Source: an uncultured Eubacteriales bacterium
GTDB lineage: Bacteria > Bacillota > Clostridia > TANB77 > UBA1234
NCBI GenBank assembly: GCA_949283575.1
Contig: CASDSU010000028.1
Coordinates: 128,849-192,848, forward strand
Direction of reading: 5' to 3'
Length of the DNA stretch: 64,000 bases
This document shows positions 1-64,000 of this stretch, in pieces. The position numbers and the translations under genes were made by a program. The notes beneath the pieces are model-generated. The model was not told the origin of the DNA and ran no database searches. It was given only the letters and a program-made list of their open reading frames with translations. How positions within the stretch are numbered: position 1 is the first letter of the stretch; each line of letters starts with the position of its first letter.

Positions 1-195
1 GAAACTCAAAACTATTCAATGCCTATCGCTAAAGAAGAAGTTATTGTAGCGAAAGTTGAAACAGTTGCTATTGATGTTCCTAGACTAAAAAAATCATATA
101 TAATCGCAAAAAAAATTAGAATTGGTTTTTATAAAGTTATTACATTCCTTCCAAAATTATTTAGTAGAGATTTAAAAAGAAAAGTAAAAGAATAA
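1..195 (+). CDS. 3' end of a gene truncated by the window edge (65 codons, stop TAA 193-195); product unknown
   Basis: Open frame 1 from position 1 to TAA at 193; followed by a hairpin plus T-run terminator. Confidence 0.3.
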   Translation, partial: ETQNYSMPIAKEEVIVAKVETVAIDVPRLKKSYIIAKKIRIGFYKVITFLPKLFSRDLKRKVKE

Positions 196-214
196 ACAAT
201 TTATAGATTTTAAG

Positions 215-244
215 GACCGCACTTCTAGTGTTGGTCCATTTTTA
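215..244 (+). terminator. rho-independent terminator (ggacc...ggtcc hairpin plus T-run)
   Basis: GGACC(215-219)/GGTCC(233-237) stem followed by ATTTTT. Confidence 0.4.
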
Positions 245-267
245 ATTTAGAAAAGAGGTGATATTAT

Positions 268-987
268 ATGAAAACTGTATTAGTTACTGGTGGAGCAAGA
301 GGTATTGGTAAAGCTATTTCTGAGAAATTTGCGCAAAATGGATACAATGTTATTGTTAATTATTCTAAATCCGAAGAAGCTGCATATACTTTAGCACAAG
401 AATATTCAAATGTTAGAATATTCAAAGCTGACATTTCAAATAAGAAAGATGTAAAAAACATGATTGAATTTGCTCAAAATGAGTTTAAAGGTGTTGATAT
501 TCTAGTTAATAACGCTGGAATATCTTCGAGTGGACTTATTCAAGATTTGTCTGAAGAAGAATTAAATAGAATTTTTGCTGTAAATGTTAATGGTTCTATC
601 TTCTGTGCTCAAGCTGTTTTGCCAGACATGATTTCCAAGAAAAATGGTAAAATTATTAATATTTCTTCTGTATGGGGAATGGTTGGTGCTTCAAATGAAG
701 TTGCTTATTCTGCTTCAAAAGCTGCAATAATCGGATTCACAAAAGCTTTAGCCAAAGAAGTGGGTCCAAGTAATATACATGTAAATTGTGTAGCTCCTGG
801 TATTATAATGACTGATATGGTTAGCGACTACTCTATTGAAGAATTTGATGATATTCGCTCAAATATTCCACTTGATAGAATAGGTTCTACTGAAGATATT
901 GCTAATATCGTATATTTTCTTGCAACTGACGACGCAAGCTACATCACAGGTCAAGTTATTTCACCAAATGGTGGTTGGGTAATTTAA
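268..987 (+). CDS. SDR family oxidoreductase (3-oxoacyl-ACP reductase-like)
   Basis: TGGARGIGKA Rossmann motif, NNAG, catalytic YSASK, PGII.TDM; RBS AAGAGGTG upstream of ATG. Confidence 0.9.
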   Translation: MKTVLVTGGARGIGKAISEKFAQNGYNVIVNYSKSEEAAYTLAQEYSNVRIFKADISNKKDVKNMIEFAQNEFKGVDILVNNAGISSSGLIQDLSEEELNRIFAVNVNGSIFCAQAVLPDMISKKNGKIINISSVWGMVGASNEVAYSASKAAIIGFTKALAKEVGPSNIHVNCVAPGIIMTDMVSDYSIEEFDDIRSNIPLDRIGSTEDIANIVYFLATDDASYITGQVISPNGGWVI

Positions 988-995
988 TTGAAATT

Positions 996-1041
996 TTGGT
1001 ACGATTCATTTTTCCGAAATATGAATCGTACCAATTTTCAA
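996..1041. terminator. bidirectional terminator between convergent genes
   Basis: 14-bp perfect stem TTGGTACGATTCAT/ATGAATCGTACCAA, T-run on + strand and A-run on the other side. Confidence 0.6.
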
Positions 1042-1069
1042 AAATAGATACTCCCGTCCCCTTGTTCAT

Positions 1070-3754
1070 TTATCTATCTCCAAAAGCATCTCCATATGTA
1101 GGCTTAATATCTGCCCTACCTTTTTCTCTAATAAAAGCTTCATATTTATCTTCATATTCAGAAGATATTATAGATGGCATCCTAAGTTGCCATACATTTA
1201 TTTCGTCATTAACTTGATATAAAAAATCTGTATCTATAACAAAATAGTATGGAGAATCACCATCACTAACTCTTATATTATAATTATTATCGTCATGATA
1301 CACCGTAACAAATTCAGATTCGTTAAGCTCATTCTTTAAATCCTTAAATAAACGAACTGAAATATTAGGAGTCTTATCGACATATCCTAAATTTCGTTTA
1401 GCAACATCTCCCCAAAAAATACCGCTATGTCTAAGATCTGAAAACACCTCAAAAGTTTCTGGCTGTCCGTCACCTAAAACACTTCTTTCTTGCAAATCCA
1501 TAAGTTTTACATGAGGTTGCACTTCAATAAAAGAATTAACGTTTCTTCTTAATCCATTACCCATATCTTCACTAGAAGTCACTTCAAATCTAAGAATAGA
1601 TGGTAATATTCTATCATGAACTGGCAATTCTTTTGTCTCTCTATTTAAGCCCAATTTTACAACAAAATCTCCAACCTTAAAAACATCTGAAAAGGCTCCT
1701 GGATTAAGTGTCTTAATATCCCCAATACGAAGTCCTTGCTCATGTAGCAATTCACTCACAATTCTTTCACCATATTTTATTCCCTCATCAGGAATATGAT
1801 GTTCAGCTAAAAAGTTTAATACATAAGATATTCCAAATTTCTCCGAAATTAGACCTTCCTCAACTAGAAGTTCAGCCGTTCTTTTTACACCAGCTTTCGT
1901 CATATCAGTCGCTATATTAGAAAAATCTCTAGCTAAAATCTCATGTGTCTTATCCCATTTATGAAAAAGATCCACAGATTGTTCATTAAGAGCTAAATAC
2001 ATTCCAGGATATTCAAAAGGATCTCTATTATACAAAGTTTCGAATAATCTTTCGCCATAATGTTGCTTTTGCTCCTCGCTAAAATCAGCCTGTTCAAAAG
2101 CCTTGTTAGCCTCAATTAGTGTATGTCCTATTTGCATCGTCGAAAGAGCCAACTCCAAACTAGACCTCACTTTATCTATATTTTCATCTTGATACATCGG
2201 AAAAGCTTGCTCAATCAACTCTTTAGCCAAACAATAATTATGAGCCTGTACAATTTGACCATTTACAGTAAAATATTTAGTAACAGAAGTCAAATCTGCC
2301 AATATATCTAAATCTAAGTCATCATTAACCTCTATATCTTTTACAGAAATAATTACATCAGAATCAGCAAAAGCCTCACTCCACTTACAATATAAATCAT
2401 AAGGAATTCCTTTAAGAATAAGTTCCGGATAATTCATTGATTTCACAAATTCCAACATTTCAATATTCTTAGGATCATCAAAGTCAAAATACCTATCGGC
2501 AGTGATTTTAATACCACTCAAAGCACTGATATCATAATCCATGTTTATATAACCAAGCATTTTAATATTTATAGCATCATCTTTGATTTGAAAATATTCA
2601 GAAATTACCGTCTCAAAGTCAAATAATTTCAGTAATTCCTTTGCTTTATCTTTATCTTTTATAAATTTATGAATCAATGCAATCTTACTTCCATCAATAA
2701 TTGAAGAATACCTAATTATCTCTTCAACAGTTTCTTGCCTACTATCCCTCGGAATATTAGGATCCTTTTCTTTGCTATCTGTTCTAACCCAATAATTCTC
2801 CGTATTATTAAATCTCGCATCAAGATAATCAACCAGCTCTTCATTAGAAAAAATTTCTAATAATCTCTTTTTATACTCATCATTTTTTATTTCAGACATT
2901 AACTTTATTTGAGTATCCAAATCACAATTTCTAAGAATCAAAAATTTAATATTATCTTCAAAGTCACTAAAATTTTGTAACTGTTCCGAAATAGGAAGTG
3001 AGAGTACAAACTCTGGATATTTTCTTTTTTTCACCTCATCCGATCTAATATATTCATTAAATAATCTCTTTTTCAACTCTGGATCTTTCACACCAGTAAT
3101 AACCCTAAACCTTGCTGTATCGCTTGGTATAAGCGAAATTAATTCTTCTTTTTTAGAATCATCTTTGAGACTAAAAATAATATCAGAAATGACAGAAGGA
3201 TGCACATGCCCAGAATAAATATATTCTATTTTCTTTTCATCATCATCTAACGACGCAATAACCTTAGCTTGTTTATGGAAGTCTCTTATTTTAGGCAATA
3301 ACTTAAGTTTATTATCATCACTATTCATTGAACAAATTACGCGCACCTTATCTACTTCTCTTAAAAACCCAGATAAATATTGCATTTTAGTATCATCGTC
3401 AGAAATTGAAATTAGAACATCTGCCTTTTTCGATTGATCGATTACACGTTTCATATATTTTATTCTTAGTTGTTCATCTGGAATTAGTCTAAGCAAACTT
3501 TCACAAGCATTTTTCATCATGAAATTACAGAAAGACTCATATACTTCGGGTCTAACATCATTTTGAAAAACAAATTCCAAATATTTTTCTAAAGCTTCAT
3601 ACAGTGTAGATAAATTAAATTGTCTACGAATTCCGTTAAGCATACTCGTAGACAATCTTGGATATCTAATTATTTCATTATCATCTTGAGCAGAATTTAA
3701 AAGCACAATCTGTTCCCTAAGATCATTGTAATTCACAAACTTTTGACTATTCAT
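1070..3754 (-). CDS. large cytoplasmic protein: N-terminal alpha-helical repeat region plus C-terminal protein-kinase-like domain
   Basis: Start moved to MNSQKF (RBS AGGAGAGG 5 nt upstream). C-terminus has Gly-loop-like GAFSDVFKVG, VVK lysine, catalytic-loop-like GDVAKRNLG (D-x4-N), DFG-like IDTDF. N-terminal half has repeated I.S..DD..K motifs. Confidence 0.6.
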   Translation of the reverse strand: MNSQKFVNYNDLREQIVLLNSAQDDNEIIRYPRLSTSMLNGIRRQFNLSTLYEALEKYLEFVFQNDVRPEVYESFCNFMMKNACESLLRLIPDEQLRIKYMKRVIDQSKKADVLISISDDDTKMQYLSGFLREVDKVRVICSMNSDDNKLKLLPKIRDFHKQAKVIASLDDDEKKIEYIYSGHVHPSVISDIIFSLKDDSKKEELISLIPSDTARFRVITGVKDPELKKRLFNEYIRSDEVKKRKYPEFVLSLPISEQLQNFSDFEDNIKFLILRNCDLDTQIKLMSEIKNDEYKKRLLEIFSNEELVDYLDARFNNTENYWVRTDSKEKDPNIPRDSRQETVEEIIRYSSIIDGSKIALIHKFIKDKDKAKELLKLFDFETVISEYFQIKDDAINIKMLGYINMDYDISALSGIKITADRYFDFDDPKNIEMLEFVKSMNYPELILKGIPYDLYCKWSEAFADSDVIISVKDIEVNDDLDLDILADLTSVTKYFTVNGQIVQAHNYCLAKELIEQAFPMYQDENIDKVRSSLELALSTMQIGHTLIEANKAFEQADFSEEQKQHYGERLFETLYNRDPFEYPGMYLALNEQSVDLFHKWDKTHEILARDFSNIATDMTKAGVKRTAELLVEEGLISEKFGISYVLNFLAEHHIPDEGIKYGERIVSELLHEQGLRIGDIKTLNPGAFSDVFKVGDFVVKLGLNRETKELPVHDRILPSILRFEVTSSEDMGNGLRRNVNSFIEVQPHVKLMDLQERSVLGDGQPETFEVFSDLRHSGIFWGDVAKRNLGYVDKTPNISVRLFKDLKNELNESEFVTVYHDDNNYNIRVSDGDSPYYFVIDTDFLYQVNDEINVWQLRMPSIISSEYEDKYEAFIREKGRADIKPTYGDAFGDR

Positions 3755-4040
3755 AACACCTCTCCTTGTATACACAAAGAAATTTGCATATAAATTTACC
3801 TATTTTCTTTTCTGGCGAAGACAGGTCGACACCCTTTAAAAAAGGAGAAAATTTGGCGCTTTTTTAGCTTTTGTCGACAATTGAAATTTCTCTCAACACT
3901 TATTTTAAACCTGCAAAGTTTAAATATATAAGCTTCTCACACAAAATGGCCACAAATATCTTGCAGTCAAGGACGTCGTCAGAACTATTCAAAGTTCCAA
4001 CCCGTGTGTAGACGTAACTCCCATATTTATTATATCGAAA

Positions 4041-4631
4041 TTATATTTTTTCATCAACTCTGTTTTTTCTGTTTTCAAAAAAATTGTTATTAAAAAATAC
4101 TATCCATCCAGAAACAATAACTTGTACAATTATAAGATAAAATGTAATTTGTTTTAATAACTGATTAGAATATTTCGTAACTTCTTCCGCTTTTGCTGAA
4201 ATTTCTTCAATATTATTAGCCGCATCGCCACTATCAACCATGGTCTCAATAAAACCTTCAAAAAGATAATAAATTTTTTGAATTGAATTATAATCATCGA
4301 CTATTTCTTTTACACAGAATAATGCAATTAATGTAAAAGTTACACACATGATCAAAGTATACTTTATTGCCTTCTTAGAAAGCATTTCATAAGAATCAAC
4401 TTCGTATTTAGTCAAAAACTTAGATATCCCAAATCTATATATAAAAAACACAACTATTACCTGAAAAATCATAAAAATAATTGCAAAAATCAAATTAAAC
4501 TCTGATGTAAAAATTTCGGATAAACTCCCCATATCAACCATTTTAGGTAGCATGAAAACCTTGTTTATAATTGTAAATATCACTCCAATTATTGTCCAAA
4601 CAACAAGGCTTCCACAAACATATATACTCAC
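4041..4631 (-). CDS. hypothetical polytopic membrane protein
   Basis: Several hydrophobic helices; no recognisable motif. Confidence 0.45.
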   Translation of the reverse strand: MSIYVCGSLVVWTIIGVIFTIINKVFMLPKMVDMGSLSEIFTSEFNLIFAIIFMIFQVIVVFFIYRFGISKFLTKYEVDSYEMLSKKAIKYTLIMCVTFTLIALFCVKEIVDDYNSIQKIYYLFEGFIETMVDSGDAANNIEEISAKAEEVTKYSNQLLKQITFYLIIVQVIVSGWIVFFNNNFFENRKNRVDEKI

Positions 4632-4787
4632 AAAATCATTTTTCTGCTTTTTTAATTTTTTTCTTCTTCCATTATAATCCCCTCCTATACAAAATTATAA
4701 CACACATACTAATTACAGTCTTCAATACAAAACAAAAAGGACTGACAACTAATTAAAGTCATCAGTCACTTTTTGTGTCAAAAGCTC

Positions 4788-5585
4788 TTACGAAGCTTTC
4801 AACTCTACCATGTATACACTGTCAAATGACACATAAACAAATCCCGTTTCGACCTGAAACTTAAGCGCGCTAGATACAGACTCCTCTTGAATCCCCGTCA
4901 TTTCCTCTCTATATTTTTGATAAAAGAGAGGCATGACTTGAATCTTTGCAATCGCTTGCTCACGAGAAATCTTATTTGCATCCGCATACCTTCCAACCCA
5001 ATCAATAGGTTCCATCGTAATTTCACCTCTGAGCAGGGCCTGTGCAGCATACTGAGTTGCTCGAGAAGTCACTCGCTGAAAATAGATATCTTGTGTGATA
5101 TTCAGGAACGAAAATGCGCAAGTAACGTACCCCAGCTCACGCAACGTTTTGAGCAACGCACTCCTACTGTTAATGTGAAGCCATCCGCCATCAATCAGAA
5201 GATTTTCACCACTCTCTAGTCTCCTGCCAAACTCTCCAAATCCTAAAGAATTATTTAGAATGTTGGCATCAAAACACCGAATAACATTGGTTGTCAATAG
5301 CTCCTTAGCAGCACACTCATCCAGAGAAAGGAATTCAAACTCCGTATGAGTCTTAAGAAACTCTCTTGCATAAGTACTCTTACCGGTACAAGACTGGCCA
5401 AGAAGCACGATTGCATTCTTCCGTCCCTTGACAGGTTTGTACTCTTTGAGTAGCAACGGTTCCTTGGTTATGCCATCAAAGAAGAGATCGATTCCTTCCA
5501 AAATTGTTATCTGTTTACTCGCTGCCTTATGGTGGTTGGTCATTGCAGTCTCAAAGTTTCGTTCAAACTTGGTCTTCTTGCTCAT
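4788..5585 (-). CDS. P-loop NTPase (kinase-like fold; GQSCTGKST Walker A)
   Basis: Walker A GQSCTGKST. Start placed at MSKKTKFE with RBS GGAGGAG 6 nt upstream. Local GC about 45-48%, clearly above neighbours. Confidence 0.6.
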   Translation of the reverse strand: MSKKTKFERNFETAMTNHHKAASKQITILEGIDLFFDGITKEPLLLKEYKPVKGRKNAIVLLGQSCTGKSTYAREFLKTHTEFEFLSLDECAAKELLTTNVIRCFDANILNNSLGFGEFGRRLESGENLLIDGGWLHINSRSALLKTLRELGYVTCAFSFLNITQDIYFQRVTSRATQYAAQALLRGEITMEPIDWVGRYADANKISREQAIAKIQVMPLFYQKYREEMTGIQEESVSSALKFQVETGFVYVSFDSVYMVELKAS

Positions 5586-5746
5586 GGTTTTCTCCTCCAT
5601 TTTCGAGAGATTATTTGTTGAAAATTCAGACACACTTAATCATTGTATCACGAGTTAACATAAAATTCAATCTTTTTTATCACTTACTCCTAATTAAAGC
5701 CTAAAATTCAAAAGTTTATATTCAATAAAAAAGATTATTTTTCATA

Positions 5747-5775
5747 TTGACTTTTTTAAAAAAATACATTAGAAT
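5747..5775 (+). promoter_or_regulatory. sigma-A type promoter for the tRNA-His/tRNA-Gln operon
   Basis: TTGACT (5747-5752), 17-nt spacer, TAGAAT (5770-5775), about 20 nt before tRNA-His. Confidence 0.5.
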
Positions 5776-5794
5776 GTAACTTGCATTTGAGCAT

Positions 5795-5872
5795 GGTGGA
5801 TGTAGCTCAGTTGGTTAGAGCGCCAGGTTGTGGCCCTGGAGGTCGTGGGTTCGAGTCCCATCTTTCACCCCA
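5795..5872 (+). tRNA. tRNA-His (anticodon GTG) with G-1 and encoded CCA
   Basis: Hand-folded cloverleaf: G-1:C73, D-arm GCTC/GAGC, anticodon stem CCAGG/CCTGG, loop TTGTGGC, T-arm GTGGG-TTCGAGT-CCCAT, CCA at 5870-5872; one U-U mismatch in the acceptor stem. Confidence 0.85.
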
Positions 5873-5908
5873 CTTTTATAACTAACAAAAATGCAATAAA
5901 TTAAATAT

Positions 5909-5984
5909 TGGGCTGTAGCCAAGCGGTAAGGCACCAGACTTTGACTCTGGCATTTCGGCGGTTCGAATCCTCCCAGCCCAGCCA
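5909..5984 (+). tRNA. tRNA-Gln (anticodon TTG)
   Basis: Acceptor TGGGCTG/CAGCCCA, D-loop AGCGGTAA, anticodon stem CCAGA/TCTGG with loop CTTTGAC, T-loop GGTTCGAATCC, CCA encoded. Confidence 0.85.
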
Positions 5985-6042
5985 AATTTCATGATTTTTA
6001 AGAGAATTTTAGAAAACTTGTAAGAAACTTAAAAGTCATCAA

Positions 6043-6080
6043 ACCCAGCATTCGAGCTTATTTGGATGCTGGGTATTTTT
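6043..6080 (+). terminator. rho-independent terminator after the tRNA operon
   Basis: CCCAGCAT...ATGCTGGG stem followed by TATTTTTAT. Confidence 0.6.
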
Positions 6081-6181
6081 ATTCTCAGATTTTTTGAAGT
6101 TCTGAAAAGTATCGATTTCAAGTTACAAATTTAAGTTTCAGAAAAATTAGGTTCCAAAAGACTTTTAGGAAAGGAGAAAAA

Positions 6182-6742
6182 ATGGAAGCTAATTTCTATA
6201 AAATTAACGAATCCTTAGAAAATTCATTTTATCAAATCCCAGAAGAATTATTCAAAAACCCTATATATAAAGAAAAATTAGGCTTAGAAGCTAAAGTTTT
6301 ATATGCCTTTTTACTAAGCAGAATGCGATTATCTGCTCAGAATAATTGGATTGATGATGATGGGTATATCTATCTTATCTACAAACGTGTCGATGTTCAA
6401 AAGAAACTTAATCTATCAGATAAGACAGTTACAAAGGCATTCAAACAACTAAAAGAAGTCAAGTTAATACACGAAATAATCCAAGGAATTAATAAGCCTA
6501 ATATTATCTATTTAGCCAAAATAAAACACATGGATATGCCACAGAACTGGACTCGTAAAAATTACGAGCCCGGACACGGAAAAAATACGACTCCGAAGTC
6601 GGAAAATTTACGACCAATATATATAAATAAAGATAAAGAAAATAGATATAATATGCAAACTTCAAAATTTGACAATAGGTTTAGAGATAACAAAGGACAG
6701 TATGATGATTTAGATAAATATATTGAAAATTTTAAAGATTAA
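6182..6742 (+). CDS. replication initiator protein A, N-terminal domain family (RepA_N)
   Basis: LGLEAKVLYAFLLSRMRLS...W.DDDGYIYL motif typical of Firmicutes plasmid/ICE RepA_N; RBS GGAAAGGAG. Confidence 0.7.
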   Translation: MEANFYKINESLENSFYQIPEELFKNPIYKEKLGLEAKVLYAFLLSRMRLSAQNNWIDDDGYIYLIYKRVDVQKKLNLSDKTVTKAFKQLKEVKLIHEIIQGINKPNIIYLAKIKHMDMPQNWTRKNYEPGHGKNTTPKSENLRPIYINKDKENRYNMQTSKFDNRFRDNKGQYDDLDKYIENFKD

Positions 6743-6766
6743 TAAATAAAAAGGAGATGTCTTAAA

Positions 6767-7120
6767 ATGAAATTAGAATACTTAAAAAACGGAGATTATT
6801 ATATACCGAATATAGAATTAGGTTATGAAAATGTAAAGGTGAATTTAGGCAAATATGGAAGGCTAAGAGAAAAATATTTGAGAGAGCATAAACCTTCTTT
6901 ATTTGAGCATTTAAAGATGAGTGAAAGATTAATTCCTCATCTATCAAGTATAGATAAAGAAGCTAAAGCTTATGAAGCATTATTAATAAAACAATTTACT
7001 GAAAAGGAAAATGTTAATGAGAAATTGAAAGTAACAAATCAACTTGGGTGGGTAAAAAATATGAATTCAATTAAGCAAAGAGCCCAAGAAATTGTGTGCA
7101 ATGAAATGATTTATAATTAA
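6767..7120 (+). CDS. TnpV-like transposon-encoded protein
   Basis: KLEYLKNGDYYIP...G.YG.LR..YL..HKP...HL..ID..A...LKV.NQLGWVKNMN.I..RA.EIV resembles TnpV of Tn4451-type elements. Confidence 0.65.
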   Translation: MKLEYLKNGDYYIPNIELGYENVKVNLGKYGRLREKYLREHKPSLFEHLKMSERLIPHLSSIDKEAKAYEALLIKQFTEKENVNEKLKVTNQLGWVKNMNSIKQRAQEIVCNEMIYN

Positions 7121-7150
7121 AAATTCAACTATAGAAAAGAGGATGATTTT

Positions 7151-7474
7151 ATGCAAGAAAAAGGCTTATATGATTTAAGATTATGTGATTTCAATGAACT
7201 AATAAGTGAGGTAAAAGTAGCACTTAGAAACAAAAATAAAGAATATAAAAAGTTGCAAGACAAGTTAGAAAATATTATGGACAATCATCCAAATTTACAG
7301 ATGATTATGGAAGATGATACCGAGTTTAATTTAACAAAAACAGATTGTAAAATGCTTCAGAAATTATTTGAATTACATATAGAAATTCAAGCTTTGGAAG
7401 AACAAGAAATATTTTTCTTAGGTGGCAGAGAAGCTTACTATTATTTCAAAAATATTGGAATTTTAAAAGAATAA
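7151..7474 (+). CDS. hypothetical small helical protein of the mobilization module
   Basis: ORF with RBS AAGAGGATGA; position conserved between TnpV and MobC. Confidence 0.45.
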   Translation: MQEKGLYDLRLCDFNELISEVKVALRNKNKEYKKLQDKLENIMDNHPNLQMIMEDDTEFNLTKTDCKMLQKLFELHIEIQALEEQEIFFLGGREAYYYFKNIGILKE

Positions 7475-7479
7475 TTTAG

Positions 7480-7600
7480 AAGAAAATGCGGGTAAAAGCA
7501 GTGTTTCAAATGCGTTGAAAAATAAAAAGCAAGCAACGCATTTGTACTCCCGCACAAATACACTTGCATAGCTTTAGAATTAAAGCTATGTGATGGGAGA
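7480..7600 (+). promoter_or_regulatory. candidate origin of transfer (oriT) upstream of mobC
   Basis: Inverted repeats CAAATGCGTTG(7507-7517)/CAACGCATTTG(7534-7544), GCGGG/CCCGC arms, and palindrome TAGCTTTAGAATTAAAGCTA(7570-7589), directly upstream of MobC-relaxase. Confidence 0.4.
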
Positions 7601-7647
7601 ACCCAAGCCCCTTTTAATAAAAATTGTAAATGAAAGGAGTTAAAAAT

Positions 7648-7971
7648 ATGAGAAGAAGATCGATTAAAAAACAACTTTGGCTTAGTCAAACTGAAAATAA
7701 AATTTTGAAAGAAAAATCTAAAGTTACAGGACTAAATGAGTCCGAATTAATTCGTAGTTTTATAAAAGGTTATCGCATAAAAGAACAACCAACTGAAGAA
7801 ATAAAACAATTTCAAAAAGAGCTTTCTGGAATAGCAAATAATATAAATCAAATAGCAAAAATAGCAAACACATATCAGTTTGTAAAGCTAGATGATTTTA
7901 AATATATATCATCAAAACTTGCAGATTTTATTTTAAGATTTGAGAAGAAAATTTATTCAAGAGAGAAGTGA
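7648..7971 (+). CDS. mobC: MobC-family relaxosome accessory protein (ribbon-helix-helix)
   Basis: SELIRSFIKGY and GIANNINQIAK motifs; RBS AAAGGAG before ATG at 7648. Confidence 0.7.
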   Translation: MRRRSIKKQLWLSQTENKILKEKSKVTGLNESELIRSFIKGYRIKEQPTEEIKQFQKELSGIANNINQIAKIANTYQFVKLDDFKYISSKLADFILRFEKKIYSREK

Positions 7972-7977
7972 TTTAAA

Positions 7978-9276
7978 ATGGCTGTTATAAAAATTAAAAC
8001 TATAAAAAATAATTTAGAAGCCGTAGTAAACTATGCTCAAAATGGAGATAAAACCGAGAATGAAATATTAGTAACTGGAGTTAATTGTGTGCCACAAACT
8101 GCATATAGTCAAATGGCACTAACAAAGAAATTTTTTCATAAAGAAAGTGGTAGACAGGGTTATCATATTATTCAATCTTTTAATGGAAAAGAAGTTTCTC
8201 CAAACGAAGCCAATGAGCTTGGAACATTACTTGCAGAAGAATTATTTGGAGATAAATTTCAAGCTATAGTTTGTACTCATATAAACAAAGATAATATACA
8301 TAATCACATCGTTTTGAATTCTGTTTCATTTGTTGATGGAAGTAAACATCATAATTCAAAACTTGACATAGCATTAATAAAAGATAAGTCAGATGAGCTA
8401 TGCAAAGAGTATGAATTATCGGTAATCCAAACCTCAAAAGCAAGCAAAACCAATAAGACATATAAAAAAAGAATTTCAAAATACAATAGAAGTAATTCAA
8501 AGATGCTACAAGTGAAAGCTGACATTGATGATGCAATTGCTCAAAGTAGAAAAATGAGTGAATTTTATGATAATTTAAAAATCAAAGGTTATGAAACTTA
8601 CAAAAGAGGTATGTATCTTTCAGTAAAATTACCTTACTTTGCAAGGAATATTCGACTAGAAAGAGCTTTTGGAGAAGAATACTCACTTCATAACATTCAA
8701 GATAAAATTTATTATAGCGAAAAAACCGAAAATCAGAAAAATGGAATTAATAAGAAATATTATAGGAAAGTATATAAAGGACCTAAAATAGATAGCTTTA
8801 AGCTTAAATTTAGCCCATTTTATAGGTCATATGTTAGATGGCTTTACAAACTTGGAAAGTTACCACCTAAGATAGAATACGAAGAATTAACACCAGAATA
8901 TTTTAAGCAAAAAAGAGAAACACAAAATATTCTTGATGAAATTAGTTTTGTGGCTAGAAATAATATCAATAACATTCAAGATGTTCAAAATTGCGAAGAA
9001 TGGATTTCGGTTAAATTAACTAAAGTTAAAGGAGAGCGAGAAAATTTGTGGAGACAGTATAATAAGGCTAAATTACCAGAGAATAAAATTGAAATAAAAA
9101 TGAAAATTGATAGTAAAACTTGTGAAATTAATGCTTATAGCAATGAGCTAAAGATTTGTAGAAGGTTTATGTGGAGACGAGAAATACTTGGGAAAGAAAT
9201 AAGATTATTAAGAATTGAATTAGCAGAAAGTAAAAGAATAGTAAAAATGAAGAATTTATCACGTGAAAAATATTAA
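7978..9276 (+). CDS. MobA/VirD2-family relaxase (mobilization nuclease)
   Basis: N-terminal relaxase fold with HxxxDxxHxH metal motif (HINKDNIHNHIVLN), conserved Tyr region near the N-terminus, C-terminal coiled-coil. Confidence 0.8.
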   Translation: MAVIKIKTIKNNLEAVVNYAQNGDKTENEILVTGVNCVPQTAYSQMALTKKFFHKESGRQGYHIIQSFNGKEVSPNEANELGTLLAEELFGDKFQAIVCTHINKDNIHNHIVLNSVSFVDGSKHHNSKLDIALIKDKSDELCKEYELSVIQTSKASKTNKTYKKRISKYNRSNSKMLQVKADIDDAIAQSRKMSEFYDNLKIKGYETYKRGMYLSVKLPYFARNIRLERAFGEEYSLHNIQDKIYYSEKTENQKNGINKKYYRKVYKGPKIDSFKLKFSPFYRSYVRWLYKLGKLPPKIEYEELTPEYFKQKRETQNILDEISFVARNNINNIQDVQNCEEWISVKLTKVKGERENLWRQYNKAKLPENKIEIKMKIDSKTCEINAYSNELKICRRFMWRREILGKEIRLLRIELAESKRIVKMKNLSREKY

Positions 9277-9420
9277 ATATACAATTATAAATGAGACAAC
9301 AGAATCACGAAAAGATAGACTCATATTAAAAATATAATTTCAATAATTCTAAATACAGATTTGAAATAAAATGGTATTTATTTTATAATTCTGTTATAGA
9401 TAAATTGAGGAGGAAATATT

Positions 9421-9807
9421 ATGGATGAAAAATTTAATCAAGTGAAAAAATTAAATAAGATATCTAAAATTTTAACATTTATCATTGCAGGAGTATGGAT
9501 AATTGGTGGAATAATTGTATTTCAATTATATACTCTTTCTGATTTACAAATGGCATTTAAGGTTATAATAGATTTAATTATAAATAGTTTTAAAGGAAAA
9601 TTAAGTTTAGACGTCATATTAATTGCTTTAATGATAATAGATTTTATTGTTCTTTGTATTCAAACAAATAAATTAAAAGCTAATTGGAAAAAATTTATGA
9701 TAATTGAGTTGATAGTTAAAACATTAGTCTTATTTTACGTGGTAGGAGGATATATTTTATCTTTTTGGTATATGAATAGTTTTGTATTTGATGCATATGG
9801 AATATAA
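9421..9807 (+). CDS. small membrane protein (3-4 TM)
   Basis: RBS GAGGAGGAAA; hydrophobic helices. Confidence 0.5.
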   Translation: MDEKFNQVKKLNKISKILTFIIAGVWIIGGIIVFQLYTLSDLQMAFKVIIDLIINSFKGKLSLDVILIALMIIDFIVLCIQTNKLKANWKKFMIIELIVKTLVLFYVVGGYILSFWYMNSFVFDAYGI

Positions 9808-9859
9808 AATAAAAGGATACTTTCTTACTTGCACCAATTGTGCGAGTAAGAGTGATAAA

Positions 9860-9882
9860 GGTGCGACAAAAAATGTCGCACC
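9860..9882. repeat. perfect hairpin GGTGCGACA-AAAAA-TGTCGCACC; member of a local repeat family (other copies at about 12680-12705 and 13320-13345)
   Basis: 9-bp stem with A5 loop, preceded by ACCAATTGTGCGAGTA; a similar unit ACCAATGGTGCGAGTA plus GTACGACATTTTTCGTCGCAC lies at 12668-12705. Confidence 0.55.
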
Positions 9883-9927
9883 TTTGTCTTGCATCAACAG
9901 CACACTTTTTACATATTTTTTATCGGT

Positions 9928-10164
9928 TCACTTGTTCGGTTCTAGTATATTCCAATAACCTTTTCTATCAGAACCTATTCTTTCAATAATGTGTGTTTCT
10001 TTAAGTTTGCGTATATGATTTGTTATTGTACTTTTTCTAAATCCTGTTATTTCACATATTTCAACTTGTGTAATTTGAGGATTTTGATTCATTAGCTTAA
10101 TGATTTGAGAATCTATAATTTCTGTCTCTTTCTTCTGTCCATTTCTATTCACTTTCCAACACAT
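9928..10164 (-). pseudogene. orphan C-terminal winged-helix fragment, homologous to the HTH tail of the AlbA_2/HATPase_c_4 regulator at 13408..14871
   Basis: 78-aa ORF aligns to the C-terminus of the 487-aa protein (ILQFLADRDGAKNSEIANFIERSPSTTRKILAELKNKNII vs IIKLMNQNPQITQVEICEITGFRKSTITNHIRKLKETHII). It has no N-terminal domains and abuts the relaxase relic. Confidence 0.5.
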
Positions 10165-10180
10165 CTAAAATAGGTTGAAA

Positions 10181-10245
10181 ATAATGCTTATAGCAATGAG
10201 CTGAATATTTGTAGAAGGTTTATGTGGAGAAGAGAAATACTAAAA
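10181..10245 (+). repeat. relic of a second relaxase gene 3' end (about 63 bp, roughly 93% identical to 9128..9190)
   Basis: AATGCTTATAGCAATGAGCT[G]AA[T]ATTTGTAGAAGGTTTATGTGGAGA[A]GAGAAATACT matches the last codons of the relaxase at 7978..9276. Confidence 0.65.
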
Positions 10246-10396
10246 AAGAAACAAATATATTAAAAACACAAGAAATTTCTAAAGTCATTTTTAAAAGGAA
10301 AAAAGAAAAAGTACGATAATTATAAAAATGGCAAAGAAATTAAATCTCTGCCATTTCTTTATAACGAACTATTTTCACTCCTACTGATAATATTAA

Positions 10397-11533
10397 TTAC
10401 ATATTTTCAAAAAACAATTCATAAGTATTATCTGATTCATTTAAAAATTTTAATTCTACACACGAAAAATCCAACTCTTTTGGTATTTCAAAAACAACAT
10501 AAAATTGAGTAAGGTCTCCTTCGCAGTATTGCTTCTTTATTTCTCTTGGGATTATTGTTGCTCTAGTACTTCCTTCCAAAGCATTTTTTAAATCATAGGC
10601 TGAAACTGTAACTTCTGGTTTTACAGCAGAAAATGTTGATGTTGAATTAAACGGGAAATCTATATCAGTTAAATCTACATCAAATAATGCACAATACAAA
10701 TTTTTATTTTCATTTATTGTGTATTTAGGGAACAAACTTGTACCGCCATATCCTTCTGCAAAAGCTATATTATATTTACCAGCTTTTTCAAAAGCATTAT
10801 TATAATCTTCGATAATTTCAATAGCTGTGTTGCCACTATATATTTCTTTCATTTTTAAATGTAATGAACTCATTGAAATTTTATTATTTCCATTTTCATC
10901 AAGTCCAGTACCTGAGTGAAGATTAACAGTACCAGCTTGTCCTTTTAGGGCTGGTGTATCTGTATGAACCTTTGCTAAGGAAGCAAAACTTTCTTTTGGC
11001 AATTCTGGAATTTGAGTACTTGGTGTTATTCCTCTATACGTATCATCAAGTATTACAGAATTTGTGTTTCCATCCCATTTGATTTCTATATCAAACAAAT
11101 TTGAGATTGCACGTACAGGCAAATATGTAGTTCCTTGATAAGAAAGAGGATATACTACATTTTCGTTTACATCTTTAAAAGTTTGATACATTCCATCGTA
11201 TGAAACTCTTATTTTGTCATTTAATAGAACTTGAATATTTTCTGTAGGTTCAGCAATAAAATTTTCAATTGATTGCGCTGAAATTTTGTCTAATTCGCCT
11301 TCACCTAATTCTACAGCATTCAATTTTTGATTCCAATTAATTCTAATATTAAATATGCTAGAAATTGATCTTATTGGAAGATATGTAGTTCCTTCATAAG
11401 ATATAGGATAAACCTTCTGTCCACTTACATTTTTAAATTCTTGAATTTCATTATTATACAATATTTTCAATCCTTTGTTTAAAACTACATTAACATCTTG
11501 ACTTGCATATACGCAATTAGAGCAGAAAAACAT
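10397..11533 (-). CDS. secreted protein with two copper-amine-oxidase N-terminal-like (stalk) domains; probable true start upstream, disrupted by a T8 homopolymer
   Basis: Two repeats of Y.GTTYLP.R.IS..F...I.W. Removing one T from the run at 11553-11560 gives MKRIFLVISILAMFFCSNCVYA signal peptide in frame. Confidence 0.65.
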   Translation of the reverse strand: MFFCSNCVYASQDVNVVLNKGLKILYNNEIQEFKNVSGQKVYPISYEGTTYLPIRSISSIFNIRINWNQKLNAVELGEGELDKISAQSIENFIAEPTENIQVLLNDKIRVSYDGMYQTFKDVNENVVYPLSYQGTTYLPVRAISNLFDIEIKWDGNTNSVILDDTYRGITPSTQIPELPKESFASLAKVHTDTPALKGQAGTVNLHSGTGLDENGNNKISMSSLHLKMKEIYSGNTAIEIIEDYNNAFEKAGKYNIAFAEGYGGTSLFPKYTINENKNLYCALFDVDLTDIDFPFNSTSTFSAVKPEVTVSAYDLKNALEGSTRATIIPREIKKQYCEGDLTQFYVVFEIPKELDFSCVELKFLNESDNTYELFFENM

Positions 11534-11641
11534 TGCAAGTATCGAAATTACTAAAAAAAATTCTTTTCATATTTCATACCTCTTTTCTTTCGATTTGTTA
11601 ATTATATTATATCATTTTTAACTGTTACATTATAGAAAATT

Positions 11642-12508
11642 TTATTGTTTTAAGAATTCTTTACAAGCTTGATAAGAATATGTTACAAGATTTGCTAAAG
11701 ATTTATAATTCATTTCATAAAATGGTTTAACAAATTCGGTACTAATCTCTTTGCTGTTGTATGTTATAGATAAATGAGAGTATTTCTTAATAATTTTATC
11801 TAATTCTTCTTTTGATTTTAACTCATTTTCGTTAATTATAAATTTGCAATAAATTTTATATGTTGTTACTGGTGTACGTCGTATTTTTTTAGATACAATC
11901 TTAAATTCGAAGTAATTTCCATTACTATCTTTATAACCATTTTTATTTTCTAATTCTGAAATTTGTTTTCTTAAATTTCCAATAGCAAATTCTTCATCTG
12001 GAATAAATTTTTTTGAAGATTTTTTCTGTGTTTTTAATATATCCACTTGATTTTTCAGTTTTTTAATTTCTTCTCTTTTATTAAGACATTCGGTCAACTG
12101 ATATCTTTCAAATAAATATTCATCTAAATTATAATACCAAATACTTTTATAATAATCTGAAATTACAACTGTTGCTATGCCAACTCCGCAAGCAATTGGA
12201 AGTATAACTGCAATAATTATACTTAATACATTATTAATAGTTATTAAATTTATTATAAATGATATTAAAGATATAAATATAATTCCGAATACACCTAAAA
12301 ACACTTTGACTCTAGTTTCTTTTTTATTCTTTTCTTTCAATTTCTTGTATTCTTCATCTGAAATCTGTGTTATTTCCTTTATATCTTTATATCTTTTTCT
12401 GTAATCAATTCTTTTACCTATATCTAATCCTAATCCACTTCTAATCTCACTTGTTATTAATAAACCTATAAATATTATTATTAAATATATTATTGTTTTT
12501 AAGTTCAT
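11642..12508 (-). CDS. membrane protein with coiled-coil region (hypothetical)
   Basis: N-terminal TM, second TM pair, K/E-rich helix; RBS present. Confidence 0.5.
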   Translation of the reverse strand: MNLKTIIYLIIIFIGLLITSEIRSGLGLDIGKRIDYRKRYKDIKEITQISDEEYKKLKEKNKKETRVKVFLGVFGIIFISLISFIINLITINNVLSIIIAVILPIACGVGIATVVISDYYKSIWYYNLDEYLFERYQLTECLNKREEIKKLKNQVDILKTQKKSSKKFIPDEEFAIGNLRKQISELENKNGYKDSNGNYFEFKIVSKKIRRTPVTTYKIYCKFIINENELKSKEELDKIIKKYSHLSITYNSKEISTEFVKPFYEMNYKSLANLVTYSYQACKEFLKQ

Positions 12509-12724
12509 TTTTAAACTCCTTTATTTAAACTTCGTCAATCACTAATATATATTCTAAAATTATGTTATTTTCCATATAGCAACCATCCATTTTCGGCCGA
12601 GGTACATTTTTTAGTAATTATATGAGATATCTTGCAGTACAATTATTTATATATATTTCTCGTACCAATGGTGCGAGTATTGTACGACATTTTTCGTCGC
12701 ACATTTTATGAAATTATCTATGCA

Positions 12725-13333
12725 TTAACTTGATTTTAAACAATCTAATAATTCCATCCAACTTCTTTTGTCACATTCAAAACCATAATCTTCCGCATTT
12801 TCGAGTTCGAATATCATTTTTTCTTTTATCTCATTGGTTATTACCTCAACATTAGCAATAATAAAACTAAGAATTACACCTGTTATATATGTTTTTCTTC
12901 CTAAACCGTATTTTATTGCTTCTAGCATTAATAGTTCCAATTCATTGTTCGTAATGTTGATATCTATAACACCATCAAATTGTTTATCTTCAAATGATTG
13001 TTGCAGAGCTTTTTCTATCTTATTAGCAAAAGTAAGCCACTTCTCTTCATTATCTAAAGGTCCATAGAGTGGACTTGCGTTTCTTTCTTTGATATCTCTA
13101 ATAAAAATCATTTTCATTTTTTCTGACATATAATCAAGATTATCTATAACTATTTTCTGAAAAGTATCTAATTCAATATATTTAGCAGTATCTCTTAATT
13201 CGTTTCTTAATACACTAGCTAAAATTAATTCAAAATATAAATTTTTATTATTTATTTTCATAAAATCACCACTTTCTTGATTTATTATCTGTGAAATTTC
13301 CTGTGAAGTTATCTGTGCAGAATAATGCGACAA
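12725..13333 (-). CDS. hypothetical protein
   Basis: ORF with plausible internal start MKINNKN; no recognisable domain. Confidence 0.45.
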   Translation of the reverse strand: MSHYSAQITSQEISQIINQESGDFMKINNKNLYFELILASVLRNELRDTAKYIELDTFQKIVIDNLDYMSEKMKMIFIRDIKERNASPLYGPLDNEEKWLTFANKIEKALQQSFEDKQFDGVIDINITNNELELLMLEAIKYGLGRKTYITGVILSFIIANVEVITNEIKEKMIFELENAEDYGFECDKRSWMELLDCLKSS

Positions 13334-13344
13334 AAGTGCGACAT

Positions 13345-13413
13345 TACTCGCTCACTACTCGCTTTTACTCGCTCATTACTTGTTTCTACTCGCTCATTAC
13401 TCGCTTATTACAT
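13345..13413. repeat. tandem array of about 6.5 copies of a 10-11 bp unit TACTCGCT(C/T)(A/T)(C/T), helical-phase periodicity
   Basis: tactcgctcac|tactcgcttt|tactcgctcat|tacttgtttc|tactcgctcat|tactcgcttat|tacattc. Unit is the reverse complement of the GTGCGAGTA/GAGCGAGTA motif found at 9848 and 12676. Confidence 0.75.
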
Positions 13414-14871
13414 TCTTATTTTATATTTTCCTTTTGGGTCATTTTGAGATATTCCGTTCCAATAAATTATATTTTTATTTTTTAATTCAGCTAAAATTTT
13501 TCTTGTTGTAGAAGGGCTTCTTTCAATAAAATTTGCGATTTCTGAGTTTTTGGCACCGTCTCTATCTGCTAAAAATTGTAAAATTTTTCTTTCTGTTTCA
13601 TTGAAATTGTTCCAATTATCACTTATTGCACTATTCTTCTTTAAATCATCTTCTTGTCTTGCGTTTCTAGATAAATAATTATTTTTTAAAGTCAAAATAA
13701 ATATATCACTACTTGTTACTTTAAATTCGGGTTCTTCTAAAAAATATTTTTTCATTTCTCTATAAATTCTTGGTATTCCTTCGCTTAGTTCTCTTACAAC
13801 ACCAAATTCAGTTAAAGTTCTGGCTATAACACGATTTCTAGAGTATCTTTCTGTTTGTAAATTCTCTAAAGTTACTAATCCAGCAAGTTTTCCAGGACTT
13901 CTAATTTCCATTCTGTTGTTATAAATAAAAATCTTTATATATTCTCCACCCATTACATAATTTCTATGTGTAACAGCATTTGTAACACCTTCAACATAAG
14001 TGAATTCAGGGTATTCAGGTATAGTTTCAAATTCCCCTTCTGAATTTAAGTGTGTAGAATCTCTTAACTGTGTATGAACAAATTCTGGAACTTCCTTTAT
14101 TGCTTTATATAGTGGCAAGGCAAAAGTTTTATCTTTAATAATATTTAAATCTTTTCCGGGTAACATTTCATTTCCATCAAATTTTACAATTCTAATTCTG
14201 GCTGTAGGCAAATAAATTGATGGATCTTGAGCAAATAATAGTACGCCTGCTTTAGTTAATAATTTTTGTCCATTCACAATACTTTCTCTTAAAAAACCTC
14301 TAGCTCTTAAGACTTCTTCATCAGATTTATCTTCAGCGTCTATTTTTTGTTTATATATGCTTAAAACTTCCTTATCTATTATATCAATTGTAGCATAAGG
14401 AACCAACTCATCTTCAAATGAAACATCGGGTCTATCCATTTTCAATACTTGGATTTGCTCATCTGTTAATTTGATAGTTGAGTCACCTCGTCTTAAATAC
14501 ACTTCATCTTTTTGATTTCTAATTAATTTATTTAAACTAATCGCAATATGAAGTAACAAAACAGTATCATCTTCATTTTTTACATTTACTACGCTTAATT
14601 CTTCATATTTGATTTCTGGTTCTGCATTTAAATATTGAACACTTTTTCTAAATTGATTTAACTTATCTGGACAACTATTAAATCCAACAATCTCTCCATT
14701 GTTAGAAATTCCTACAGCAAGTATTCCTCCATCTGCATTTGCCATACCTGCAATATGATTTGCAAGGTCTAGTTCACTTATACTTGAACTTTTTCTATCA
14801 AAATTTTGATTTTCTCTGTTATTACATAAATATTCTAATGTAATAGCAGGATTTATTTTAGATGAAATCAT
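13408..14871 (-). CDS. AlbA_2 (Schlafen-like) / HATPase_c_4 / winged-helix putative ATP-binding regulator (RecG-C-terminal-like family)
   Basis: Architecture typical of the 'putative DNA-binding / ATP-dependent DNA helicase RecG C-terminal' family; C-terminal wHTH; operonic with the upstream gene (14-nt gap). Confidence 0.6.
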   Translation of the reverse strand: MISSKINPAITLEYLCNNRENQNFDRKSSSISELDLANHIAGMANADGGILAVGISNNGEIVGFNSCPDKLNQFRKSVQYLNAEPEIKYEELSVVNVKNEDDTVLLLHIAISLNKLIRNQKDEVYLRRGDSTIKLTDEQIQVLKMDRPDVSFEDELVPYATIDIIDKEVLSIYKQKIDAEDKSDEEVLRARGFLRESIVNGQKLLTKAGVLLFAQDPSIYLPTARIRIVKFDGNEMLPGKDLNIIKDKTFALPLYKAIKEVPEFVHTQLRDSTHLNSEGEFETIPEYPEFTYVEGVTNAVTHRNYVMGGEYIKIFIYNNRMEIRSPGKLAGLVTLENLQTERYSRNRVIARTLTEFGVVRELSEGIPRIYREMKKYFLEEPEFKVTSSDIFILTLKNNYLSRNARQEDDLKKNSAISDNWNNFNETERKILQFLADRDGAKNSEIANFIERSPSTTRKILAELKNKNIIYWNGISQNDPKGKYKIRM

Positions 14872-14885
14872 AAGTTACCTCCTAA

Positions 14886-15815
14886 TCACTTATTTTTTCT
14901 TTTTCTAGTATTAGCTATATTAGCCTTATTTCTACATGTTGTTGTATCATATTCAGCTTTTAAATTTTCAGCTATAAATGGTTTTCCACAATATTTACAT
15001 AGCCTAACTTCTGTTCTGCCATTTGTTTCGTTTAATAATAACATTGCATTAATTGCAGCTCTCAACGAATGAAAATTCCACTGAAATTTTATTTTTCCAT
15101 TTTCTATACCATATTTAAAATTAATTTTATATACTTCTTGGTTAAGTATCGTTTCGGCATAAAATTCTTTTAAATCAGGTTCTAAGTTACCATATAAATA
15201 AGTACCAATTACTCCTTTAGTGACATATACGCTTTCAGCAAAATCTATAATTTCAGATATTGGCTCTGCATAATTCTTTGAAAAAATAAAATCATTTAAA
15301 CGGTCACCTTCAACTTGTATAAGATTAGCGTCTAAACCAGAATTTCGGTGCAAATCATTAACTGTCATTTTTTTAGACCAATCAATCTTTTTATCAGGCC
15401 AAAAATATCTTTGCTCAAAATCTATTATTGATAATGAACTATCTAATTTTGAAGAATATGAGATTTCATTATCTTTCTCTAAAAAGTCAAAATTTTTAGG
15501 AAAATATCTAAAATTGCCTAACAACCCATATTTTGATACAAAATCTAACACAACTTTTTGAAATTCTTTTGTTTTACTCTTTGCTTCATAAGTTAAATTA
15601 GTATTGGTAAATTTTATAGTTTCATCTCCATTTACCATTTCGCCTATAATCATTAAATCCTTTAAAATATCATTTTTAATTTCAAAAGGGTCATAGGTAA
15701 TAGGCACTGCGTTTTCATCAGGTAAAACATAAAGAATATTATTATTTTTTTCAATTTTATATTTACTATACTTACACCATTTTGACATAAATTCGATTTT
15801 TTCTTCTTTTATCAT
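14886..15815 (-). CDS. hypothetical protein with C-terminal zinc-ribbon-like motif (CKYCGKPF...C) and basic tail
   Basis: ORF with RBS; CxxC...C at C-terminus followed by RKRKNK; no known domain recognised. Confidence 0.5.
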   Translation of the reverse strand: MIKEEKIEFMSKWCKYSKYKIEKNNNILYVLPDENAVPITYDPFEIKNDILKDLMIIGEMVNGDETIKFTNTNLTYEAKSKTKEFQKVVLDFVSKYGLLGNFRYFPKNFDFLEKDNEISYSSKLDSSLSIIDFEQRYFWPDKKIDWSKKMTVNDLHRNSGLDANLIQVEGDRLNDFIFSKNYAEPISEIIDFAESVYVTKGVIGTYLYGNLEPDLKEFYAETILNQEVYKINFKYGIENGKIKFQWNFHSLRAAINAMLLLNETNGRTEVRLCKYCGKPFIAENLKAEYDTTTCRNKANIANTRKRKNK

Positions 15816-16018
15816 TTCATCACCTCAAAAAAATTCATAAAAACACAAGAAAAATCTTGACTTATTTCGAATGATAATATATATTTGAAATAAGTTAGAA
15901 ACTATAATATTTCTAACACATTATAGTTTGTTTCTAAGATATATTTAAATTATATATCAAAAGTATTACAAAGTCAAATATATCTAAAGTAAAAAATGAT
16001 GAAAGGAGGGATGAACAC

Positions 16019-16222
16019 ATGAGAGATAAAGCTTTAGAATCAAAACCAATGCCAGTACTGTACTCAACAGATGATGTATGCAAAATGTTTCATATCAGTA
16101 GGCTTACTTGTCTAAACCTATTTCGCAGAAATGACTTTCCAGCTCAAAAGTTTGGACGAGCCTACAAAGTGGAAGCAAATGCACTAAATGAATATCTTAG
16201 CAAAAGACATATCTTGGCATAA
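16019..16222 (+). CDS. xis: excisionase-family DNA-binding protein (Xis, MerR-like HTH)
   Basis: 67 aa, small basic HTH protein immediately upstream of the integrase; RBS AAAGGAGGGATG. Confidence 0.65.
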   Translation: MRDKALESKPMPVLYSTDDVCKMFHISRLTCLNLFRRNDFPAQKFGRAYKVEANALNEYLSKRHILA

Positions 16223-16362
16223 AAAGAAAGAAGACTTAGAAAATGGCGTTTCTAAATCTTCAACACGAACCAGGGAATGTCCCAAGCTCTAACCTATGAG
16301 AAGATTATAACACAATAAAGTAATAGTTTTCAAGACATTCCCTTAAATTTTAAGAGGGATCT

Positions 16363-17778
16363 ATGAAAAAACTTATCGAAGGACGCGACTATTCAGTCAA
16401 TAAGTTCGTAACAAAAGATAAAAGAATTAGCTCTAATAGAAATATATGTCCTACTTGCAAAGATTGCAGCCATAAAAAACTATGTAGCAACAGAGCAACT
16501 CTATACACAATGAAGAAATGCGATAAATGTAGAGAATGCTTAGATAACGACAATTGTGATAAATATTATATCTATGTTAGATATAAAGCCGAAATCTTGA
16601 ATTTAGGGCATAATGAAATAACAGGAGAGCAAATAAGAAAACAATTCAGTGGAAAAACTAAAGAAGAAGCAGTTCAAAATTTATATAAGGCCTACGATGA
16701 AGTAATCAATAATAAGTCCAAAGAAAAAGAGACAAAAATCATTGAAGTATCAATAGTTAGCATAGCAACATCTCTTGAAGAAAAGAAACTCAAGAAAGGA
16801 CTTATTAAATCAAATGGATACAAAACGAATGCAGACACAATAAATAGAATTGGTAAAAACAAATTTGCAAATATTCCAATTCAAAATGTGACTAAAAAGC
16901 AAATTGAAGATTTCTTAGAAGAAGAAAGAAAAAACTTTAATTCTACTATCGGAAAGGATTTCAGAATTCTTAAAGGTGCATATAAAGAGGCACATAGAAA
17001 AGGTTTAATCAAAGAAAATTACTTTGACTCTGATGATCCAATAGAAAAGCCAAAAAGTCATAAGCAAGAAAAGAAAGTTGTAGCTTTAACAGCAAAAGAA
17101 CAATATCTTTTAGAAAGATATATCAATGAAAATTATTCAAAATATAACAACATCTTATTGCTATGTTTATACACAGGAATGCGAATTGGAGAAGTGTTAT
17201 CTTTAAGTCCTGATGCTATAACTTATGACAGTAAAAATGGCACTATCAATATAACAAGAACTTTAACAAGAGATAAAAATGGCAAAGTTATTATAGGAGA
17301 TGTGCCTAAAACTAAGAATGGTATTAGAAGAGTTGACCTAAGAGAAAATTCTAAAAGAGTTCTAGATAATGCACTTAAAGATATGAAGCCTAATCCTTAC
17401 AATGTAATATTTGCACAAGAAAATGGAGAGCTATACAAAGAAAGTATAATTAACAATGCTTTTAAAAGAATTGCAAAGAACGCAGGAATCAAAGTTATAA
17501 CTACCAAGAAGAAAAAGAAGAATGGAAAAACAGTAAATCTAAAATCTAGCACTGTAAATACACATATGCTTAGGCACACCTTTGCAACAAGATGTATCGA
17601 GGCAGGAGTTCCACTTCATATTCTTCAAAAAGTATTAGGTCATTCAAAATTCAAACAACTATTGATACATACGGAGATATCTACGATTACTTCAGGCAAA
17701 AAGAAATGGAAAAGTATGATGAATATATGGCAGAAATACACAATTCATTTAAGAAAGAATGCAAAAAATAAAATATAA
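16363..17778 (+). CDS. int: tyrosine-type site-specific integrase with Cys-rich N-terminal domain; C-terminus frameshifted at an A4 run (17646-17649) before the catalytic Tyr
   Basis: Conserved HMLRHTFATR and VLGHS motifs. The canonical ending ...IQTTIDTYGDIYDYFRQKEMEKYDEYM... is only in the +1 frame, recovered by inserting one A. Confidence 0.75.
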   Translation: MKKLIEGRDYSVNKFVTKDKRISSNRNICPTCKDCSHKKLCSNRATLYTMKKCDKCRECLDNDNCDKYYIYVRYKAEILNLGHNEITGEQIRKQFSGKTKEEAVQNLYKAYDEVINNKSKEKETKIIEVSIVSIATSLEEKKLKKGLIKSNGYKTNADTINRIGKNKFANIPIQNVTKKQIEDFLEEERKNFNSTIGKDFRILKGAYKEAHRKGLIKENYFDSDDPIEKPKSHKQEKKVVALTAKEQYLLERYINENYSKYNNILLLCLYTGMRIGEVLSLSPDAITYDSKNGTINITRTLTRDKNGKVIIGDVPKTKNGIRRVDLRENSKRVLDNALKDMKPNPYNVIFAQENGELYKESIINNAFKRIAKNAGIKVITTKKKKKNGKTVNLKSSTVNTHMLRHTFATRCIEAGVPLHILQKVLGHSKFKQLLIHTEISTITSGKKKWKSMMNIWQKYTIHLRKNAKNKI

Positions 17779-18381
17779 AAGTCAAACTAAATATTTCTGG
17801 AACTTAAGTTCCAAATAAGCATAAAATGCGAAAGACTTGAAATGATTTACGTGTTTTTACAAAAAAAGATTGGTGGTGAAATCACGTGATTACAATGCGA
17901 AAAAGCATAACAAATTTAAGAGATAGCAAAAAAGAGTTTATTTTAGATTGTAAGATTAGAAATCTAAATGTAGAAACAGACGCATTTACAATTCATCTAT
18001 TGCCTGATGATAAAATGAGACCGTTTTCTAATAAATACTAAATATAAAAAAGGACAAGAGCCCGGAAGAAGACTCATTGTCCTTTGCTATTTCTTAAAAA
18101 TTCTCTTGTGATTATATTGCAATTTTCTTAAATTTAAACCCAATCGCATTTTTTCCTTATTTGTAAGATTAAAAGCGTTGCTAATATATCCTTTTTAATC
18201 TCCACATTATAATCATCTAAATTTCTTGCTTTTTTCATCTATTTCCAAAAATACAAAAAATACATTGTAATAAATAACAAACTATATTTTATTACATTTT
18301 CTAGCATTAACTTTATTTCTTTTTTTAAATATTTTTTAAACTTTCTTTTAAATACGGTGTCATCCTCAATTTAAATCATCT

Positions 18382-18684
18382 CTACATATAATCCTTCGTT
18401 CCTTGTATAACCCTCTTCATAAAATTCATATACAAAACTGCTTCTTCCCTTTTTTCATACCCATCAAAAACATCAATCAAACATTCTTTTATCGAATCCA
18501 TTTCTTCTTTAAAATATTCTAACTCAGGAAGCTCTCTAATCATCTTTTCAAGCGAACTTGCAAACTCCAATTCATTTTCTGTTACCATTAACTCATAAAC
18601 TTCCTTAATAGTCTTCTCAATCATACTAACTTCTGTTTTCATTTTCATTATTTTTGGAACCAGCGTATTCGTATTTAATTTCAT
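18382..18684 (-). CDS. small helical acidic protein, partner of the upstream multi-AAA gene
   Basis: 100 aa; RBS AGGAGGAG; 12-nt gap to upstream gene. Confidence 0.5.
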   Translation of the reverse strand: MKLNTNTLVPKIMKMKTEVSMIEKTIKEVYELMVTENELEFASSLEKMIRELPELEYFKEEMDSIKECLIDVFDGYEKREEAVLYMNFMKRVIQGTKDYM

Positions 18685-18696
18685 AACAAGCTCCTC

Positions 18697-21600
18697 CTAA
18701 TCTAAATCTTCTGGTAATATATTTACAAGTGTATCCTTATCCATTTCTGTCATCATAGAAAGTCTCAACGCCTGATTATTTAACGATCTTTCAAATACAT
18801 TTCTAACATATCTACCATTACCAAATCTCACATCCTGCTTTGCTACTGCAAGTATCATTTTTAACTTTTCTTTCGCTTCTTTTGTCAAATTATATCCATT
18901 TTTTTGATACATTTTATCAGCAATAACCATTAGTTCATCTACTGTATAATCTTCAAATTCTATTACATTTGGGAACCTAGACATAAGTCCCGAATTAACA
19001 TCTAAAAATTCAGTCATCTCTTTACTGTATCCTGCAAGTATTACTACAAGTTTATCACGATTGTCATCCATTAATTTTATTAATGTGTCAATTGCTTCTT
19101 TTCCGAAATCACTATTTCCTCCTTGAGATAACGCATAAGCTTCATCAATAAATAGCACACCATTAAAAGCTTCTTTTACTTTTTCAGTTGTCTTCATAGC
19201 TGTTTGCCCAACGTAGCCAGCAACAAGACCAGCTCTATCTGTTTCAACTAATTTGTCAGTCGAAATAACCCCAAGTTTGTATAGCATATTTGCAACAGCT
19301 CTAGCCATCATGGTTTTTCCTGTACCTGGATTTCCTTTAAAAATCATGTGAAGTGATTGTTCATCATTTACGATTAGTCCCATTTTCTTACGCTCATTCA
19401 TGATTTTTATTCTAGCAGCAAGCATTCTAATGTATTGTTTTACAGATTCTAATCCAATTATGCTATCAAAAATTTGTTCATAATCATATTCACTATTTTC
19501 AGTTTCGTATTTCTTGCCTACATCTTCTGGCAAAATAATATTAATATCATTTAATGCTACATCTTCTAGCATCGCAATTCTTGTACTTTGATTTCTAACA
19601 ATTTCATCAATAAGATTCCTAACCATTCTTCCATTTCCAGAATAAGTAGCTGCTGTTTTCTTCATAAATTCTAATTTTTCAGCGGCAACAGCTCTTGCTT
19701 CATCTGTTATCTGGAACCCTCTCGAGGCAATCATTTTATCAAAAATTTGTGCAAGCTCATCAGCTGTATAATCTGGGAAATCAAGTTTAAGTGGAAATCT
19801 AGATTCTAAACCAGAATTTGCTTTTAAGAAATCACCCATTTCTTTTTCATAGCCTGCAAGTATTACTAAAATTTCTCCTCTATGATCTTCCATAAGTTTT
19901 ATTAATGTGTCAATTGCTTCTCTTCCGAAATCACCATCTCCGCCTTGTGATAACGAATATGCTTCATCAATAAATAATACTCCACCTAGTGCACTATTAA
20001 ACACATCAGTTGTTTTTGGAGCGGTTTGTCCAACATATTCAGCAACTAAATCTGCTCTCGCAACTTCAACAATATGACCTTGTCTTAAAAATCCCATTTC
20101 TTTAAGCATTTGTGAAACAAGCCTTGCTACTGTTGTTTTACCAGTTCCAGGATTTCCTATAAAAATCATATTCAAAGACTGAGTAACATCGGTTGTAACT
20201 CCAAGACTTCTTCTCTTTTCTTGAGCTTTCAAAATATTATATTGATTTCTTAAAAAGTCTTTAACATTATCAAGACCAATTATTTTCGAAAGCGCTTCTT
20301 CTAAATCAAAATTTTCTTTCTTTTCAAGTTCAAAATCTACAAGCTTAATTAATGAATAATCGACTTCATTCTCTTTAACGATTCTAACTGCTTGATTTGC
20401 CATCGCAGATTCCATTACATTTCTAACAAGACGACCGTTTCCATTAGGATTTTTTCCTGTATAAATTTTCGATTCAAAAAATTCTATAAGTGGCTCATAA
20501 CAATTAACATCAATCTTATATTCATTTTGCTTTGCAATATTTTCAGCAATTCGATACATCTCATCAGCGGTATAATCTTTAAAATCAATTATATTTTGAA
20601 ACCTTGATTTAAGTCCGGTTGCTAAGCGAAGCATATCATCCATTTCATCTTTATATCCAGCAAGAATTACAACTAAATTATCTCTATTATCTTCAATCAT
20701 TTTAAGCAAAGTCTCAATTGCTTCTTTTCCATAATCATCCGTTTTTGAATTCAGCAACGAATAAGCTTCGTCAATAAACAGAACTCCTCCAAAAGCTGAT
20801 GCAACGCATTCCCTTGTCATTTGAGCAGTTTCACCAGGATGACTTCCAACTAAATTTGCTCTACTTACTTCTACAAAATGTCCTTTTTCTAGCATCCCAA
20901 GTGCACTCAAATACTCAGCAACAATTCTTGCAATAGTAGTTTTACCTGTACCAGGATTACCTGTAAAAATCATATTAAGCGGAAGTGGCGCAACTCTCAT
21001 TCCCGCACGCTCCCTCATTTTTTGAGCAGTTATATTATCCTCTAAACGATATAAATAATCTTTGACTTCATTAAGTCCAATTATCGAATTAAGTTTAGCT
21101 TTAACAATAGTAAGTCGATTCGAAACCCTCGAATCAGCTGCATTATCTAGCAATAATTTTTCTCCATTAGACTCTATAAAAATTTGCTCATCTTCAACAC
21201 CAATTATATATTGTTGTTTATTACTGATTTTTCCTTTCAATTTATACTCAGAAATTGGTCTAAAAATCCTGTGATCAATTAACAAATTAACACCATTAAT
21301 TCCAGTCGCACTAGAATATGTATTTCTCAAATATTCTTCAAGTGAAAACATATAATCAATATTAATATCTAAATCCTTTTTACATTTTTTCTTAAAATGT
21401 TCTATAAGAGAATTTATCATTTGATTAATTTCTTCTTCAGTAAAATCATTCGCGGTAATAACGTCCTTAATATTTTCTGCAATATCAAGTCCTATTACAT
21501 CTTCAAATTCATGCTCAGGTTTATTTGAAATGAAAACAAAATATTCTCCATTTGTTTTTATCTCAAGAACACCCTTAGGAGTATTAATTTCTATTCTTCC

Positions 21601-22593
21601 ATACTTACACAGGTTCTTAACAAACGTCTTACACGATTCGCTTCCTAGCTCAAAATTCTGAAAAATCATTACTTCTGAACCATCATTAACAGCATCACAA
21701 TATGTATTAACAAAATTTCCAAGAGACTCCTCTTTTTTAAACATTACAAAATCGAAGACTTTTGGCTCACCATTTAAAATCTTTTCCTTTCGCATGTGCA
21801 TAACTAGGTCATCAATTAGATTACTAACAAATACACTTTCATTTGAATAAATTGTAATGATATTTTTCAAGAAATTAGCATCTTGTTGTTTTATGGTATA
21901 TGGTCTTTTAAATGCAAGAACCAAATTACTTACAAAATCTTTTCTCGATATTTTTTCTAAAAGTGATGTCTCTATCTCATCAAAAATTTGATTCAAATCC
22001 TTTTTCTTCTTAGGCTTCTCTTCTTCTTTTTCTGATTCAGGCGAATAGATTGCTTTATACCTTTTTTCATCAATTTTAAAATTAGTTTTGTATAAATCTA
22101 TAAGTTTAACTTGTTCTGCAGTTATTTCTCCACCTTTTTTCATAAAACTAATAATCATTCTAAGTACGCTATCTTCATAAAGCTCTTGCTCTGCAAGCGG
22201 CATGGAAGCGCACGTTTCATCGATAACAGTTTTTAATCTCAAAATATAATTTTTGTTACTTTCATGCCCGCCAAAAGAGAATCCTTTTTTACTTTCTTTT
22301 TTATAAAAATTATATAAATATTCATATTGCTTTTTTGTTAAATTTTGTTTTCTCAAAAAATCATCCAAAAAAGCTACAAACTCTTCTTCTCTTCCCCCCT
22401 CATGAGCACGCGCAATATTGGCAAACAAACCTGTAAAGCAACATGACACCTCAGGTGGCATCTCTTCACTCTTATATAATTTGCCAGCTTGAATACGTAT
22501 TTCATTATTACAAATTGGACAAATCATCGTTGTCTTATTTGAAGAAGTATTTATTTCAGAATTACAGTATGGACATACCGGAATTTTAGCCAT
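18697..22593 (-). CDS. 1298-aa protein: N-terminal zinc ribbon plus three tandem CbxX/SpoVK-type AAA+ ATPase modules
   Basis: CPYCNSEIN...ICPICNNEI zinc ribbon. Three Walker A GNPGTGKT(T/M), three Walker B LFIDEAY(S/A)L, and the VILAGY motif of the CbxX/SpoVK clade repeated three times. Confidence 0.75.
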   Translation of the reverse strand: MAKIPVCPYCNSEINTSSNKTTMICPICNNEIRIQAGKLYKSEEMPPEVSCCFTGLFANIARAHEGGREEEFVAFLDDFLRKQNLTKKQYEYLYNFYKKESKKGFSFGGHESNKNYILRLKTVIDETCASMPLAEQELYEDSVLRMIISFMKKGGEITAEQVKLIDLYKTNFKIDEKRYKAIYSPESEKEEEKPKKKKDLNQIFDEIETSLLEKISRKDFVSNLVLAFKRPYTIKQQDANFLKNIITIYSNESVFVSNLIDDLVMHMRKEKILNGEPKVFDFVMFKKEESLGNFVNTYCDAVNDGSEVMIFQNFELGSESCKTFVKNLCKYGRIEINTPKGVLEIKTNGEYFVFISNKPEHEFEDVIGLDIAENIKDVITANDFTEEEINQMINSLIEHFKKKCKKDLDINIDYMFSLEEYLRNTYSSATGINGVNLLIDHRIFRPISEYKLKGKISNKQQYIIGVEDEQIFIESNGEKLLLDNAADSRVSNRLTIVKAKLNSIIGLNEVKDYLYRLEDNITAQKMRERAGMRVAPLPLNMIFTGNPGTGKTTIARIVAEYLSALGMLEKGHFVEVSRANLVGSHPGETAQMTRECVASAFGGVLFIDEAYSLLNSKTDDYGKEAIETLLKMIEDNRDNLVVILAGYKDEMDDMLRLATGLKSRFQNIIDFKDYTADEMYRIAENIAKQNEYKIDVNCYEPLIEFFESKIYTGKNPNGNGRLVRNVMESAMANQAVRIVKENEVDYSLIKLVDFELEKKENFDLEEALSKIIGLDNVKDFLRNQYNILKAQEKRRSLGVTTDVTQSLNMIFIGNPGTGKTTVARLVSQMLKEMGFLRQGHIVEVARADLVAEYVGQTAPKTTDVFNSALGGVLFIDEAYSLSQGGDGDFGREAIDTLIKLMEDHRGEILVILAGYEKEMGDFLKANSGLESRFPLKLDFPDYTADELAQIFDKMIASRGFQITDEARAVAAEKLEFMKKTAATYSGNGRMVRNLIDEIVRNQSTRIAMLEDVALNDINIILPEDVGKKYETENSEYDYEQIFDSIIGLESVKQYIRMLAARIKIMNERKKMGLIVNDEQSLHMIFKGNPGTGKTMMARAVANMLYKLGVISTDKLVETDRAGLVAGYVGQTAMKTTEKVKEAFNGVLFIDEAYALSQGGNSDFGKEAIDTLIKLMDDNRDKLVVILAGYSKEMTEFLDVNSGLMSRFPNVIEFEDYTVDELMVIADKMYQKNGYNLTKEAKEKLKMILAVAKQDVRFGNGRYVRNVFERSLNNQALRLSMMTEMDKDTLVNILPEDLD

Positions 22594-22735
22594 TTAACAC
22601 ACCATCCTTCTATTTTATATAGTAACATTTTTATAAAAAAGAGTATAGCTATTTTTTAAAAACTATTAAAAAAATGCCATATTTATGATATAATGACCGA
22701 TATTAAAATAATCGTTATTTTTATGGAGATGATTG

Positions 22736-23709
22736 TGAAAAATATGAAACCATTTTTTAGTTTTATTGTTCCTGTTTACAAAGTTGAACAATACTTAAGA
22801 CAATGCGTTGATAGCATACTGTCTCAAGAATATAAAGATTTTGAATTAATATTAGTGGACGATGGTTCACCTGACAATAGTGGCAAAATTTGCGATGAAT
22901 ATGCTAAAAATCATGAAAATGTCTTTGCTTTCCATAAGGAAAATGGAGGACTATCTGACGCTAGAAATTATGGATTAAGTAAGGCTACTGGTGAATATAT
23001 ACTTTTCGTAGATTCTGATGATTTTATTTTTGAAAACTCATTAACTGAAATTGCAAAAATATGTCAAAAATCTAGTGCTGATTTAGTATTTTTAAAAGGT
23101 TTTAAATTTTATGAAAATAATAGCTCTTTAGATGAATTAGACCAAGATATTCATATAGATGATTTTAATAGCAAAGATAAAATATTAAAATATTTAAGTT
23201 CTTTAAATAAGTTTCCCGGAAGTGCTTGTACTAAAGCCATTAAGAGGGAATTTTTAATAAAAAATAATTTAGTCTTTTTAAAAGGTTTACTATCTGAAGA
23301 CATTGATTGGATGATTCGTGTTCTAAAAGAGATTTCATCATGCACTTCTATTAATGTTCCTTACTATTGCTATAGACAAAATAGACTAAATTCAATCTCA
23401 AACTCAATTAGCGCTAAAAATATAAATTCGATTTTAAAAATCATTTCTACTCACGCCATTTTAGATGTTACAAATAAAGAAGATGAATATATTAATAACT
23501 TTTTAGCATATGAATATATGATTCTTATTGCAAATTATGCATCTTTAACCAAAGAAGAAAAAAACAAAGTAGTCTCAGATGTATATGAATATAAATGGTT
23601 ATTAAAATATAAAAACAATTCTAAAGTAAAATTAACATACATAATAAAAAATATTGTAGGAATAAAATTAACTAGTAAACTTCTATACTGCTACTTAAAA
23701 CATAGATAA
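22736..23709 (+). CDS. family 2 glycosyltransferase
   Basis: FSFIVPVYKVEQYL...LILVDDGSPDNS...DSDD motifs (DxD); start either GTG 22736 or ATG 22745. Confidence 0.8.
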
Positions 23710-23748
23710 AACATATTGTCATTCGCAACAAAATAAGGAGAATAAAAT

Positions 23749-24921
23749 ATGAAAAAATTCATCAAAAAAATTATTATAAGATTAAATCTTATTGATATAT
23801 TGGGTATCTTTTTTATAATCTTTAGAGTTTTTCCTATCAAAAACAATAAAATCGTTTTTATTAGTTATTTTGGAAAAGGATATGGCGATAACCCAAAATA
23901 CATTGCTGAAAAACTAATTGATGCAAACAAAAATTATGATTTGGTATGGCTTGTTAATAACACTTCTGATACCGCTTTCCCAGATGAAATAAGAAAAGTT
24001 AAATTACGTAGTCTAAAAGCTTTTTATGAACTTGCAACAGCTAAAGTTTGGGTTAATAACAGTAGATTTCAAACATACATTCTAAAAAGGAAAAAACAAT
24101 ATTACATTCAAACTTGGCATGGTTCTTTAGCTTTGAAAAAGATAGAATATGATGCAGAAGATAAACTTAATGAATATTATAGAAAAGTTATGAAACATGA
24201 TACTAAACAAATTGATTTAATGTTGTCAAATAGTACATTTTGTACAGAAATGTATAAACGAGCTTTTAAATATTCTGGTGAAATTCAAGAATTTGGTTCT
24301 CCTAGAAATGATATTTTAATTCAAGATCATCAAAAATTACGCAATAAAATTATAAACCTTTTCCAAATAAAAGAAGAAAAAATCTTGTTATATGCACCAA
24401 CATTTAGACAAGCATACACAAAAAATCCTTATGATATAGATTTTGAAAATTTGAAAAATGTCTTAGAAAAACAAACTGGTCATACTTGGAAAATAATAAT
24501 TAAGTTACACCCTATAATTGCTACAAAATCTGAATTGATTAACGGTATGGAAAATGTTATTAATGCCTCTAGCTATGGTGATATTCAAGAATTAATATGT
24601 GCATCAGATTTACTAATTACAGATTATTCTTCTACCATGTTTGAAGCAATGATTGCAAATAAACCAGTTGTATTATATGCGAATGATATTGAAAATTATA
24701 ACGAAGAAAGAGGTACATATTTTAATCTACAAGAACTACCTTTCCCGTTATGTGAAAATAATGACGAACTATTTAAGTTATTAAATACTACTAAATTGAA
24801 AGACATTATTAATAGTTATAGCGACTTCAAAAAACAAGTTGGATTAAATGAAACCGGAAAAGCAAGCCAAGAAGTTGCTAATAAAATAATGGAAATAACA
24901 AGTCATGAAAAGAGGAAGTAA
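23749..24921 (+). CDS. CDP-glycerol glycerophosphotransferase (TagB/TagF family)
   Basis: IQTWHGS...LKK signature and C-terminal TagF-like catalytic region; RBS AAGGAGAA. Confidence 0.75.
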   Translation: MKKFIKKIIIRLNLIDILGIFFIIFRVFPIKNNKIVFISYFGKGYGDNPKYIAEKLIDANKNYDLVWLVNNTSDTAFPDEIRKVKLRSLKAFYELATAKVWVNNSRFQTYILKRKKQYYIQTWHGSLALKKIEYDAEDKLNEYYRKVMKHDTKQIDLMLSNSTFCTEMYKRAFKYSGEIQEFGSPRNDILIQDHQKLRNKIINLFQIKEEKILLYAPTFRQAYTKNPYDIDFENLKNVLEKQTGHTWKIIIKLHPIIATKSELINGMENVINASSYGDIQELICASDLLITDYSSTMFEAMIANKPVVLYANDIENYNEERGTYFNLQELPFPLCENNDELFKLLNTTKLKDIINSYSDFKKQVGLNETGKASQEVANKIMEITSHEKRK

Positions 24922-26321
24922 TGAGTAAAAATAGTGAATTAGCTAAAAATACTTTTATAATATTTATTGGAAAATTTTGCACTCAATTCATTTCATTCTT
25001 ATTAATTCCGATATATACAAATCTTTTGCCCACGACAGACTATGGATATATTGATTTAATTCAATCATATATTTCATTATTAGTGCCAATTTTAATATTA
25101 AGACTTGATTCTGGAATTTTTAGATTTTTGATAGATGCAAGAAATAATAATGACGAAAAGAATTCAATTGTAACTAATACTCTTTTCTTCACATTATTGC
25201 AGATAATATTATTTACTGTAATATTTATTGTAATTAATTCGTTCTTTGATATTAAATATGCATTTAATATTGGAATAAATATAATTTTCTTATCTATAGC
25301 CAGTATTTTACTACAACTTACAAGAGGAGTTGGGGATAATATTGGGTACTCTATAGGTAGCATAATATCAGGAGTTTTAACTATTTTGCTTAATATACTT
25401 TTTATAGTAAAATTAGGGAAAGATAGTTCAAGTATTCTTATCGCTTCTGGAATCGCAAATATCATATGTTCATTATTTTTATTTTTTAGAAATAAAGTTT
25501 ATAAAAGTATTAGCATTAAAAATATTAATAAACCTAAACTCAAAAGTATGTTAAATTATTCATTGCCAATGATTCCTGACGGATTATCTTGGTGGATAAT
25601 AAATGTTTCTGACAGAAGCATAATATCTTTTTTTATAAATACAGCAGCTAACGGAATTTATGCTGTATCAAGTAAATTTTCGAATATTTTATCAAGCTTA
25701 TTTCTTATCTTTAACATGTCATGGCAAGAAAGTGCATCTCTACACATAAACGATAAAGATAATGAAGAGTTCTTCGGAAATATTTTTAATACTACCTATA
25801 AAATATTCTTCTCAGCTTGTATTGGTATAATGGTGTTAATGCCTATCGTTTTCGAGTGGCTAATTGGTGATGATTATGTTGAAGCTTATATTTATATTCC
25901 ACTTTTATTATTAGCAAACTTATATAGCGCAGTTGCAAATGTAATCGGTGGTATATACATTGCGAAAAAAAATACTAAATCTGTTGCAAAAACCACCTTA
26001 TTTGCCGCTTTAATTAATCTCGCAATAAATATACTTATGATAAAAAAATTCGGCTTATTTGCCGCAGCTATATCAACTTTATTATCTTATATTGCTTTAG
26101 CAATTTATAGATATATTGATGTTCAAAAATACATAAAATTAAAACTTGATTATCGTATCTTTATTCTAACAATGTTAATCTTTTGTATAAGTGGTGTTTT
26201 ATATTATTTAAATACATTTATATTAAACATTATAAATCTTATATTAACTGTTTCTATTGTTTTAATATTGAATTTAGATATAATAAAAATTTTTATAAAT
26301 AGAGTAAGGAGGAAAATATGA
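24921..26321 (+). CDS. polysaccharide/teichoic-acid flippase (Wzx-like, MOP superfamily)
   Basis: 12-14 predicted TM helices, typical N-terminal region of oligosaccharide flippases; start overlaps upstream stop. Confidence 0.7.
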   Translation: MSKNSELAKNTFIIFIGKFCTQFISFLLIPIYTNLLPTTDYGYIDLIQSYISLLVPILILRLDSGIFRFLIDARNNNDEKNSIVTNTLFFTLLQIILFTVIFIVINSFFDIKYAFNIGINIIFLSIASILLQLTRGVGDNIGYSIGSIISGVLTILLNILFIVKLGKDSSSILIASGIANIICSLFLFFRNKVYKSISIKNINKPKLKSMLNYSLPMIPDGLSWWIINVSDRSIISFFINTAANGIYAVSSKFSNILSSLFLIFNMSWQESASLHINDKDNEEFFGNIFNTTYKIFFSACIGIMVLMPIVFEWLIGDDYVEAYIYIPLLLLANLYSAVANVIGGIYIAKKNTKSVAKTTLFAALINLAINILMIKKFGLFAAAISTLLSYIALAIYRYIDVQKYIKLKLDYRIFILTMLIFCISGVLYYLNTFILNIINLILTVSIVLILNLDIIKIFINRVRRKI

Positions 26322-26755
26322 AAAGAATTCTAACATATGGAACTTTTGACCTACTACATTATGGTCATATAAGATTATTAAAGAGAGCAAAAGAATTAGG
26401 AGATTATTTAATTGTTGCCTTATCAACAGATGAATTTAATGCTATAAAAGGCAAAAAAGCTTATCATGACTACGAAACAAGGAAAAAAATGCTTGAGGCT
26501 ATCAGATATGTTGATTTGATCATTCCAGAAAACAATTGGGAACAAAAAAGAAATGACGTTATAGAATATAAAGTCGATACTGTTGTAATGGGATCTGATT
26601 GGGAAAACAATGAAAATTTTGAATGCTTAAAGGATATTTGCGAAGTTACTTATTTACCTAGAACTGAAGGCGTATCTACTACAAAAATTAAAAAAGATTT
26701 AGGATTACAAGAACAAGAAAATAATGTTAATCAAATTCCTACTCCTTCAAAATAA
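26318..26755 (+). CDS. tagD: glycerol-3-phosphate cytidylyltransferase
   Basis: YGTFDLLHYGHIRLL (HxGH), RYVD, near-colinear with Bacillus TagD; RBS AGGAGGAAAA. Confidence 0.85.
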   Translation: MKRILTYGTFDLLHYGHIRLLKRAKELGDYLIVALSTDEFNAIKGKKAYHDYETRKKMLEAIRYVDLIIPENNWEQKRNDVIEYKVDTVVMGSDWENNENFECLKDICEVTYLPRTEGVSTTKIKKDLGLQEQENNVNQIPTPSK

Positions 26756-26772
26756 TAATTTTTATAAAAAAA

Positions 26773-26812
26773 GAGCGAATATGAGATTCATTCCACATTC
26801 GCTCCTTTTTTT
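26773..26812 (+). terminator. rho-independent terminator after tagD
   Basis: GAGCGAAT...ATTCGCTC stem followed by CTTTTTTTTAT. Confidence 0.5.
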
Positions 26813-26822
26813 ATACATTTGA

Positions 26823-27260
26823 TTATAACTTTTGAATTTTAGTTCTTACCGTCTTTAATTCACGTACTCTATTTTCATATCTTCTACTTAGTGTAGAAAT
26901 TTGCTCTTGATATAATAATTTCAATTCTTCATATTCTTCATTTGTCAGAAGAGTTAAATCATATCCATCTGTTTCATAACGTTTTTGAATTTCAGCAACT
27001 TTTGTTTTTATATCAACATACGTATTTTCAGATGTTTCAACATTTTCTTCTTTATTAATCTCTGCTTGTTTTATTTCCTGTGTTTTATTCTCCACTTCTG
27101 TATTCAAATTCGCTTGCACTAATGCCTCTTCTTTTACCACCGGAATTTCTGTGTTATTAGTCTTCTTCTTTGAAAAAATAGTTTTAAAAAAGTTAGCTAT
27201 TTTAGTAAAAACACTTTCTTTCACAGGTTCTAAATACTTATCTTCTTTTTTGTTATCCAT
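26823..27260 (-). CDS. hypothetical coiled-coil protein
   Basis: RBS AAAAAGGAGAGAGA; K/E-rich. Confidence 0.5.
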   Translation of the reverse strand: MDNKKEDKYLEPVKESVFTKIANFFKTIFSKKKTNNTEIPVVKEEALVQANLNTEVENKTQEIKQAEINKEENVETSENTYVDIKTKVAEIQKRYETDGYDLTLLTNEEYEELKLLYQEQISTLSRRYENRVRELKTVRTKIQKL

Positions 27261-27286
27261 TAGTCTCTCTCCTTTTTCTTTCGTAA

Positions 27287-27460
27287 TTATCTACTTTCGC
27301 TTTTATTTAATCCTAGTTCTTGTTCCATCTGTTTTAAATCTTCTTTCGCCAAAGTAAGTTCACCATCTATCATTTTATTTCTTTCAATCAATTCTGTCTT
27401 TTGAGCATATAAATCAGCAATTTCCTCATTTCTATCTACTACATCCATATTATCATTCAT
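27287..27460 (-). CDS. 57-aa coiled-coil small protein (not in ORF track)
   Basis: ATG at 27460 with RBS AAAAAGGAGAAG; MNDNMDVVDRNEEIADLYAQKTELIERNKMIDGELTLAKEDLKQMEQELGLNKSESR. Confidence 0.4.
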   Translation of the reverse strand: MNDNMDVVDRNEEIADLYAQKTELIERNKMIDGELTLAKEDLKQMEQELGLNKSESR

Positions 27461-27560
27461 AACGCTTCTCCTTTTTATCTTTTTAATCTACTTTTAATTT
27501 ATCATACTATAAAAATGCTTACAAGAAAAATAAAATCAATTATTTTTACTCAATATAAAT

Positions 27561-27764
27561 TTGTGTTATAATATCCTTATTAAAAACATAGGAATAATAT
27601 ATGCAATTCTTTTTGGAATCATGTTATTTGTCGCTATAGATAATAATAAACAGTTAAGAGTTGAAGTTCCTGACTATATCTATTCAACATTGCAAATCAA
27701 CGATGAAGTTACTCTATATGCAGTAAGTTCTGAATATAAATTATTACTTACTAAAAAAGTATAA
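27561..27764 (+). CDS. possible small membrane protein (67 aa)
   Basis: ORF only; weak. Confidence 0.2.
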   Translation: MCYNILIKNIGIIYAILFGIMLFVAIDNNKQLRVEVPDYIYSTLQINDEVTLYAVSSEYKLLLTKKV

Positions 27765-27768
27765 AAGT

Positions 27769-27803
27769 AAAAAACAAGTCCCTAAAAAGGGACTTGTTTC
27801 ATT
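27769..27803. terminator. bidirectional terminator
   Basis: AACAAGTCCC-TAAAAA-GGGACTTGTT perfect 10-bp stem flanked by A/T runs. Confidence 0.6.
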
Positions 27804-28468
27804 TAAAAATATAAAATCATTTGTGGTAATACCGCAATAAAATTATTCAAACTATGCATTGATATAGAAACCCAAATGTTATCTGTTTCATAATAACGAT
27901 AACCATAATAAATCGGTCTCATCATATAAAACCATACGTAATGAAAGGCATTTGGATCATCAATCACATGCATTGCTGCAAACATAGTAGAAGAAAAAAT
28001 AATATATACATATTTATTTTTTATGAATTTCCGAGGCAACAGCCTAAAAATGTATTCTTCAATAATAGGTCCAAAAACAATTATCACCAAAGAATAAAAT
28101 ATTGGTGAACTTCCAAAATCCGAATCAATACTTGCTTGATTTACCGGCGTTCCAACCACAAAAAGCTCAGTAATAAGACAAGTTATTATAAGGATAGGAA
28201 TAAACATTGCAATTTCTTTCACAATCAACTTTATTTTATTTTCCTTCTTTTTAGGACTCAAACTGTCATTCGTTATTTCGTATAAACAAATAACATACCA
28301 TAAAATAACAGCTGTAAATTGTATAATTCCCAAAATCACTTCGGTAACACTTGGCATATCAAACTCTAGAATCCAAAAGATAATTGAGAAATATACCAAA
28401 AATGCCAAAACACTTTTGGTTTTTTCTTTTTTTAAGAACCTCAAAAAACGTTCCATCAAAGATGTCAT
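27803..28468 (-). CDS. CPBP family intramembrane metalloprotease (CAAX/Abi)
   Basis: EExxxR (IIEEYIFRLLPR), FxxxH (FAAMHV), HxxxN (HSLNNF) motifs in TM helices. Confidence 0.75.
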   Translation of the reverse strand: MTSLMERFLRFLKKEKTKSVLAFLVYFSIIFWILEFDMPSVTEVILGIIQFTAVILWYVICLYEITNDSLSPKKKENKIKLIVKEIAMFIPILIITCLITELFVVGTPVNQASIDSDFGSSPIFYSLVIIVFGPIIEEYIFRLLPRKFIKNKYVYIIFSSTMFAAMHVIDDPNAFHYVWFYMMRPIYYGYRYYETDNIWVSISMHSLNNFIAVLPQMILYF

Positions 28469-28550
28469 TCAAATTCCTCCTATTAAATCTTCCAAACTCA
28501 ACCCTTCGCACTTGATCTTTTAGATTCGAACTTTTTATTCTTACCTTACT

Positions 28551-28585
28551 AAAAAAAACATCATCCAGAAGGATGATGTTTTTTG
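28551..28585 (-). terminator. terminator downstream of tRNA-Gln(CTG)
   Basis: AACATCATCC-AGAA-GGATGATGTT stem with flanking A/T runs, immediately 3' of the tRNA. Confidence 0.55.
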
Positions 28586-28661
28586 GTGGCTCGGGTGGTA
28601 GGATTCGAACCCACGTACTGTCAGAGTCAGAGTCTGATGCCTTACCGCTTGGCGACACCCG
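28586..28661 (-). tRNA. tRNA-Gln (anticodon CTG)
   Basis: Reverse complement folds: acceptor TCGGGTG/CACCCGA, D-loop AGCGGTAA, anticodon stem TCAGA/TCTGA with loop CTCTGAC, T-loop TTCGAAT, CCA encoded. Confidence 0.8.
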
Positions 28662-29047
28662 AATTTCTACCACTCAATATTACCAAATTAGTCACTGTCT
28701 TTGCAATACTTTTTCTGCTTTTTCATCCAATATTGTTTTCAAGCAGAAGAATTATATTTGAGGAGTTATCGGCAGATAGAAACCATCACCATCATTTACC
28801 TCGATCAAAAATGTTTTATTTACAAACCAAATCCCATGTTAGATTGAACAATCATATTGTAAAATTCCCTTCCATCGACCACCTTGAGATGAGAGTTCAT
28901 AAAAAGGTATTTGCTCTTGATGTCCACCAAATATCAGAGCATACAACGAGTCACCAGCGTCATCTGCTATCTGTTCCTTGTGCTTTTGCCCTTTTCATGA
29001 TAAAATGATTGCAGAATTATGGTAACTTCTGATTTAAAGGAGGATTT

Positions 29048-31372
29048 ATGAATAAAGGTGTTGAGCTTCTAGCTCCTGCAGGTACATATGAAGCATTTTT
29101 AGCAGCTGTTGAAAACGGTGCAAATGCTGTTTATATGGGCGGAAAACTTTTTAATGCACGTGCTAACGCTTCAAATTTTGATATTGATGAACTAAGAAAA
29201 ATTGTTGAATATGCGCATATTAGAAATGTTAAAATTCATATTACTATGAATACTTTGCTGGATGATACTGAAATTAGTGAGGCTTTGGATTTTGCGTATG
29301 AAATTTATAAGATTGGCGTGGATGCTGTTATTGTTCAAGATATTGGTCTTGCTAAAGTTTTACACAAACATATTCCAAATCTTGAGCTTCATGCAAGCAC
29401 TCAGCTTAGTACTCATACTTTAGAAGGTGTAAACGAACTTGCTAAAATTGGATTTTCTAGAGTCGTTCTTGCCCGAGAACTTTCAATTGACGAGATTAAA
29501 TATATTGTTGAAAATACAAATATTGAAATTGAAATTTTTGCTCATGGTGCACAATGTATTTCATATTCTGGTCAATGCCTTATGAGCAGTATGATTGGAG
29601 ATCGTAGCGGTAATCGCGGAAAATGCGCGCAACCTTGTCGCCTTCCATATAAGCTTATTAAAAACAGAAACGAAATCGGCGCTGGATATCTTTTAAGCCC
29701 AAAAGATTTATCTACTTTGGAAATTTTAAAAGAGATTCCAAATGTTGCTTCACTTAAAATCGAAGGCCGTATGAAATCACCTGAATATGTTGCTACTGTA
29801 ATTGGAACATACAGAAAATATTTAGATAAAGTTGAAGAGTCTAATGAACTTGAAATTTCTGATGAAGATAAACAAGATTTAATTCAAATTTTTAATCGTG
29901 GCGGTTTTTCAAAAGCTTATCTTAAAGGAAAAACCGGACGCGATGTGATGTGCTATGAAAAGCCAAAACATTGGGGTACATACGTTGGAAAAGTTACTGC
30001 ATATGATGGAAAACGTTATATTACCCTAGATGATATTTCAAAAATTAATATTGGAGATGGAATCGAAGTTTGGAACGGTTCAAACAATTCTCCTTCAACT
30101 ATCGTTAGCGAAATTGTTAAAAACAAAATTGGAAGAATCCGTGGAGAAATTCATGTTGGAGATAAAGTTTATAAAACTTCGGATAAGGCTTTGAATCAAA
30201 AAGCAAGAGAAACTTTTTCACGTGGATTCGTTAGAAAAAGTAATGTTTGCATTAGTTTAAAAATTCTAAAGGGTAAAAATATACTTGTTAAAATAAATGA
30301 TTTTGAATTTGTATCTGATGTAATTCCTGAATGTGCACAAAATCAGTCTTTAAGCGAAGAAAAAATCAAAACTCAATTTTGTAAAACTGGAAATACACCT
30401 TTTGAAGTTTCAACAATTGATTTAAGTTTAGATGACGGACTATTTTTACCTATTAGTAAAATTAATGAAATTAGAAGAAATGCATTTGACGAATATGAAA
30501 AATATTTGATTAGTCAGATGTCAAAAAATGTTGATCTTACTGAACTTACAGATATTACGCCTTATCACAAAGAAATAAAAGAGATTTCGGTATTTTTCAA
30601 TATTTTGAAAGAAGAATATTTAAATTTAAAAAACGTAGATAATTATTATTTCGCTTTCAAAGATGTTATAAAAAATATTGATTTGATTCAAAAATTTGAA
30701 GGTAAAAAATTCATTTTACTTCCTTCAATTACAAAAGCAAATTACGCAAAACTTATCAAAAATAATATTAAGGATTTGGCTACAAAAGTGGATGGATTTG
30801 TTTTATCAAACATCGGTCAACTTGAATATTTGAAAGGTATTGATACTATCTTGATTGCTAATTACACTTTCAATACGTTTAATACATATACAATTGATGA
30901 GTTGCAATCGCTTGGATTTGATATGGTTACATTGTCACCTGAGCTTGCAAAACATCAAATAAATTCACTTGGTGGAAATTTAAAACGAGAAATAATTGCA
31001 TATGGAAACACTTGTGTTATGACTTCTGAATACTGCCCTGTCGGTGCAATTGCTGGCAAGTTTACATCTAAAAACAAATGCTCAATGCCTTGCAAAGATT
31101 GTTATGACAATAAACATCCAGACAAATATTTTTTACGTGACCGTATGAATATGGATTTTCGAGTTTTACCAGATAATATAGACTGTCAATCTAGAATATT
31201 CAATGCAAAAATAACATCGATTGAAACTTCTGATTTAAATGTTGACAGTATTCGTTTAGATATAATAGACGAGCCTCTACGCGAAATTCAAAAAATCATT
31301 GATACACATCGTAGCGGCAAAAAAATGTCAGGAGAAAATTATACAAATGGACATTTAAATAGACCTGTTTAA
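29048..31372 (+). CDS. U32 family peptidase (long form with C-terminal extension)
   Basis: LLAPAG, E-x-H.. GAQC, CxxC-rich U32 signature; 774 aa; RBS AAGGAGGA. Confidence 0.85.
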   Translation: MNKGVELLAPAGTYEAFLAAVENGANAVYMGGKLFNARANASNFDIDELRKIVEYAHIRNVKIHITMNTLLDDTEISEALDFAYEIYKIGVDAVIVQDIGLAKVLHKHIPNLELHASTQLSTHTLEGVNELAKIGFSRVVLARELSIDEIKYIVENTNIEIEIFAHGAQCISYSGQCLMSSMIGDRSGNRGKCAQPCRLPYKLIKNRNEIGAGYLLSPKDLSTLEILKEIPNVASLKIEGRMKSPEYVATVIGTYRKYLDKVEESNELEISDEDKQDLIQIFNRGGFSKAYLKGKTGRDVMCYEKPKHWGTYVGKVTAYDGKRYITLDDISKINIGDGIEVWNGSNNSPSTIVSEIVKNKIGRIRGEIHVGDKVYKTSDKALNQKARETFSRGFVRKSNVCISLKILKGKNILVKINDFEFVSDVIPECAQNQSLSEEKIKTQFCKTGNTPFEVSTIDLSLDDGLFLPISKINEIRRNAFDEYEKYLISQMSKNVDLTELTDITPYHKEIKEISVFFNILKEEYLNLKNVDNYYFAFKDVIKNIDLIQKFEGKKFILLPSITKANYAKLIKNNIKDLATKVDGFVLSNIGQLEYLKGIDTILIANYTFNTFNTYTIDELQSLGFDMVTLSPELAKHQINSLGGNLKREIIAYGNTCVMTSEYCPVGAIAGKFTSKNKCSMPCKDCYDNKHPDKYFLRDRMNMDFRVLPDNIDCQSRIFNAKITSIETSDLNVDSIRLDIIDEPLREIQKIIDTHRSGKKMSGENYTNGHLNRPV

Positions 31373-31376
31373 CAAA

Positions 31377-31445
31377 TGGACAAAAGCCCCGTCCCCTTGT
31401 CCACAAAAAAGAAACGACCATCCACAGATAGTCGTTTCTTTTTTG
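31377..31445. terminator. two tandem hairpins between convergent genes
   Basis: TGGACAA-N13-TTGTCCA and GAAACGAC-N12-GTCGTTTC followed by T7. Confidence 0.55.
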
Positions 31446-31478
31446 TGTAATCAAACCTTAAACATACTCTTTCGAGCG

Positions 31479-33134
31479 TCAGCTCTTGAGGTAGTTATAC
31501 AGGTTTACAAAGTACTCTTCAACCATGCGGCCAGTAGAATACTGCTTTGCCGTCATGATAGAGGCATACATCATGTTCATCCAAATCGGCTTGTTCTCGT
31601 AAGTCGGCAGGACTTCGTACTTCAGCACATGCATGAGCGCCTTAGCATCGTTCTCATCCTGGAAGTTGCTTCCGAACTCACCATTGCCGATGTTGAAGCC
31701 ATTGACGCCATGGTATGCAGCTTCACGCCACCAGCCGTCAAGCGTACTGACGTTGAGCGTGCCGTTCATGGCAGCCTTCATGCCGGAAGTACCACATGCC
31801 TCAAGCGGTACACGCGGGTTGTTGAGCCAAACATCGGCACCAGCAACCAGCTTCTGAGCCAGTTCAATGTTGTAACCTTCAAGGAAAACAACATTATTCG
31901 GATACTGCTTAGAGAGATGGTAGATTTCCGAGATGAACCCCTTACCGCTGGTATCATGGCGATGAGCCTTACCAGTAAACACGATCTGCATGTCGTAAGT
32001 CTTGATCAGATACTCAAAGCGAGCCTTTTCGCGGAAAATCAGATTCCAGCGCTTGTACTCAGTTGCACGGCGAGCAAAAGCAATCAAGATGCTTTCCTGC
32101 CTAAACTGAACACCAGTGCGAAGCTTAATTTCTTTGATCAGGTCAGCCTTACAGTGTTCATGAGCACCATAAATCCCCTGAACACTCTTGGCTTCAAAGG
32201 CTTGCTTGATGCTCGGATTCCACCAAGTACCCGGATGTACACCGTTGGTGATAGCGATAAAGTTCGGAGCACCGTCAACCCAGTGCCACATATCCTTCGC
32301 CGCCATAACCTGAAGACGAGACACACCATTGGCCATGGAAGCCAGACGCAGAGACGCAACCGTCATACCGAAAGGATTGCCACCAATACGTTCAAGCTGA
32401 GCATGCGTAAGTCCGGCATTTGCGCCAACCTCCATCAGAAGGTCAACAGAATGAGATTCGTTGCCAGCCGGAACATTCGTATGAGTGGTAAACGCCGTAC
32501 GATCCTTGACATGGCGCCAGGCACGCTGGAAGCGTTCTTCATCAGACATACCAGACTCATGCAAACGATAATGCTCCATGCGCTGAGAAATGAGTTCAAG
32601 ACCAGCAAAAGCCGGATGACCATCGTTGTAATGATAGCCATCAATCTGAAGGCCAAGAGCATCGATTGCGCGCACACCGCCAATACCAAGAACGATTTCC
32701 TGAGCAATACGTTCCTTCTCAGCGTGATCCCAAGCACCACCATAGAGATAATGGGTGATGTTACAGAACTCACCATTCTTCTCCATGTCAGTGTCGAGAT
32801 AGTAAACAGGACCGTTCTTCAGCTTCCAAATCTTAACGGCAACAGGCTTGCCAAAGATGGAAACTTCTACTTCCTTGCCAGTATCTTCGAGATACCTCTC
32901 CCAGGCATTACCCTGAGGTTCACGATCCGTGACTTCACCGCGTTCATTCACGCGCTGCATGCTGTAGCCCTTCTTCCACAGGATATGAAAGAAAGTAATA
33001 GGATAAAGCTTCTGATTATCCATAACCTCCTTGATCATATCGCCAGCGAGGATTTCAAGACCACCGCCGTAGGTCAGCAGATCATTATAGATGCCAGATC
33101 CCATAGAGAAATAGGCAATCCGCTTTTCATACAT
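31479..33134 (-). CDS. alpha-glucan (glycogen/maltodextrin) phosphorylase, GT35
   Basis: PLP-lysine motif EACGTSGMKAAMNG; start set at MYEKR with RBS AAGGAGG; about 50% GC versus about 30% background. Confidence 0.85.
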   Translation of the reverse strand: MYEKRIAYFSMGSGIYNDLLTYGGGLEILAGDMIKEVMDNQKLYPITFFHILWKKGYSMQRVNERGEVTDREPQGNAWERYLEDTGKEVEVSIFGKPVAVKIWKLKNGPVYYLDTDMEKNGEFCNITHYLYGGAWDHAEKERIAQEIVLGIGGVRAIDALGLQIDGYHYNDGHPAFAGLELISQRMEHYRLHESGMSDEERFQRAWRHVKDRTAFTTHTNVPAGNESHSVDLLMEVGANAGLTHAQLERIGGNPFGMTVASLRLASMANGVSRLQVMAAKDMWHWVDGAPNFIAITNGVHPGTWWNPSIKQAFEAKSVQGIYGAHEHCKADLIKEIKLRTGVQFRQESILIAFARRATEYKRWNLIFREKARFEYLIKTYDMQIVFTGKAHRHDTSGKGFISEIYHLSKQYPNNVVFLEGYNIELAQKLVAGADVWLNNPRVPLEACGTSGMKAAMNGTLNVSTLDGWWREAAYHGVNGFNIGNGEFGSNFQDENDAKALMHVLKYEVLPTYENKPIWMNMMYASIMTAKQYSTGRMVEEYFVNLYNYLKS

Positions 33135-33299
33135 GAGAATAACCTCCTTTTTCCGCATTATCTGCGAAACAGTCCAAAAGAAAAATTCCGTCTCTAAGAT
33201 ATTATCCTATTCGCCAAACTTTGACAAGCATAAAATAAAAAGTCCTGAAAATACTTGTTTACAGGGCTTTTATTTAAAGTTTATATGTAAACTGATTGG

Positions 33300-34214
33300 C
33301 TAATTTTCCAAAAATTTTATCAACTTTTCAGTCGAAATTCCTTCATGAATTGTATATCTATGTAACTTGTACAACGAATTTAAATTTCCTTTTTCAATTT
33401 TATTAATGCCATTTGTCGTTGCTAACGTAACCTTAACACCTAACTCTTTAAAGATATTATTAGCAATTTCATCTGATATACCTCTTGGATATGCAACCGC
33501 TATTGTTTCTTTTCCAATATTTTCACGAATTGCTAAAGAAATTTTTTCAAAATCCTCTCTTAAAAATTTTTCATATTCTTCCTCAGTTTCATTTTCTAGT
33601 TTTCCAATCGAAATTCTTACATTATCACCAGATTCCAAATGCTCAGCTTGGTGCATATCATATGTATGACTAATAATTGAAATTAAGCCAGACTTCTCCA
33701 TCTCTCTTGCTTTTTCATAATCAAAATGCGGAATTATCTCTATTCCCGTATTCTTATAAGTTGTAGCTCCAACCGTTGACCCTACAATAGCAATAGTAGC
33801 CTTAACATTGTATTTCTTTAAGATTGGAAATGCAATTTCATAATTACTCAAATATCCATCATCAAATGTTATACAAATAGGTTTATCCGGTAAATCCCCA
33901 CTCCCCTCAACAAAAAAGGCAACCTCTTCAAGAGAGACAGGAACATATCCATTTTCTAAAATTGTTTTCACATGTTCCTCAAAAAGTTCCGGTGTTATTG
34001 TCATTTCATTATCTGCATTATCAACAACATGATGATACATAAGTATCGGAAGATTCACAGCGGTCTTTACTGAAATATCATCGCTATTCATAACTTTTTC
34101 ATTTTCTTCTGGTATAAATTTAGTAGCAGATGCAATCACTACAATTATTGAAATTACTAAAATAAGTGTAACAACAAAAATTCTGTATATTAAATTTTTT
34201 ATTTCAAAATTCAT
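33300..34214 (-). CDS. polysaccharide deacetylase (NodB-homology) with N-terminal TM anchor
   Basis: MYHHV, TFDDGY, Arg/His catalytic motifs of the CE4 family. Confidence 0.8.
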   Translation of the reverse strand: MNFEIKNLIYRIFVVTLILVISIIVVIASATKFIPEENEKVMNSDDISVKTAVNLPILMYHHVVDNADNEMTITPELFEEHVKTILENGYVPVSLEEVAFFVEGSGDLPDKPICITFDDGYLSNYEIAFPILKKYNVKATIAIVGSTVGATTYKNTGIEIIPHFDYEKAREMEKSGLISIISHTYDMHQAEHLESGDNVRISIGKLENETEEEYEKFLREDFEKISLAIRENIGKETIAVAYPRGISDEIANNIFKELGVKVTLATTNGINKIEKGNLNSLYKLHRYTIHEGISTEKLIKFLEN

Positions 34215-34369
34215 ACAAACACCTCACAAATATTTTAGCACATGACAATAGAAATTTGGACGGTTCTTTTTTCCAAATTTATAAAAAAACAAAAAAGTAT
34301 TGTTTTTAAGTCTCAAACAATACTTTTTCATTACTTCCATCAATCTAGTCAAAAGGACTATCCCTCTTT

Positions 34370-35128
34370 CTATCTTACTGGAGCCATTAATATTTTTCCC
34401 GTTCCTCTAAATACATTTACAAGACCTTCTCCTGTAACTGTTGATCCAATTAAAGATTTACTAGATCTTTCTGTTGTTAGTGTTAAAGTATTTGACCATG
34501 CAACAGCAAAGTTTCCGTCAACCTTAATAGTATCATTTTCAAGATTAATTTCGATCAATTCACTTGGTGGAACAGGGCTCTCTAAAAGTGCTAAACCTTT
34601 TCCTTTTAAGCACAAATTAAAAATTCCTTCTCCACTTAAAACAGCAGAACTTAAATTTGTACGTCTTGCTATTTTTTGCTCAACTGTTCCATCACATGCA
34701 AGAAACATGCCGTCATCTACAACAAGTCCGCCTGCCCAATCTTCAACATTTTGAATGAATAAAAATTTATATGTTGGTTCCAATACTACTAATCCTGTAC
34801 CTTTGTATAAAGGTTTAACTGCTCCTTCACTTGTTACAGCGCCTTTAACCATTTTTCCAAATAAATCTCCAACACCTTTAATATCTGTTTGTGCTTCAAT
34901 AGCACCTGCAGTCCATTGCATAGCACCAGAAGATAAAATGCATGATGAACCTTTAAGTTCAATTACAGCTTGTCTTCTTCTAACGCCCATTTGATCGCAA
35001 TAATACAAAAGTGGTGCAACTTGTGGATTCATTGTGTAATCCTTTTGAATTTCAAAAACTCTCATAGAACCTTGTTGATCAATCAATTTAATATTTGGAT
35101 TGTCAAAATAATTTGTTACATTTATCAT
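34370..35128 (-). CDS. AIM24 family protein (DUF124)
   Basis: Length and conserved blocks (GSMRVFEI, GGLVVDDG.F.A) typical of AIM24/TIGR00266. Confidence 0.65.
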   Translation of the reverse strand: MINVTNYFDNPNIKLIDQQGSMRVFEIQKDYTMNPQVAPLLYYCDQMGVRRRQAVIELKGSSCILSSGAMQWTAGAIEAQTDIKGVGDLFGKMVKGAVTSEGAVKPLYKGTGLVVLEPTYKFLFIQNVEDWAGGLVVDDGMFLACDGTVEQKIARRTNLSSAVLSGEGIFNLCLKGKGLALLESPVPPSELIEINLENDTIKVDGNFAVAWSNTLTLTTERSSKSLIGSTVTGEGLVNVFRGTGKILMAPVR

Positions 35129-35232
35129 AAAAGCAACCTCCTTATGGAAGAATTATACATTTACGCAAAATTCATGTCAATAGTAAGAAAAATCGGCCAC
35201 TTGCGAACATCCGCAAATAACCGATTTTTATT

Positions 35233-37200
35233 CTAGTATTTAAATTCGCACAATATTCTTACTGATAAAGCCATTGCTTCCTCGATTGAAGCATTCTCTA
35301 GTGGTGCAAATAAGTTACTTGGAAATCCTTTGATTATTCCACGATTACTCATATATACAATACTTCTTGATGCCCAATCTGCTATATCCTCGTTGTCATT
35401 ATAAATAATATGTATCATAAAGTCATTCTCCGAAATGTATACTCCAGAGGCTTCAATTAAACGCATTAACATGGTTGCAATTTCTTGTCTTGTTATATTA
35501 TCATCTGGCGAAAAAGTATTAGTACTCGTACCATTTGTTATCCCCAACTTATAAGCTTTCAAAACCTCTTTATTATTAGTATCTATAAACGGATTATAAC
35601 TTGGAACCTCAGCAGTTAGACCGTTTAAAGACTCATATAAACTAACCATTGCTGATGCAAATTCTTCTCTTGTTATTTTTTCTGTAAAGTCCCTCTCATC
35701 TAAAATTTTAGGAATCAAACTTTTTTCTTTAGCTGTTGTTAACTCTGTAATCGCCCATTCAGAAGCATTTGACCATGTGTTATCTTGATTATTAATTACC
35801 TCATCATCATAATAATCGTCATAATTCTCTTCATCTTCGTACTCTTCCTCATCTTCTGCTTCATATACTTTTATTTTTACCTTTGCTGATTCACCATCAA
35901 GCATAATTTCTAAATATGTTGTTCCTTCTTTTTTACCAACCAATTTGCCATTTTTGAATGATGCAATTTTTTCATTCGAAATTACTACATTTTCATCAAG
36001 ATTTTTGATTCGAATTTTTTCAATTTTACCAGAATTATAGGTAACATTAAAAGCTATATTAGAAATCTTCTCATCTTGTTCAAGTTCAATAACGTCATCC
36101 ACCGGCTCTATATCAACAACAAAATCTAAAGTAACCAAATAGTCCCACCAGTTATTCGAATATCCATCTTCTGTATAACCTTCAACATGTGGAAATAGTG
36201 AAAACCACCATCTATGATGATCTCTACAAACTGTATTTTTATTACCAGTCGGACACCATGCTTCATAATTTGTCAAAATAGTTTCACCAGTTAAATTAGG
36301 ATAATTCTGTGCCCAATCAATCCAATCACTTTCAACATAATCCTCATTTAACCAATCATAGTCAGCTTCGCTATTAGGTGAAAAATGAATATTTCCAACA
36401 GATGCATATGTTCCTCCAGTAGAATAGGTAGTCAAACAAAATCTTTCCCACAAATTCAAACTTTCCAAATTATCTTTATCATTAATTATCATTGTATCAG
36501 GCTCGTACGAATCATAGCTTCTTCCGAAAACCTTTCTCATTACATTTTCAGCCATATGACCAAAACATTCAAAGTTTGCATCTCTTCTACTAACATAAAG
36601 CGTCATAATAACAAAATTTTCACAATCTTTCTCAATTGCAGGACCATTTACCCAATATGCACTGTCTCCAACCATTACAGTTTCATATGGATTAAGCGGA
36701 TCCACACCAACAAGCCATACTTGGTCAAATTCATCGTTATTCTTTCTTTCTATTAAGTCAAATGAATCTATAAGGTGGTCATAATCATATTGATATTGTC
36801 CAAGTTCTATTACATCCTTGTTAACCCAATAAGTTCTCCAACCATTTTTCATGTAATCAAACCACGTTTCCTCATCTAATGTATACGCTCTTTGTCCATT
36901 AACTAATTCCATTGGAATTTTACTTGTGACAAATTCATCAAAAAGCTCCCAACCAACAATTTCAACATCAACATTTCCGTGAGAACTATATTCAATATCT
37001 TCAATCATTTCATCAACTACTAAGTCAATTTCATCATCTTGTCCTAGTTGCTCAGCAGCAGTTTTACCAACACTTAAAAGCATTGGATTTTGTTCTATAA
37101 CTAAAACCCTAAGTTCCTCTGTATCAACTTTCGCAAACACTATCGAACTTGAGAAAGTCATAATCATCATTAATATAGGTATAATTTTAAATTTCTTCAT
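35233..37200 (-). CDS. secreted S-layer-homology (SLH) domain protein with Ig-like (Big_2) domain and acidic linker
   Basis: Signal peptide MKKFKIIPILMMIMTFSSSIVFA; three C-terminal SLH-type repeats (F.D......W...I); E/D/Y-rich linker. Confidence 0.75.
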   Translation of the reverse strand: MKKFKIIPILMMIMTFSSSIVFAKVDTEELRVLVIEQNPMLLSVGKTAAEQLGQDDEIDLVVDEMIEDIEYSSHGNVDVEIVGWELFDEFVTSKIPMELVNGQRAYTLDEETWFDYMKNGWRTYWVNKDVIELGQYQYDYDHLIDSFDLIERKNNDEFDQVWLVGVDPLNPYETVMVGDSAYWVNGPAIEKDCENFVIMTLYVSRRDANFECFGHMAENVMRKVFGRSYDSYEPDTMIINDKDNLESLNLWERFCLTTYSTGGTYASVGNIHFSPNSEADYDWLNEDYVESDWIDWAQNYPNLTGETILTNYEAWCPTGNKNTVCRDHHRWWFSLFPHVEGYTEDGYSNNWWDYLVTLDFVVDIEPVDDVIELEQDEKISNIAFNVTYNSGKIEKIRIKNLDENVVISNEKIASFKNGKLVGKKEGTTYLEIMLDGESAKVKIKVYEAEDEEEYEDEENYDDYYDDEVINNQDNTWSNASEWAITELTTAKEKSLIPKILDERDFTEKITREEFASAMVSLYESLNGLTAEVPSYNPFIDTNNKEVLKAYKLGITNGTSTNTFSPDDNITRQEIATMLMRLIEASGVYISENDFMIHIIYNDNEDIADWASRSIVYMSNRGIIKGFPSNLFAPLENASIEEAMALSVRILCEFKY

Positions 37201-37274
37201 AATTTACCTCCCAAACCATACATATTTTACCATATTTTAAAACACTTTTCAACATAATTAGTTAACAAAAAAAA

Positions 37275-37312
37275 CAGATAAGACCCACATTTTACTGTGA
37301 GTCTTATCTGTA
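37275..37312 (-). terminator. terminator (10-bp stem CAGATAAGAC/GTCTTATCTG)
   Basis: Perfect stem with A8 run on the + strand (T8 on the - strand). Confidence 0.5.
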
Positions 37313-37412
37313 TTCATTGTTTTTTCGACAAATAGCCGAGTTCAAATGCACTTTCTTGAGATATTCATAAGTGCAGCAAAGTTTTGTTGTTCAAAGCATC
37401 GATTGATTATTA

Positions 37413-38228
37413 TTAAGCTTCCGTGAAAGGCTTCTTGCTCAGCATACGGTTATACTTCGCAAGCTCGTGCACCTCTTCACTTTCAGAGAGCATGATAACG
37501 CCAACATCTTCAGCATTTTGGAGATACAATGCCAGTGCGACATTCAGCTCATCGTCAGTAGTCGGCGTATCAGTCATCCCACTTTCACGTTCACACATGA
37601 GCTGCTCCTTGGGAATGTCCGGAACGAGTCTGGTATATACGCGGACAAAACCGGTATAACCCGGATACGGCGCACCCGGAATATTCTGGCTCGTTTCAGC
37701 CTCCTGAAGCTTATCCAGCTCTCGCTGCGTCGTATAGAAGACCGCATCGCTCTCGAGCTTCATGTACCTCGGATCAAACCGCTGCGACAAGAAACAGCCA
37801 TACAACGAGTTAGCATAGCTCGACATTGCACTACAGTCCATGAAATACACAGCCTTCCTACAAGCATCTGCAAAATCCTCAGGAGACAAGCCATCATCCC
37901 CCTCCATCTTGCAAAGTCTTATCCTTGCTTCCTCTGCTTCCTCTTCAGAAAAGCCATATTCTTGCATCCTCCGATGCTTCCGATAATTCTTGGTCAGATA
38001 AACGATGTCAGAAACCGTCATCAAACAGACTATCATTCCGATAGAGCCGACAGTGAAATAAGCAATCCACTTCAGCACTACTCGTCCAGCCGGAACGGCC
38101 AAAAGCAGAACGCTGGCAATCAGCGTAGCAAGGAACCAACCCAGCTCATGCAAAGTACTACTAACCTGATCATAAACGTGGTTCTCGTTTTTCCAAACCT
38201 TCTTGATATACTTCCACAGATTCATCAT
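37413..38228 (-). CDS. hypothetical membrane-anchored protein (GC-richer island)
   Basis: Start at MMNLW with RBS AAGGAGGG; two TM helices; about 48% GC. Confidence 0.5.
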   Translation of the reverse strand: MMNLWKYIKKVWKNENHVYDQVSSTLHELGWFLATLIASVLLLAVPAGRVVLKWIAYFTVGSIGMIVCLMTVSDIVYLTKNYRKHRRMQEYGFSEEEAEEARIRLCKMEGDDGLSPEDFADACRKAVYFMDCSAMSSYANSLYGCFLSQRFDPRYMKLESDAVFYTTQRELDKLQEAETSQNIPGAPYPGYTGFVRVYTRLVPDIPKEQLMCERESGMTDTPTTDDELNVALALYLQNAEDVGVIMLSESEEVHELAKYNRMLSKKPFTEA

Positions 38229-38273
38229 GATGTCGCCCTCCTTGTGATTCGTGTTCTTCAAACATTCATAACA

Positions 38274-38669
38274 TCAAACGTTCGTTTTATCTTTGACTTC
38301 CAAATAAATCGGAATACCGTCATACGGCTTAAGTCCAATTTCAGCATACGACGACAACTCATACATCGGAAATAGCGTGGCATCAAAACCATGTTTTCTC
38401 ATATGAGTCATAAAATCGCGTACAACTGCCATACTCACGTAAAACTTGAACTTATTGACAGGCTTGTACTTTCGATAATGCAACCTTCCTCCATCAAAGC
38501 ACATGCTCGAATCCAGTTCATGCTGCCTGTACATTCTAAAGAAGTCAAAGAAATGCTTAATATGCATGTTCACAAACTCAACGTACTTCTGATAGTCTTC
38601 ATGAACGCTGCTTCTTGCCATGATGCACAACAATAGAAAAAACAAACACTTCTTGAACTCTAGTGGCAT
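38274..38669 (-). CDS. hypothetical protein
   Basis: RBS GAGGGGGAATG; about 40% GC. Confidence 0.5.
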   Translation of the reverse strand: MPLEFKKCLFFLLLCIMARSSVHEDYQKYVEFVNMHIKHFFDFFRMYRQHELDSSMCFDGGRLHYRKYKPVNKFKFYVSMAVVRDFMTHMRKHGFDATLFPMYELSSYAEIGLKPYDGIPIYLEVKDKTNV

Positions 38670-38675
38670 TCCCCC

Positions 38676-38762
38676 TCAAACAACAGTCTCAACCTTATCT
38701 CGGATCAGTTTTTCGACATGCTGCTTATAATTCTCGATTGTAACTTCCAATTGATTCGGCAT
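38676..38762 (-). CDS. 28-aa small ORF translationally coupled to the downstream gene
   Basis: RBS GGGGGAATAAGAGATG; stop 7 nt before the next start; MPNQLEVTIENYKQHVEKLIRDKVETVV. Confidence 0.3.
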   Translation of the reverse strand: MPNQLEVTIENYKQHVEKLIRDKVETVV

Positions 38763-39026
38763 CTCTTATTCCCCCATCGTTTGGTCACTCTGTTATCGGG
38801 CAAACACTTGAAACTTCGAGTCTAAAACAACATGAGATAATTCACCTCTTTCTTATAGTAATGATGAAATTCGCCTATTCATTATACTATTTTATGTAAA
38901 TTATCGCAAGTGAATTTAGTAATTTTTTACTATTTTCACTTTATCTTTCGCAAAAAATGCGTTTGTATAAAGATAGATTTTATGCTATTATCAAGAAAAC
39001 ATTTCGTAAACAAGGAGATAGAAGAT

Positions 39027-39806
39027 ATGCGTTTCAAAAGAATCTATATAGAAATTACAAATGTGTGCAATTTAAATTGCGATTTTTGCGCTCCACACAA
39101 TCGTGAAAATCGCTTCATGAAGATTGAGGAGTTTGAAGAAATTTTGAACAAAATTTCTACTTATACGTCACATATTTATTTGCATGTAAAAGGAGAACCA
39201 CTCCTTCATCCACAATTTCCTGAATTTGTTAAACTTGCTCATAGCAAAGGATTTCAAATAAATTTAACAACAAACGCTACTTTACTAAAAAATCATTTAG
39301 ATTTAACAAAATATTTGCGACAAATAAATATATCCTTTCATGCTACAAACAATGAAGAAATTTTAAAAACATCAAAAAACATAAAAGATTGTATTGTAAA
39401 TTATAGAATTTGGAATATAAATGAAAATGATAGTGCTCTAGCATTAATAAAAAAAGAATTCAACATTACTGAAGAAATTAATTTTGAAAAATCTCCAAAT
39501 TATACACTTGCTCCAAATATCTATTTATCAACAGCATCCAAATTCAAATGGCCATCACTTAAAGATTCAACATCTTCAAACGGCTATTGCCACGCATTAA
39601 AAGATCAAATCGCTGTTTTAGTCGATGGAACTGTTGTACCATGTTGCCTTGACAATAATGGAGATATAAATTTAGGAAACATTTTCGAAGAATCACTCGA
39701 AGACATTCTACAAAAAGAAAAAACTTTAAAGATTATAGAAAATTTCAAGAACAGAATCGCAACTGAAGAACTATGCAAAAAATGCACATACAAAAACAGA
39801 TTTTAA
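39027..39806 (+). CDS. radical SAM enzyme with C-terminal SPASM/twitch-like Cys cluster (259 aa)
   Basis: CNLNCDFC (Cx3Cx2C) 10 aa from the start at MRFKR (RBS AAGGAGA); C-terminal CHALKDQ...PCCLD..G and CKKC. Confidence 0.8.
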   Translation: MRFKRIYIEITNVCNLNCDFCAPHNRENRFMKIEEFEEILNKISTYTSHIYLHVKGEPLLHPQFPEFVKLAHSKGFQINLTTNATLLKNHLDLTKYLRQINISFHATNNEEILKTSKNIKDCIVNYRIWNINENDSALALIKKEFNITEEINFEKSPNYTLAPNIYLSTASKFKWPSLKDSTSSNGYCHALKDQIAVLVDGTVVPCCLDNNGDINLGNIFEESLEDILQKEKTLKIIENFKNRIATEELCKKCTYKNRF

Positions 39807-39822
39807 AATCAAAATTTGGAAA

Positions 39823-39852
39823 GTGGGACGGTTCTCTCCGTCCCACTTGTCC
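39823..39852. terminator. bidirectional terminator
   Basis: GTGGGACGG-TTCTCT-CCGTCCCAC then TTGTCCATTTTT. Confidence 0.5.
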
Positions 39853-39856
39853 ATTT

Positions 39857-40417
39857 TTAGTTTTTCTTCACCGAAAATCCGAATCGACCTAGGTTTTCAC
39901 CTAAACCGTAGTATTGCCCGTGCGAATAGGTAATTAGTTCGCTTTCTTCCAAGCAAAATCTCCCATTCTCATCCATATATGCTTCATCAACATCTGTACA
40001 TAAAACTTTGGCAACTATCATGTGATGTGAACCTAATTCTTTAATTTCAACTACTTTGCATTCAATGTTTACAGGACTTTCTTTTATTAGTGGACACTCA
40101 ACTTCATTTGCATGTTCTTTAGTTAATTTTAAGACTTCAAATTTGTCAACCTCTTTTCCACTTCTAACACCTGAATAATCCGTTGCATACGCAAGTTTTT
40201 TGGTCGTTAAATTCACAACAAACTCGCCTTTTTCTTTTATCATGTTATATGAGTGACGCTCAGGTCTAACCGAAATGTATAACATTGCAGGATCCGTACA
40301 AATAGTACCAGTCCATGCAACTGTTATTATATTAGCATTATCAAAATCTCCACAAGTAACCATTACAGCTGGTAACGGATATAACATCGTGCCTGGTTTC
40401 CACTTTAATTTTCCCAT
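39857..40417 (-). CDS. flavin reductase-like (FMN-binding split barrel) protein
   Basis: LPAVMVTCGD...NIITVAWTGT signature; RBS AGGAGGAAG. Confidence 0.8.
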   Translation of the reverse strand: MGKLKWKPGTMLYPLPAVMVTCGDFDNANIITVAWTGTICTDPAMLYISVRPERHSYNMIKEKGEFVVNLTTKKLAYATDYSGVRSGKEVDKFEVLKLTKEHANEVECPLIKESPVNIECKVVEIKELGSHHMIVAKVLCTDVDEAYMDENGRFCLEESELITYSHGQYYGLGENLGRFGFSVKKN

Positions 40418-40462
40418 TCAACTTCCTCCTAGATGCACTTTTAATGGACGTCCACAAGGGCA

Positions 40463-40993
40463 TTATTCATAATGAGCTTTAAGCTCCTCATATTGATTTA
40501 CAATTTCTGTTCTTGTCAAATTTTCAAATTCTGAGTTGTCATTTTTTATCATTACTTCAAGTCCATTAACTATAATTTCACCAGAAGATTCATTTTTATA
40601 GTCTTCAACAAAAACATTACGTGCAAGCTCTGAATAAAATGAATATTTCGAATAACTCTCAACAATTTTCTCGCCATCGAATTTATATATAATGTCATAT
40701 AAACCAAACATCGATACCGTCATAGTATCTCCTTCTTCTTTGATATCTACAGGAATTACTTCTTCATTAAGATCTCCTGATGCAATAATTCCACTCTCAT
40801 TACCAATATTTGATTCATTTATATTTGAGCCACCATTATTAACGTCATTTGAACCTTCGTAACCCGTATTTTCCTGGTTTTGAATCACATTTTCATTATA
40901 ATCATTATTAATTACGTTTTTCTCTTTATCTCCGCATCCAACTAAAATTGTGCAAAGTGCTATTACCAAAATTAATATAGATATTCGTTTCAT
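40463..40993 (-). CDS. lipoprotein
   Basis: Lipobox LVGC after signal peptide MKRISILILVIALCTILVGC. Confidence 0.65.
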   Translation of the reverse strand: MKRISILILVIALCTILVGCGDKEKNVINNDYNENVIQNQENTGYEGSNDVNNGGSNINESNIGNESGIIASGDLNEEVIPVDIKEEGDTMTVSMFGLYDIIYKFDGEKIVESYSKYSFYSELARNVFVEDYKNESSGEIIVNGLEVMIKNDNSEFENLTRTEIVNQYEELKAHYE

Positions 40994-41050
40994 CGTTCAT
41001 ACCTCCATTTTTTATTCTACATATATAATATCTTAAAAAATTCTCATTTA

Positions 41051-41722
41051 CTACACATTATTGCGTTTTAATTTTTTCTTAGAAAACATCAATCCAAATC
41101 CAATTCCTAAAACTATAAACACCATCAAAATTACCCAATAAATAATACCAATGCCATTCTCATTTCCAAACCAACCATAAATATCAACATCAATGAACCA
41201 GTATGGATATCTTGATCCTCCAGTTAAAGTTGTATCGCTAATTTCAGCTCTAACAAGACAATATACTAAATAATATACAGGCGGAATTAACGTATATCCA
41301 ACATCTCTCATTTTTAACATTTCTTTATCATTCTCAATTAAAAAATCTATAATCATAAAAATCGGCGTAATAACATGAACTAATATACACGATGGTTCAA
41401 ACAAACTTTCAAGTTCCATGTACGGTGCAAGCATTCCCCAAAAAACAAGAAAAGTAAGGGTTATAGCTGTAGTAGTGACATATTTAAGAATTGCAATAGG
41501 ACGAGAAAATTTACTCGTTTTATTAACATCAGAAAATGAATAAAATAACAAAATAACTTCCGTTATCAAAACCAAAATATTACTTTGAAGAGTATAAAAA
41601 TTTAACGCAGTTCCATTCCCCATAAATGCATCCGAATTTGTCTTCACAATATTGGTGTAAATCCCAATCGCACACACAATTATAAAAAATATTCTCGCTA
41701 TAAATTTCAAATACTTTTTCAC
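41051..41722 (-). CDS. polytopic membrane protein (hypothetical); GTG start
   Basis: Six hydrophobic helices; RBS ACGAGGTGATAG before GTG. Confidence 0.5.
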   Translation of the reverse strand: MKKYLKFIARIFFIIVCAIGIYTNIVKTNSDAFMGNGTALNFYTLQSNILVLITEVILLFYSFSDVNKTSKFSRPIAILKYVTTTAITLTFLVFWGMLAPYMELESLFEPSCILVHVITPIFMIIDFLIENDKEMLKMRDVGYTLIPPVYYLVYCLVRAEISDTTLTGGSRYPYWFIDVDIYGWFGNENGIGIIYWVILMVFIVLGIGFGLMFSKKKLKRNNV

Positions 41723-41726
41723 ACTA

Positions 41727-42761
41727 TCACCTCGTTATAATTTGATTTAATTTTCCTTCTCCATCCGAATATTCAAATTCTGCGAAAGCACCATTTATAA
41801 TAGTCCATTGAGGTGCAACATGGCCAAAATCAACATCATAAATTACTGGTACTTTTAAGTCATCCAAAATATCATGCAATGCATCTTCATATGTAAAATC
41901 ACCAATGTCTGCTCTCGAATTTGTTCTTCCAAAAATAAATCCTTTTGCGTTTTCAAACCAACCAGCCATCTTCATTTGCCATAAAGTTCTCTTTATATCA
42001 GTAATTGGCATCTCACAATTTTCAAGATACCAAACCATACCTTCTTCAAAAGAATTACAGAAATTCTTAGTGTTATCAAATGGTGTTCCAAGAAGTACTT
42101 TCAAAACATCCACACATCCCCCAATAATTCTACCAGAAAAACTAGCATCTCCTTCATACAAATTCTTATACACAACTTTCTCAGTTAAATTGTATGGATT
42201 GCATTCTGCACCAGGACTTCTATCACGTTCTTTTTCAAAAAAATGATAATTATTTTGCATAAAATCTGATGGATTTTGAACAAAATCAACAGGAGTTTTT
42301 AACGATTTATCCCAAGGAATCATAGCAAAACTCGAAAAAGAATTTGCATGAATCGTCGCAATATTATAATTCGTAGTTAAATAAAAATTTAACAAACTAA
42401 CATCTGAAAAACCTTGAATCCATTTCGGTTTTGCATTCAAAATCTTCTCTTTATTTTCATGTAAAAATGGAATTGTTTCCATCAAAAATTCTCCACCACA
42501 AGCGATAATTATGTATGGAATATCTTCTCGCTCTATAAGTTCCAAAAATTGACTCGCTCTATCTAAGGCACTAGAACTAGCTAACTTTTTATCTAATTTT
42601 ACATTGCTAGTTTCTACAATTTGAAAACCTTTGTTAATAAAATTTTTTCTCGCATTTTCTAATTTAATTTTTCCTCTGTCATCACCAAGACCAGAAGACA
42701 TTGCTGTAACACCAATGTTAGCACCTATTTCAACTTTAGCCGGATATATAATTTTAGCCAT
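41727..42761 (-). CDS. LD-carboxypeptidase (peptidase S66, MccF-like)
   Basis: Start at MAKIIY with RBS AAGGAAGGAG; S66 architecture and conserved blocks (GVTAMSSG, ACGGEF, catalytic Ser/His/Glu regions). Confidence 0.7.
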   Translation of the reverse strand: MAKIIYPAKVEIGANIGVTAMSSGLGDDRGKIKLENARKNFINKGFQIVETSNVKLDKKLASSSALDRASQFLELIEREDIPYIIIACGGEFLMETIPFLHENKEKILNAKPKWIQGFSDVSLLNFYLTTNYNIATIHANSFSSFAMIPWDKSLKTPVDFVQNPSDFMQNNYHFFEKERDRSPGAECNPYNLTEKVVYKNLYEGDASFSGRIIGGCVDVLKVLLGTPFDNTKNFCNSFEEGMVWYLENCEMPITDIKRTLWQMKMAGWFENAKGFIFGRTNSRADIGDFTYEDALHDILDDLKVPVIYDVDFGHVAPQWTIINGAFAEFEYSDGEGKLNQIITR

Positions 42762-42840
42762 ATTATTCTCCTTCCTTTTAATCTTCAATATATTATATTT
42801 TTTCCAAACTTTTATAAAAATATATCACAAAAAAGCATAA

Positions 42841-43224
42841 AAAAAAAGCTTGCAAGAACTGCAAGCTTCATCTCCAAATTCCCTTTCGGAATTGCCACGC
42901 GTTAGGCCGCGTGGCCAGCCTCTCGCAACTCCCCTTCTACCAAGGTCCCCCGAAGGGGACCTCGGCAGAAGAGAGAGAAGCAAGAAGCAAATCAAACAAA
43001 TATTATTTTATTTTGTATATACATTTTTTGTTTTCAAACAATATTTGTTTGATTTTTGGAGATTCTTCGTATGCTGATCTGCAGCTCAACATACGAAGAT
43101 TGAATTCAGCGCTGAATTATTTCTTGATCCGACATTACTGTCATTTCAAGAAATGGTCGATTTGGTTAACGTTGTGACTAGCCCTAACTCACATTTCTGT
43201 GAGGATTGACTACCTTACCAGTCG
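42841..43224 (-). other. GC-rich, hairpin-dense 3' region of the acidic-protein gene, ending in a terminator (hairpin 42846-42868 plus U7 on the minus strand)
   Basis: Six stem-loops: AAGCTTGC/GCAAGCTT, CCACGCG/CGCGTGG, GGTCCCC-CGAA-GGGGACC, TCAAACAA/TTGTTTGA, CTTCGTATG/CATACGAAG, AATTCAGC/GCTGAATT. Confidence 0.4.
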
Positions 43225-45330
43225 TTAAGTGGGAGAACCAAGATCGATGACGTCTTCAGTCTCAACAGACGGAGCGCCAAGATCAACGGTCTCTTCAACA
43301 ACAGGAGCAGGCTGCTCTTCTACCACAGGGGCAGAAGCTTCAACCTTTTCCTCAGCAGGAGCACGCTCCTCGCTGTGGTCGGAATCTTCCTGCACAGCAG
43401 GCTGTTCCTCCACAGCGGGCTCTTCGGTAGGAACACGCTCGCCATTATGGGCGGTCTCGTCTTCCACAGGAGCCTGCTCTTCGACGGTTTCCTCAACCAC
43501 GGGAGCGCCAAGGTCAATCACGTCCTCGGTAACAACCTCAGGCTGTTCTTCAGTAACCTCTTCGACCACAGGCTGCTCTTCGACGGTTTCCTCAACCACG
43601 GGAGCGCCAAGGTCAATCACGTCCTCGGTAACAACCTCAGGCTGTTCTTCGGTAACCTCTTCGACCACAGGCTGCTCTTCGACGGTTTCCTCAACCACGG
43701 GAGCGCCAAGGTCAATCACGTCTTCGGTAACAACCTCAGGCTGTTCTTCAGTAACTTCTTCGACCACAGGCTGCTCTTCGACGGTTTCCTCAACCACGGG
43801 AGCGCCAAGGTCAATCACGTCCTCGGTAACAACCTCAGGCTGCTCTTCAACCGGAGGCTGAGCCTCGGTTTCCACTTCGGGAGAACCGAGGTCAACAAGC
43901 TCTTCCTCATCCACGGGAGCCTGTTCTTCAACAGACTCAGGGATGCGCTCTTCGTTGTGCTCGGTATCCGGCTCAACGTCAGGCTGCTCTTCGGGCACGA
44001 TTTCCGGGGATCCAAGATCCACCATGTCGTCACTACCGGGGGCAGGCTGGTCGTCGGGGTTGCCAAGGTCAACGTCGTCGTCTTCCGGAGCGGGAGTACG
44101 CTCCGGATTGTGAGCGGGAGTCTGAGTAGCTTCCGGAGCCTGAGTCACTTCAGGAGTGCGCTCGGGTTCCGGAGTACGCTCGGGATTGTGAGCGGGAGTC
44201 TGAGTAGCTTCCGGAGTCTGAGTCACTTCAGGAGTGCGCTCGGGTTCCGGAGTGCGCACAGGGTTGTGACTGGTCTCAGGATCCGGAGTGCGCACAGGGT
44301 TGTGGCTGGTCTCCGGATCCGGAGTGGGAGTCGGAGTGGGAGTCGGAGTGGGAGTCGGAGTGGGAGTCGGAGTCGGAGTGGGAGTCGGAGTGGGAGTCGG
44401 AGTGGGAGTCGAAGTCGGGTCATCGCCAGAGGGAGGATTAGAAGGAACGTAATGACCACCACACCAGAACAGACCATACACCTTCACTTCTTCTCCATCT
44501 TCCGTCTCCTCCCAATAACAAGCCGCATCATCCAGAGCAGCCCACTCTTCGTCAGTCAGTTCTTCATGAATGATCATGCCGATGGCCTTAGCACCATTCA
44601 GCAGACCACCACACTGGTCACAAGTTTCCACACGAGTTTCCTCGTCAGGAATACGCTCGGTGTAGGGCAGATCCCACTCACCATTATCGTGACCAGGCGT
44701 GAGCGCAGCTTCTTCATCGGTGCAGCAGAAGACAGAAATCTTCTCGCCGTTAACCATGAAGTTGACCGGCTCGTTGGTGTGGTCGTGATTCAGAGTCCCC
44801 TCTTCTTCACAATTATTCATGAAGTTAACCGGGAACACTTCGTCACCCTTGTGAGGCACATTGTAAGCACCGAACTCGTTCACCCGCGCAAGGCGATTGA
44901 ACAGGAATCGGCACATAATCTCAGTGCCATCTTCGCGAACGATGATGTCGTTATCTTCCACAACTTCAGTTGCGTCATCAACGTTCTCTTCGGTCGCGCC
45001 AGAAGTGACGGTCTCTTCCTCATCGGAATCACCAGTCTCTTCGGGGGCAGGAGTTGCCGGAGCGGGAGTAACCGGAACATCCGTCACCTCAGGGGTGGCA
45101 GTAACTTCCGCACTCTGCTCGCCGGCAGTGTTCTTAGCAAACAAGTTGGAGAACCAGTTGGAAACATTGTTCCAGACATTGGTTGCCTTATCGGCCAGAT
45201 CAGTTACAACAGACTCGACGTTGCTCTTCGCAGCGTCATAACCATTGGTTCTGACATCGCCAACAAAACGCGCTCCAACGAGCACGAGGGCGATCACGAG
45301 AACCAGAAGCAGAGACTTCCAAATCTTCAT
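43225..45330 (-). CDS. membrane-anchored hyper-acidic repeat protein (Cys-containing domain, (TP)n linker, 4 x 33-aa E/V/P-rich repeats); 56-58% GC, foreign
   Basis: Start MKIWKSLLLVLVIALVLV with perfect RBS AAAGGAGAA. In-frame 99-bp tandem repeats and 12-nt (GGAGTGGGAGTC)n coding (TP)n. GC about 57% against about 30% background. Confidence 0.7.
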   Translation of the reverse strand: MKIWKSLLLVLVIALVLVGARFVGDVRTNGYDAAKSNVESVVTDLADKATNVWNNVSNWFSNLFAKNTAGEQSAEVTATPEVTDVPVTPAPATPAPEETGDSDEEETVTSGATEENVDDATEVVEDNDIIVREDGTEIMCRFLFNRLARVNEFGAYNVPHKGDEVFPVNFMNNCEEEGTLNHDHTNEPVNFMVNGEKISVFCCTDEEAALTPGHDNGEWDLPYTERIPDEETRVETCDQCGGLLNGAKAIGMIIHEELTDEEWAALDDAACYWEETEDGEEVKVYGLFWCGGHYVPSNPPSGDDPTSTPTPTPTPTPTPTPTPTPTPTPTPTPTPTPDPETSHNPVRTPDPETSHNPVRTPEPERTPEVTQTPEATQTPAHNPERTPEPERTPEVTQAPEATQTPAHNPERTPAPEDDDVDLGNPDDQPAPGSDDMVDLGSPEIVPEEQPDVEPDTEHNEERIPESVEEQAPVDEEELVDLGSPEVETEAQPPVEEQPEVVTEDVIDLGAPVVEETVEEQPVVEEVTEEQPEVVTEDVIDLGAPVVEETVEEQPVVEEVTEEQPEVVTEDVIDLGAPVVEETVEEQPVVEEVTEEQPEVVTEDVIDLGAPVVEETVEEQAPVEDETAHNGERVPTEEPAVEEQPAVQEDSDHSEERAPAEEKVEASAPVVEEQPAPVVEETVDLGAPSVETEDVIDLGSPT
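43483..43860. repeat. about 3.8 tandem copies of a 99-bp coding repeat
   Basis: Unit ACGGTTTCCTCAACCACGGGAGCGCCAAGGTCAATCACGTC.TCGGTAACAACCTCAGGCTGTTCTTC.GTAAC.TCTTCGACCACAGGCTGCTCTTCG recurs at 43483, 43582, 43681, 43780. Confidence 0.85.
44323..44412. repeat. microsatellite (GGAGTGGGAGTC)n encoding (TP)n
   Basis: Direct reading of the sequence. Confidence 0.85.
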
Positions 45331-45750
45331 GTTATTCTTCTCCTTTTCTTCATCTTCATAGGGGACCAGGGACATTGGGTGTCTTGCGACGTTCAACTTT
45401 CAGTGATTTCTCACCTCCTTGTACGTCACGGTCGGTCGTTACGGTGCTCTGCAGTTACTATATGTCAATCGTTATGTCTTCTATCCGTCGATAAAAAACA
45501 AACGAGAATTTTCCAGGGACCATCTCGATGAAACATAAACAGGCATTCAATTACAGATACATTTTACCACAAAACTGTCAATTTTTCAATAGTTTTACAT
45601 AATAAGTAACATAAGCCATACTTATTATCTTTTGTAAAAATATGTAAATTTTTTCTTTTAGATATTCCCCCCATTTTTATCTTCAATATACTTATTTTGT
45701 TTGATTTTTACAGATACTATTTATATAATGTTTCTAGGAGGTTGATTAAC

Positions 45751-46866
45751 ATGATTATTTTGCATTGCACATTACAAACAACATGGGACAAAGAGTCTAG
45801 AACAGATACTTTCGGTGCAACCGATATAGAAAGTACAGGCTCTATCACTTGCATAAGACCAGATAAAGTAAATAGCGAAAACTTTTCTTTTCCAACAACA
45901 ATGAATCATCTTGTTCTTTGCATAAATACAGATGCGCTAGATCAAGATTCATTAAGATACGAAGGAGATTATATATATATTTCAAAGCCAATTGTGCCAA
46001 CCGCAATTGTTGCTACTATTCCATACACTTATGATGCTGACGATAAATTTGCTAAAAGTAGCGAGCTTATTGACATTGAAATTGTGAATGAAGTGCTTGA
46101 AAAACTTAATCTTTCGTTTATAAATTTCAAATATTTTAGAGATGGAACTAGTAGCCGAATTTTCTTATTAAACGGCCAATACGTTGTAAAACAAAACCTT
46201 CAAAGTCTATTAAAAAGTGAAGTTGAGTTTTATGAGATGTATAAGGATGTAAAGAAACTTCAAAAAGTTGTATTATCATCTGATGAAAACAAATATATTG
46301 TTTACGAATTTATTCCAGGCGATGTAATGCATACAGTTGACGACTTTGATGATGTTATGGCTAATATTAAAGAAATTATAAATTCGTATAAGGATTATGA
46401 AAAAGACGAATTTGGATACATTTATAAGCCTTCTACATCTTGGATTGAGTTCTTAAAATCAGAGGTACATGAAGAAAGTTTGAAGTTTTCGGATTCATTC
46501 GACTTTTTGCCTCATGTTTATGAAGCAATAGCTACTCTTGAGAAATTTACTTTCAAAAAGAAGTTGATTCATGGCGATTTTGGAACGCATAATTTTATAA
46601 AAAAAGATAGAAAATTTGTAGCAGCTATAGATCCAATTCCAGTAGCAGGCGATCCGCTTTATGATTTCTTGTATGCTTGCTTAAGTAACCTAGATATCGT
46701 AAAGCATTTATCTGTAGATTACTTAGCTGAGGAAACTGGCGAACCAGAAGAAAAAGTTAAAGCAATGCTTATAATAATGCTATTTTTCAGACTTTCAGTT
46801 TGCTTAAGACATCACAAAGAAGATTTTGATTCTTACGTCGATTTTTGGTATGACATTATAGCTTAA
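45751..46866 (+). CDS. fusion protein: N-terminal DUF952-like domain plus C-terminal aminoglycoside-phosphotransferase-like kinase domain
   Basis: Start MIILHCT with RBS AGGAGGTTGA; C-terminal Brenner motif LIHGDFGTHNF and AAIDPIPVAGDPLYDF. Confidence 0.6.
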   Translation: MIILHCTLQTTWDKESRTDTFGATDIESTGSITCIRPDKVNSENFSFPTTMNHLVLCINTDALDQDSLRYEGDYIYISKPIVPTAIVATIPYTYDADDKFAKSSELIDIEIVNEVLEKLNLSFINFKYFRDGTSSRIFLLNGQYVVKQNLQSLLKSEVEFYEMYKDVKKLQKVVLSSDENKYIVYEFIPGDVMHTVDDFDDVMANIKEIINSYKDYEKDEFGYIYKPSTSWIEFLKSEVHEESLKFSDSFDFLPHVYEAIATLEKFTFKKKLIHGDFGTHNFIKKDRKFVAAIDPIPVAGDPLYDFLYACLSNLDIVKHLSVDYLAEETGEPEEKVKAMLIIMLFFRLSVCLRHHKEDFDSYVDFWYDIIA

Positions 46867-46882
46867 ATTTAGGAGGATTACA

Positions 46883-47425
46883 TTGAAAGAAAAATTTATT
46901 GAATTACTTAGAAGTACTAACAGAGAAGGTATTGAAAATCTTATTAACTTTTTAGAAAAAACAGATTTTTATACAGCGCCAGCTAGCACAAAATTCCACA
47001 ACTCATTCGAGGGCGGACTTTTAGCGCACAGCTTAAATGTGTACACTGCATTAAAACAATTAGTAGGCGACAAATGGTCAGAAGATACAATTATTATTGT
47101 TTCATTACTTCACGACCTTTGCAAAATAAACACATACAAAGTTGAATACAGAAACAAAAAAGACGAAACAGGCACTTGGGTAAAAGAACCATTCTATATA
47201 GTAGACGACCTAATGCCACTAGGCCACGGTGAAAAATCAGTAATGCTTATTTCCGAATTCATCAAGCTTACAAAAGAAGAACTTTACGCAATTCGTTGGC
47301 ATATGGGCGGTTTCGAACCAAAAGAAAATCACAACTACGTATCAAAAGCATACGAAAAATATGAACTTGCCGTATTTGCCCACATGGCAGACATCATGGC
47401 AACATACATACTAGAAGAAAAATAA
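46883..47425 (+). CDS. HD-domain phosphohydrolase
   Basis: H...HD motif (LAHSLNV ... LLHDLCK); TTG start with RBS AGGAGGA. Confidence 0.7.
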   Translation: MKEKFIELLRSTNREGIENLINFLEKTDFYTAPASTKFHNSFEGGLLAHSLNVYTALKQLVGDKWSEDTIIIVSLLHDLCKINTYKVEYRNKKDETGTWVKEPFYIVDDLMPLGHGEKSVMLISEFIKLTKEELYAIRWHMGGFEPKENHNYVSKAYEKYELAVFAHMADIMATYILEEK

Positions 47426-47430
47426 AAAAC

Positions 47431-47467
47431 TTTTTTGGACAAGGGGACGGTTCTCTTGTCCATTTTT
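47431..47467. terminator. bidirectional terminator
   Basis: T6-GGACAAG-GGGACGGTTCT-CTTGTCC-ATTTTTT. Confidence 0.6.
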
Positions 47468-47513
47468 TCAACTCAAACTAGCAAGAGGGACGCCCCTTTT
47501 TGAGAATCTCTTG

Positions 47514-48881
47514 TTAAACAGTCAGCACTCCATTTGGTGTATCCACTATCATATATATTTTTTCTTCTTTGCCTGTTTCTACATTTATATAAACTATGAA
47601 ATCATTTTCTTCTACTTTACCTTTAAATTCGTAAGTTAAAATTTCACTTCTCCAATCTGTTGGAATTAGAGCAAGTCCTTCATAGTATATATCAAGGTTT
47701 GGATTTATTTTCTTTCTTGCTTCCTCCATGCTAACTTTTGGCACAGTGTACGTCCTCTTTGCATGAGATGAATAATAGCTTTGCGCTTCCATTCCCAATA
47801 TTGTTCCATCTTCTAATGAAACTTTAACTTTTATTAAATCTGGATAGCAAATAATGTTTCCATCTGAGTATGCAAAATTTATTGTAGCCATAGCATTTTC
47901 TGAAATATAGTACGTGTCTTGCATGTCAGAAATTCCATGCCCTTCTAAAAAGTTTCTTGCAGCTTCTTTAGCTTCATCAATTGTTATTTTTTCTTCTGTT
48001 ACAGTTTTGTTACTCATACACCATAACACTTCTCCTCCTTGTATTGTTACATCGACATACATTTTAGAATTGTCTTGTAATGTTACTTCAAATGAATATA
48101 CCGGAATTGTTGCCTCTGTTATTTCACTATAAACTATACTTTTAATTGCAGATTTATCAACAAACTCATATATTTTTTCAGTTGCTTGCTCCATCGTATA
48201 TTGCTCATCACTAAGTCCAAGTGGCTCTACACTTGTCATATGCTCTGAAAAAGGTCCATCATAAATTAAACCTTCATAATCTTGCATATTTTCTTCGATC
48301 GAACTAAAACTATCTTGTGACAAATTAGAAACTTCTTGTGCAAAAAATGAGTCTTGCTCTATCCTTGTAAGTTCCTCCCACGAAATACTTCCTGAAGCCA
48401 TATCCGTAATCAACTGATTTAAAGTTTGATTCATATTTTTGCATCTTTCATAATAATCTTTAATATTTCTAAATTCATCATCTGATAATGCTTTTCCATC
48501 AACAAGTCCCTGCGAAAGTGTATACGAATAATCACTAAGCTGATTTAAAAATTGAACGACTTTTTCAAGACTTATATGAGTTATTGGAATTTGCGAAAGA
48601 CTACTTTGCGCCAAATCTGCTTTACGCCATATGTCACCCAATGTTTTTGCTGCATAATCTGAAGAATTAGAAATTTGCACTTTTGCAAGTAAAGTTTCTG
48701 TATCGTCCATATATTCAACTAAATCATAAAACGACCTTGTATATGATGATTCCAACGTTTCTACAACTCTTGTATTTTCAAACTTTAGAAAAACACATAC
48801 TGCCAACAAAACCGCTGCAAGAATAAAGGCAAAAAAAGCAATTCCTCTTCCATCTACTTTTTTACTAAAAAAATTTGACAT
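47514..48881 (-). CDS. ypeB: germination protein YpeB (PepSY domains)
   Basis: N-terminal TM, conserved YpeB N-region (ETLESSYTRSFYDLV...GDIWRKADLAQSSLSQ), C-terminal PepSY repeats. Confidence 0.75.
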   Translation of the reverse strand: MSNFFSKKVDGRGIAFFAFILAAVLLAVCVFLKFENTRVVETLESSYTRSFYDLVEYMDDTETLLAKVQISNSSDYAAKTLGDIWRKADLAQSSLSQIPITHISLEKVVQFLNQLSDYSYTLSQGLVDGKALSDDEFRNIKDYYERCKNMNQTLNQLITDMASGSISWEELTRIEQDSFFAQEVSNLSQDSFSSIEENMQDYEGLIYDGPFSEHMTSVEPLGLSDEQYTMEQATEKIYEFVDKSAIKSIVYSEITEATIPVYSFEVTLQDNSKMYVDVTIQGGEVLWCMSNKTVTEEKITIDEAKEAARNFLEGHGISDMQDTYYISENAMATINFAYSDGNIICYPDLIKVKVSLEDGTILGMEAQSYYSSHAKRTYTVPKVSMEEARKKINPNLDIYYEGLALIPTDWRSEILTYEFKGKVEENDFIVYINVETGKEEKIYMIVDTPNGVLTV

Positions 48882-49036
48882 AATTCCTCCTATTAATTAC
48901 AAATATTCACTAGTATTTTTAACCCGATTTTTGATTAATATACAATTTTTTGGAAATTGAAACGGTTCTAATTCTCAAAAATGTGTTATAATAAGAATGC
49001 AGGGCCACCTGCAGACATCAAACTTATGGAGGTTTT

Positions 49037-50158
49037 ATGAAGAAAGAAAAAATAATTATTTTATATGCATCTGTTGGCGGAGGCCACTTCAAGGCAGCAG
49101 AAGGAATAAAAAATTATATTTTGTCGAACTACAAAAATTACACAATAGAAATGACAGATGCTCTAAAATACACAAATAAAGTAGTAGATAAAATAATAAT
49201 AAAATCATACGTAAATATGGCCAGATATTCACCTAAAATGTGGGGAGAAATTTATAAATTCAGTGAAAAGCAATATTCTGCAGCTAACTTTAGTAATGCC
49301 GTTCAAAAGATTCTTTCCAATAAACTACTTACTTTGTTGGAAGAAAAAAAACCAGATAGCATCATTTCAACACATCCTTTCGTTACTGAAATGGTAGCAT
49401 CCTTAAAAAAACGTTCTAAAATAAATACAGAACTTAACGTTATTATGACAGACTATGCCTCACATAAATTTTGGGAACTTAAACCAGAATACGTAAATCG
49501 TTATTTTGTAGCAAATGAAGAAATGAAAGCCTCTTTAACTTTCAATGGAATTAGTAAGGATAAAATATTTGTAACTGGAATTCCTGTATCACCAGCATTT
49601 TTGCAGAAATATAACAAAGAAGAAGTTTTAAAAGAATTTAACTTAGACAAAAATAAAAAAACAATTTTACTTTTTGGTGGTGGTGAATACGGTCTATCTA
49701 ACGTAAAAGGTTTTTTAGATAGCTTACTTTCATTAAAAGAAGAAATTCAAGTAGTTGCAATTGCAGGAAAAAATGTAAGAACTCAAAAAACATTTAAAAA
49801 AGTAGCCAACGAACACAACAAAAAAGTAATTGTTCTAGGTTACACAACGAAGATACCAGAGCTTATGAGCATCGCTGATTTTGTAATTTCGAAACCAGGC
49901 GGACTTACAACTACTGAAATTTTAGTTAGTAATGTCCCTTTTATAATCATAAATCCAATTCCTGGTCAAGAAGAAGAAAACGCACGATTTCTTCTAAACA
50001 ACGGAGCAGCAATACGTCTATACGACGTAGAAAAAGCAGCACCATTTTTAGAACAATTCTTTAAAGACGAAGAACGCATTTATCATATGAAAGCAATGCA
50101 AAAGAAAATCGCAAAACCAAACTCGACTAAAGAAATCGTAACAAAAATACTTTCATAA
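49037..50158 (+). CDS. ugtP: processive diacylglycerol beta-glucosyltransferase (MGDG-synthase-like / GT28)
   Basis: Colinear similarity to B. subtilis UgtP (ILYASVGGGH vs ILTANYGNGH; KPGG.T..E; P.PGQE.ENA). Confidence 0.8.
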   Translation: MKKEKIIILYASVGGGHFKAAEGIKNYILSNYKNYTIEMTDALKYTNKVVDKIIIKSYVNMARYSPKMWGEIYKFSEKQYSAANFSNAVQKILSNKLLTLLEEKKPDSIISTHPFVTEMVASLKKRSKINTELNVIMTDYASHKFWELKPEYVNRYFVANEEMKASLTFNGISKDKIFVTGIPVSPAFLQKYNKEEVLKEFNLDKNKKTILLFGGGEYGLSNVKGFLDSLLSLKEEIQVVAIAGKNVRTQKTFKKVANEHNKKVIVLGYTTKIPELMSIADFVISKPGGLTTTEILVSNVPFIIINPIPGQEEENARFLLNNGAAIRLYDVEKAAPFLEQFFKDEERIYHMKAMQKKIAKPNSTKEIVTKILS

Positions 50159-50187
50159 ATTATTTGCGCAAGAAAATATGTTTACAC

Positions 50188-50231
50188 AAAAAAACACAAC
50201 TAAAAATATACTTTTTAGTTGTGTTTTTTTT
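50188..50231. terminator. bidirectional terminator
   Basis: AAAAAAACACAACTAAAAA-N5-TTTTTAGTTGTGTTTTTTT. Confidence 0.6.
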
Positions 50232-51279
50232 ATTCCTTAATAACACATTCTAACTTTATATCCACCATGTTTTGAAACATTGTATAGAAGATATCTTTCA
50301 TAATTGCAGTTATCATAGTTATCACACTCGAAAAGCTTTTATATTTGCATGTAACTTGATATAAATTTTCTTCAAGCAAAGTTACTTTAATATTATTGTT
50401 ATAAAGTTCATTCAATATCATAAGTTGCAAATCGTCATTGTATAATTCTCTTATAATATTTTCTGGCTTTCTTCCAAACTTAACCGCAATTCTTCCAAGT
50501 GGCGAAATTAAATATGCACGCTCTTCAAATTTCTTAATATTTTCATCTATTACTTCTTCAATATGTGTATTCAAATCAATATATGAAAAACGAATTTTAC
50601 AAAGACCTGTTTCTTCAAACGAAGTTGCCTCAAAATACGAGTTTTCATTTATCAGCTTACTCACACTAGACAAGTTGAATTTTTCGACAAATTCGGCCAA
50701 ATATATGCCAAATTTAAGTACAAAATTACCAATCAAAATACAATTGTACTCATTATCGTCCTCTAACAATTCTTCATCTGAATACTCTTTTATATATTCA
50801 CTTATAGTTTTAAATGGATCGATATCATTAGTAAGCAATTTTATATAAGTTGGTATATCATAAACGTTTCTTAAATCAATAGATTTAAGATTACACCACC
50901 TTACAAATGAAAAAGAATTAAGCGCATATTTTACAGGGAATTCTTTTGAAATAAACGAACTAATAAGATTTGTATTAACCTTATTTAGTCTTACAGCATA
51001 TGTAACTTTATTCGACGTCGTTACATAAAGCCTAGCAAAAGATTCATTTACATAAATGCTAACCGCATCTTGCTTTTCTAAATCTTCTACCCTACTTATG
51101 AAATCATCATCGTCATTTACATATATAATTTCATTATCTGTACTAAGTGTAAACTTTGCTTTTATAAAAGCTTTTAAAAACATTTCAATTTCATCAGGAT
51201 TAGAAATTTCGTTCAACTCTTTTTCTAATGTTTTTGTTCCACTCAATTTACCAGATAAGAAAGCCTCCTTATTATTCAA
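50230..51279 (-). CDS. hypothetical soluble protein, last gene of the giant-membrane-protein operon
   Basis: RBS AGGAGGC; 44-nt gap to the upstream gene; no TM, no known motif. Confidence 0.5.
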   Translation of the reverse strand: MNNKEAFLSGKLSGTKTLEKELNEISNPDEIEMFLKAFIKAKFTLSTDNEIIYVNDDDDFISRVEDLEKQDAVSIYVNESFARLYVTTSNKVTYAVRLNKVNTNLISSFISKEFPVKYALNSFSFVRWCNLKSIDLRNVYDIPTYIKLLTNDIDPFKTISEYIKEYSDEELLEDDNEYNCILIGNFVLKFGIYLAEFVEKFNLSSVSKLINENSYFEATSFEETGLCKIRFSYIDLNTHIEEVIDENIKKFEERAYLISPLGRIAVKFGRKPENIIRELYNDDLQLMILNELYNNNIKVTLLEENLYQVTCKYKSFSSVITMITAIMKDIFYTMFQNMVDIKLECVIKE

Positions 51280-51323
51280 AAAAACTCACCTCATATAAAA
51301 TATACGCTATATATCTTTATTTA

Positions 51324-54300
51324 TTATTCATCATAATCGCCTGGTTGATCTCCCATAAAGTGTCTTTGATATGTGCTCATTGCATCAGTATATTCACTAG
51401 AGAAATGACCAGAAGATGTTGTCTTTCCAAATCCAGCAAGATTTTTAACCACATTCATTTTTGCATTTCTTCTTTCTTCTAGTATTTGCTCTCTTGTTTG
51501 ACCATTTAGGAATCTTTGTTCACTCATACCACCTTCTGTAATATCAACATGGTTTTGCGCTAATATATCTGCAGCAATATCTCTTACGTATTGTCTTTCA
51601 GTTAGATTTGATTGGCGTCTTGCTTCTGACATGCTATCAATTATCTGTTGTTTTTTCGCTTCACGAGTAGCATCATCATGTTCAAACATTAATGCAACTA
51701 ATTCGTGTCCTGATAGTTCATCATCAAACACACCATCTCTCAAATCTGATTCATATGTACCCAAAATTGTCCTAACTCTATTTCTATTGTAATGACCAGA
51801 ACCTTCTTCTTTTACTTTATGAGCCATCATATGTCTTAACAAATCAGCGTCAACATCAAGTGTTTCTGCCATTTGATGCGCAACCTCGCTAGATCCAGCG
51901 TTTGATTTTATTTTACTTGTAGCATCTAAATAATCTTCTGCAGTAAACAAACCTGAATTTCTATTTGCGATTACAAATAAACTACGTGCAACTTCTTTTT
52001 CTTCCGCAGTTACCTCTTCACCGTCTTCATGAAAACTTGCTGCCCAAGCATCTGCATCAGCACGAATTTGTCTTTTTCTTTCTCTATCAGCATCATCTAA
52101 TGCATCTGTTCTAGATCTATATGTAAAGCTATTCATTACACTTTCAAGTTCTGATAATCCTGCTTCAACTTCATTTCTAGAACTTTCAAGTGGATCATCA
52201 TATCTGCTAGCACCTGTAAATGCCAATCCCGTAAGCAACATGTTTTTATATCTATCTTGCTCTATTTCCGACATTCCTTCTAATGTATATCCAAGTCTCA
52301 TTTGAATATGTCTGTCTATGCTTACTGTATCAAATGTACCATTTGCAACCATATGCGCAACTTCATTTCCAATATTTTGCATATCATTCATCTGATCAGC
52401 TGTTAATTTTAAGTCTTGTAACAATTCATTATTTGGATTTTCAGCTCTTGCTTGATCAACAATTTGTCTTGCTCTTGCAAGTTCTTCTGCACTTCTCGAG
52501 TTTGGATTATTTAAATCTGCAATTGCATTTGCAAGTCGCAAATTACTAGCTTTCATTGCACGTTTTTCTTCATCACTTATACTCATTGCATCAATTGCAT
52601 CCATCGAACTTTGTGCATGATCTAATCTTAATCCTGCATTTGGTGCTTCTACTGGTCTAGCCATTGCATCAAACACTCCCAATTTAGCATCCGCTACCTT
52701 TACATTCGCACTTGCATTTTTTACTTTATTGTATACACTATCTTTACCTACGAATGGCTTAGCAACAGTCTTCACCGCTTTTACTGCAATTGCAGTTTTT
52801 GCGATTTGACCTGCTGTATCTTTAAGTGAACTTGATGCACCTGAAGGTGACTCTTGAGAGAATATCTTCTTAATAATTTCTTCACCAGTAAATAAGAATG
52901 TAACACCGGTAATTACTAAGATATAATCAAATCCTGTTGCTGAGCTATATGTAGAATACACTGTTCCACATACAAAAACATATACTATTGCATGGAATGA
53001 TTGTATCAATACATTAAGCATAAATTCTTTATTCCATTTATTAAACGCTTGAGATTTTCCATCTGCAATACGATCCACCGCATAGAATAAAGTAACTATT
53101 GGGAATATCGCAATTAAAAAACCTACCATAAATAAACGTTTATAATAATGTACTATCAGTGTTATAAGCTGCCATGTAAGTATCAAATAAGCAAGCGCCA
53201 TTGCAAATCTTTTTCCATTTTGTGCATCGTTTGCAATCTGTGACATATAATCACTTCCATCTGAATTAAATGGTTGTGTATCAAAATTAACATCTATTAA
53301 AGATTTTGTTTCATCAGTAATTTCTGTAGGAGGCAATGTTGACGGTGTTATTGAGTATTGATTACCCACTCCCACAAATCTATTAGCCTCAATTACATCA
53401 ACAAATGTATTATTCAAAAGTATTGTATATTTCATAACATATGGATATAAGAATAATATCATTACACCTATAACCCAATACAAAAATAACGTCTTATATT
53501 GTGAAAGACTTTCACCTGTTGAAGCAAGCATTATTCTTATGCCCATATATAGTAGCATAATCATATATCCAACAATCGCAATTTTTTGGAAGAAACTATA
53601 AGTCTTGTTTATTGTCTCTGAAAGACCACCGTTTCCATTTCCACTACTTCCCCATATAAGCTCTGAATAATTATCGCGTTTTAAATCATCAAAGAAGTCT
53701 ACGATTACAGGCGAATAATTATTAAACACTATATCATCAATTGTTACACGATAGCCAACTGCCAGTGCAATTAACTTGTTTATTGCATTCGCTATTGCGT
53801 TTAACAGCATCGCTATCATTTTTTCAAGTGGATCTAACCCCACAGCTTTATCATCGACAGGTTGTGTCGCTGGACGAAGAGCTTGTAACGGTTGATATAA
53901 TGGGGTACCATCTGTTCTAGTTGGTGTCACTAATGTTGGTGCCGTACCAGATTCTCTTTCTCCATCTAATATTTCTTGATCTATGTTTGGTCTGTATTCA
54001 ATTTTATCAGCATATCTAACCGATAAAGAATCATTTCCACTACCCAAGCTTGCCTCAATATCATCTGCTTCACTTCCATTCAAAGTAGGAAATGTGAATG
54101 TATATGAAATACCTTCTCCATCTACACCAGCAGATGTAACTTCTGTAAGTTGGCCTTCATGAAGTACACCATTATAAAGTACCTTATATGTAAGTTCTGT
54201 TGAATACCAATAATCTGCATTACCTGGCATTTGAGTTGCAACCATATTATTACCAATATCCATTTTGGCTTGTGTTGGCATATCGCCTTCTCTATTAATA

Positions 54301-54575
54301 TGAGTAATTGTAATAGCTGCTCCACCGCTCGCTAGGCCAGTAACTCTCGTCTCTATAGAATCATCATATTGACCTTCTGTAGTATTTACCTCTCGCTCTA
54401 AATCAGCTGAATACCACACTGGATTCTGAGCAGGAATGTTGTCAATATTATTTAATAACAAATTTACATTCACAGAAATCGGTTCATTATCAGCTAATAC
54501 AACCTGCGTAGGCAATATGCAATTTAGTAACATCACTACCAATATTAACTTAAACATAAAACGTTTGAATTTCAT
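51324..54575 (-). CDS. giant paralogous membrane protein C (1083 aa): signal peptide, about 330-aa ectodomain, conserved 5-6 TM core, about 500-aa charged tail
   Basis: Signal peptide MKFKRFMFKLILVVMLLNCILPTQVVLA; core motif IVHYYKRLFMVGFLIAIFPIVTLFYAVDRIADGKSQAFNKWNKEFMLNVLIQSFHAIVYV shared with the two upstream genes; RBS GAAGGGAGGTAGG. Confidence 0.7.
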   Translation of the reverse strand: MKFKRFMFKLILVVMLLNCILPTQVVLADNEPISVNVNLLLNNIDNIPAQNPVWYSADLEREVNTTEGQYDDSIETRVTGLASGGAAITITHINREGDMPTQAKMDIGNNMVATQMPGNADYWYSTELTYKVLYNGVLHEGQLTEVTSAGVDGEGISYTFTFPTLNGSEADDIEASLGSGNDSLSVRYADKIEYRPNIDQEILDGERESGTAPTLVTPTRTDGTPLYQPLQALRPATQPVDDKAVGLDPLEKMIAMLLNAIANAINKLIALAVGYRVTIDDIVFNNYSPVIVDFFDDLKRDNYSELIWGSSGNGNGGLSETINKTYSFFQKIAIVGYMIMLLYMGIRIMLASTGESLSQYKTLFLYWVIGVMILFLYPYVMKYTILLNNTFVDVIEANRFVGVGNQYSITPSTLPPTEITDETKSLIDVNFDTQPFNSDGSDYMSQIANDAQNGKRFAMALAYLILTWQLITLIVHYYKRLFMVGFLIAIFPIVTLFYAVDRIADGKSQAFNKWNKEFMLNVLIQSFHAIVYVFVCGTVYSTYSSATGFDYILVITGVTFLFTGEEIIKKIFSQESPSGASSSLKDTAGQIAKTAIAVKAVKTVAKPFVGKDSVYNKVKNASANVKVADAKLGVFDAMARPVEAPNAGLRLDHAQSSMDAIDAMSISDEEKRAMKASNLRLANAIADLNNPNSRSAEELARARQIVDQARAENPNNELLQDLKLTADQMNDMQNIGNEVAHMVANGTFDTVSIDRHIQMRLGYTLEGMSEIEQDRYKNMLLTGLAFTGASRYDDPLESSRNEVEAGLSELESVMNSFTYRSRTDALDDADRERKRQIRADADAWAASFHEDGEEVTAEEKEVARSLFVIANRNSGLFTAEDYLDATSKIKSNAGSSEVAHQMAETLDVDADLLRHMMAHKVKEEGSGHYNRNRVRTILGTYESDLRDGVFDDELSGHELVALMFEHDDATREAKKQQIIDSMSEARRQSNLTERQYVRDIAADILAQNHVDITEGGMSEQRFLNGQTREQILEERRNAKMNVVKNLAGFGKTTSSGHFSSEYTDAMSTYQRHFMGDQPGDYDE

Positions 54576-54596
54576 ATTGCCTACCTCCCTTCTAGT

Positions 54597-57500
54597 TTAA
54601 TTTCCACCATTTATTTTGTTCAACCTTTCACTAAGTGTTTTACCACTTCCGGCACTTGGCACTGAAGTTTTATCTCTTAATGCTGACTTTCTTAAATCTA
54701 TTGCTTGTCCTCTAGTAGATGGGGCAGATGAAGATGAACCAGAACCTTTTCCTGAAGCCGATTGACGTGGTTTTAAAGATTCTGCAAATTTATCTTTTAC
54801 CGTACCCACAGTAGAAGCAACATCGTTTACTCTATTTGTAACAAATTTTGATGTACTACTATATGCTTTATCTGCTAACGAATATCCTCCTAATGCTGCT
54901 GTAGCACTAGATACTGTTAGTAAGTCACCTGTTTTTCCACCGGCAACACCGGCAGCCATCATACCAACTCCAACATCAAGCGGCATTCTTACCGACATAT
55001 CCATAGCTGCTCCACCCAAATTTTTAGCCATTTCAACCAAATCGTCTTTAATAGCTTTTTTGCTTGCTTCATATCCGCTTTTAGCTGCAGCTATTTGTTC
55101 TTCTCTTTGTCTTTGTCTAAACGCAGCTTCAAGTGTACTTTGAAGAGCAGATTCTTCAGAAGCTGTTACAATACCATTCGTAGCCATTTGCTCTACAGTC
55201 TGATATGATCTTGCAGTTCTAGCAATTGGAGTATATCCTTCTTGTAAATCACCTGGCTCATATCTAAGCATACTTAGTAATATATCATCACTTGGAAGAG
55301 ACTTAACATGTCTAATAGATGAATCCATAATTCTACCTTTATTTGGATCACTATCTGCAACCAGTGATGGATCATTCAATACTTGAATTCTAACATTTGA
55401 TTCATAATCATCCAAATTATATTTCAACTGACCAACAATCTTCTCCATGGCTTCATGCGCAGGAGAACCATGTGGTATCATCAACATTATTGCACGGATA
55501 TTATCAATATGCGATACTACATCAGATGCTGTATATTCACCTAAGTGAGACTGATTGATTGCTGTAACAGAATATGCTAATTGCTCTAACTTAATATCAT
55601 CAACTGGACTTATATCATCTTGACGTGTAGCTTTAGCTTGTTCAGCCATTTTTCTAGCTTCACGAACTTCTCTTTCTGTATTTAATGTGATTACATTTGA
55701 TTCAGTTGTTAAAACTCTTTGAGTTGAAGGATTATCTCTTACAAATACTACTGTTTCAACATCCTTACTATGTGTAGAACCAGATGAAACTGGAGTCGGC
55801 GGAACGCTCGTATCCTTCGGTGGCGTATATAATCCATTAATTACGATTTTTTCTTTATCCAAATCTTTATTTCTTGCATATTGCATAATTTCTTCAGGAA
55901 GCGAAATTGTTTTTGTAGGATTGTTTGGATCTTGAACTCTTCCAAACGTGTTCTTCACATTAGTCTTTGCATCACTAATAGCTTCAGAAATTCTAGTTGG
56001 AACATTTCTAATTTCAGTTGGAACCATAGTTGCCATTGAATATGCTTTTGCACCTATTTCAACAATTCCCACACCTGCATCTTTTATAAAGTCTGCCGTT
56101 CTTCCTGGTGCAGAAGCAATTCTACCCAAGCTATCAGAGGTTCTTTCTGCCATTCTTGAAAACATACCCTGATGAGAATGAATTTTTTCATCCCTTAAGA
56201 TGCCTTGCATAATTTCTCTTTCTTTAGCGTAAGAATCTCTTAATTCATTTCTTTCTACAGCCCTTTGTTGTTGCTCTCTAATAACATTTGCCACTCTTGT
56301 ATTAGCAGTAGCCGCATTAGCCTCAGCTTCAGCTCTCTTTCTAGCTTTTTTATCAGCCATTCTTCTAATCTTGTTATCATATTGTGTATCTGAAACCAAG
56401 CTAATAGATGTATCAATTGCAGTCTTCCTTGCATCGTTTCTCTCAAGTCTATCATTTACTCTTTGAGCTCTTCTTTCTGCAACCTTTTCATCTCTTCTAG
56501 CTCTCTCATAACTACTTGAGAAATCTCTACTTATTTCTTTCTCTAATCTTGCATTTCTCATCGTTTGAACAGGAGAAACTATCTTTACACCTTGTCTTCT
56601 CAAATCAGCTCTTGAAGCCTTTATATCCTTATATACAAGTTGCTCACGTTTACGTGCATCTGCAAGCGACTTTATTGCTTTTTCCTCTCTTCTCTTTGCA
56701 CGTTCCATTGCTGCAGCATCGCTACCAGCCCTACTCATTGCAGCTCGTGCACTTCTTAAATCTTCTTCTGCAGATTTGATTTCTTGTTTTATGCCTCGAG
56801 TACCATTATATGTATTACCATATAACGCTTCATGAGCTCTTTTATTTGTAGCTTTTAAATTATCTTTAACTTTCTTTCTAGTCTTTGCTTCACTGCGCCA
56901 TGAATCATATCTATCAATTGTGCTTTCTGCTTTCTTCATAACGCTAGGACCTTTAATTACAGCACCTCTGCTTCTTAAGAAGTCGTTTGCCTTTTGACGT
57001 TCAGCTTTAGCTGTTGAATAATCGCCCTTTGTACCTACAGTTACTCTATCTTTAATCATTTGACTTGCTGTTCTTATTTCAGTACCTATAATTGTGCGAT
57101 AAGCTGCTCTTTCTTCCTTCTTAGCCATACGAACAGTAGGTCTATTATAAAATTTCTCTGCTCTACTAGCTCTTACAAGTTGTACACCATTATCTCTTAA
57201 AGTTTTTCTAATTGCATTTGAATTATCTAAAATTCTTCTTTCTTGTTCAGATAAATTAGCAGGATTCTTTTTTCTTAACTCTTTTAATTTCTTAACCGCA
57301 TATTTTTGAGAACCTTTATCCAATATTTTTTGTGCTCTTGTTTGTTTTCTAGAATGGTTAGGATCATATCCTCTAAATGATGTTTTTCTAGATTTAGCTA
57401 CTTGCTCTTCTAGCGCTTTTGCGCTCTTTTCATACCTTTCAGCTAATGCCCTATCGCCTCTAGCACGAGCATTATCAGCATCTCTTCTCATAACTAAAGC

Positions 57501-60197
57501 GTCTTTTGCAGCTTGAACAGAAATTCTGTTTCTATCTCTATTTAGCATACGTTGAGCTGAAGTCATACGAACTTTCTTAGGTCTTTCTCCAGGACGATTA
57601 CCAAATAGTTTTGAACTAACAGTACTTCTACCATCAATAAAGTTTTCAAGTTGTTTTAATCTTCTTTCTTGTCCTGCACTTAAATAACCTTTCTCTCTAA
57701 GTGCTCTAGCCTCTTTAACAGCTCTTTTAGCTTCTTTATTTTGTTTAAACGTAGCTGTTACATCATGATACGTCATCTTAACTTGATTTGCTTTGCCTTT
57801 TATTTGACCTTTTACATTGTTAATATATGCCATTCTGTTAAGCGTTCTTTGAGTCTTACCAACACCTCTAAAGTAAATTCCTCGTTTAGCATAGTTAGCT
57901 CTTTGTTGTCTTAGTCTGCTTATATTTCCGCCAGCACCTTGCAACTCAGCAATAGTTGCTTGAATGTCTCTATATCTTGCAGAATTTGTTTGTCCATTCT
58001 TTGAAAGTAGTCTCATTTCCTTTTGAAGTCTATTTAAATCGCGTAAATCTCTCATTGCACTCTTTTCATAAGAACGTAACGATTTTCCTGCTTGACGTTT
58101 TTCTTTCATCATTCTGTATTTGCCTTTTATTGTATAACCAGCGCCAACTACTGAAGCACCAGCACCAACCATCTTTTGTCTAAATGTTTTCTTTGGTTGA
58201 GGTGCATTTTTAGCTCGTGCTGCATTCATTCTTGCTACAGATTCTGGAGTTCTAAATGTACCAGAATATCTGTTACCAGATTTCTTAGTTCCATCTACAC
58301 CTCCGGCTTTACCATATGTTTGATTATATCTTCTGCCTTTTAAATTATATATTACTGATGTTGTTTGGTCTGGTTTCTTGAATTTTATAGCCCCAGCCAT
58401 TTTTATCTTATTAAGATTTCTAGGATTATTTAGCACCGCCCTTGCCATTGCGGCTGCCATACCTGTTCCTTTCATTTTTTCTAACAAGATTTCAATTTTC
58501 TCATTAAACTCTATAGGTTGTAATCCACCAACCATCATTGCATTTGCAGCAGCTCTAACTTGCATCATTGCATATAATTCATCTAGTTCTCCTTCATGAC
58601 CCCTAAATTGTTCAGCAAGTGCATTTAAAGCCTGTTCTTCTTCTTCACCTTCTGGCATATTATGTGCAGCAATAAGATTATCTAGCGCCGCATTTCTTTC
58701 CTCTTCACTAGCATTTTGATCAAGCGCCACCATAGCCGAATCATATAATGTTCGTGGTGCATTTAAATCAGCCATTTGATGTTGTGTTTCTTGGGCTTCT
58801 ATAGTTTGATCTAACTGTGCATTTGATTCATCAAGTCTTGACATTTGTGCTTGTCTAAGATGACTTTGTAAATTTCCAGCACCTTGTGCTAAATGTCCAA
58901 CATGACTATCTTGTCCAAACATTTTTCCAACTGTATTTCTAGCACTTCCAGCTAATTTAACAGCCGCATGTGTTTGAAGGGCTGTAGCTGCAACACTTTT
59001 TACAGTATCGCCACCACCACCATTCATATGGAATATAGCTCTAAGCATATCGTCACCTTTAGTTATAAATGTAACAATTATAACAATTAAAAACCAATGC
59101 TTATTTGGATTACCTATATTTAATATTAAAGCCATACATATTACATATACAATTGCATGGAATGATTGTATAAAAATATTTAATAAAAATTCTTTGCACC
59201 AATTTCCAAATGCTTGTGATCTTCCATCAGCTAATTTATCAATTGCATATGAAATCATTACAAGTGGGAATACCGCAATCAAGAAAATTGTCATCAATAA
59301 TCTTTTGAAATAAATGATTAATAAGCTAAGTAGCTGTTTAACCATAATTGTCCAACATATACCGAAAACTAACCAACCTTGTTCTTCTGCCATACGATAC
59401 ATCATAGACATATAGTCTGTACCACTATTTAAAGCTCCTTGTGCAGAATCCATTGCATCTTGCATACGATCCATGCCAAGCCCTTCTTGTGGAAGAACAC
59501 CAGGTTGAGTAAACATGTCTCCATATGCTCCTATTGCATCTTTATTGGTAGCAATAAAATCTACAAATGCATTATTTATAACTATCGTATATTTTATAAC
59601 ATATGGGAAAAAGAATAATATCACAATACCTTGAACCCAATATAAAAGAAAATCTTTATATTTTGCATTCTTCTCTGTACCAGCATTTAATAATATTCTA
59701 ATTCCTATATATACAAGCATCATCATATATGCAACAATTGCGAGCTTTGTAAAGAAACTGAAAAATTCATTTAACCTATCATCAATTCCCATTTCTTGAA
59801 CATATGTATTCATTTTATAAGTTCTTCCTGATGGAACAGGCATATCGCTAAATATGTTTAAACTTGTTTTATTGTACCTATTGAAGAATAGTGATTCTAT
59901 TGTTAATGGGACTGCGTTACCGGCAGCATCCTCAGCGCTTCCCGCAGCCATACCTATAAGACCATACACGCCTAATGTTCCAATAAGTAAAAATGCTGTT
60001 AATGCTTTTTCCCACAAGCTACTAGATTCTTGAGTTAGAATATCATCATCAACATATCCTCCTCCTCCAGTCGCATATACTACATTTTGAGTAGGTAATA
60101 TGTTTACCATCGTTAACGCAAAAACTATTAACATTGCTAAAAATTTTGCATGCCATTTTTTCTTCATATTACCTACCTCCTTTCTACTAATTTTCAT
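54597..60197 (-). CDS. giant paralogous membrane protein B (1866 aa): signal peptide, short ectodomain, conserved TM core, about 1400-aa K/R/E/A/Q-rich predicted coiled-coil tail with Gly-rich C-terminus
   Basis: Core motif IIYFKRLLMTIFLIAVFPLVMISYAIDKLADGRSQAFGNWCKEFLLNIFIQSFHAIVYV; start overlaps the upstream stop (TAATG). Confidence 0.7.
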   Translation of the reverse strand: MKISRKEVGNMKKKWHAKFLAMLIVFALTMVNILPTQNVVYATGGGGYVDDDILTQESSSLWEKALTAFLLIGTLGVYGLIGMAAGSAEDAAGNAVPLTIESLFFNRYNKTSLNIFSDMPVPSGRTYKMNTYVQEMGIDDRLNEFFSFFTKLAIVAYMMMLVYIGIRILLNAGTEKNAKYKDFLLYWVQGIVILFFFPYVIKYTIVINNAFVDFIATNKDAIGAYGDMFTQPGVLPQEGLGMDRMQDAMDSAQGALNSGTDYMSMMYRMAEEQGWLVFGICWTIMVKQLLSLLIIYFKRLLMTIFLIAVFPLVMISYAIDKLADGRSQAFGNWCKEFLLNIFIQSFHAIVYVICMALILNIGNPNKHWFLIVIIVTFITKGDDMLRAIFHMNGGGGDTVKSVAATALQTHAAVKLAGSARNTVGKMFGQDSHVGHLAQGAGNLQSHLRQAQMSRLDESNAQLDQTIEAQETQHQMADLNAPRTLYDSAMVALDQNASEEERNAALDNLIAAHNMPEGEEEEQALNALAEQFRGHEGELDELYAMMQVRAAANAMMVGGLQPIEFNEKIEILLEKMKGTGMAAAMARAVLNNPRNLNKIKMAGAIKFKKPDQTTSVIYNLKGRRYNQTYGKAGGVDGTKKSGNRYSGTFRTPESVARMNAARAKNAPQPKKTFRQKMVGAGASVVGAGYTIKGKYRMMKEKRQAGKSLRSYEKSAMRDLRDLNRLQKEMRLLSKNGQTNSARYRDIQATIAELQGAGGNISRLRQQRANYAKRGIYFRGVGKTQRTLNRMAYINNVKGQIKGKANQVKMTYHDVTATFKQNKEAKRAVKEARALREKGYLSAGQERRLKQLENFIDGRSTVSSKLFGNRPGERPKKVRMTSAQRMLNRDRNRISVQAAKDALVMRRDADNARARGDRALAERYEKSAKALEEQVAKSRKTSFRGYDPNHSRKQTRAQKILDKGSQKYAVKKLKELRKKNPANLSEQERRILDNSNAIRKTLRDNGVQLVRASRAEKFYNRPTVRMAKKEERAAYRTIIGTEIRTASQMIKDRVTVGTKGDYSTAKAERQKANDFLRSRGAVIKGPSVMKKAESTIDRYDSWRSEAKTRKKVKDNLKATNKRAHEALYGNTYNGTRGIKQEIKSAEEDLRSARAAMSRAGSDAAAMERAKRREEKAIKSLADARKREQLVYKDIKASRADLRRQGVKIVSPVQTMRNARLEKEISRDFSSSYERARRDEKVAERRAQRVNDRLERNDARKTAIDTSISLVSDTQYDNKIRRMADKKARKRAEAEANAATANTRVANVIREQQQRAVERNELRDSYAKEREIMQGILRDEKIHSHQGMFSRMAERTSDSLGRIASAPGRTADFIKDAGVGIVEIGAKAYSMATMVPTEIRNVPTRISEAISDAKTNVKNTFGRVQDPNNPTKTISLPEEIMQYARNKDLDKEKIVINGLYTPPKDTSVPPTPVSSGSTHSKDVETVVFVRDNPSTQRVLTTESNVITLNTEREVREARKMAEQAKATRQDDISPVDDIKLEQLAYSVTAINQSHLGEYTASDVVSHIDNIRAIMLMIPHGSPAHEAMEKIVGQLKYNLDDYESNVRIQVLNDPSLVADSDPNKGRIMDSSIRHVKSLPSDDILLSMLRYEPGDLQEGYTPIARTARSYQTVEQMATNGIVTASEESALQSTLEAAFRQRQREEQIAAAKSGYEASKKAIKDDLVEMAKNLGGAAMDMSVRMPLDVGVGMMAAGVAGGKTGDLLTVSSATAALGGYSLADKAYSSTSKFVTNRVNDVASTVGTVKDKFAESLKPRQSASGKGSGSSSSAPSTRGQAIDLRKSALRDKTSVPSAGSGKTLSERLNKINGGN

Positions 60198-63100
60198 TAA
60201 CCTTGATCTTGATTATTATAAAATATATCTTGATTTGCTGTAACTTGTCGTCTACTTTCTAAGTTTTGTCTATATTTATCTTGAAGTCTTGATTCGTTTT
60301 TTCTTGCTCTTGCTTCTGCTCTTGCTTCTCCAGCAGTAGGAGCTACTCTTCCATTTCCATAGTCTGCTGTTTGAGCTTCTTGTCTTGCTTGATCAGCGGC
60401 TCTATTGCTTGAAGTTTGAGCAGAACCTCTATTTTGACCATTATTATTTGCATATCTATTTCTATCTTGTCCTGTAGGAGCTTTTGAACCTGATGAGCTT
60501 GACGCCGCAGAATCCTTTTTTACACCTGTAACTTTTCTGTTCTTACCAGATATGATATTTCCAACTGCCATACCTGCTGCAAAATCTCCAATATCTCCTC
60601 CACCTGCAAGTCCAGTAGTTATTATACTATACACAGCCGCAACATTTCTAAGAGGTTGTACTATTTTTTCAGCCCTTCTTCTTCTATCTCTCGCACGTTG
60701 TGATGCTTCTCTCTTTCTTCTACGTTTTTCTTCCTCTTGCTCATGTTTTTCGCGACTTTGTTGTAAACGAGCTTCAGCATCATCATGATTTCCTCCTCTT
60801 GCCATATCCTTTTTAATTTTATTTTGCTCTTTTTTCCACTTTAAGTCTGACTTTTCATCTTGTTTTTTCTCTTTCTGATGTGCTTTTTCATCTTTAGCAT
60901 CATATTTTGAATCAATTCCTTTTGTACCACTAATAACTTTAGAAGCAGCATATGCTGTAAGTGCATATTTACCACCTTTAACAGCGCTATCTTTTAGATT
61001 TGATACCGTAGTACTTTCTTTCATGCCAATAATAGATTTAACTACACCTTCCATAGGGAATATTGCCATAACCGCAAACAAGAATAATAACCAGTTATCA
61101 GAATCTGCCTCATATATCTTCAAACCAGTTTCAACTAACATTACATATAAGAATGCGTGCACAGATTGAATAAATACATTCACCAAATATTCCTTAATCC
61201 ATGTTTTAAACGTTTGACTTTTCTCAATTCCCATTAATTTTTCAATTGCATACATCATTACAACAAGTGGGAATATCGTTATCAAAACTCCGACTACAAC
61301 TAAACGTTTGTAATATAAGAACAATAACAATACTAATTGATACATCATGATGTACCACACTGCAACAAACACTAATCTATTCGTCGATCCAGCTCTACTT
61401 CTCATTGTTCCTTCAAGGTCTATTCCTCTAGAAGATAAGTCAATGGCTTTTTCCACATCTTCCATAGCACCTTGTAATTCTATGTAATCATAATATGCTA
61501 TCGCATAATCCAATAATTGAGCTTTTACCGTACTATCACGCAAGAAAAGAAATGCAAGTATATTTCCCTCAATCTCAACATTTGTTGCCTGCCTAGCTAC
61601 GATATCTGTAATTTGTTGTTCTGTAAGTGTACCTGACTGTTCTAATTCAATTTCAATTTCTCTTATCGCCATATCCAAAGGTCTTTTATACATGCTACTA
61701 TCTATTACCCAAATCTCATCTACTCCAATAATCCAATATAAAAATGTTCCTTTCTTATTAGCAACTGCTCTCTGAGCCTCTCGCCAAGTTTGCTCTGATT
61801 CTATATATTTATCTTCAATTATGTCTCGCATCTCTATTAACTGATCTTTTATTGATTCTGTTGTTGAGTCTTCACCAAACTGATATATCTGTGGCGAAAT
61901 ACCAAACCTTTCAATGAAATCGGTATTATATACTGAGAAAATAGAATATTCACTGCTATCTCTAAATATTTTTACTAAAATATCATTCATCATAACCGCA
62001 TATTTCATAAAATATGGTCCAAAGAACAACAGTGCAACCGCAAGGACCCATCCAACAAGCATGTTTTGAATTTTATTTTGTTTTGCACCACCACTAAGAA
62101 ACATCGTTTTTATACCCATTGCTATTAAAACAACTACTAATATCATTTGTGTCCATGCGCTAAAAGCTTTATACCAACCATTTACAATTAATTGGAATAA
62201 ATCTACATATGCACCACCATCGCCTGTTTTCCAAAAATCCAAAATGGTATTGGCATATTGGTTGAAAATTAATGAATCTAATGTTAAATTCTTTCCTCCA
62301 ACCATGTTAATTACACCTCTAAATAAGTCTCCAATAGAAAGTGCAACCTCCGCAATAATTTTTTCTATAGTAGTATTTTCATTATTATCTAAAATCTCTG
62401 ATGTAAGTCCTCTAAATTCATAAACAACCTCAGCTCCATTTGATCCAAACGTATAAGAATCTCCACCAGTAGCTTTTGACATCGTTTGAGGTCCTGTAAC
62501 CTGATATCTCAACCATTTAATATCGTCAATAACTTTAAAGTCTATTTTTGCCTTTGAACTTTGTTGAAGAGTTGAAAACGCAATCAACTCATTTTCTTTT
62601 AACCCTGCTGACGCAAAAACATAAACTTGTGGGTGTGATGCAGCATTTGCAGCAACAGTTCCTGTTGAAATAGTCGAGTTACCTAAATCTGATGTAAGCT
62701 GATATTTAAAACCTTCACCCCAGAGATAAACAAGTCCTAGCAAATATGTTCCTCTTTCATATTTAAAATTCATGTAAGAAACAATCTTATACAAAGGAGG
62801 CGTGAACCCCATTGAAGTCGATACATCATTATATATGGCTCCCGGTTGTACATAATTTATTCCTTCACTCTTTTTCGGTCCAGTAACAGAATAGAATCCT
62901 AAAGTATCAGTAGTTGATAATCTCTTGAAAACTACTTTCTTATCTTCCTCAAATATAGTAATCATATATTTTCCGTATTTCTGACTCGCATCAGAATTTT
63001 TAAATGTATAGAAAAAAGAATCTTTAAATTTACCTGCTGTAGCAAAGCTAATAATTATTTCATCATATTTCATATCTAAGAACAAAGGCTTTTCTTTACT

Positions 63101-63271
63101 TCCTTCATATGATGTTGATGTACCGTCAAACAAAAATTTATTTGACGAAGAATTATATGTTATAGTAAGAACTTCTTTGCTAATAGCAGCATTAGAAATC
63201 GATGGTATAAATACAGATACCAGTATTAAAATTATAAAAGAAGATAAAATCTTATTTTTAAGTTTATTCAT
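60197..63271 (-). CDS. giant paralogous membrane protein A (1024 aa): signal peptide, about 340-aa beta-rich ectodomain, conserved TM core, R/K/E-rich plus Gly-rich tail
   Basis: Signal peptide MNKLKNKILSSFIILILVSVFIPSISNA; core motif FLYYKRLVVVGVLITIFPLVVMMYAIEKLMGIEKSQTFKTWIKEYLVNVFIQSVHAFLYV; RBS AGGAAAGGAG. Confidence 0.7.
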   Translation of the reverse strand: MNKLKNKILSSFIILILVSVFIPSISNAAISKEVLTITYNSSSNKFLFDGTSTSYEGSKEKPLFLDMKYDEIIISFATAGKFKDSFFYTFKNSDASQKYGKYMITIFEEDKKVVFKRLSTTDTLGFYSVTGPKKSEGINYVQPGAIYNDVSTSMGFTPPLYKIVSYMNFKYERGTYLLGLVYLWGEGFKYQLTSDLGNSTISTGTVAANAASHPQVYVFASAGLKENELIAFSTLQQSSKAKIDFKVIDDIKWLRYQVTGPQTMSKATGGDSYTFGSNGAEVVYEFRGLTSEILDNNENTTIEKIIAEVALSIGDLFRGVINMVGGKNLTLDSLIFNQYANTILDFWKTGDGGAYVDLFQLIVNGWYKAFSAWTQMILVVVLIAMGIKTMFLSGGAKQNKIQNMLVGWVLAVALLFFGPYFMKYAVMMNDILVKIFRDSSEYSIFSVYNTDFIERFGISPQIYQFGEDSTTESIKDQLIEMRDIIEDKYIESEQTWREAQRAVANKKGTFLYWIIGVDEIWVIDSSMYKRPLDMAIREIEIELEQSGTLTEQQITDIVARQATNVEIEGNILAFLFLRDSTVKAQLLDYAIAYYDYIELQGAMEDVEKAIDLSSRGIDLEGTMRSRAGSTNRLVFVAVWYIMMYQLVLLLFLYYKRLVVVGVLITIFPLVVMMYAIEKLMGIEKSQTFKTWIKEYLVNVFIQSVHAFLYVMLVETGLKIYEADSDNWLLFLFAVMAIFPMEGVVKSIIGMKESTTVSNLKDSAVKGGKYALTAYAASKVISGTKGIDSKYDAKDEKAHQKEKKQDEKSDLKWKKEQNKIKKDMARGGNHDDAEARLQQSREKHEQEEEKRRRKREASQRARDRRRRAEKIVQPLRNVAAVYSIITTGLAGGGDIGDFAAGMAVGNIISGKNRKVTGVKKDSAASSSSGSKAPTGQDRNRYANNNGQNRGSAQTSSNRAADQARQEAQTADYGNGRVAPTAGEARAEARARKNESRLQDKYRQNLESRRQVTANQDIFYNNQDQG

Positions 63272-63305
63272 ACCATCAACTCCTTTCCTAAAAAATATTA
63301 TTATT

Positions 63306-64000
63306 TTAATTTCCTGTATTGTCCATATTCTCCTCTATATAGTTCCAATAAGCAACTTCACCTCTAGCCTTACCTTTTGTAGCAGTAGTTCTAGCCATTT
63401 CTGCAAGTGCTTTTCTATATATTTCTTGCATTGTCTCACCATGTTTACCAACAATTTCGTTCGGATCAACATTTGGCGGCATCATTGCACCAGGAGGTGC
63501 ATTAAGAGTAAGGGCATTATCCATTTCACCTTGCTCAATTCGTTTTGCAAGTTTCTCACCATGTACTTTTTGTTCTACTTTATTAGCTACAGCGGTGACA
63601 GGTGCAGCTACTGTAGATCCAATCATTCCACCAGACACACCATCTGATAAAGCATTCTTAAACATGCTTCCATCTGCAGTGTCGCCTTTAGATAAACCAT
63701 ATGTAATACCTGCGGTTGTACCAAGCGCTTTTCCAGCAAAATTAGCAACTTTGCTTCCAATTCCACGACCAAGTCGTCTCGCCATTGCACTTTGAATTAC
63801 TGTATCTTGTGCAGCACCTTCGTTATAGCCAGCAGGTTCTACTCCTGCAGGATCATTTCCAGTATAATTACCTTGATTTCTTGAAGATGATTCTCCATCA
63901 CTTCCTTGAGCTCCACCTCCTGTTTGCGGTTCTTGTGGAACTGATGAACCATTTCCACCAATACTATTTCTTTGTGCTTGTCTTTCAGAAGCTCCTTTAA
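63306..64000 (-). CDS. C-terminal part of a further upstream gene (open to the window edge) with Gly-rich tail resembling the tails of proteins A and B
   Basis: Reading frame stays open from 63785 to 64000 on the minus strand (…KGASERQAQRNSIGGNGSS…); GxxxG-rich segment GKALGTTAGITYGLSKG…GGMIGSTVAAPV. Confidence 0.55.
   Translation of the reverse strand, partial: KGASERQAQRNSIGGNGSSVPQEPQTGGGAQGSDGESSSRNQGNYTGNDPAGVEPAGYNEGAAQDTVIQSAMARRLGRGIGSKVANFAGKALGTTAGITYGLSKGDTADGSMFKNALSDGVSGGMIGSTVAAPVTAVANKVEQKVHGEKLAKRIEQGEMDNALTLNAPPGAMMPPNVDPNEIVGKHGETMQEIYRKALAEMARTTATKGKARGEVAYWNYIEENMDNTGN

Follow-up and report, generated by a model that had tools for sequence, protein, structure and literature searches.

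A putative zinc-finger backbone gene and a swappable Schlafen gene in a small mobilisable element of Clostridia

Do two closely spaced genes on a mobile element form one defence system, or do they belong to different parts of that element? The question is raised by a pair of genes in a 64,000-nt stretch of DNA from an uncultured Eubacteriales bacterium (the window). The first encodes a 309-aa protein (p309), the second a 487-aa protein with AlbA_2 (Schlafen), HATPase_c_4 and winged helix-turn-helix (wHTH) domains. The original prediction read them as a two-gene cargo module, a candidate for phage defence or abortive infection, and offered element maintenance as a fallback role for the partner protein.

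Backbone and cargo of the element

Both open reading frames and the 14-nt gap between them were found as claimed, and the operonic arrangement holds:

14886-15815, minus strand: p309 gene, 309 aa
14872-14885, minus strand: p309-AlbA_2 spacer, 14 nt, with an AGGAGG ribosome-binding site and without a terminator
13408-14871, minus strand: AlbA_2/Schlafen gene, 487 aa, which opens the variable cargo
13342-13411, no strand assigned: tandem repeat array, 11-nt unit x 6.5, beginning at the AlbA_2 stop codon

The spacer (TTAGGAGGTAACTT) contains the AGGAGG Shine-Dalgarno sequence and is too short to accommodate a terminator, which implies co-transcription of p309 and AlbA_2. Both genes are real and, as far as the sequence can tell, lie on one transcript. 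The pair had also been placed immediately upstream of the excisionase and integrase genes (xis and int). The adjacency is borne out; the shared direction is not, the pair being divergent from xis/int in a head-to-head arrangement. The surrounding element has the following parts:

5796-5984: tRNA-His and tRNA-Gln
6182-9276, plus strand: replication/mobilisation arm with RepA_N, TnpV, DUF6664, NikA/MobC and relaxase (Pfam)
9277-14885, no strand assigned: variable cargo region, bounded by the convergent relaxase and p309 stop codons and defined by the break points of sister elements and by gene content
10176-10241, no strand assigned: relaxase 3'-end copy, matching the final 66 nt of that gene (9123-9188) at 94%
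16019-16222, plus strand: excisionase xis (HTH_17; Pfam)
16363-17778, plus strand: tyrosine integrase (Pfam, NCBIfam)

The order is thus tRNA-His/Gln, RepA_N, TnpV, DUF6664, NikA/MobC, relaxase, approximately 5.6 kb of minus-strand genes, p309, xis and int. An integrase with an excisionase, a relaxase with an accessory protein, and the absence of conjugation machinery characterise this as an integrative mobilisable element (IME) of ~12 kb, with one arm consisting of int-xis-p309 and the other of RepA_N-TnpV-MobC-relaxase; the IME context proposed for the pair is confirmed. In relatives, the IME backbone is found at varied chromosomal sites. The candidate att direct repeat measures just 11 nt (ACAAATTTAAG, at 6125 and 17910); related elements terminate in a tRNA 3' fragment, and an Rfam search found nothing within the window's element beyond the two tRNAs.

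The border between backbone and cargo runs between the two genes. Sister elements are ~95% identical from the integrase end to position 8935 of the related locus L001, which is the last base of p309, and are identical again from position 11610, the relaxase stop codon; the DNA between these points is unrelated. p309 had been taken for cargo, but the DNA homology of sister elements runs to its stop codon and makes it part of the backbone. It is near-certain that p309 is an element backbone gene and AlbA_2 is cargo. The relaxase 3'-end copy at 10176-10241 is likely to be a scar left there when cargo was exchanged; the contents of the slot are swapped, probably through recombination in the flanking core genes.

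The slot behind p309

Gene neighbourhoods were compared in 116 related loci with 93 p309 family genes, comprising 31 of the window's subfamily and 62 of a second one (subfamily 2); the loci are non-independent samples and the counts are descriptive. On one side of p309, the neighbours are stable: xis and the tyrosine integrase gene lie head-to-head with it in 19 of the 24 window-subfamily loci with enough upstream sequence, with the integrase only in one more. On the other side, a same-strand downstream open reading frame is present in 73 loci, and 13 have no same-strand neighbour. The genes directly behind p309 belong to the following families, whose names were verified with Pfam except for the CAT-like gene:

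YhcG/DUF1016: 20 loci
RhuM: 12 loci
AlbA_2: 10 loci and the window
Fic: 8 loci
HipA-like: 3 loci
CHC2 zinc-finger: 3 loci
AAA_14-DUF4143: 2 loci
PemK: 1 locus
CAT-like (chloramphenicol acetyltransferase): 1 locus, named from sequence alone

The pairing with AlbA_2 therefore recurs elsewhere (L001-6, L013, L121, L051 and L088), amounting to ~11 of 86 informative loci. Behind p309 genes whose products share 98-99% identity lie AlbA_2, YhcG or Fic genes, and in other cases AAA_14 versus HipA-like genes. Where the pairing does recur, the two genes have diverged to different extents; p309 of L001 is 56% identical to that of the window, its AlbA_2 merely 23% over half its length, and an AlbA_2 with 65% identity to the window's adjoins a p309 relative of only 34% identity. 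Orthologues of AlbA_2 with 74-79% identity also occur in loci that lack a p309 relative, in one case beside AbiE genes. Swapped neighbours, discordant divergence and AlbA_2 orthologues without p309 together indicate that the two genes have separate histories.

p309 and AlbA_2 are thus not a dedicated pair. The stable associations of p309 are those of the element backbone, and AlbA_2 belongs to a set of toxin-like defence genes that replace one another in the slot behind it. A single module is incompatible with a slot that is shared by YhcG, RhuM, Fic, HipA-like, AAA_14, PemK and CAT-like genes. Conservation of the neighbourhood of the 309-aa gene had been suggested as the check on the original prediction; co-occurrence with AlbA_2 proved not to be conserved, which is essentially the outcome that had been named as speaking against the module.

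Defence-gene hotspots flanked by core genes are known from P2 and P4, and from hotspot 5 of SXT integrative and conjugative elements. The slot resembles these in its conserved flanks and in the sharp homology breaks around unrelated defence-type genes in near-identical elements. It differs from them in being carried by a small, tRNA-targeting clostridial IME, in that its first position is operon-fused to a core gene, p309, and in that this position is strongly biased towards single-gene toxin-like families which are otherwise found inside restriction-modification (R-M) operons. Hotspots bounded by core genes are already known, and the system as a whole is of an ordinary kind; the new component is the family of putative regulators to which p309 belongs. 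In practical terms, a spurious two-gene 'system' is kept out of defence-system catalogues. Moreover, members of the unannotated p309 family point to a cargo slot in the small mobilisable elements that human-gut Clostridia carry, and because the contents of this slot are almost all single-gene toxin-like defence candidates, p309 could serve as bait in poorly studied anaerobes.

Properties of the two proteins

The domain content predicted for the 487-aa protein is correct, with all three domains above their Pfam cut-offs: SLFN_AlbA_2 (PF04326; E 6e-16, 59.5 bits against a cut-off of 25.3, residues 20-135), HATPase_c_4 (PF13749; E 3e-20, 72.4 bits) and a C-terminal HTH_24/MarR wHTH (E 8e-7, HTH_24 at residues 424-469). 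The catalytic Ex4DxK motif is intact (ENQNFDRK, residues 20-27), and so is the ExxxN box for Mg/ATP of GHKL proteins (EGVTN, residues 294-298). In PADLOC-DB 2.0, no defence-system model is matched by p309 or, as a whole system, by the AlbA_2 protein, whose sole match covers positions 60-466 of a 1121-position pAgo model, that is, the Slfn-GHKL part.

Prokaryotic Schlafens (pSlfns) were published in 2026 as a family of single-gene anti-phage tRNases. Among 5,930 of them, 34% carry a histidine-kinase-like ATPase as a fusion and 19.2% that ATPase plus an HTH, and Ex4(E/D)xK is their catalytic motif (PMC13056530). The combination of AlbA_2 and PF13749 has been named the 'Schlatpase' supradomain; it is present in 58.6% of 103,533 Slfn proteins, and most Schlatpase proteins are small, either without a further domain or with a short HTH (bioRxiv 10.64898/2026.05.29.728809). 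By its domains and motifs, the 487-aa protein classifies as a new member of the known Slfn-GHKL ATPase-HTH Schlafens ('Schlatpase-HTH' or 'HisKinase-HTH'). It shares with HisKinase-HTH pSlfns the order Slfn, PF13749 GHKL, short C-terminal HTH, and both the Ex4(E/D)xK motif and the ExxxN box; as in pSlfns, its gene resides on a mobile element amid defence-type genes. Unlike members of that class, it is followed by an 11-nt repeat array.

Slfn-GHKL-HTH is the most common yet uncharacterised class of Schlafens, and defence has not been demonstrated for any exact member. Characterised defending pSlfns have Ig-like, DUF262 or Argonaute sensors, whereas the window protein is of the wHTH class. The protective constructs named in PMC13056530 are one DUF262 fusion and one Ig-like fusion, and defence is likewise provided by an Enterococcus Schlafen whose C-terminus is unannotated. 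The view of the gene as a Schlafen-type defence candidate finds support in both 2026 papers (PMC13056530; bioRxiv 10.64898/2026.05.29.728809). By analogy with its characterised relatives, the protein would be an ATP-dependent, phage-triggered tRNase that works alone and may have anti-phage activity. The locus places a Slfn-GHKL-HTH Schlafen in a simple, clonable context.

For p309, a C-terminal CxxC...C zinc ribbon and a basic tail had been recognised; the C-terminus reads CKYCGKPF...EYDTTTCRNKAN, followed by the basic tail, and the protein matches no Pfam, NCBIfam or PADLOC family, with weak zinc-finger matches at most in scans of PHROGs and other collections. A single-sequence search retrieved 260 related proteins, and a profile search of 1.84 billion representatives gave 404 clusters at E <= 1e-3 (~400, clustered at 50% identity), many of them full-length at ~280-330 aa. 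The C-terminal consensus of 40 diverse members is CKHCGKxF...EYCSxxCRNxxNVYKSRxK; the family consensus has all four Cys ligands and CRNQ. The window protein has C273, C276, D290, C294 and CRNK, and the Asp in the position of the third zinc ligand is invariant across its subfamily.

The nearest named relatives are found among ABATE/CGNR proteins. The Pfam model zf-CGNR (PF11706) is matched by six of the 40 members (best E 1.6e-4), the window protein not being among them, and the ABATE model (PF07336) by none of the 40 at E <= 0.01. The family profile aligns marginally (E 0.5) with the zinc finger of PDB 3H0N, an ABATE/CGNR putative regulator (Jann_2411), which is also the best structural match of p309. 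An AlphaFold prediction from a 12-sequence alignment had a pLDDT of 38.8, and a usable model was obtained once 120 distant relatives had been added. A Foldseek search of the model against the PDB gave no match, and a structure search of BFVD returned one unnamed 211-aa viral protein. The modelled structure can be read as an ABATE-like body with a C-terminal CGNR-type treble-clef zinc finger and a basic tail. p309 is probably a DNA-binding regulator and a distant, enlarged relative of ABATE/CGNR proteins, with DNA binding being a prediction.

In comparison with ABATE/CGNR proteins (PF07336 plus PF11706; 3H0N), p309 is ~120 residues longer, lacks the ABATE Pfam match and, in the window's subfamily, has Asp in place of the third Cys. 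Members of its family are restricted to integrative elements of gut Clostridia, while ABATE/CGNR proteins occur in Proteobacteria and Actinobacteria genomes; the function of this reference family is itself only predicted. By tblastn with both subfamilies, the p309 family was not found in PLSDB plasmids, and in phage records it appeared in two tiny faecal contigs alone. A full-text literature search for 'CGNR zinc finger' found nothing on the p309 family or its elements; neither the family nor its association with integrative elements appears to have been described so far.

A predicted promoter switch and the role of p309

The spacer between p309 and xis was aligned across 25 distinct relatives. 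Conservation is concentrated in two promoters and in an inverted repeat at the centre. The predicted elements of this region and of the xis-int spacer are:

15857-15885, plus strand: predicted xis-int promoter TTGACT-17-TATATT (scan; conserved in the relatives' alignment)
15895-15937, no strand assigned: candidate operator, inverted repeats TTAGAAAC-N7-TTTCTAA plus GTTTCTAA, between the predicted start sites
15949-15977, minus strand: predicted p309 promoter TTGACT-17-TATAAT (scan; hexamers invariant or nearly so in the 25 relatives)
16221-16333, minus strand: predicted antisense unit in the xis-int spacer, with a promoter at 16333-16304 and a hairpin at 16261-16230, then a T run

The p309 and xis promoters face each other with predicted start sites ~50 nt apart, near 15892 on the plus and 15942 on the minus strand, so that the transcripts would overlap by ~50 nt across the repeat at 15895-15937. 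This predicted geometry is that of a switch. First-slot genes begin 2-50 nt past the p309 stop codon, and their expression would therefore depend on the p309 promoter. The palindrome TTAGAAA-N(4-10)-TTTCTAA occurs twice in the 64 kb, against 0.03 occurrences expected, with one copy in the promoter overlap and the other between xis and int; as a common operator for both spacers, a single palindrome holds in the window and fails in relatives. Between xis and int, both the antisense promoter and its terminator are conserved, and they predict a small RNA of ~75 nt at 16221-16297 on the minus strand.

On balance, we lean towards a composite reading in which p309 is a backbone regulator that acts as an excision switch, and AlbA_2 is swappable defence cargo on the p309 promoter. 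p309 would be transcribed from the promoter that opposes xis-int, and would most likely act on the inverted repeat in between. In this way it may hold xis-int down, keeping excision low while the element is integrated, and may set the level of its own operon. The gene directly behind p309 lacks its own promoter and would ride on the p309 transcript, and the cargo would be expressed in the integrated state. For the regulatory role taken by itself, with DNA binding, target and direction of regulation all predicted, the chances are about even. The fallback of an element-maintenance regulator was reasonable in this respect.

Switches with face-to-face promoters are known from phages 186 and P2, and defence genes co-transcribed behind a regulator from the cI-rexAB operon of lambda. 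p309 resembles the former in being a putative maintenance-state regulator transcribed towards an opposing excision or lytic promoter, and the latter in having a candidate defence gene co-transcribed behind it. In contrast to all three, the carrier is a mobilisable element rather than a phage, and the fold of p309 is unrelated to CI; the predicted antisense small RNA between xis and int is an addition relative to the 186, P2 and lambda switches. Together, the opposing promoters, the zinc-finger regulator and the antisense RNA, all of them predicted, make up a compact and testable excision switch.

Subfamily 2 complicates the picture. Its 62 genes reside in elements with a large serine recombinase, TnpW and a MobA/L relaxase, where the p309-like gene comes after an unannotated ~215-aa gene and is not adjacent to the recombinase. 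This arrangement does not fit the excision-switch model; what is constant across both subfamilies is the slot behind the p309-like gene. The ~215-aa gene product looked sigma-region-4-like by eye, an assignment that was dropped as it had no Pfam match.

The distance of the recombinase in subfamily 2 would suit a p309 that is a generic controller or partner of a toxic first-slot gene, comparable to an R-M C-protein or a sensor for swappable effectors, and not an excision regulator. In both subfamilies, a toxin-like family lies within <=50 nt behind p309 (YhcG nuclease 20, RhuM 12, Slfn 11, Fic 8, HipA-like 3 and PemK 1, of 73 loci). According to the literature, most of these families, PemK excepted, are otherwise embedded in R-M operons, and CGNR-finger proteins adjoin LlaJI R-M genes in Tn6164 and phage 1207.3. 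Nevertheless, we regard this role as unlikely. p309-like proteins that are 96-98% identical precede RhuM, a CAT-like resistance gene (named from sequence) or nothing, and the 13 loci without a same-strand neighbour offer no partner at all; a single protein would hardly make contact with effectors of unrelated structure, the sampled loci are not independent of one another, and the conserved face-to-face layout with the xis promoter favours the excision switch. It is quite improbable that the p309 family constitutes a new class of gatekeepers that license, by transcription or by sensing, whichever toxic single-gene effector (Schlafen, YhcG nuclease, Fic, RhuM or HipA-like) is fused behind them; if so, p309 would fill the role that elsewhere falls to a type I R-M complex.

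A core element protein without a regulatory function, accessory either to integration and excision or to circle replication and mobilisation, would also be conserved in the backbone beside xis-int. Zinc-finger DNA binders also act as architectural factors, and the near-absence of the family from phages and its absence from plasmids agree with such a role. It is nonetheless a doubtful one: in domain and structure searches, p309 resembles no recombinase, relaxase, primase or nuclease, the recombinase of subfamily 2 elements is an unrelated serine enzyme, and the promoter geometry between p309 and xis is that of a switch. Finally, a dedicated defence or abortive-infection module, carried together as cargo, is very improbable and already largely refuted, since against the tight linkage, co-transcription and repeated pairing of its two genes stand the small share of loci with this pairing, paired AlbA_2 genes that are non-orthologous (23%, partial alignment) and discordant with p309 in divergence, close AlbA_2 orthologues without p309, the end of sister-element homology between the two genes, and the fact that published Schlafen systems work as single genes.

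A separate observation concerns the 3' ends of the cargo genes. Short repeat arrays are located at the stop codon of those whose wHTH ends in 'DPxxxY(K/R)I', namely the window AlbA_2, two AlbA_2 orthologues and several Fic genes, and the arrays are lineage-specific. In the loci compared, there are none behind YhcG or RhuM genes, nor behind AlbA_2 genes with a different wHTH. The 'repeats' behind the AlbA_2 orthologues of L118 and L122 are at least partly terminator hairpins that reuse one stem sequence, and the observation is uneven across relatives. The 11-nt array in the window is possibly an array of cognate sites for the AlbA_2 wHTH; as an idea linked to the gatekeeper reading, effectors with a 'DPxxxYKI' wHTH might be tethered or regulated by the 11-nt arrays where their genes end.

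Antisense unit between xis and int

The spacer between the excisionase and integrase genes carries a conserved unit on the opposite strand.

16221-16333, minus strand: antisense unit, comprising a promoter, a 13-bp hairpin and a T run, in that order

The promoter reads TTGAAA-18-TGTTATAAT; together with the hairpin and T run, it leads to the sequence-based prediction of a small RNA of ~75 nt, which would run antisense to the int leader and to the 3' end of xis. The fold z-score is -4.2, and the unit is found at the same position in the related loci L001, L011, L017, L021-L025 and L030. Another inverted repeat in the spacer, GGGAATGTC...GACATTCCC, is likewise conserved and flanks the antisense promoter on both sides; the int ribosome-binding site adjoins this repeat.

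Repeat arrays behind AlbA_2 and Fic genes

Arrays of 9-11-nt repeats begin at the stop codon of those AlbA_2 and Fic genes that encode a C-terminal 'DPxxxY(K/R)I' wHTH.

13342-13411: array after the AlbA_2 gene of the window, 6.5 copies of 11 nt
L021, 11954-12000: array in a related locus; arrays also occur in L024, L026, L037 and L038
L118 and L122: repeats directly past the AlbA_2 stop codon

The arrays of Fic genes comprise 3-4 copies of 11 nt, and the repeat unit varies by lineage. No array was found behind YhcG genes (0 of 11) or RhuM genes (0 of 10), or behind the AlbA_2 gene of L121, which encodes a different wHTH. The arrays may be cognate sites of the wHTH; some of the L118 and L122 repeats are in part terminator hairpins. 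A 12-nt unit, ATTATCTGTGAA, occurs in 2.8 copies (13284-13317) in the stretch that separates the 11-nt array from the beginning of the following cargo gene. That gene encodes 178 aa, according to the gene call in the related locus L117, and matches phrog_11947.

Cargo borders, element ends and target choice

At the other cargo border, the relaxase 3' end (9123-9188) is duplicated at 10176-10241. This 66-nt direct repeat (94%) flanks ORFs for a 128-aa membrane protein and a 78-aa wHTH protein, and is likely the scar of a recombination event at the relaxase border that brought in cargo. Outside related elements, pieces of the p309 3' end are also present (L001, 4764-4878; L030, 20645-20751).

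Only one candidate for an att repeat, of 11 nt, is present in the window (ACAAATTTAAG, 6125-6135 and 17910-17920). Related elements end instead in a tRNA-gene 3' fragment (L001, 5862; L019, 7861; L011, 7831) and occupy several different chromosomal sites; target choice therefore varies within the element family.

Subfamily-2 elements and flanking genes

In the distant subfamily 2 (L034/L035, 6159-11043; L031, 6590-8603; 47 metagenome loci), the elements that carry the p309-like genes also encode TnpW, MobA/L and a large serine recombinase resembling TnpX. The p309-like gene is preceded, at a distance of ~190 nt and in the same orientation, by a gene for an unannotated conserved protein of ~215 aa (74 aa in L031). 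The slot of one such element is occupied by what is taken to be a chloramphenicol acetyltransferase gene.

Directly beyond the integrase end of the window's element lies a gene for a 1298-aa protein (18697-22593, minus strand) that has a zinc ribbon at its N-terminus and contains three AAA+ modules of the SpoVK/CbbX/EccA type; its PADLOC hits, to models for IetA and TRIP13, are weak. The gene is followed by an ORF of 100 aa (18382-18684, minus strand), and both are present in the sole other contig bearing the element. Further along, blocks of high GC content (31000-33200 and 43000-45000; 0.42-0.56 versus ~0.30 elsewhere) are probably rRNA genes.

Follow-up and report, generated by a model that had tools for sequence, protein, structure and literature searches.

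A mobilizable element in a tRNA-Gln gene of an uncultured Clostridia bacterium, very probably immobilised by an integrase frameshift and the loss of attR

The window (the whole stretch of 64,000 nucleotides analysed here, from an uncultured Eubacteriales bacterium) holds a tyrosine-integrase gene that very probably underwent a genuine deletion of one base, from a run of five adenines (A5) to a run of four (A4), in an integrative mobilizable element (IME) lodged in the 3' end of tRNA-Gln(UUG), which is now an immobilised remnant. A second deletion, of 138 nt, has independently removed the right recombination site (attR) of the same element. With both lesions, the element is predicted to be able neither to excise nor to transfer, although no damage is apparent in the genes for replication and mobilisation or in the excisionase. 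The order of the integrase frameshift and the attR deletion is, for us, a matter of inference.

The reading frame of the integrase breaks at the A4 run, within an open reading frame (ORF) that encodes 471 aa (16363..17778), as the preliminary description of this DNA had claimed when it placed a frameshift at an A4 tract upstream of the catalytic tyrosine. The codons around the run (17646-17649) are GTA TTA GGT CAT TCA AAA TTC AAA CAA, and the ORF ends in ...VLGHSKFKQLLIHTEISTITSGKKKWKSMMNIWQKYTIHLRKNAKNKI (also shown as ...VLGHSKFKQLLIHTEISTITSG...). A second ORF in another frame (17592..17771) reads ...KIQTTIDTYGDIYDYFRQKEMEKYDEYMAEIHNSFKKECKK. The closest intact relatives have A5 and encode ...LGHSKIQTTIDTYGDIYDYFRQKEMEKYDEYM... 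in one frame, whereas the window encodes the same text in the -1 frame. The description had assigned this downstream text to the +1 frame, which is wrong: counted from the integrase frame upstream, it is in the -1 (= +2) frame, since codon starts are at 16363 (mod 3 = 1) upstream and at 17646 (mod 3 = 0) downstream. The closest intact homolog, P0001, agrees at 36/37 positions of its residues 429-465 with the peptide of the alternative frame (E = 9e-24); the tail of the protein as it stands has no similarity to P0001 (E = 26). One added A restores the frame, again as had been described, and gives a protein of 469 aa, the length of P0001, P0126, P0127 and P0130, with a tail homologous to that of the intact relatives. 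The match to the Pfam family Phage_integrase (PF00589, curated cut-off 27.1 bits) rises accordingly from 76.9 bits over profile positions 16-160 of 172 to 85 bits over positions 16-167.

The comparison with orthologous integrases, which had been proposed as a check, gives the same result. At the DNA level, relatives with 91-92% identity (L001-L003, L042 and L043) read TTCAAAAATTC (A5) where the window reads TTCAAAATTC (A4). At the protein level, a search of 5.8 billion proteins returned more than 2,000 integrase homologs, 46 of which we aligned (48-94% identity, 462-499 aa). All 46 have the motif LGH-x-x-I-x-TTI-x-x-Y in a single frame, with the tyrosine (Y437) invariant. Within the 90% cluster of the integrase, all other members that cover the frameshift site are in frame. 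We conclude that the allele in the window is a one-base deletion in an A5 run. Three members of this cluster, which come from other assemblies (P0124, P0125 and P0132), end early (...NNKFKVNL; ...SKEKKQK) and may be other truncated alleles or contig ends.

Could the missing base be an error of sequencing or assembly? The true run would then be A5 and the integrase intact, and the element would still be immobile through the attR deletion. Only one base of a homopolymer is affected, and homopolymers are the classic place for indel errors. Yet A4 is a short run, and in runs this short consensus errors are rare on every platform. The window itself provides a measure of this: none of the 1,017 other homopolymer runs of at least 4 bases that lie inside its unbroken long ORFs (40.5 kb) breaks the frame, so the error rate of the assembly is at most a few per thousand runs. 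The exact 471-aa product and a 100% identical gene are also present in three separately built assemblies, with an NCBI record listed as a fourth source: ERZ17292903 k87_4718189 (141 kb, of which 21.4 kb is identical to the window), whose 'k87_' name suggests a MEGAHIT-style short-read assembly, the single-run Logan assembly ERR10610440_2448 (37.6 kb), and the scaffolded assembly ERZ16268056 scaffold_2 (498.6 kb). Such identity throughout the gene might equally be found if these contigs came from one sample or read set, in which case it would reflect the agreement of assemblers rather than independent sequencing, and exact-pattern scans of JGI metagenome contigs and IMG/VR (with A4 or A5 allowed) gave no matches and no independent carriers.

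The pattern of substitutions is compatible with both readings. In the lineage of the window, 26 codon changes are synonymous and 8 non-synonymous, much as in the intact relatives (17:12, 21:6 and 28:3), and pairwise dN/dS of the integrase is 0.04-0.08. This is the mark of purifying selection until recently and thus of a young inactivation, but strong purifying selection on an otherwise intact gene is also what an error in a functional gene would show. The attR deletion, in contrast, has nothing to do with homopolymers, and since it makes a working integrase superfluous, real decay of the gene is to be expected. The A4 run in separately built assemblies and the approximately 1,000 intact runs make a real, recent mutation much likelier than a sequencing error: we regard the former as highly probable and the latter as improbable. 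The A4 allele is presumably present in living cells and not just in reads.

The consequences for the protein can be read from its domains. The product as it stands retains residues 1-429, i.e., the arm- and core-binding domains that contact DNA and the part of the active site that provides the Arg, Lys and His residues. Four of these residues (R274, H401, R404 and H427) are invariant in the 46 homologs and lie upstream of the frameshift. The protein lacks the nucleophile Tyr437, eight codons past the frameshift, Y443 and the long C-terminal helix (model residues 428-468), the last 40 residues of the integrase being replaced by an unrelated sequence. In this tail, KFKQLLIHTEIST..., no tyrosine falls on or close to the position aligned with the nucleophile, where one is found only once an A is inserted. 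As the codon of Y437 is in the -1 frame, the gene is a pseudogene of a member of the tyrosine recombinase family. The best solved match is the integrase of Tn1549, in sequence (E = 2e-20 over residues 145-450) as well as in fold (a TM score of 0.71, normalised to the target, for the AlphaFold model of P0001, pLDDT 83). The sequence alignment pairs R274 with R225, the residue altered in the R225K crystal construct of Tn1549 Int, T436 with Y379, and Y437 with Y380. In Tn1549 Int, both strand exchange and in vivo excision depend on Y380, and the equivalent terminal helix is swapped between subunits (PMC5871717). Without Tyr437 and the helix, the integrase would be unable to form the covalent 3'-phosphotyrosyl intermediate and would thus not recombine DNA. 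We therefore expect, from the homology of the 471-aa protein to Tn1549 Int, that its recombinase activity is lost. The invariance of Y437 and its alignment with Y380 support the earlier proposal that a real frameshift would leave the integrase inactive and lock the element in place. We searched the window for a second integrase able to act in trans and found no paralogue.

It is very unlikely that the frameshift is instead tolerated or used, either because a rare -1 slippage on A_AAA restores traces of active integrase or because the 471-aa protein without its tyrosine is kept as a DNA-binding factor, a dominant-negative or site-occupying guard of the tRNA-Gln locus. Slippage is conceivable inasmuch as tRNA-Lys is prone to it on A-runs and a -1 slip at 17646-17649 would yield exactly the wild-type protein. 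Yet the site has no X_XXY_YYZ heptamer (the zero-frame codons are TCA AAA TTC, with only a run of 4 A), and the RNA downstream has no significant structure (17650-17740, minimum free energy -8.7 kcal/mol, z = -0.81, with 39/200 shuffles folding at least as well). Nor is the frameshift conserved: every homolog that spans the site reads through it in one frame. Four adenines are also too few for transcriptional slippage. We thus rejected programmed frameshifting and transcriptional slippage, and an integrase restored by either would in any case find no substrate for excision because attR is deleted. The role of a guard draws on the arm- and core-binding domains that the protein retains, with which it could occupy the tRNA-Gln site or poison the integrases of incoming related elements. 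The attL site is intact, and related IMEs occupy the same site in the same species; if the guard were real, the protein would protect the locus from these circulating elements. The shifted ORF stays open for 42 codons, which gives a near full-length protein. But this length is an effect of composition, because simulating the deletion in relatives leaves this frame open there too (ORFs of 452-481 codons).

The loss of attR is a second, independent lesion that the preliminary description had missed. The core of the attachment site, CAGCCCAGCCA, has no second copy in the window at up to one mismatch. In the relatives, the sequence continues beyond the equivalent of 17845 for another 37 nt and ends in CAGCCCAGCCA, a repeat of the tRNA-Gln 3' end. 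Five independent relatives end in this way, with the right arm followed by CAGCCCAGCCA, so that they possess both attL and attR where the window has only attL. A repeat search within the window and directed searches for the right arm and core of the relatives found no attR there, and they failed because of the 138-nt deletion. With attR deleted, the element cannot be excised whatever the state of its integrase. We rejected an inversion, a large insertion at 17845, and an integrase event with the convergent tRNA-Gln(CUG) (28587-28662), because contigs with the empty and the occupied site show that the flank from 17846 onwards natively adjoins tRNA-Gln(UUG). Upstream of the junction, the palindrome TGGAACTTAAGTTCCA is found in all the relatives aligned and could be a terminator or a protein-binding site (Table 1). 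An Rfam search of the window found only the three tRNAs.

Table 1. Positions in the window of the element, its genes, the lesions and the attachment site.
Feature	Position	Strand	Evidence or remark
tRNA-His(GUG), which opens the tRNA-His/tRNA-Gln operon with the integration site	5796..5872	+	ARAGORN, Rfam
tRNA-Gln(UUG), 3' end = attachment site	5909..5984	+	ARAGORN, Rfam; with the left arm, intact attL
Core CAGCCCAGCCA: acceptor 3' strand, discriminator base, CCA	5974..5984	+	Sole copy in the window
IME body, ~11.9 kb	5985..17845	+	Left arm 93-97% identical to L024 and L025 from the tRNA on; homology of relatives stops at 17845
RepA_N replication-initiator-like gene, 186 aa	6182..6742	+	PF06970 on the identical contig L004; copy in L035 of 187 aa
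TnpV-family gene, 117 aa	6767..7120	+	PF14198; equal length in L028 and L035
MobC/NikA-like relaxosome accessory gene	7630..7971	+	PF21983, PF05713; weak NCBIfam MbpA match
Relaxase, 432 aa, apparently intact	7978..9276	+	PF03432; 92% nucleotide identity and equal length in L028
Cargo AlbA_2 (Schlafen-like)/HATPase_c_4/HTH protein, 487 aa	13408..14871	-	Pfam; PADLOC matches to a pAgo-associated model
Excisionase-like HTH_17 gene, 67 aa	16019..16222	+	PF12728, E = 1.9e-8; TIGR01764 'excise' below cut-off; 67-aa gene also in relatives
Integrase codons 1-429, original frame	16363..17649	+	Cys-rich and arm-binding N-terminus, SAM-like core-binding domain, catalytic domain to His427
A4 run, frameshift site	17646..17649	+	A5 in relatives that share the TCA codon here
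Integrase codons 430-469 and stop, now in the -1 frame	17649..17771	+	Tyr437 codon TAC = 17670-17672
Out-of-frame tail of the ORF as it stands	17650..17778	+	42 residues, then stop TAA at 17776-17778
Palindrome TGGAACTTAAGTTCCA downstream of the integrase	17798..17813		Conserved in all relatives in the alignments
Deletion junction, 138 nt absent relative to L042 and L043	17845..17846		Missing: end of the right arm (26 nt), core (11 nt), chromosomal flank (101 nt)
Chromosomal right flank, non-coding, then 100-aa and 1298-aa genes	17846..18381		97-99% identical to L038-L046

The state of the site in other members of the species bears this out. We found contigs of the same species by looking up exact copies of the 100-aa protein encoded in the right flank; their flanks are 97-99% identical to those of the window. 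Where the site is empty (L038, L039 and L044), tRNA-Gln is followed by 100-101 nt of flank and then by the sequence that starts at 17846 in the window. Where it is occupied and attR is intact, the element has either a complete, in-frame integrase of 473 aa with A5 (L042 and L043) or a 75% relative whose in-frame integrase is cut by the end of the contig (L040 and L041). The allele of the window is a third state, which lacks exactly 138 nt relative to the other two. The site is polymorphic within one species (empty, occupied and intact, occupied and decayed) and may therefore offer a small natural series for the study of IME turnover in uncultured gut Clostridia. One of the contigs with an empty site (L039, 2943-4444) has an IS1595-family transposase insertion just upstream of tRNA-His, between the equivalents of window positions 5721 and 5728.

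The integrase gene belongs to an IME of ~11.9 kb at the 3' end of tRNA-Gln(UUG). The gene content, which we read from the Pfam annotation of the identical contig L004, is ordered as tRNA-His, tRNA-Gln(UUG), RepA_N, TnpV, DUF6664, MobC/NikA-like, relaxase, cargo, HTH_17 excisionase and integrase. We class the element as an IME because it encodes an integrase (here a pseudogene), a relaxase and MobC; among conjugative pore genes, neither VirB4 nor coupling-protein domains were found in the gene table of the contig. The backbone genes have the same lengths as those of the relatives, and the integrase is the only broken one. The backbone is common to the relatives and the cargo differs between them: a DpnII restriction-modification set in L035 and AAA_15/AAA_21 with AlbA_2 in L028. 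A BLASTN search of 15900-18100 against phage and plasmid collections gave no match, and a protein-pattern scan of species-representative genomes found only relatives with up to 52% identity, in uncultured Clostridia MAGs, and did not return the genome of the window itself. The IME family thus seems undescribed, though of a known kind, and we found no name for it in the literature or in these collections.

Several traits of this family lie outside the question of mobility. The variable cargo slot is situated between the relaxase and the excisionase (L028, L034, L035 and 9400-15900 in the window), and the genes found in it are defence-like (the DpnII restriction-modification set, AAA_15/AAA_21, DUF6076 and AlbA_2/HATPase_c_4). 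In the window, the 3' end of the relaxase gene is present twice, as a direct repeat of 66 nt with 94% identity (9123-9188 and 10176-10241). The interval holds a 128-aa ORF as well as an HTH fragment of 78 aa (9928-10164, minus strand), which in related IMEs has its counterpart, at ~90% identity, in the 3' end of the AlbA_2/HATPase_c_4 genes. To judge by this arrangement, the region looks like a recombination scar from an exchange of cargo. Another related IME (L024, 3909-5369) has taken a different route of decay: an internal deletion joins the equivalents of window positions 6252 and 8234 and fuses the start of RepA_N to the C-terminal part of the relaxase, and an intact integrase and attR are kept.

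The integrase resembles the Tn1549/Tn916-type Int proteins (PDB 6EMY, 6EMZ, 6EN0 and 6EN2) in its two-domain body, with core-binding and catalytic domains, and, once restored, shares with Tn1549 Int the C-terminal helix that follows the nucleophile. The identity to Tn1549 Int is nevertheless only ~23%, and the nucleophile is a single tyrosine (T436-Y437) rather than the YY pair typical of Tn916-like transposases (PMC5871717). In contrast to the relaxed target choice of Tn1549 Int, this family is specific for the 3' end of a tRNA; it also has an extra N-terminal region with eight invariant cysteines, and the copy in the window is frameshifted. These cysteines form two CxxCxxCx5C motifs (window 16447-16557, residues 29-65) that come after the first strand of the N-terminal arm-binding-like domain and before its second. 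No Pfam family matches residues 1-143, and the Cys-rich region is modelled by AlphaFold with moderate confidence (block-mean pLDDT 65-85). It may be a metal-binding insertion, apparently undescribed for tyrosine recombinases.

As a whole, the element is like the IMEs of Firmicutes, e.g., those of streptococci and Faecalibacterium. They have in common an integrase, an excisionase, a relaxase and a relaxosome accessory gene without conjugation pore genes, insertion at a tRNA 3' end accompanied by a short direct repeat, and variable cargo between backbone modules. It differs from the catalogued IMEs in its combination of RepA_N, TnpV, DUF6664, MobC, relaxase, HTH_17 and Cys-rich Int, in its target, tRNA-Gln(UUG), and in its origin in uncultured gut Clostridia. 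From the intact IMEs it differs in its missing attR and its integrase pseudogene. Prophages and islands that are cryptic or defective are likewise fixed in the chromosome by a frameshifted recombinase gene and the loss of one attachment site; unlike cryptic prophages, the element of the window has no phage genes and is mobilizable rather than viral. It is an ordinary mobile element that is decaying while trapped in the chromosome, one more case of a known process: gut Firmicutes are described as commonly harbouring ICE/IME remnants devoid of recombination genes or sites (PMC12084326), and decay by such losses is described as common in the IMEs of Firmicutes (PMC12084326; see also the review PMC5704250). 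The biological significance of the case is small. It is a clean example of a mobilizable island fixed by a frameshift of 1 nt and a 138-nt deletion of attR, and it is well resolved, since a single site offers its empty, intact and decayed alleles for direct comparison. In annotations, the 471-aa 'site-specific integrase' needs a flag as a frameshifted pseudogene, and counts of mobile elements and predictions of cargo mobility should take the island for a remnant that cannot be excised.

Other parts of the window have features of their own. The integration site is adjoined by the gene of a 1298-aa protein (18697-22593, minus strand) with a CxxC-rich N-terminal segment and three AAA + AAA_lid_6 modules, which has only generic AAA matches to defence models (IetA, TRIP13). 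At 43225-45396 (minus strand), the window encodes an acidic, repeat-rich protein that looks secreted and has TP repeats and four copies of EEQPEVVTEDVIDLGAPVVEETV; its gene lies in a GC-rich patch (0.42-0.48) that also has a shadow ORF of 718 codons (43375-45531, plus strand); a Pfam search of both ORFs gave no match. Four very large ORFs (1083, 1866, 1024 and 901 aa; 51324-63271 and 1070-3775, minus strand) have no Pfam family at E <= 1e-5. The second tRNA-Gln (CUG) is on the minus strand and convergent with tRNA-Gln(UUG), and the low-GC stretch between it and the IME (22693-26755) encodes a teichoic-acid-like set (GT2, Glyphos_transf, Polysacc_synt and CTP_transf_like).

Follow-up and report, generated by a model that had tools for sequence, protein, structure and literature searches.

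A Clostridial AAA+ protein combining a Clp/Hsp100 D2-like pseudo-ATPase module with three SpoVK-type modules

The SpoVK-EccA-like clade of classical AAA+ ATPases was defined in PMC11513918, where its features include a bihelical hairpin upstream of Walker A and a residue placed four residues upstream of the arginine finger. For two of its members, CbbX (the activase of red-type RuBisCO) and EccA (the ATPase of type VII secretion), the choice of a single dedicated client is ascribed to a variable N-terminal domain, and envelope-biosynthesis enzymes have been argued to be targets of members of the clade (PMC11513918). SpoVK, the stage V sporulation protein K of Bacillus subtilis (TIGR02881), has one module and a short N-terminal domain at residues 2-41 (PMC11513918), and CbbX and EccA, sister families in the clade with the same AAA plus AAA_lid_6 module, are single-module proteins as well. 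The type II unfoldases of the Clp/Hsp100 group (ClpB, ClpC, ClpA and Hsp104) string two AAA+ modules on one chain, and their D2 module has an active site and is the last in the chain. SpoVK is about 320 aa long. In tandem AAA+ proteins the use of an inactive ring for assembly is known, for example D2 of NSF and D1 of Pex1/6.

The window analyzed here, a stretch of 64,000 nucleotides from an uncultured Eubacteriales bacterium, carries on its (-) strand the gene for a 1298-aa AAA+ protein (18697..22593, stop codon 18697..18699; ORF list and translation) and, starting 12 nt after its stop, an ORF for a 100-aa acidic protein (18382..18684), both where an earlier note on this DNA had placed them. 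The architecture read in that note, in which a zinc-ribbon protein has three complete modules of SpoVK type and is accompanied by a small protein encoded in the same direction, is borne out by the ORFs, the motifs and the Pfam and NCBIfam matches. The domain order of the AAA+ protein is a C4 zinc ribbon, a helical domain whose best match is TerB-like, a Clp/Hsp100-D2-like module without Walker A and B, and three SpoVK-type modules. Its orthologues are full-length and 63-99% identical, and against the sequence of the closest relative (L006) dN/dS is 0.05 for the gene and 0.02-0.08 for every domain. Upstream of the gene, a consensus scan gave a sigma-70-like promoter candidate (TTAATA, 16 nt, TATACT) at 22642..22669 (-), from a scan whose matches are no more frequent than in shuffled sequence. 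A 145-aa gene with no Pfam match (26823..27260, (-)) stands directly upstream of the AAA+ gene in four relatives (L006, L008, L010 and L014); in the window, as traced by jackhmmer over the ORFs of the loci and by blastn breakpoints, a 4.2-kb low-GC insertion lies in between. This insertion holds the cell-wall genes, of teichoic-acid type, found beside the AAA+ gene and is absent from L006, so this adjacency is recent and accidental.

The three SpoVK-type modules cover aa 493-762 (20308..21117), aa 763-1035 (19489..20307) and aa 1036-1298 (18700..19488), all on the (-) strand. Pfam gives three stretches of AAA (PF00004) and three of AAA_lid_6 (PF17866), and the NCBIfam models for SpoVK, EccA and CbbX match in three stretches each. 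The five motif classes kept in SpoVK are retained in all three modules: Walker A (GNPGTGKT at aa 545, 813 and 1087), Walker B (FIDEAY at aa 606, 874 and 1148), the sensor-1 GY signature (ILAGY at aa 643, 911 and 1185), the arginine finger (SRF at aa 663, 931 and 1205) and sensor 2 (GNGR, within GNGRxVRN, at aa 718, 986 and 1258). The GY signature and the sensor-2 arginine (the second arginine finger) that enter the definition of the clade (PMC11513918) are present in each module; an Asn stands six residues before the Arg (NSGLxSRF) in modules 2 and 3 and a Thr in module 1. The pore loop is Tyr-Val-Gly in modules 2 and 3 and H-P-G, not Y-V-G, in module 1, from which the aromatic residue is lost in most orthologues. 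Module 3 is the best-conserved stretch of the protein (mean identity 85%).

The alignment of each module to the SpoVK model (261 positions) runs over its full length, starting at model position 2-3, so that the approximately 45 residues before Walker A are covered. The TIGR02881 scores are 276, 314 and 305 bits for modules 1, 2 and 3, against 206-238 bits per module for the CbbX and EccA models (EccA alone, 213-238). The equivalog cut-offs are 422.95 bits for SpoVK (TIGR02881), 459 for CbbX (TIGR02880) and 467 for EccA (TIGR03922), and the whole protein, at 864 bits, exceeds the first of them because the scores of its three modules add up. We rejected an identity with SpoVK proper on the score of each module and on the multi-module architecture, and an identity with CbbX or EccA on the scores, the lack of a TPR match to the protein in the Pfam scans, and the lack of RuBisCO or T7SS neighbors in the window and the scanned loci. 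SpoVK belongs to the same clade and likely shares a mode of action, that of an ATP-driven chaperone dedicated to a narrow range of clients, but the AAA+ protein has three modules where SpoVK, CbbX and EccA have one, and a dead Clp-D2-like module, a zinc ribbon and a helical domain at its N-terminus.

These comparisons bear on two other readings. That the protein is a sporulation or cell-envelope chaperone, activating a cytosolic cell-wall enzyme in the manner in which SpoVK promotes MurG activity at the forespore, would fit the closest model of each module, the action on envelope-biosynthesis enzymes argued for the clade (PMC11513918) and the teichoic-acid-type genes that adjoin the gene in the window. 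We consider it quite improbable, as none of the three modules reaches the SpoVK equivalog cut-off, approximately 490 unrelated residues take the place of the short beta-strand N-terminal domain of SpoVK, and the cell-wall neighbors belong to the insertion missing from L006. That the protein serves type VII secretion as an EccA-like chaperone, the 100-aa partner being a substrate of WXG100 type, is very improbable: the EccA model does match all three modules and the partner is similar in length to WXG100 proteins, but the scores stay far under the cut-off, the AAA+ protein is without a TPR N-domain, the partner has no Pfam match and no tryptophan (none is conserved in 16 homologues), and to a distance of 10 kb neither the window nor the loci scanned for neighbors contain an EssC/FtsK-type ATPase or any other T7SS gene.

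The earlier note had described the region ahead of the three modules as approximately 500 aa that begin with a zinc ribbon; the ribbon stands, while the remainder proves to hold a fourth, degenerate AAA+ module. The C4 zinc ribbon (aa 1-42; 22468..22593, (-)) has the motif C7-P-Y-C10 ... C25-P-x-C28 (CPYC...CPIC), all four cysteines of which are invariant in 18 aligned orthologues; many zinc-ribbon Pfam models match this N-terminus weakly, none above its gathering score, and the structure model predicts short beta strands. It is followed by a seven-helix domain (aa 43-185; 22039..22467, (-)), a helical bundle for which a TerB-like fold (families COG3793 and PG1108) is the best, though weak, match. 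The Clp/Hsp100 D2-like pseudo-ATPase module (aa ~200-480; 21154..21996, (-)) was recognized in two ways. A profile of the orthologues compared with the PDB matches D2 of ClpC, ClpB, Hsp104 and ClpA at these residues (best E 3e-5, to ClpC-type D2), and a Foldseek search with the predicted N-terminal region (model pLDDT 85) returned Clp-type NBD2 domains for all of the best 50 matches, with E ~1e-11 to NBD2 of ClpB and ClpC and a TM-score, normalized by target length, of up to 0.56. The D2 fold here comprises the large domain and the D2-small lid. In the window protein IYSNESVF stands where Walker A would be and IFQNFE where Walker B would be, and canonical Walker motifs are found in this module in 0 of 25 aligned sequences. 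The resemblance to Clp/Hsp100 proteins consists of the D2 fold and of several AAA+ modules on one chain, whereas the D2-like module here has lost Walker A and Walker B and comes first, the modules number four, not two, and the live ones come from another AAA+ clade (classical/FtsH-related). No Clp N-domain, M-domain or ClpP-binding loop was identified in the protein.

The AAA+ gene lies outside the neighboring mobile element. Comparison with an empty site in a contig of the same species (L018, 99% identical) places this integrative mobilisable element at about 5986..17848, adjoining the 3' end of tRNA-Gln(TTG). It carries genes for an integrase and an excisionase-type HTH protein, and further translations read as a replication initiator, a MobC-like protein and a putative relaxase. 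L018 keeps the AAA+ gene and its partner as well as the spacer down to 17846 (apart from the unaligned stretch given below), and tRNA-Gln follows; L006 also has both genes and no element. Between the partner stop and the element end are 533 nt of chromosomal spacer (17849..18381), with a terminator-like hairpin at 18075..18058 (-) (terminator scan). The spacer is mostly retained in same-species contigs without the element: L018, L019 and L020 align to 17846..18222 and from 18336 onward at 97.6-99.4%, with about 110 nt in between unaligned. The gene had been described as immediately flanking the element, a distance that amounts to these 533 nt. The suggestion that it may still be cargo was ruled out by the empty site, and intact orthologues stand in the same interval, between tRNA-Gln(CTG) and tRNA-Gln(TTG)/His, in 10 of 11 other MAG loci, the remaining one being frameshifted.

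Across the 12 species compared the gene occupies the same locus in every one, intact in 11 and in the other a frameshifted pseudogene; five independent assemblies show the frameshifted copy, so that the gene is dispensable in that species. Its identity across relatives runs parallel to that of the U32 peptidase gene (93 vs 91%, 72 vs 71% and 67 vs 68%), and its GC content, 0.31-0.33, is like that of the backbone, against 0.25-0.28 in the adjacent element. The plasmid collection gave no match to the AAA+ protein and the phage collection one weak match (19.6% identity). By the empty site, the conserved position, the neighbor-tracking identity, the GC content and the lack of a plasmid match, the gene is chromosomal and vertically inherited. 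The earlier note had also raised clear orthology to a characterized sporulation or secretion factor at a position conserved without a mobile element; the conserved position was found, the orthology was not, with modules at 276-314 bits against the SpoVK cut-off of 423.

The same locus data weigh on the proposal, also made in that note, of a defense or anti-defense system, here an anti-phage defense or conflict-system ATPase in an inter-tRNA defense island, for which the small partner would act as the sensor or the effector. The interval between the tRNA genes is hypervariable, a kind of place in which defense genes tend to collect, and various mobile elements have integrated beside it (that of the window; in L002, one of Mob_Pre/TnpV/FokI type; in L018, an IS1595 transposase); one species has only a decayed copy of the gene; a distant relative of the triple-AAA core carries a fused trypsin-like domain and shares its operon with HSP70 and TPR proteins; and the PADLOC models IetA, TRIP13 and DolB match at 73-81 bits. 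The matches from PADLOC-DB 2.0 and to IteA of NCBIfam (82 bits against a cut-off of 510), however, are generic AAA similarity over the three modules, far under the cut-offs, and give the proposal no specific support, and neither the AAA+ protein nor its partner was found to contain a nuclease, protease, toxin or membrane-effector domain. Presence in 12 of 12 species, identity tracking that of housekeeping neighbors and the low dN/dS are core-gene-like rather than patchy, and the plasmid and phage searches point the same way. We regard the defense reading as unlikely.

The partner ORF is as small and acidic as had been noted, with 21 acidic and 15 basic residues counted, and its ribosome-binding site, GGAGGAG, overlaps the AAA+ stop codon. 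It is under constraint (dN/dS 0.11 against L006), is present in 6 of the 12 species, and has homologues in 21 clusters, at least 6 of them confirmed beside the AAA+ gene. Searches of Pfam, NCBIfam, PADLOC and PDB profiles found no family for it (best PADLOC match, E 0.015). The gene downstream of the AAA+ gene varies by species, being the 100-aa partner, a VWA-like protein, a 200-aa protein, a DUF84 protein or none, and the loci compared show no conserved neighbor pointing to a client. The partner may be an accessory confined to some lineages, acting as adaptor or regulator or being itself the client, and would not be an obligatory subunit.

Searching with a profile of the N-terminal region recovered 307 cluster representatives at E <= 0.001, and of the best 150 most share no more than its D2-like part. 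By its pseudo-module the protein falls into an unnamed metagenomic family in which a Clp-D2-like pseudo-ATPase is followed by 1, 2, 3 or 4 SpoVK-type modules; one member is WP_271714101.1 of Anaeromicropila herbilytica, annotated as 'AAA family ATPase'. Walker A is missing from the pseudo-module in 58 of 60 wider members. The earlier statement that one ATPase module is normal therefore holds for characterized CbxX/SpoVK/EccA proteins and not for this uncharacterized family. Its members mostly have one module and a short, different N-terminus, with TPR repeats in one sampled member; among the matches listed, the zinc ribbon and helical N-terminus occur only in the small clade of the window protein and in a two-module variant (P0057/P0058). 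The protein is confined to one small clade of gut Clostridia, all uncultured, and its architecture is a new variant within the already known SpoVK-CbbX-EccA clade. Each of modules 1, 2 and 3 has its closest counterparts at the corresponding position (first, middle or last, respectively) in other members, at 55-65% identity, against 43-51% among the protein's own modules.

A chaperone or remodeller for an unknown substrate, one of the options of the earlier note, is still the best functional reading. On balance we think it probable that the protein is a stand-alone, vertically inherited, ATP-driven protein-remodelling ATPase of the SpoVK-CbbX-EccA clade that works on a dedicated client as a tiered homohexamer. 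The zinc ribbon, helical domain and pseudo-ATPase would form a platform that recruits or positions this one client or that nucleates assembly, the three live modules would hydrolyze ATP, and the pore-loop tyrosines of modules 2 and 3 may pull on or remodel the client. Each module type would form its own ring of the homohexamer, one inactive tier and three active ones.

A multi-tier ring assembly is probable because the number of modules varies from 1 to 4 and four does not divide a six-membered ring, because pore-loop degeneracy is confined to the first module, and because the extra module type stacks in Clp/Hsp100 proteins. The three live modules of one chain could instead sit side by side in one ring, two chains giving a pseudo-hexamer (a dimer of trimers) as in dynein, midasin and engineered covalently linked ClpX trimers. 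Three modules per chain are exactly half a hexamer, all three keep their arginine fingers and catalytic motifs, and position-specific module types fit a fixed ring order as well as tiers; but members with 1, 2, 3 and also 4 modules include a number that misfits a ring of six, and a module 1 without the pore-loop aromatic residue would leave two gaps in the six-subunit staircase, which makes this arrangement rather unlikely. For stacked tiers, we tentatively put forward, as a possibility below even chance, a natural AAA+ tower: a homohexamer of four stacked rings, one inactive and Clp-D2-like and three active, SpoVK-type and position-specialized, in a family that tunes the length of its channel by its middle tiers, with 1-4 SpoVK-type tiers and 2-5 rings in total. 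To our knowledge, characterized stacked AAA+ machines have at most two tiers. If the tower is true, this would be an AAA+ family that adjusts channel length by gaining and losing middle tiers.

The AAA+ gene (18697..22593, minus strand) encodes a protein of 1298 aa and the partner gene (18382..18684, minus strand) one of 100 aa; the ORF list and the translation place both exactly where the earlier note had them. The AAA+ protein starts with MAKIPVCPYC...MICPIC, whose four cysteines are invariant in all 18 aligned orthologues, and several zinc-ribbon Pfam models match this N-terminus weakly, none above its gathering score. The ribbon is expected to bind one Zn; C52, H110 and C128, also in the first 200 residues, are invariant as well. 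Pfam recognizes AAA (PF00004) and AAA_lid_6 (PF17866) three times each, and three stretches of the protein are likewise matched by each of the NCBIfam models for SpoVK, EccA and CbbX. We divided the C-terminal 806 residues into module 1 (493-762), module 2 (763-1035) and module 3 (1036-1298), which are 43-51% identical to one another and all contain Walker A (GNPGTGKT), Walker B (FIDEAY), sensor-1 (ILAGY), an SRF arginine finger and sensor-2 (GNGRxVRN). The pore loop of modules 2 and 3 is Tyr-Val-Gly, kept in every orthologue, and that of module 1 is His-Pro/Ser-Gly in most orthologues. The earlier reading of the architecture, a zinc ribbon and three SpoVK-type AAA+ modules, was correct, with Pfam, NCBIfam and the motif positions in agreement.

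A word-indexed search with residues 1-492 returned two proteins only; with the full-length sequence, 24 clusters of full-length orthologues (63-99% identity) were recovered, along with multi-module relatives at greater distance. The N-terminal regions of 18 orthologues were combined into a profile, which among PDB sequences matched solely the second nucleotide-binding domain (D2) of ClpC, ClpB, Hsp104, ClpA and Skd3, over profile positions ~351-475 and with best E-values of 3e-5 to 4e-5. Residues 1-493 were modeled with AlphaFold2 (mean pLDDT 85), and all of the top 50 Foldseek matches of the model were Clp-type second nucleotide-binding domains (E ~1e-11); alignments to isolated ClpB NBD2 structures covered ~300-350 columns, with TM-scores of at most 0.56 (normalized to target length). 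The P-loop position of this D2-like module reads IYSNESVF and the Walker B position IFQNFE, and canonical Walker A/B motifs were found in 0 of 25 aligned sequences (the window protein and the 24 orthologue clusters). As the canonical motifs are missing, the module is a pseudo-ATPase. Modeled separately, residues 1-200 (pLDDT 82) form a small beta ribbon and, after it, seven helices. The top Foldseek match of the helical domain was 2ou3_A, at a non-significant E of 0.064, and the Pfam TerB model gave no match in 18 orthologues even at E ≤ 10; by fold similarity alone the domain could tentatively be called TerB-like. The zinc ribbon described at the start of the N-terminal region thus stands, and the rest of the region, far from featureless, adds the helical domain and the D2-like pseudo-module.

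PMC11513918 describes the proteins of the SpoVK-CbbX-EccA clade as dedicated chaperones that serve a narrow range of clients, and the modules of the window protein share the tested features of that clade, the GY signature and the sensor-2 arginine. Each module scores below each of the SpoVK, CbbX and EccA equivalog cut-offs. The whole protein reaches 864 bits against the SpoVK equivalog TIGR02881 (cut-off 423) only because three sub-threshold modules are summed. Whereas the characterized members have a single module and one client each, the window protein has several modules behind a dead Clp-type module, and it is a new architectural variant inside a known AAA+ clade. No T7SS or RuBisCO context was found at the locus, and no sporulation context was established. 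PADLOC and the NCBIfam defence models gave generic AAA similarity only, which leaves the suggestion of a defence system unsupported.

The protein belongs to an undescribed family in which a Clp-D2-like pseudo-module is combined with one to four SpoVK-type modules. An exhaustive HMM search with the N-terminal profile against 1.84 billion cluster representatives recovered 307 proteins at the cut-off of E ≤ 0.001, and, setting aside the orthologues and a two-module variant of 1016 aa (P0057 and P0058), most of the best 150 of these match only profile positions ~190-485, the pseudo-module. Counting SpoVK-type Walker A motifs in the proteins of at least 600 aa among the best 150 of 307 gave ~40 representatives with one module (typically 650-700 aa), ~11 with two, ~9 with three and 2 with four (up to 1620 aa). 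The pseudo-module is without Walker A in 58 of 60 family members. In module-by-module BLAST comparisons, module 1 of the window protein is nearest to modules that come first in other proteins, module 2 to those in the middle and module 3 to those at the end, and the identities at the same position across proteins (55-65%) exceed those among the window protein's own modules; this positional similarity argues that the tandem arrangement is old and that the modules are specialized by position. The family members are named only 'AAA family ATPase' or, generically, 'AAA+ ATPase domain-containing protein', and a literature search found nothing on tandem or multi-module SpoVK-type proteins. The gene-context comparison of the related proteins P0028, P0029, P0066 and P0074 found no common neighbours. 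One relative, P0030 (contig L024, 6001..10158; 1385 aa), carries a trypsin-like domain C-terminal to three SpoVK-type AAA modules, in an operon that also encodes an HSP70, a TPR protein and unknown proteins. PMC11513918 states that it found no peptidases associated with the SpoVK/EccA-like clade, and this fusion may be an exception.

The position of the gene beside the element had suggested that it may still be cargo. A scan of one genome per species identified 11 loci, every one of them in a MAG of uncultured Clostridia from the gut of animals or humans, and at each of them the gene is flanked by tRNA-Gln(CTG) and tRNA-Gln(TTG)/tRNA-His, with a U32 peptidase and a short-chain dehydrogenase as more distant anchors. 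L006, the closest relative at 93% protein identity, carries both the AAA+ gene and the partner and lacks the element; it is homologous to the window from 22632 down to 18369 and again from 5987. An empty site from the same species (L018, 99% identical) aligns to 20510..18336 and 18222..17846 and, past ~100 nt, to 5985..5721, which holds tRNA-Gln and tRNA-His. This alignment places the element at about 5986..17848, with the stop codon of the partner 533 nt outside it, and the AAA+ gene is not part of the cargo. A different integrase, 75% identical to that of the window, occupies the same place in L019 and L020, and an unrelated mobilizable element is found in L002; the site is a hotspot of integration, with the AAA+ gene as its conserved flank. 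Evidence for vertical inheritance comes from the identities of the AAA+ protein, which rise and fall with those of the U32 peptidase from one species to the next (93 vs 91, 72 vs 71 and 67 vs 68%), from GC content (0.31-0.33 in the AAA+ gene vs 0.25-0.28 in the element), from dN/dS against L006 (0.05 overall, 0.08 for the pseudo-module and 0.11 for the partner) and from the lack of orthologues in plasmid and phage collections, where plasmids gave no match at all and phages one weak contig match (19.6% identity, pseudo-module only).

Attempts to define the att sites from repeats were set aside: a direct-repeat search of 5700..19000 and local alignment of the tRNA-Gln flank with 17779..18400 gave weak matches only (14/16 nt, and at both junctions the 7-nt ATGATTT), and the boundary was taken from the empty site instead. 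In one related species (L001..L005 and L009; for example L001, 252..4204) the orthologue consists of three overlapping ORFs (606/625, 522 and 198 aa) with two frameshifts. The same breaks occur in five independent assemblies, and the gene has the look of a pseudogene that has become fixed.

The element's tyrosine recombinase gene (16363..17778, plus strand) has a frameshift near 17640..17660, close to its 3' end: frame 0 reads ...LGHSKFKQLLIHTEIS..., and another frame continues ...IQTTIDTYGDIYDYFRQKEM..., which matches the integrase of L019 (75% identical) at its intact C-terminus. As called, the product of 471 aa thus departs from the conserved C-terminal segment, in which the catalytic tyrosine of tyrosine recombinases should lie. 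The frameshifted sequence is 100% identical in an independent assembly (L017), and the element may be immobilized by it. Within the element, four tandem 21-nt repeats (13344..13417) lie just upstream of the Schlafen/AlbA_2-HATPase_c_4 gene, and a 66-nt direct repeat (9123..9188 and 10176..10241, 94% identical) duplicates the relaxase 3' end 1 kb downstream. Elsewhere in the window, 43225..45396 (minus strand) has 48-54% GC in a genome of ~30% GC and encodes a highly repetitive, acidic Pro/Thr/Glu-rich protein of 723 aa with TPTP runs, repeated EEQPEVVTEDVIDLGAPVVEETV units and an N-terminal hydrophobic segment, probably a surface protein.

The partner starts 12 nt past the AAA+ stop codon, which its GGAGGAG ribosome-binding site overlaps, and this arrangement makes the proposed co-transcription likely. 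Its homologues form 21 clusters only, at least six of them confirmed beside the AAA+ gene and none found in any other context. Of the 12 species compared, 6 have the partner after the AAA+ gene; in the others, the next gene encodes a VWA-like protein (in three species), an unrelated protein of 200 aa or a DUF84 NTPase, or there is none. The partner has no tryptophan and no WxG motif, matches no family in Pfam, NCBIfam or PADLOC, and as a 16-sequence profile against the PDB hits only FliS and FlaA, non-significantly (E 0.17-0.3). The VWA-like products (L008, 8686..10011; L010, 14099..15289; L014, 14102..15289; 395-441 aa) give weak VWA (CoxE-like) matches and recall the MoxR-type AAA+/VWA pairing. 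Directly upstream of the AAA+ gene, four relatives encode a 145-aa protein without a family match; in the window, a 4.2-kb low-GC insertion of teichoic-acid-type genes separates the two. The insertion (22633..26809, GC 0.25-0.26), where L006 has only ~150 nt, encodes a GT2 glycosyltransferase, a CDP-glycerol glycerophosphotransferase, a polysaccharide flippase and a cytidylyltransferase. No neighbour gene is common to all compared loci.

By homology, each live module would be a competent AAA+ ATPase. We propose that the zinc ribbon, helical domain and pseudo-module recruit or position a client, or nucleate assembly, and that the live modules would then pull on the client through the pore and thereby remodel it, in keeping with the earlier suggestion of a chaperone or remodeller for an unknown substrate. 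We favour stacked rings over a dimeric pseudo-hexamer, because family members can have anywhere from one to four modules, the pore loop has degenerated in the first module alone and the additional module belongs to a stacking type.

For surveys of mobile elements and defence islands, this locus is a caution that a large, unusual ATPase beside an integrase may turn out to be conserved chromosomal sequence bordering an integration hotspot and not cargo, and in automated annotation the summed-module score could lead to mis-naming as 'stage V sporulation protein K'. The gene shows that single chains in this clade can also combine as many as four live modules, specialized by position, with a dead Clp-type module in front of them. 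A stacked arrangement of the modules would give the protein more tiers than any AAA+ machine yet studied and make it a natural system for asking whether extra tiers add processivity, force or a division of labour between tiers.

Follow-up and report, generated by a model that had tools for sequence, protein, structure and literature searches.

The window, by which we mean the whole 64,000-nucleotide stretch of DNA that was analysed (W in comparisons between lineages), carries on its minus strand an open reading frame (43225..45330) for a membrane-anchored, hyper-acidic repeat protein of 701 residues plus a stop codon, a member of an orphan family whose gene avoids A-ending codons. An AAAGGAG ribosome-binding site (45340..45346) lies 9 nt 5′ of the ATG at 45330, within an invariant AAAGGAGAA block found ahead of the ATG in 7/7 aligned sequences; a 723-residue, TTG-initiated version of the frame has no ribosome-binding site. 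Over roughly 43100–45500 the GC content of the window climbs from ~0.28–0.33 to 0.48–0.63. It is 0.558 (55.8%) for the coding sequence and roughly 30% (~0.31) for the genome. Resolved by codon position, GC1/2/3 of the coding sequence are 0.72/0.42/0.53, against a GC3 of 0.19–0.31 in neighbouring genes. The total GC of ~56% is largely due to amino acid composition, as GC1 of the acidic-protein gene is 0.72–0.86. The GC-rich island in a ~30% GC genome and the sense-strand frame with a good ribosome-binding site, both proposed in the initial annotation, are thus real. All features described below lie on the minus strand unless stated otherwise.

The protein has a pI of 4.05 and a net charge of ~−151. 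Translation and family alignments agree with the architecture originally outlined for it, a signal anchor followed by a Cys domain, a Thr-Pro linker and acidic repeats; domain architecture and motifs are conserved throughout the family. The N-terminal hydrophobic signal anchor (aa 6–20; 45271..45315), with Lys residues ahead of it, is present in all relatives, and we infer an N-in/C-out topology. The Cys/His domain of roughly 170 residues (aa 126–295; 44446..44955) retains H160, H182, H184, C202, C203, C237, C240 and C290 as invariant positions and is possibly metal-binding. The acidic tails of the family retain the motifs [VI]D[LN]G[SAE]P and HNxxxxP, and the C-terminus of the 701-residue protein itself reads ...VIDLGSPT. 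The Cys/His domain found no match in Pfam, NCBIfam, PHROG or PDB, and neither it nor the [VI]DLG[SA]P and HNxxxxP motifs have a described counterpart in these collections. The AF2 models were unusable (pLDDT 42.8 and 37.8), a helix at residues 2–68 being the sole part with a pLDDT of 56–76; because structure prediction failed, the function of the protein stands without fold or family support.

Several in-frame repeat arrays were delineated by Tandem Repeats Finder, among them the two that had been described beforehand: the 6/12-bp microsatellite encoding the (Thr-Pro)n linker (44320..44418; 6-bp unit, 16.5 copies) and four near-identical 99-bp repeats (EEQPEVVTEDVIDLGAPVVEETVEEQPVVEEVT; 43474..43849; 3.8 copies, 97% matches), which constitute family D1 in the repeat-family analysis. 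The short-read contig L005 terminates within the Thr-Pro microsatellite. Between these arrays (44093..44326) lie 36-bp (2.4 copies; 44239–44326) and 78-bp (2.3 copies; 44093–44269) repeats encoding HNPxRTPEP-type motifs, both missing from the earlier list. Apart from a difference of a single 78-bp unit, the window is 99.9% identical to the independent assembly L001, which makes size variation plausible; orthologues range in length from 389 to 937 residues. None of the units is indivisible by 3 (6, 36, 78 and 99 bp, all in-frame within the ORF), and therefore length alone can vary. The variability first suggested for the protein thus stands as plausible for its size and falls for its phase.

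Ser-Asp repeat Sdr proteins and Pro/Thr-rich wall-spanning regions typify the low-complexity surface proteins of Gram-positive bacteria. The acidic protein resembles Sdr-like proteins in its export signal, globular domain, long acidic and Pro-rich in-frame repeats, change in copy number and rapid evolution. It differs from them in its charge of −151, in having no sequence homology to them, and in a predicted N-terminal transmembrane helix as its anchor; of the known Gram-positive anchoring classes, no LPXTG, SLH or lipobox was found, nor a Pfam domain or a Cys in the signal region.

A promoter scan placed a near-consensus sigma-A-type promoter at 45561..45589 (TTGAAA, a 17-nt spacer and the extended −10 TGgTAAAAT; 10/12 matches plus the TG), of which the −35, the TGn−10 and ~20 nt upstream are conserved in an alignment of W, L008/L009, L011, L013 and L015. 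With the transcription start deduced from this promoter, the 5′ UTR would be long, at ~220 nt (45331..45553); it is only modestly structured, the fold z-score being −1.5 for W and −3.05 for L008. About 85 nt 5′ of the start codon, an orphan, perfect Shine-Dalgarno (SD) sequence AAGGAGGTGA (45420–45411) overlaps a small GNRA-capped hairpin, GUGA-GAAA-UCAC (45403..45420), that appears in the predicted folds of W and L008 alike. No start codon lies at a workable spacing from this SD, the nearest in-frame TTG (45396) being ~17 nt downstream. Orphan SD sequences are mRNA stability determinants in Firmicutes, as exemplified by the STAB-SD of Bacillus thuringiensis cry3A and by the ermC and atpE leaders, with which the present locus shares a strong SD without a start codon in a long 5′ UTR (PMC3997798). 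By this analogy, the element is a candidate STAB-SD-like 5′ stabiliser. It is conserved in W, L014, L008/L009 and L011; in contrast to the cry-type systems, it is degenerate in the L013/L015 lineage, hence not conserved in every lineage.

Beyond the stop codon, 42835–43224 folds at −178.4 kcal/mol, compared with −94.7 ± 5.5 kcal/mol for shuffled sequences (z = −15.1; 0/100 as good). The initial annotation had described six stem-loops and a U7 terminator; the hairpin-rich tail and the terminator are upheld, while the counts become ~8 stem-loops plus a terminator hairpin with a U9 run. In the minimum free energy fold, the proximal part (43103..43203) comprises H1 (43188–43203; GAAA loop), H2 (43119–43154; GUAA loop, of the GNRA type in W, L008 and L011) and the palindromic H3 (43103–43118), conserved with a compensatory change of CAG/CUG versus CGG/CCG. 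In H4 (43064..43099), a stem of 14 bp carries the conserved loop GCUGCAGA, and 10/14 of its pairs have changed on both sides with pairing kept. Hb (42990..43054), defined by alignment, is a 19-bp AT-rich stem in which invariant arms, ATCAAACAAATATTG and ATATTTGTTTGAT, enclose a variable loop of 29–37 nt; its pattern is unique in the window, occurs once in GTDB species genomes and has zero matches in JGI metagenomes and IMG/VR. Hc (42920..42986), a stem of roughly 29 bp, joins a CU-rich 5′ strand to a GGGGAG-containing 3′ strand, with double changes at 7 pairs and single-side (G-U) changes at 10; at its apex, W and L008 have a UUCG tetraloop, L011 has GCAA, and L013 and L015 share GUAA. The alignment further delimits Hd (42894–42915; GCCACGCG/CGCGUGGC) and He (42877–42893; GAAA tetraloop), which together occupy 42877..42915. 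The intrinsic terminator found by the terminator scan (42837..42869) consists of an 11-bp hairpin and the U9 run, with 4/10 pairs compensatory across lineages; it is followed directly by an extended −10 promoter belonging to the LD-carboxypeptidase gene, with a conserved TGnTATATT block.

Compensatory double changes were found at 25/85 pairs of the 3′ UTR, as against 10.3 ± 2.2 in shuffles (0/500 reach this value) and 2–6 in slid controls, in a covariation set of five sequences from only four lineages. Paired cells amount to 95.9% in the 3′ UTR alignment, and a hand count from the pair table gave ~55 G-U cells on the sense strand. The region is single-copy. An Rfam 15 scan of the window returned only three tRNAs at gathering score; within 42600–45800 the top scores, 26 bits, went to hairpin-like miRNA models whose cut-offs are 63–230. 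Covariation and the Rfam scan both bear out the earlier surmise of an unannotated structured 3′ RNA, and the alignments indicate that the region is a conserved, newly recognised structured RNA on the sense strand.

The 3′ stem-loop ‘retroregulator’ of cry1Aa offers a comparison for this tail. As in cry-type long-lived mRNAs, stem-loops precede the terminator of a monocistronic gene with a strong promoter; the present 3′ module, of ~380 nt, greatly exceeds theirs in size and comprises seven to eight hairpins, with loops that are conserved and an AT-rich stem whose sequence is invariant. The long 3′ UTRs of Staphylococcus aureus icaR and Bacillus subtilis hbs are similar in exceeding 100 nt and in combining a C/U-rich, anti-SD-like strand with an SD in the 5′ UTR (PMC3868564, PMC5737220). 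Unlike in icaR, Hc itself supplies the partner of the CU-rich strand, in cis and with covariation; in a crude test, unrestricted duplex energies between the 5′ and 3′ UTRs were no better than those of shuffles.

We regard it as unlikely that the distal part of the tail, from Hb to the terminator (~42840–43054), is an independent or 3′ UTR-derived trans-acting small RNA, and thereby more than a stabiliser of the mRNA ahead of it. It is the best-conserved part, with the invariant arms, the conserved CU-rich strand and, next to them, the conserved H4 loop, and the 5′ arm of Hb contains a −35-like TTGATA or TTGAAA; precedents exist for long functional 3′ UTRs and for small RNAs that originate from 3′ UTRs (PMC3868564, PMC5737220). 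Against such an RNA, the variable Hb loop holds no conserved −10 at the right spacing, searches for further copies or targets found none, and the result of the crude pairing test weighs in the same direction.

The host group is a small set of uncultured, ~30% GC, spore-forming Clostridia (order Eubacteriales). A HMMER search of 1.84 billion (1.84e9) representative proteins recovered 5 true relatives only, all from the same low-GC clade. Protein searches of plasmids, phages and GTDB gave no match, and no homologue was found outside this one ~30% GC Clostridia clade. In all relatives with usable flanks, the gene lies between an APH-like/HD pair and the S66 LD-carboxypeptidase gene; it occupies this site in L008, L011/L012, L013 and L015, and the same GC step recurs at the same locus in four further lineages. 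Between lineages, neighbouring proteins are 62–92% identical and the acidic protein 37–46%, with L008–L011 as the closest pair for acidic protein and neighbours alike. In every lineage, GC3 of the acidic-protein gene (0.44–0.54) exceeds that of its neighbours (0.14–0.26), while four-fold sites, in the gene and in the neighbours both, differ between lineages at about the random expectation.

The codon usage behind this difference is directional. Across six lineages, the frequency of A at four-fold sites is 0.02–0.09 in the acidic-protein gene versus 0.36–0.42 in its neighbours, and T is unchanged at ~0.5. Lys is encoded by AAG at 102/118 positions (117/627 in neighbours) and Gln by CAG at 130/132 (19/160 in neighbours); CCA and UCA are avoided completely, avoidance is relaxed for Glu (GAA and GAG at ~50:50), and the preference for C over U in Phe, Tyr, Ile and Asn codons has log-odds of 1.6–2.6 relative to bulk genes. 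The syntenic phosphorylase gene of the window has the same A-avoiding usage; the gene for a nearby SLH-domain protein, a possible S-layer protein, has no such bias. The A/T asymmetry lies on one strand and is therefore not a product of mutation bias or amelioration, and the avoidance of A-ending codons with retention of T-ending ones argues for selection on mRNA or translation rather than donor ancestry, amelioration or biased gene conversion. The unusual usage is apparently held by selection, and the simplest reading would be that selection, acting on translation or on the mRNA, shapes a gene with a very high level of expression. Predicted highly expressed genes whose translationally selected usage makes them look ‘alien’ are alike in their bulk departure, in preferring C to U in two-fold boxes and in U-ending codons in four-fold boxes (PMC5629928); here the gap in GC3 is very wide (0.53 vs 0.2), A-ending codons are avoided almost wholly, and Lys and Gln are AAG and CAG. 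CCA and UCA have been reported as optimal in Lactobacillus (PMC5629928). The exclusive AAG and CAG, and the avoidance of CCA and UCA, are unlike the classic optimal codons of AT-rich Firmicutes, an observation that, like the unbiased SLH-domain gene, counts against the translational-selection reading.

From these observations we propose, as a moderately probable reading, a vertically inherited, clade-specific gene held at one chromosomal site, with selected codon usage, a stabilised mRNA and a surface polyanionic protein as its product. The gene would be transcribed alone from the near-consensus sigma-A promoter into an mRNA with the ~220-nt 5′ UTR, in which the orphan SD could serve as a STAB-SD-like barrier against 5′ exonuclease; the ~380-nt 3′ UTR, with seven to eight tetraloop-capped hairpins and the terminator, would block 3′ exonucleases and may double as a processing or protein-binding module. 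The signal anchor would hold the protein in the membrane, leaving the Cys/His domain, the Thr-Pro linker and the Pro-rich polyanionic tail outside. This tail, apparently built of fast-turning-over in-frame repeats, may form a surface polyanionic brush or a cation-binding layer under diversifying selection. Two causes would account for the GC-richness: i) amino acid composition, through the G-starting codons of Glu, Val, Asp, Ala and Gly, and ii) a selected usage that avoids A-ending codons and prefers C to U in two-fold boxes.

An alternative that we consider improbable treats the codon usage itself as a regulatory or protective device, in which codons read by G34/C34 tRNAs would render expression independent of the U34 tRNAs of the bulk AT-rich transcriptome; such a device could work under tRNA-modification limitation or anticodon-nuclease attack, or could evade an A-specific endoribonuclease. 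Consistent with it, the avoidance is A-specific, near-absolute in the cases open to a C34 tRNA (Lys, Gln) and looser for Glu; a tRNA-Gln(CUG) gene lies within the window; and the usage is borne by few, functionally unrelated genes and not by the putative S-layer-type SLH protein. The C-over-U preference, a universal signature of ordinary translational selection, speaks against it. In its widest form, to which we assign an equally low likelihood, the clade would keep a second codon usage for a handful of genes, among them those of the acidic protein and a glucan phosphorylase. Almost all their codons would be ones that G34/C34 tRNAs read, so that expression is decoupled from the U34 pool or from an A-specific RNase. 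The hairpin-rich 3′ UTR would, in addition, be a new regulatory RNA module, namely a processing platform, a protein-binding platform or a small RNA precursor, and not a passive stabiliser.

Unlikely to a similar degree is an ancient transfer into the ancestor of the clade, by which GC-rich genes (the acidic protein, the phosphorylase and others) came from a ~50% GC donor and retained its usage. Several window genes are indeed alike in their GC3 of ~0.5 and their AAG/CAG usage, these GC-rich genes are functionally unrelated, and the codon table of the acidic-protein gene presumably resembles those of moderately GC-rich anaerobes. Retention without selection is not credible, however, given nearly randomised four-fold sites, and this account has to accommodate the near-exclusive CAG, the near-zero A at four-fold sites in six lineages with T at the host level, and an acidic-protein gene without any donor homologue. 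Even a foreign origin in the deep past would not explain the present composition.

Recent import from a high-GC, Actinobacteria-like donor, with codon usage not yet ameliorated, had been advanced in the initial annotation, and we now hold it to be very improbable. The composition is host-unlike, as horizontal transfer would have it (GC 0.56 vs ~0.31; GC3 0.53 vs ~0.2), with a strong local contrast to the neighbours in GC and codon usage, and the unit is flanked by a weak, AT-rich, imperfect 28-nt direct repeat (79% identical) that is probably due to chance. Actinobacteria, though, would be expected to show a GC3 of ~0.9; no homologue occurs beyond the clade, plasmid and phage collections included; and neither an integrase nor a tRNA lies within 10 kb of the gene. 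At least four other lineages carry the gene at the same locus, with neighbour proteins just 62–92% identical, so that the orthologous site in L008, L011/L012, L013 and L015 is occupied rather than empty. The anomaly has outlasted near-saturation of four-fold sites, with A still at 0.02–0.09 and CAG and AAG at 98% and 86% in six lineages; with this persistence in each lineage, an island recently transferred and lacking amelioration is rejected.

There is next to no chance that the real gene is the 718-residue antisense ORF (43375–45531, plus strand) or that the region is an assembly chimera: the codon-aligned antisense frame is stop-free in W, L011, L013 and L007 but interrupted by two stops in L008 and by one in L015, owes its openness elsewhere simply to the avoidance of TTA, CTA and TCA codons, and recurs as the same artefact opposite the phosphorylase gene, whereas conservation on the sense side extends from promoter and ribosome-binding site through signal anchor and Cys/His domain to the terminator; and contig continuity over the GC transitions, which the initial annotation had singled out for checking, is established by independent assemblies, the ENA assembly L001 (141-kb contig) carrying the gene across both GC boundaries at 99.9% identity over 20.5 kb.

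GC content, which is ~30% in the window, rises to 0.48–0.63 between approximately positions 43100 and 45500. Here, a minus-strand open reading frame (43225–45330), which starts with an ATG after AAAGGAG and stops at TAA, encodes a 701-residue protein. The GC content of the coding sequence is 0.558, with values of 0.72, 0.42, and 0.53 at the three codon positions; third-position GC (GC3) is 0.18–0.32 in nine neighboring genes. The protein has a pI of 4.05 and a net charge of approximately −151, and contains 124 Glu, 54 Asp, 83 Pro, 89 Val, and 73 Thr residues. Amino acid composition also contributes to the high total GC, with first-position GC reaching 0.86 in the acidic tail. The initial annotation had described a GC-rich, repeat-bearing reading frame followed by a hairpin-dense 3′ region, a description that was borne out with small corrections. 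Tandem Repeats Finder recovered the 99-bp array (3.8 copies, 97% matches) and the Thr-Pro microsatellite (6 bp, 16.5 copies) noted therein, together with arrays of 78-bp and 36-bp units that had been missed; every repeat unit is a multiple of three base pairs.

A chimeric assembly at the GC transitions had been raised as a concern. Independent assemblies were retrieved by exact look-up of the HD-domain protein adjoining the hyper-acidic gene. One of these, the 141-kb ENA contig L001, matches 20.5 kb of the window at 99.9% identity and extends across both GC boundaries, which rules out a chimera. The L001 copy encodes 675 residues, the sole difference being the absence of one 78-bp (26-residue) unit; the gene thus carries in-frame repeats and differs by one unit between the two assemblies. 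An exact-sequence look-up of the 701-residue protein returned no match because of this length difference. Three short-read contigs (L002, L004, and L005) end inside the gene; as short-read contigs often do so, the 78-bp difference could be a real polymorphism or an assembly collapse.

Querying 1.84 billion representative proteins exhaustively with HMMER, using the N-terminal 305 residues, identified five true relatives (E = 3e-16 to 4e-29, 34–54% identity); two further matches were repeat proteins and were judged spurious. Sequence searches of Pfam, NCBIfam, PHROGs, and PDB gave only sub-threshold low-complexity matches, such as to lasso-peptide models, and neither a megablast search of plasmid and phage collections nor a GTDB protein-pattern scan returned a match. 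Word-indexed protein searches with the N-terminal 305 residues, the family alignment, and the acidic C-terminus were likewise negative. Little can be concluded from such negatives when the query is acidic and of low complexity, since an ENA contig has the near-identical 675-residue protein among its gene calls; family members are present in the HMMER library and were reached by contig look-up.

The relatives share a short, Lys-containing N-terminus followed by a hydrophobic anchor, a Trp-rich helix and acidic linker, a ~170-residue domain with invariant H160, H182, H184, C202, C203, C237, C240, and C290, a Pro/Thr/Gly-rich linker, and an acidic Pro-rich tail of highly variable length, for totals of 389–937 residues. 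Motifs of the forms [VI]D[LN]G[SAE]P and HNxxxxP recur along the tail, and the C-termini read ...DLGSP[TE] or ...IDNGEPPM. Judged by these sequence comparisons, the protein and its relatives constitute a new orphan family. AlphaFold2 models built with the five-sequence alignment were unusable (pLDDT 42.8 for the N-terminal 302 residues and 37.8 for the domain alone). Two members, P0003 (contig L008, 313–2664) and P0005 (contig L011, 2093–4906), possess one to seven inserted ~75-residue modules between the Cys/His domain and the acidic tail; each bears four Cys residues in the pattern HxHxYT..C..GY...C.CG....ALGHxWGxW....C..C, for which there was no Pfam match.

The initial annotation had proposed recent import from a high-GC donor. 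The gene order of the window is repeated in L008, L011/L012, L013, and L015, the last being a GTDB metagenome-assembled genome (MAG) of an uncultured Eubacteriales bacterium. An HD gene and an APH-like gene flank the hyper-acidic gene on one side, and an S66 LD-carboxypeptidase gene followed by flavin reductase, radical-SAM, and SLH-protein genes flanks it on the other. The hosts, as marked by YpeB and SLH genes, are spore-forming Clostridia. Between lineages, neighboring orthologues are 62–92% identical and the hyper-acidic protein 37–46%; L008 and L011 form the closest pair for both. The synteny, the matching closest pair, the low identity, and the HMMER result together show, at the level of sequence comparison, a vertically inherited, clade-restricted, and fast-evolving gene. 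The proposal of recent import is wrong: the same locus occurs across lineages, with the compositional anomaly kept in each. No integrase or tRNA gene adjoins the hyper-acidic gene. An imperfect 79% AT-rich 28-nt direct repeat (42776–42803 and 45674–45701) brackets the transcription unit, and no other flanking direct repeats were found; as other short nearby matches are not colinear with it, the repeat is probably due to chance rather than a target-site duplication.

How, then, is the anomaly maintained? In every lineage, GC3 is 0.44–0.54 for the hyper-acidic gene and 0.14–0.26 for its neighbors. Between lineages, the fraction of identical four-fold sites is 0.33–0.54 for the gene, against 0.30–0.41 expected from composition, and 0.34–0.56 for the neighbors, against 0.30–0.43 expected; synonymous sites are near randomized, and the GC difference is nonetheless kept. 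From neighbors to the hyper-acidic gene, A at four-fold sites falls from 0.36–0.42 to 0.02–0.09, C rises from 0.04–0.08 to 0.26–0.35, and T is unchanged at ~0.5. Lys is encoded by AAG in 102 of 118 codons (neighbors, 117 of 627) and Gln by CAG in 130 of 132 (neighbors, 19 of 160); Glu codons are split ~50:50. Because mutation bias, amelioration, and GC-biased gene conversion would each act equally on A and T, none fits this A-specific pattern; gene conversion was rejected as the source of the GC content, as T is undepleted. An A-specific, strand-specific bias in six lineages points instead to selection on the transcript or its translation, by which the codon usage is apparently held. Relative to bulk genes, C-over-U log-odds are 1.6–2.6 for Phe, Tyr, Ile, and Asn, the direction that Sharp et al. 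in 2005 reportedly found to be universal for translational selection. The optimal codons typical of AT-rich Firmicutes include U-ending four-fold codons (PMC5629928); compared with these optimal codons, the exclusive use of AAG and CAG and the zero use of CCA and UCA are atypical.

A 718-residue antisense reading frame was rejected as a real gene, as stops interrupt it in L008 and L015, and the minus-strand assignment of the initial annotation holds; the antisense frame is open because TTA, CTA, and TCA are unused on the sense strand. The same avoidance of A-ending codons is found in a glucan phosphorylase gene (PF00343; 31479–33158, minus strand) and in its L013 orthologue (16377–17428, GC3 0.50). 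The window copy uses AAG in 32 of 34 Lys codons and CAG in 17 of 18 Gln codons, with four-fold A of 0.05 and GC3 of 0.53; a fully open 584-residue antisense frame opposite it (31443–33197, plus strand) is the same artefact. Two or three further genes partly share this usage. GC3 is elevated in genes at 37413–38669 and 4788–5633 (both minus strand); the GC3-elevated genes include those for a 282-residue membrane protein and a 131-residue reading frame (GC3 ~0.5, without a Pfam match) and an AAA_33 kinase-like gene (0.43). Orthologues of the 282-residue protein in L011 and L013 show moderately raised GC3 (0.34–0.38). A tRNA-Gln(CUG) gene (28587–28662, minus strand) reads CAG, the only Gln codon in use in the hyper-acidic gene. 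The 10 kb beyond the window start contains ordinary genes with ordinary codon usage, and no ribosomal-protein genes.

Upstream of the gene, a putative promoter (TTGAAA, 17 nt, TGgTAAAAT; 45589–45561, minus strand) is kept in all lineages together with ~20 nt further upstream. The 5′ UTR would be ~220 nt long and modestly structured. Within it, a perfect Shine-Dalgarno sequence, AAGGAGGTGA (45420–45411, minus strand), overlaps with a small hairpin capped by a GNRA loop and has no start codon that it could serve; four of the six lineages retain it. Such orphan Shine-Dalgarno sequences are stability determinants of long-lived Firmicute mRNAs, as in the cry3A STAB-SD, ermC, and atpE (PMC3997798), and by analogy we infer that this one may act as an mRNA stabilizer.

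The 390 nt following the stop codon (42835–43224, minus strand) fold at −178.4 kcal/mol, compared with −94.7 ± 5.5 for shuffled sequences (z = −15.1). The ~380-nt 3′ UTR ends in an 11-bp hairpin and U9; the hairpins and terminator of the initial annotation are present, at a count of about eight rather than six, and with U9 rather than U7. The 3′ regions of the window, L008, L011, L013, and L015 align (alignment A5), and the downstream sequence of L007 does not align to them. RNAalifold placed 85 pairs in five helices, with 95.9% of cells paired. Compensatory double changes occur in 25 of the 85 pairs, versus 10.3 ± 2.2 in shuffles (none of the 500 shuffles had 25) and 2–6 when partners were slid by one to three columns as a control. 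By a count from the pair table, approximately 55 cells read G-U on the sense strand and would become A-C mismatches if the opposite strand were transcribed, which assigns the structure to the sense transcript. The apical tetraloops UUCG, GCAA, and GUAA interchange, and GNRA loops or compensatory changes are also seen in hairpins H2 and H3. The minimum-energy fold of the window sequence has a closing helix, AAUCUCCAAA/UUUGGAGAU, that is absent from the consensus; on reading the sequences, its two strands appear to pair only in part in L008 and L013. In one AT-rich stem of 19 bp, the arms are sequence-invariant and the loop varies. The window contains a single match to the pattern of this stem, and GTDB contains one (in one MAG); JGI metagenomes and IMG/VR yielded none, and a second pattern was likewise without a match in JGI. 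With no Rfam family for these elements, the covariation upholds the earlier structured-RNA suggestion and indicates that the 3′ UTR is a new conserved, sense-strand RNA motif of narrow distribution.

Reading of the alignment revealed no conserved −10 element in the variable loop of the 19-bp stem, which favors a 3′ UTR over an independent RNA gene; a processed sRNA derived from the 3′ UTR is possible. A conserved putative extended −10 promoter belonging to the LD-carboxypeptidase gene lies straight after the terminator, making the hairpins part of the upstream transcript; a riboswitch or leader for the S66 gene was rejected, as terminator and promoter intervene. A dispersed REP- or MITE-like repeat was rejected, since the 3′ UTR is single-copy. 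The block TTTTTTTTTATGCTTTTTTrTGrTATAT (42790–42840, minus strand; alignment A1, columns 447–480) is conserved in all lineages and looks like this extended −10 promoter, with the terminator T run as its upstream A/T-rich DNA. Pairing between the 5′ and 3′ UTRs was no better than for shuffles in a crude duplex test.

Comparison of the lineages thus shows a conserved predicted promoter, ribosome binding site, orphan Shine-Dalgarno sequence, multi-hairpin 3′ UTR, and terminator. These features are consistent with a monocistronic mRNA that is long-lived and expressed at a very high level, the 5′ end of which would be protected by 30S binding at the orphan Shine-Dalgarno sequence and the 3′ end protected or processed through the hairpin array. 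The protein would be anchored N-in/C-out at the membrane, with a Cys/His domain that possibly binds metal and an extended polyanionic brush exposed on the cell surface, and may be under diversifying selection. The searches define an orphan, hyper-acidic, fast-evolving family, putatively of the envelope, with short conserved motifs. The syntenic gene, a codon-usage island that persists across species, mimics horizontal transfer and is a clean counter-example to equating a sharp GC and codon island with recent transfer; genes of this kind would be miscalled or lost by island finders that rely on composition and by metagenome binners. Together, the strong promoter, orphan Shine-Dalgarno sequence, and multi-hairpin 3′ UTR are a candidate for a naturally occurring cassette that would make mRNAs highly stable in Clostridia.

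Elsewhere in the window, at 5796–17778, tRNA-His and tRNA-Gln(UUG) genes are followed by an apparent integrated mobilizable element with RepA_N, TnpV, DUF6664, NikA/MobC, relaxase, and tyrosine integrase (16363–17778) genes; its GC content of 0.25–0.29 is below that of the remaining window. Three very large consecutive minus-strand reading frames (51324–63271) encode 1083, 1866, and 1024 residues. The first has no Pfam match on record; the other two possess hydrophobic segments and long Lys/Arg/Glu-rich tails.
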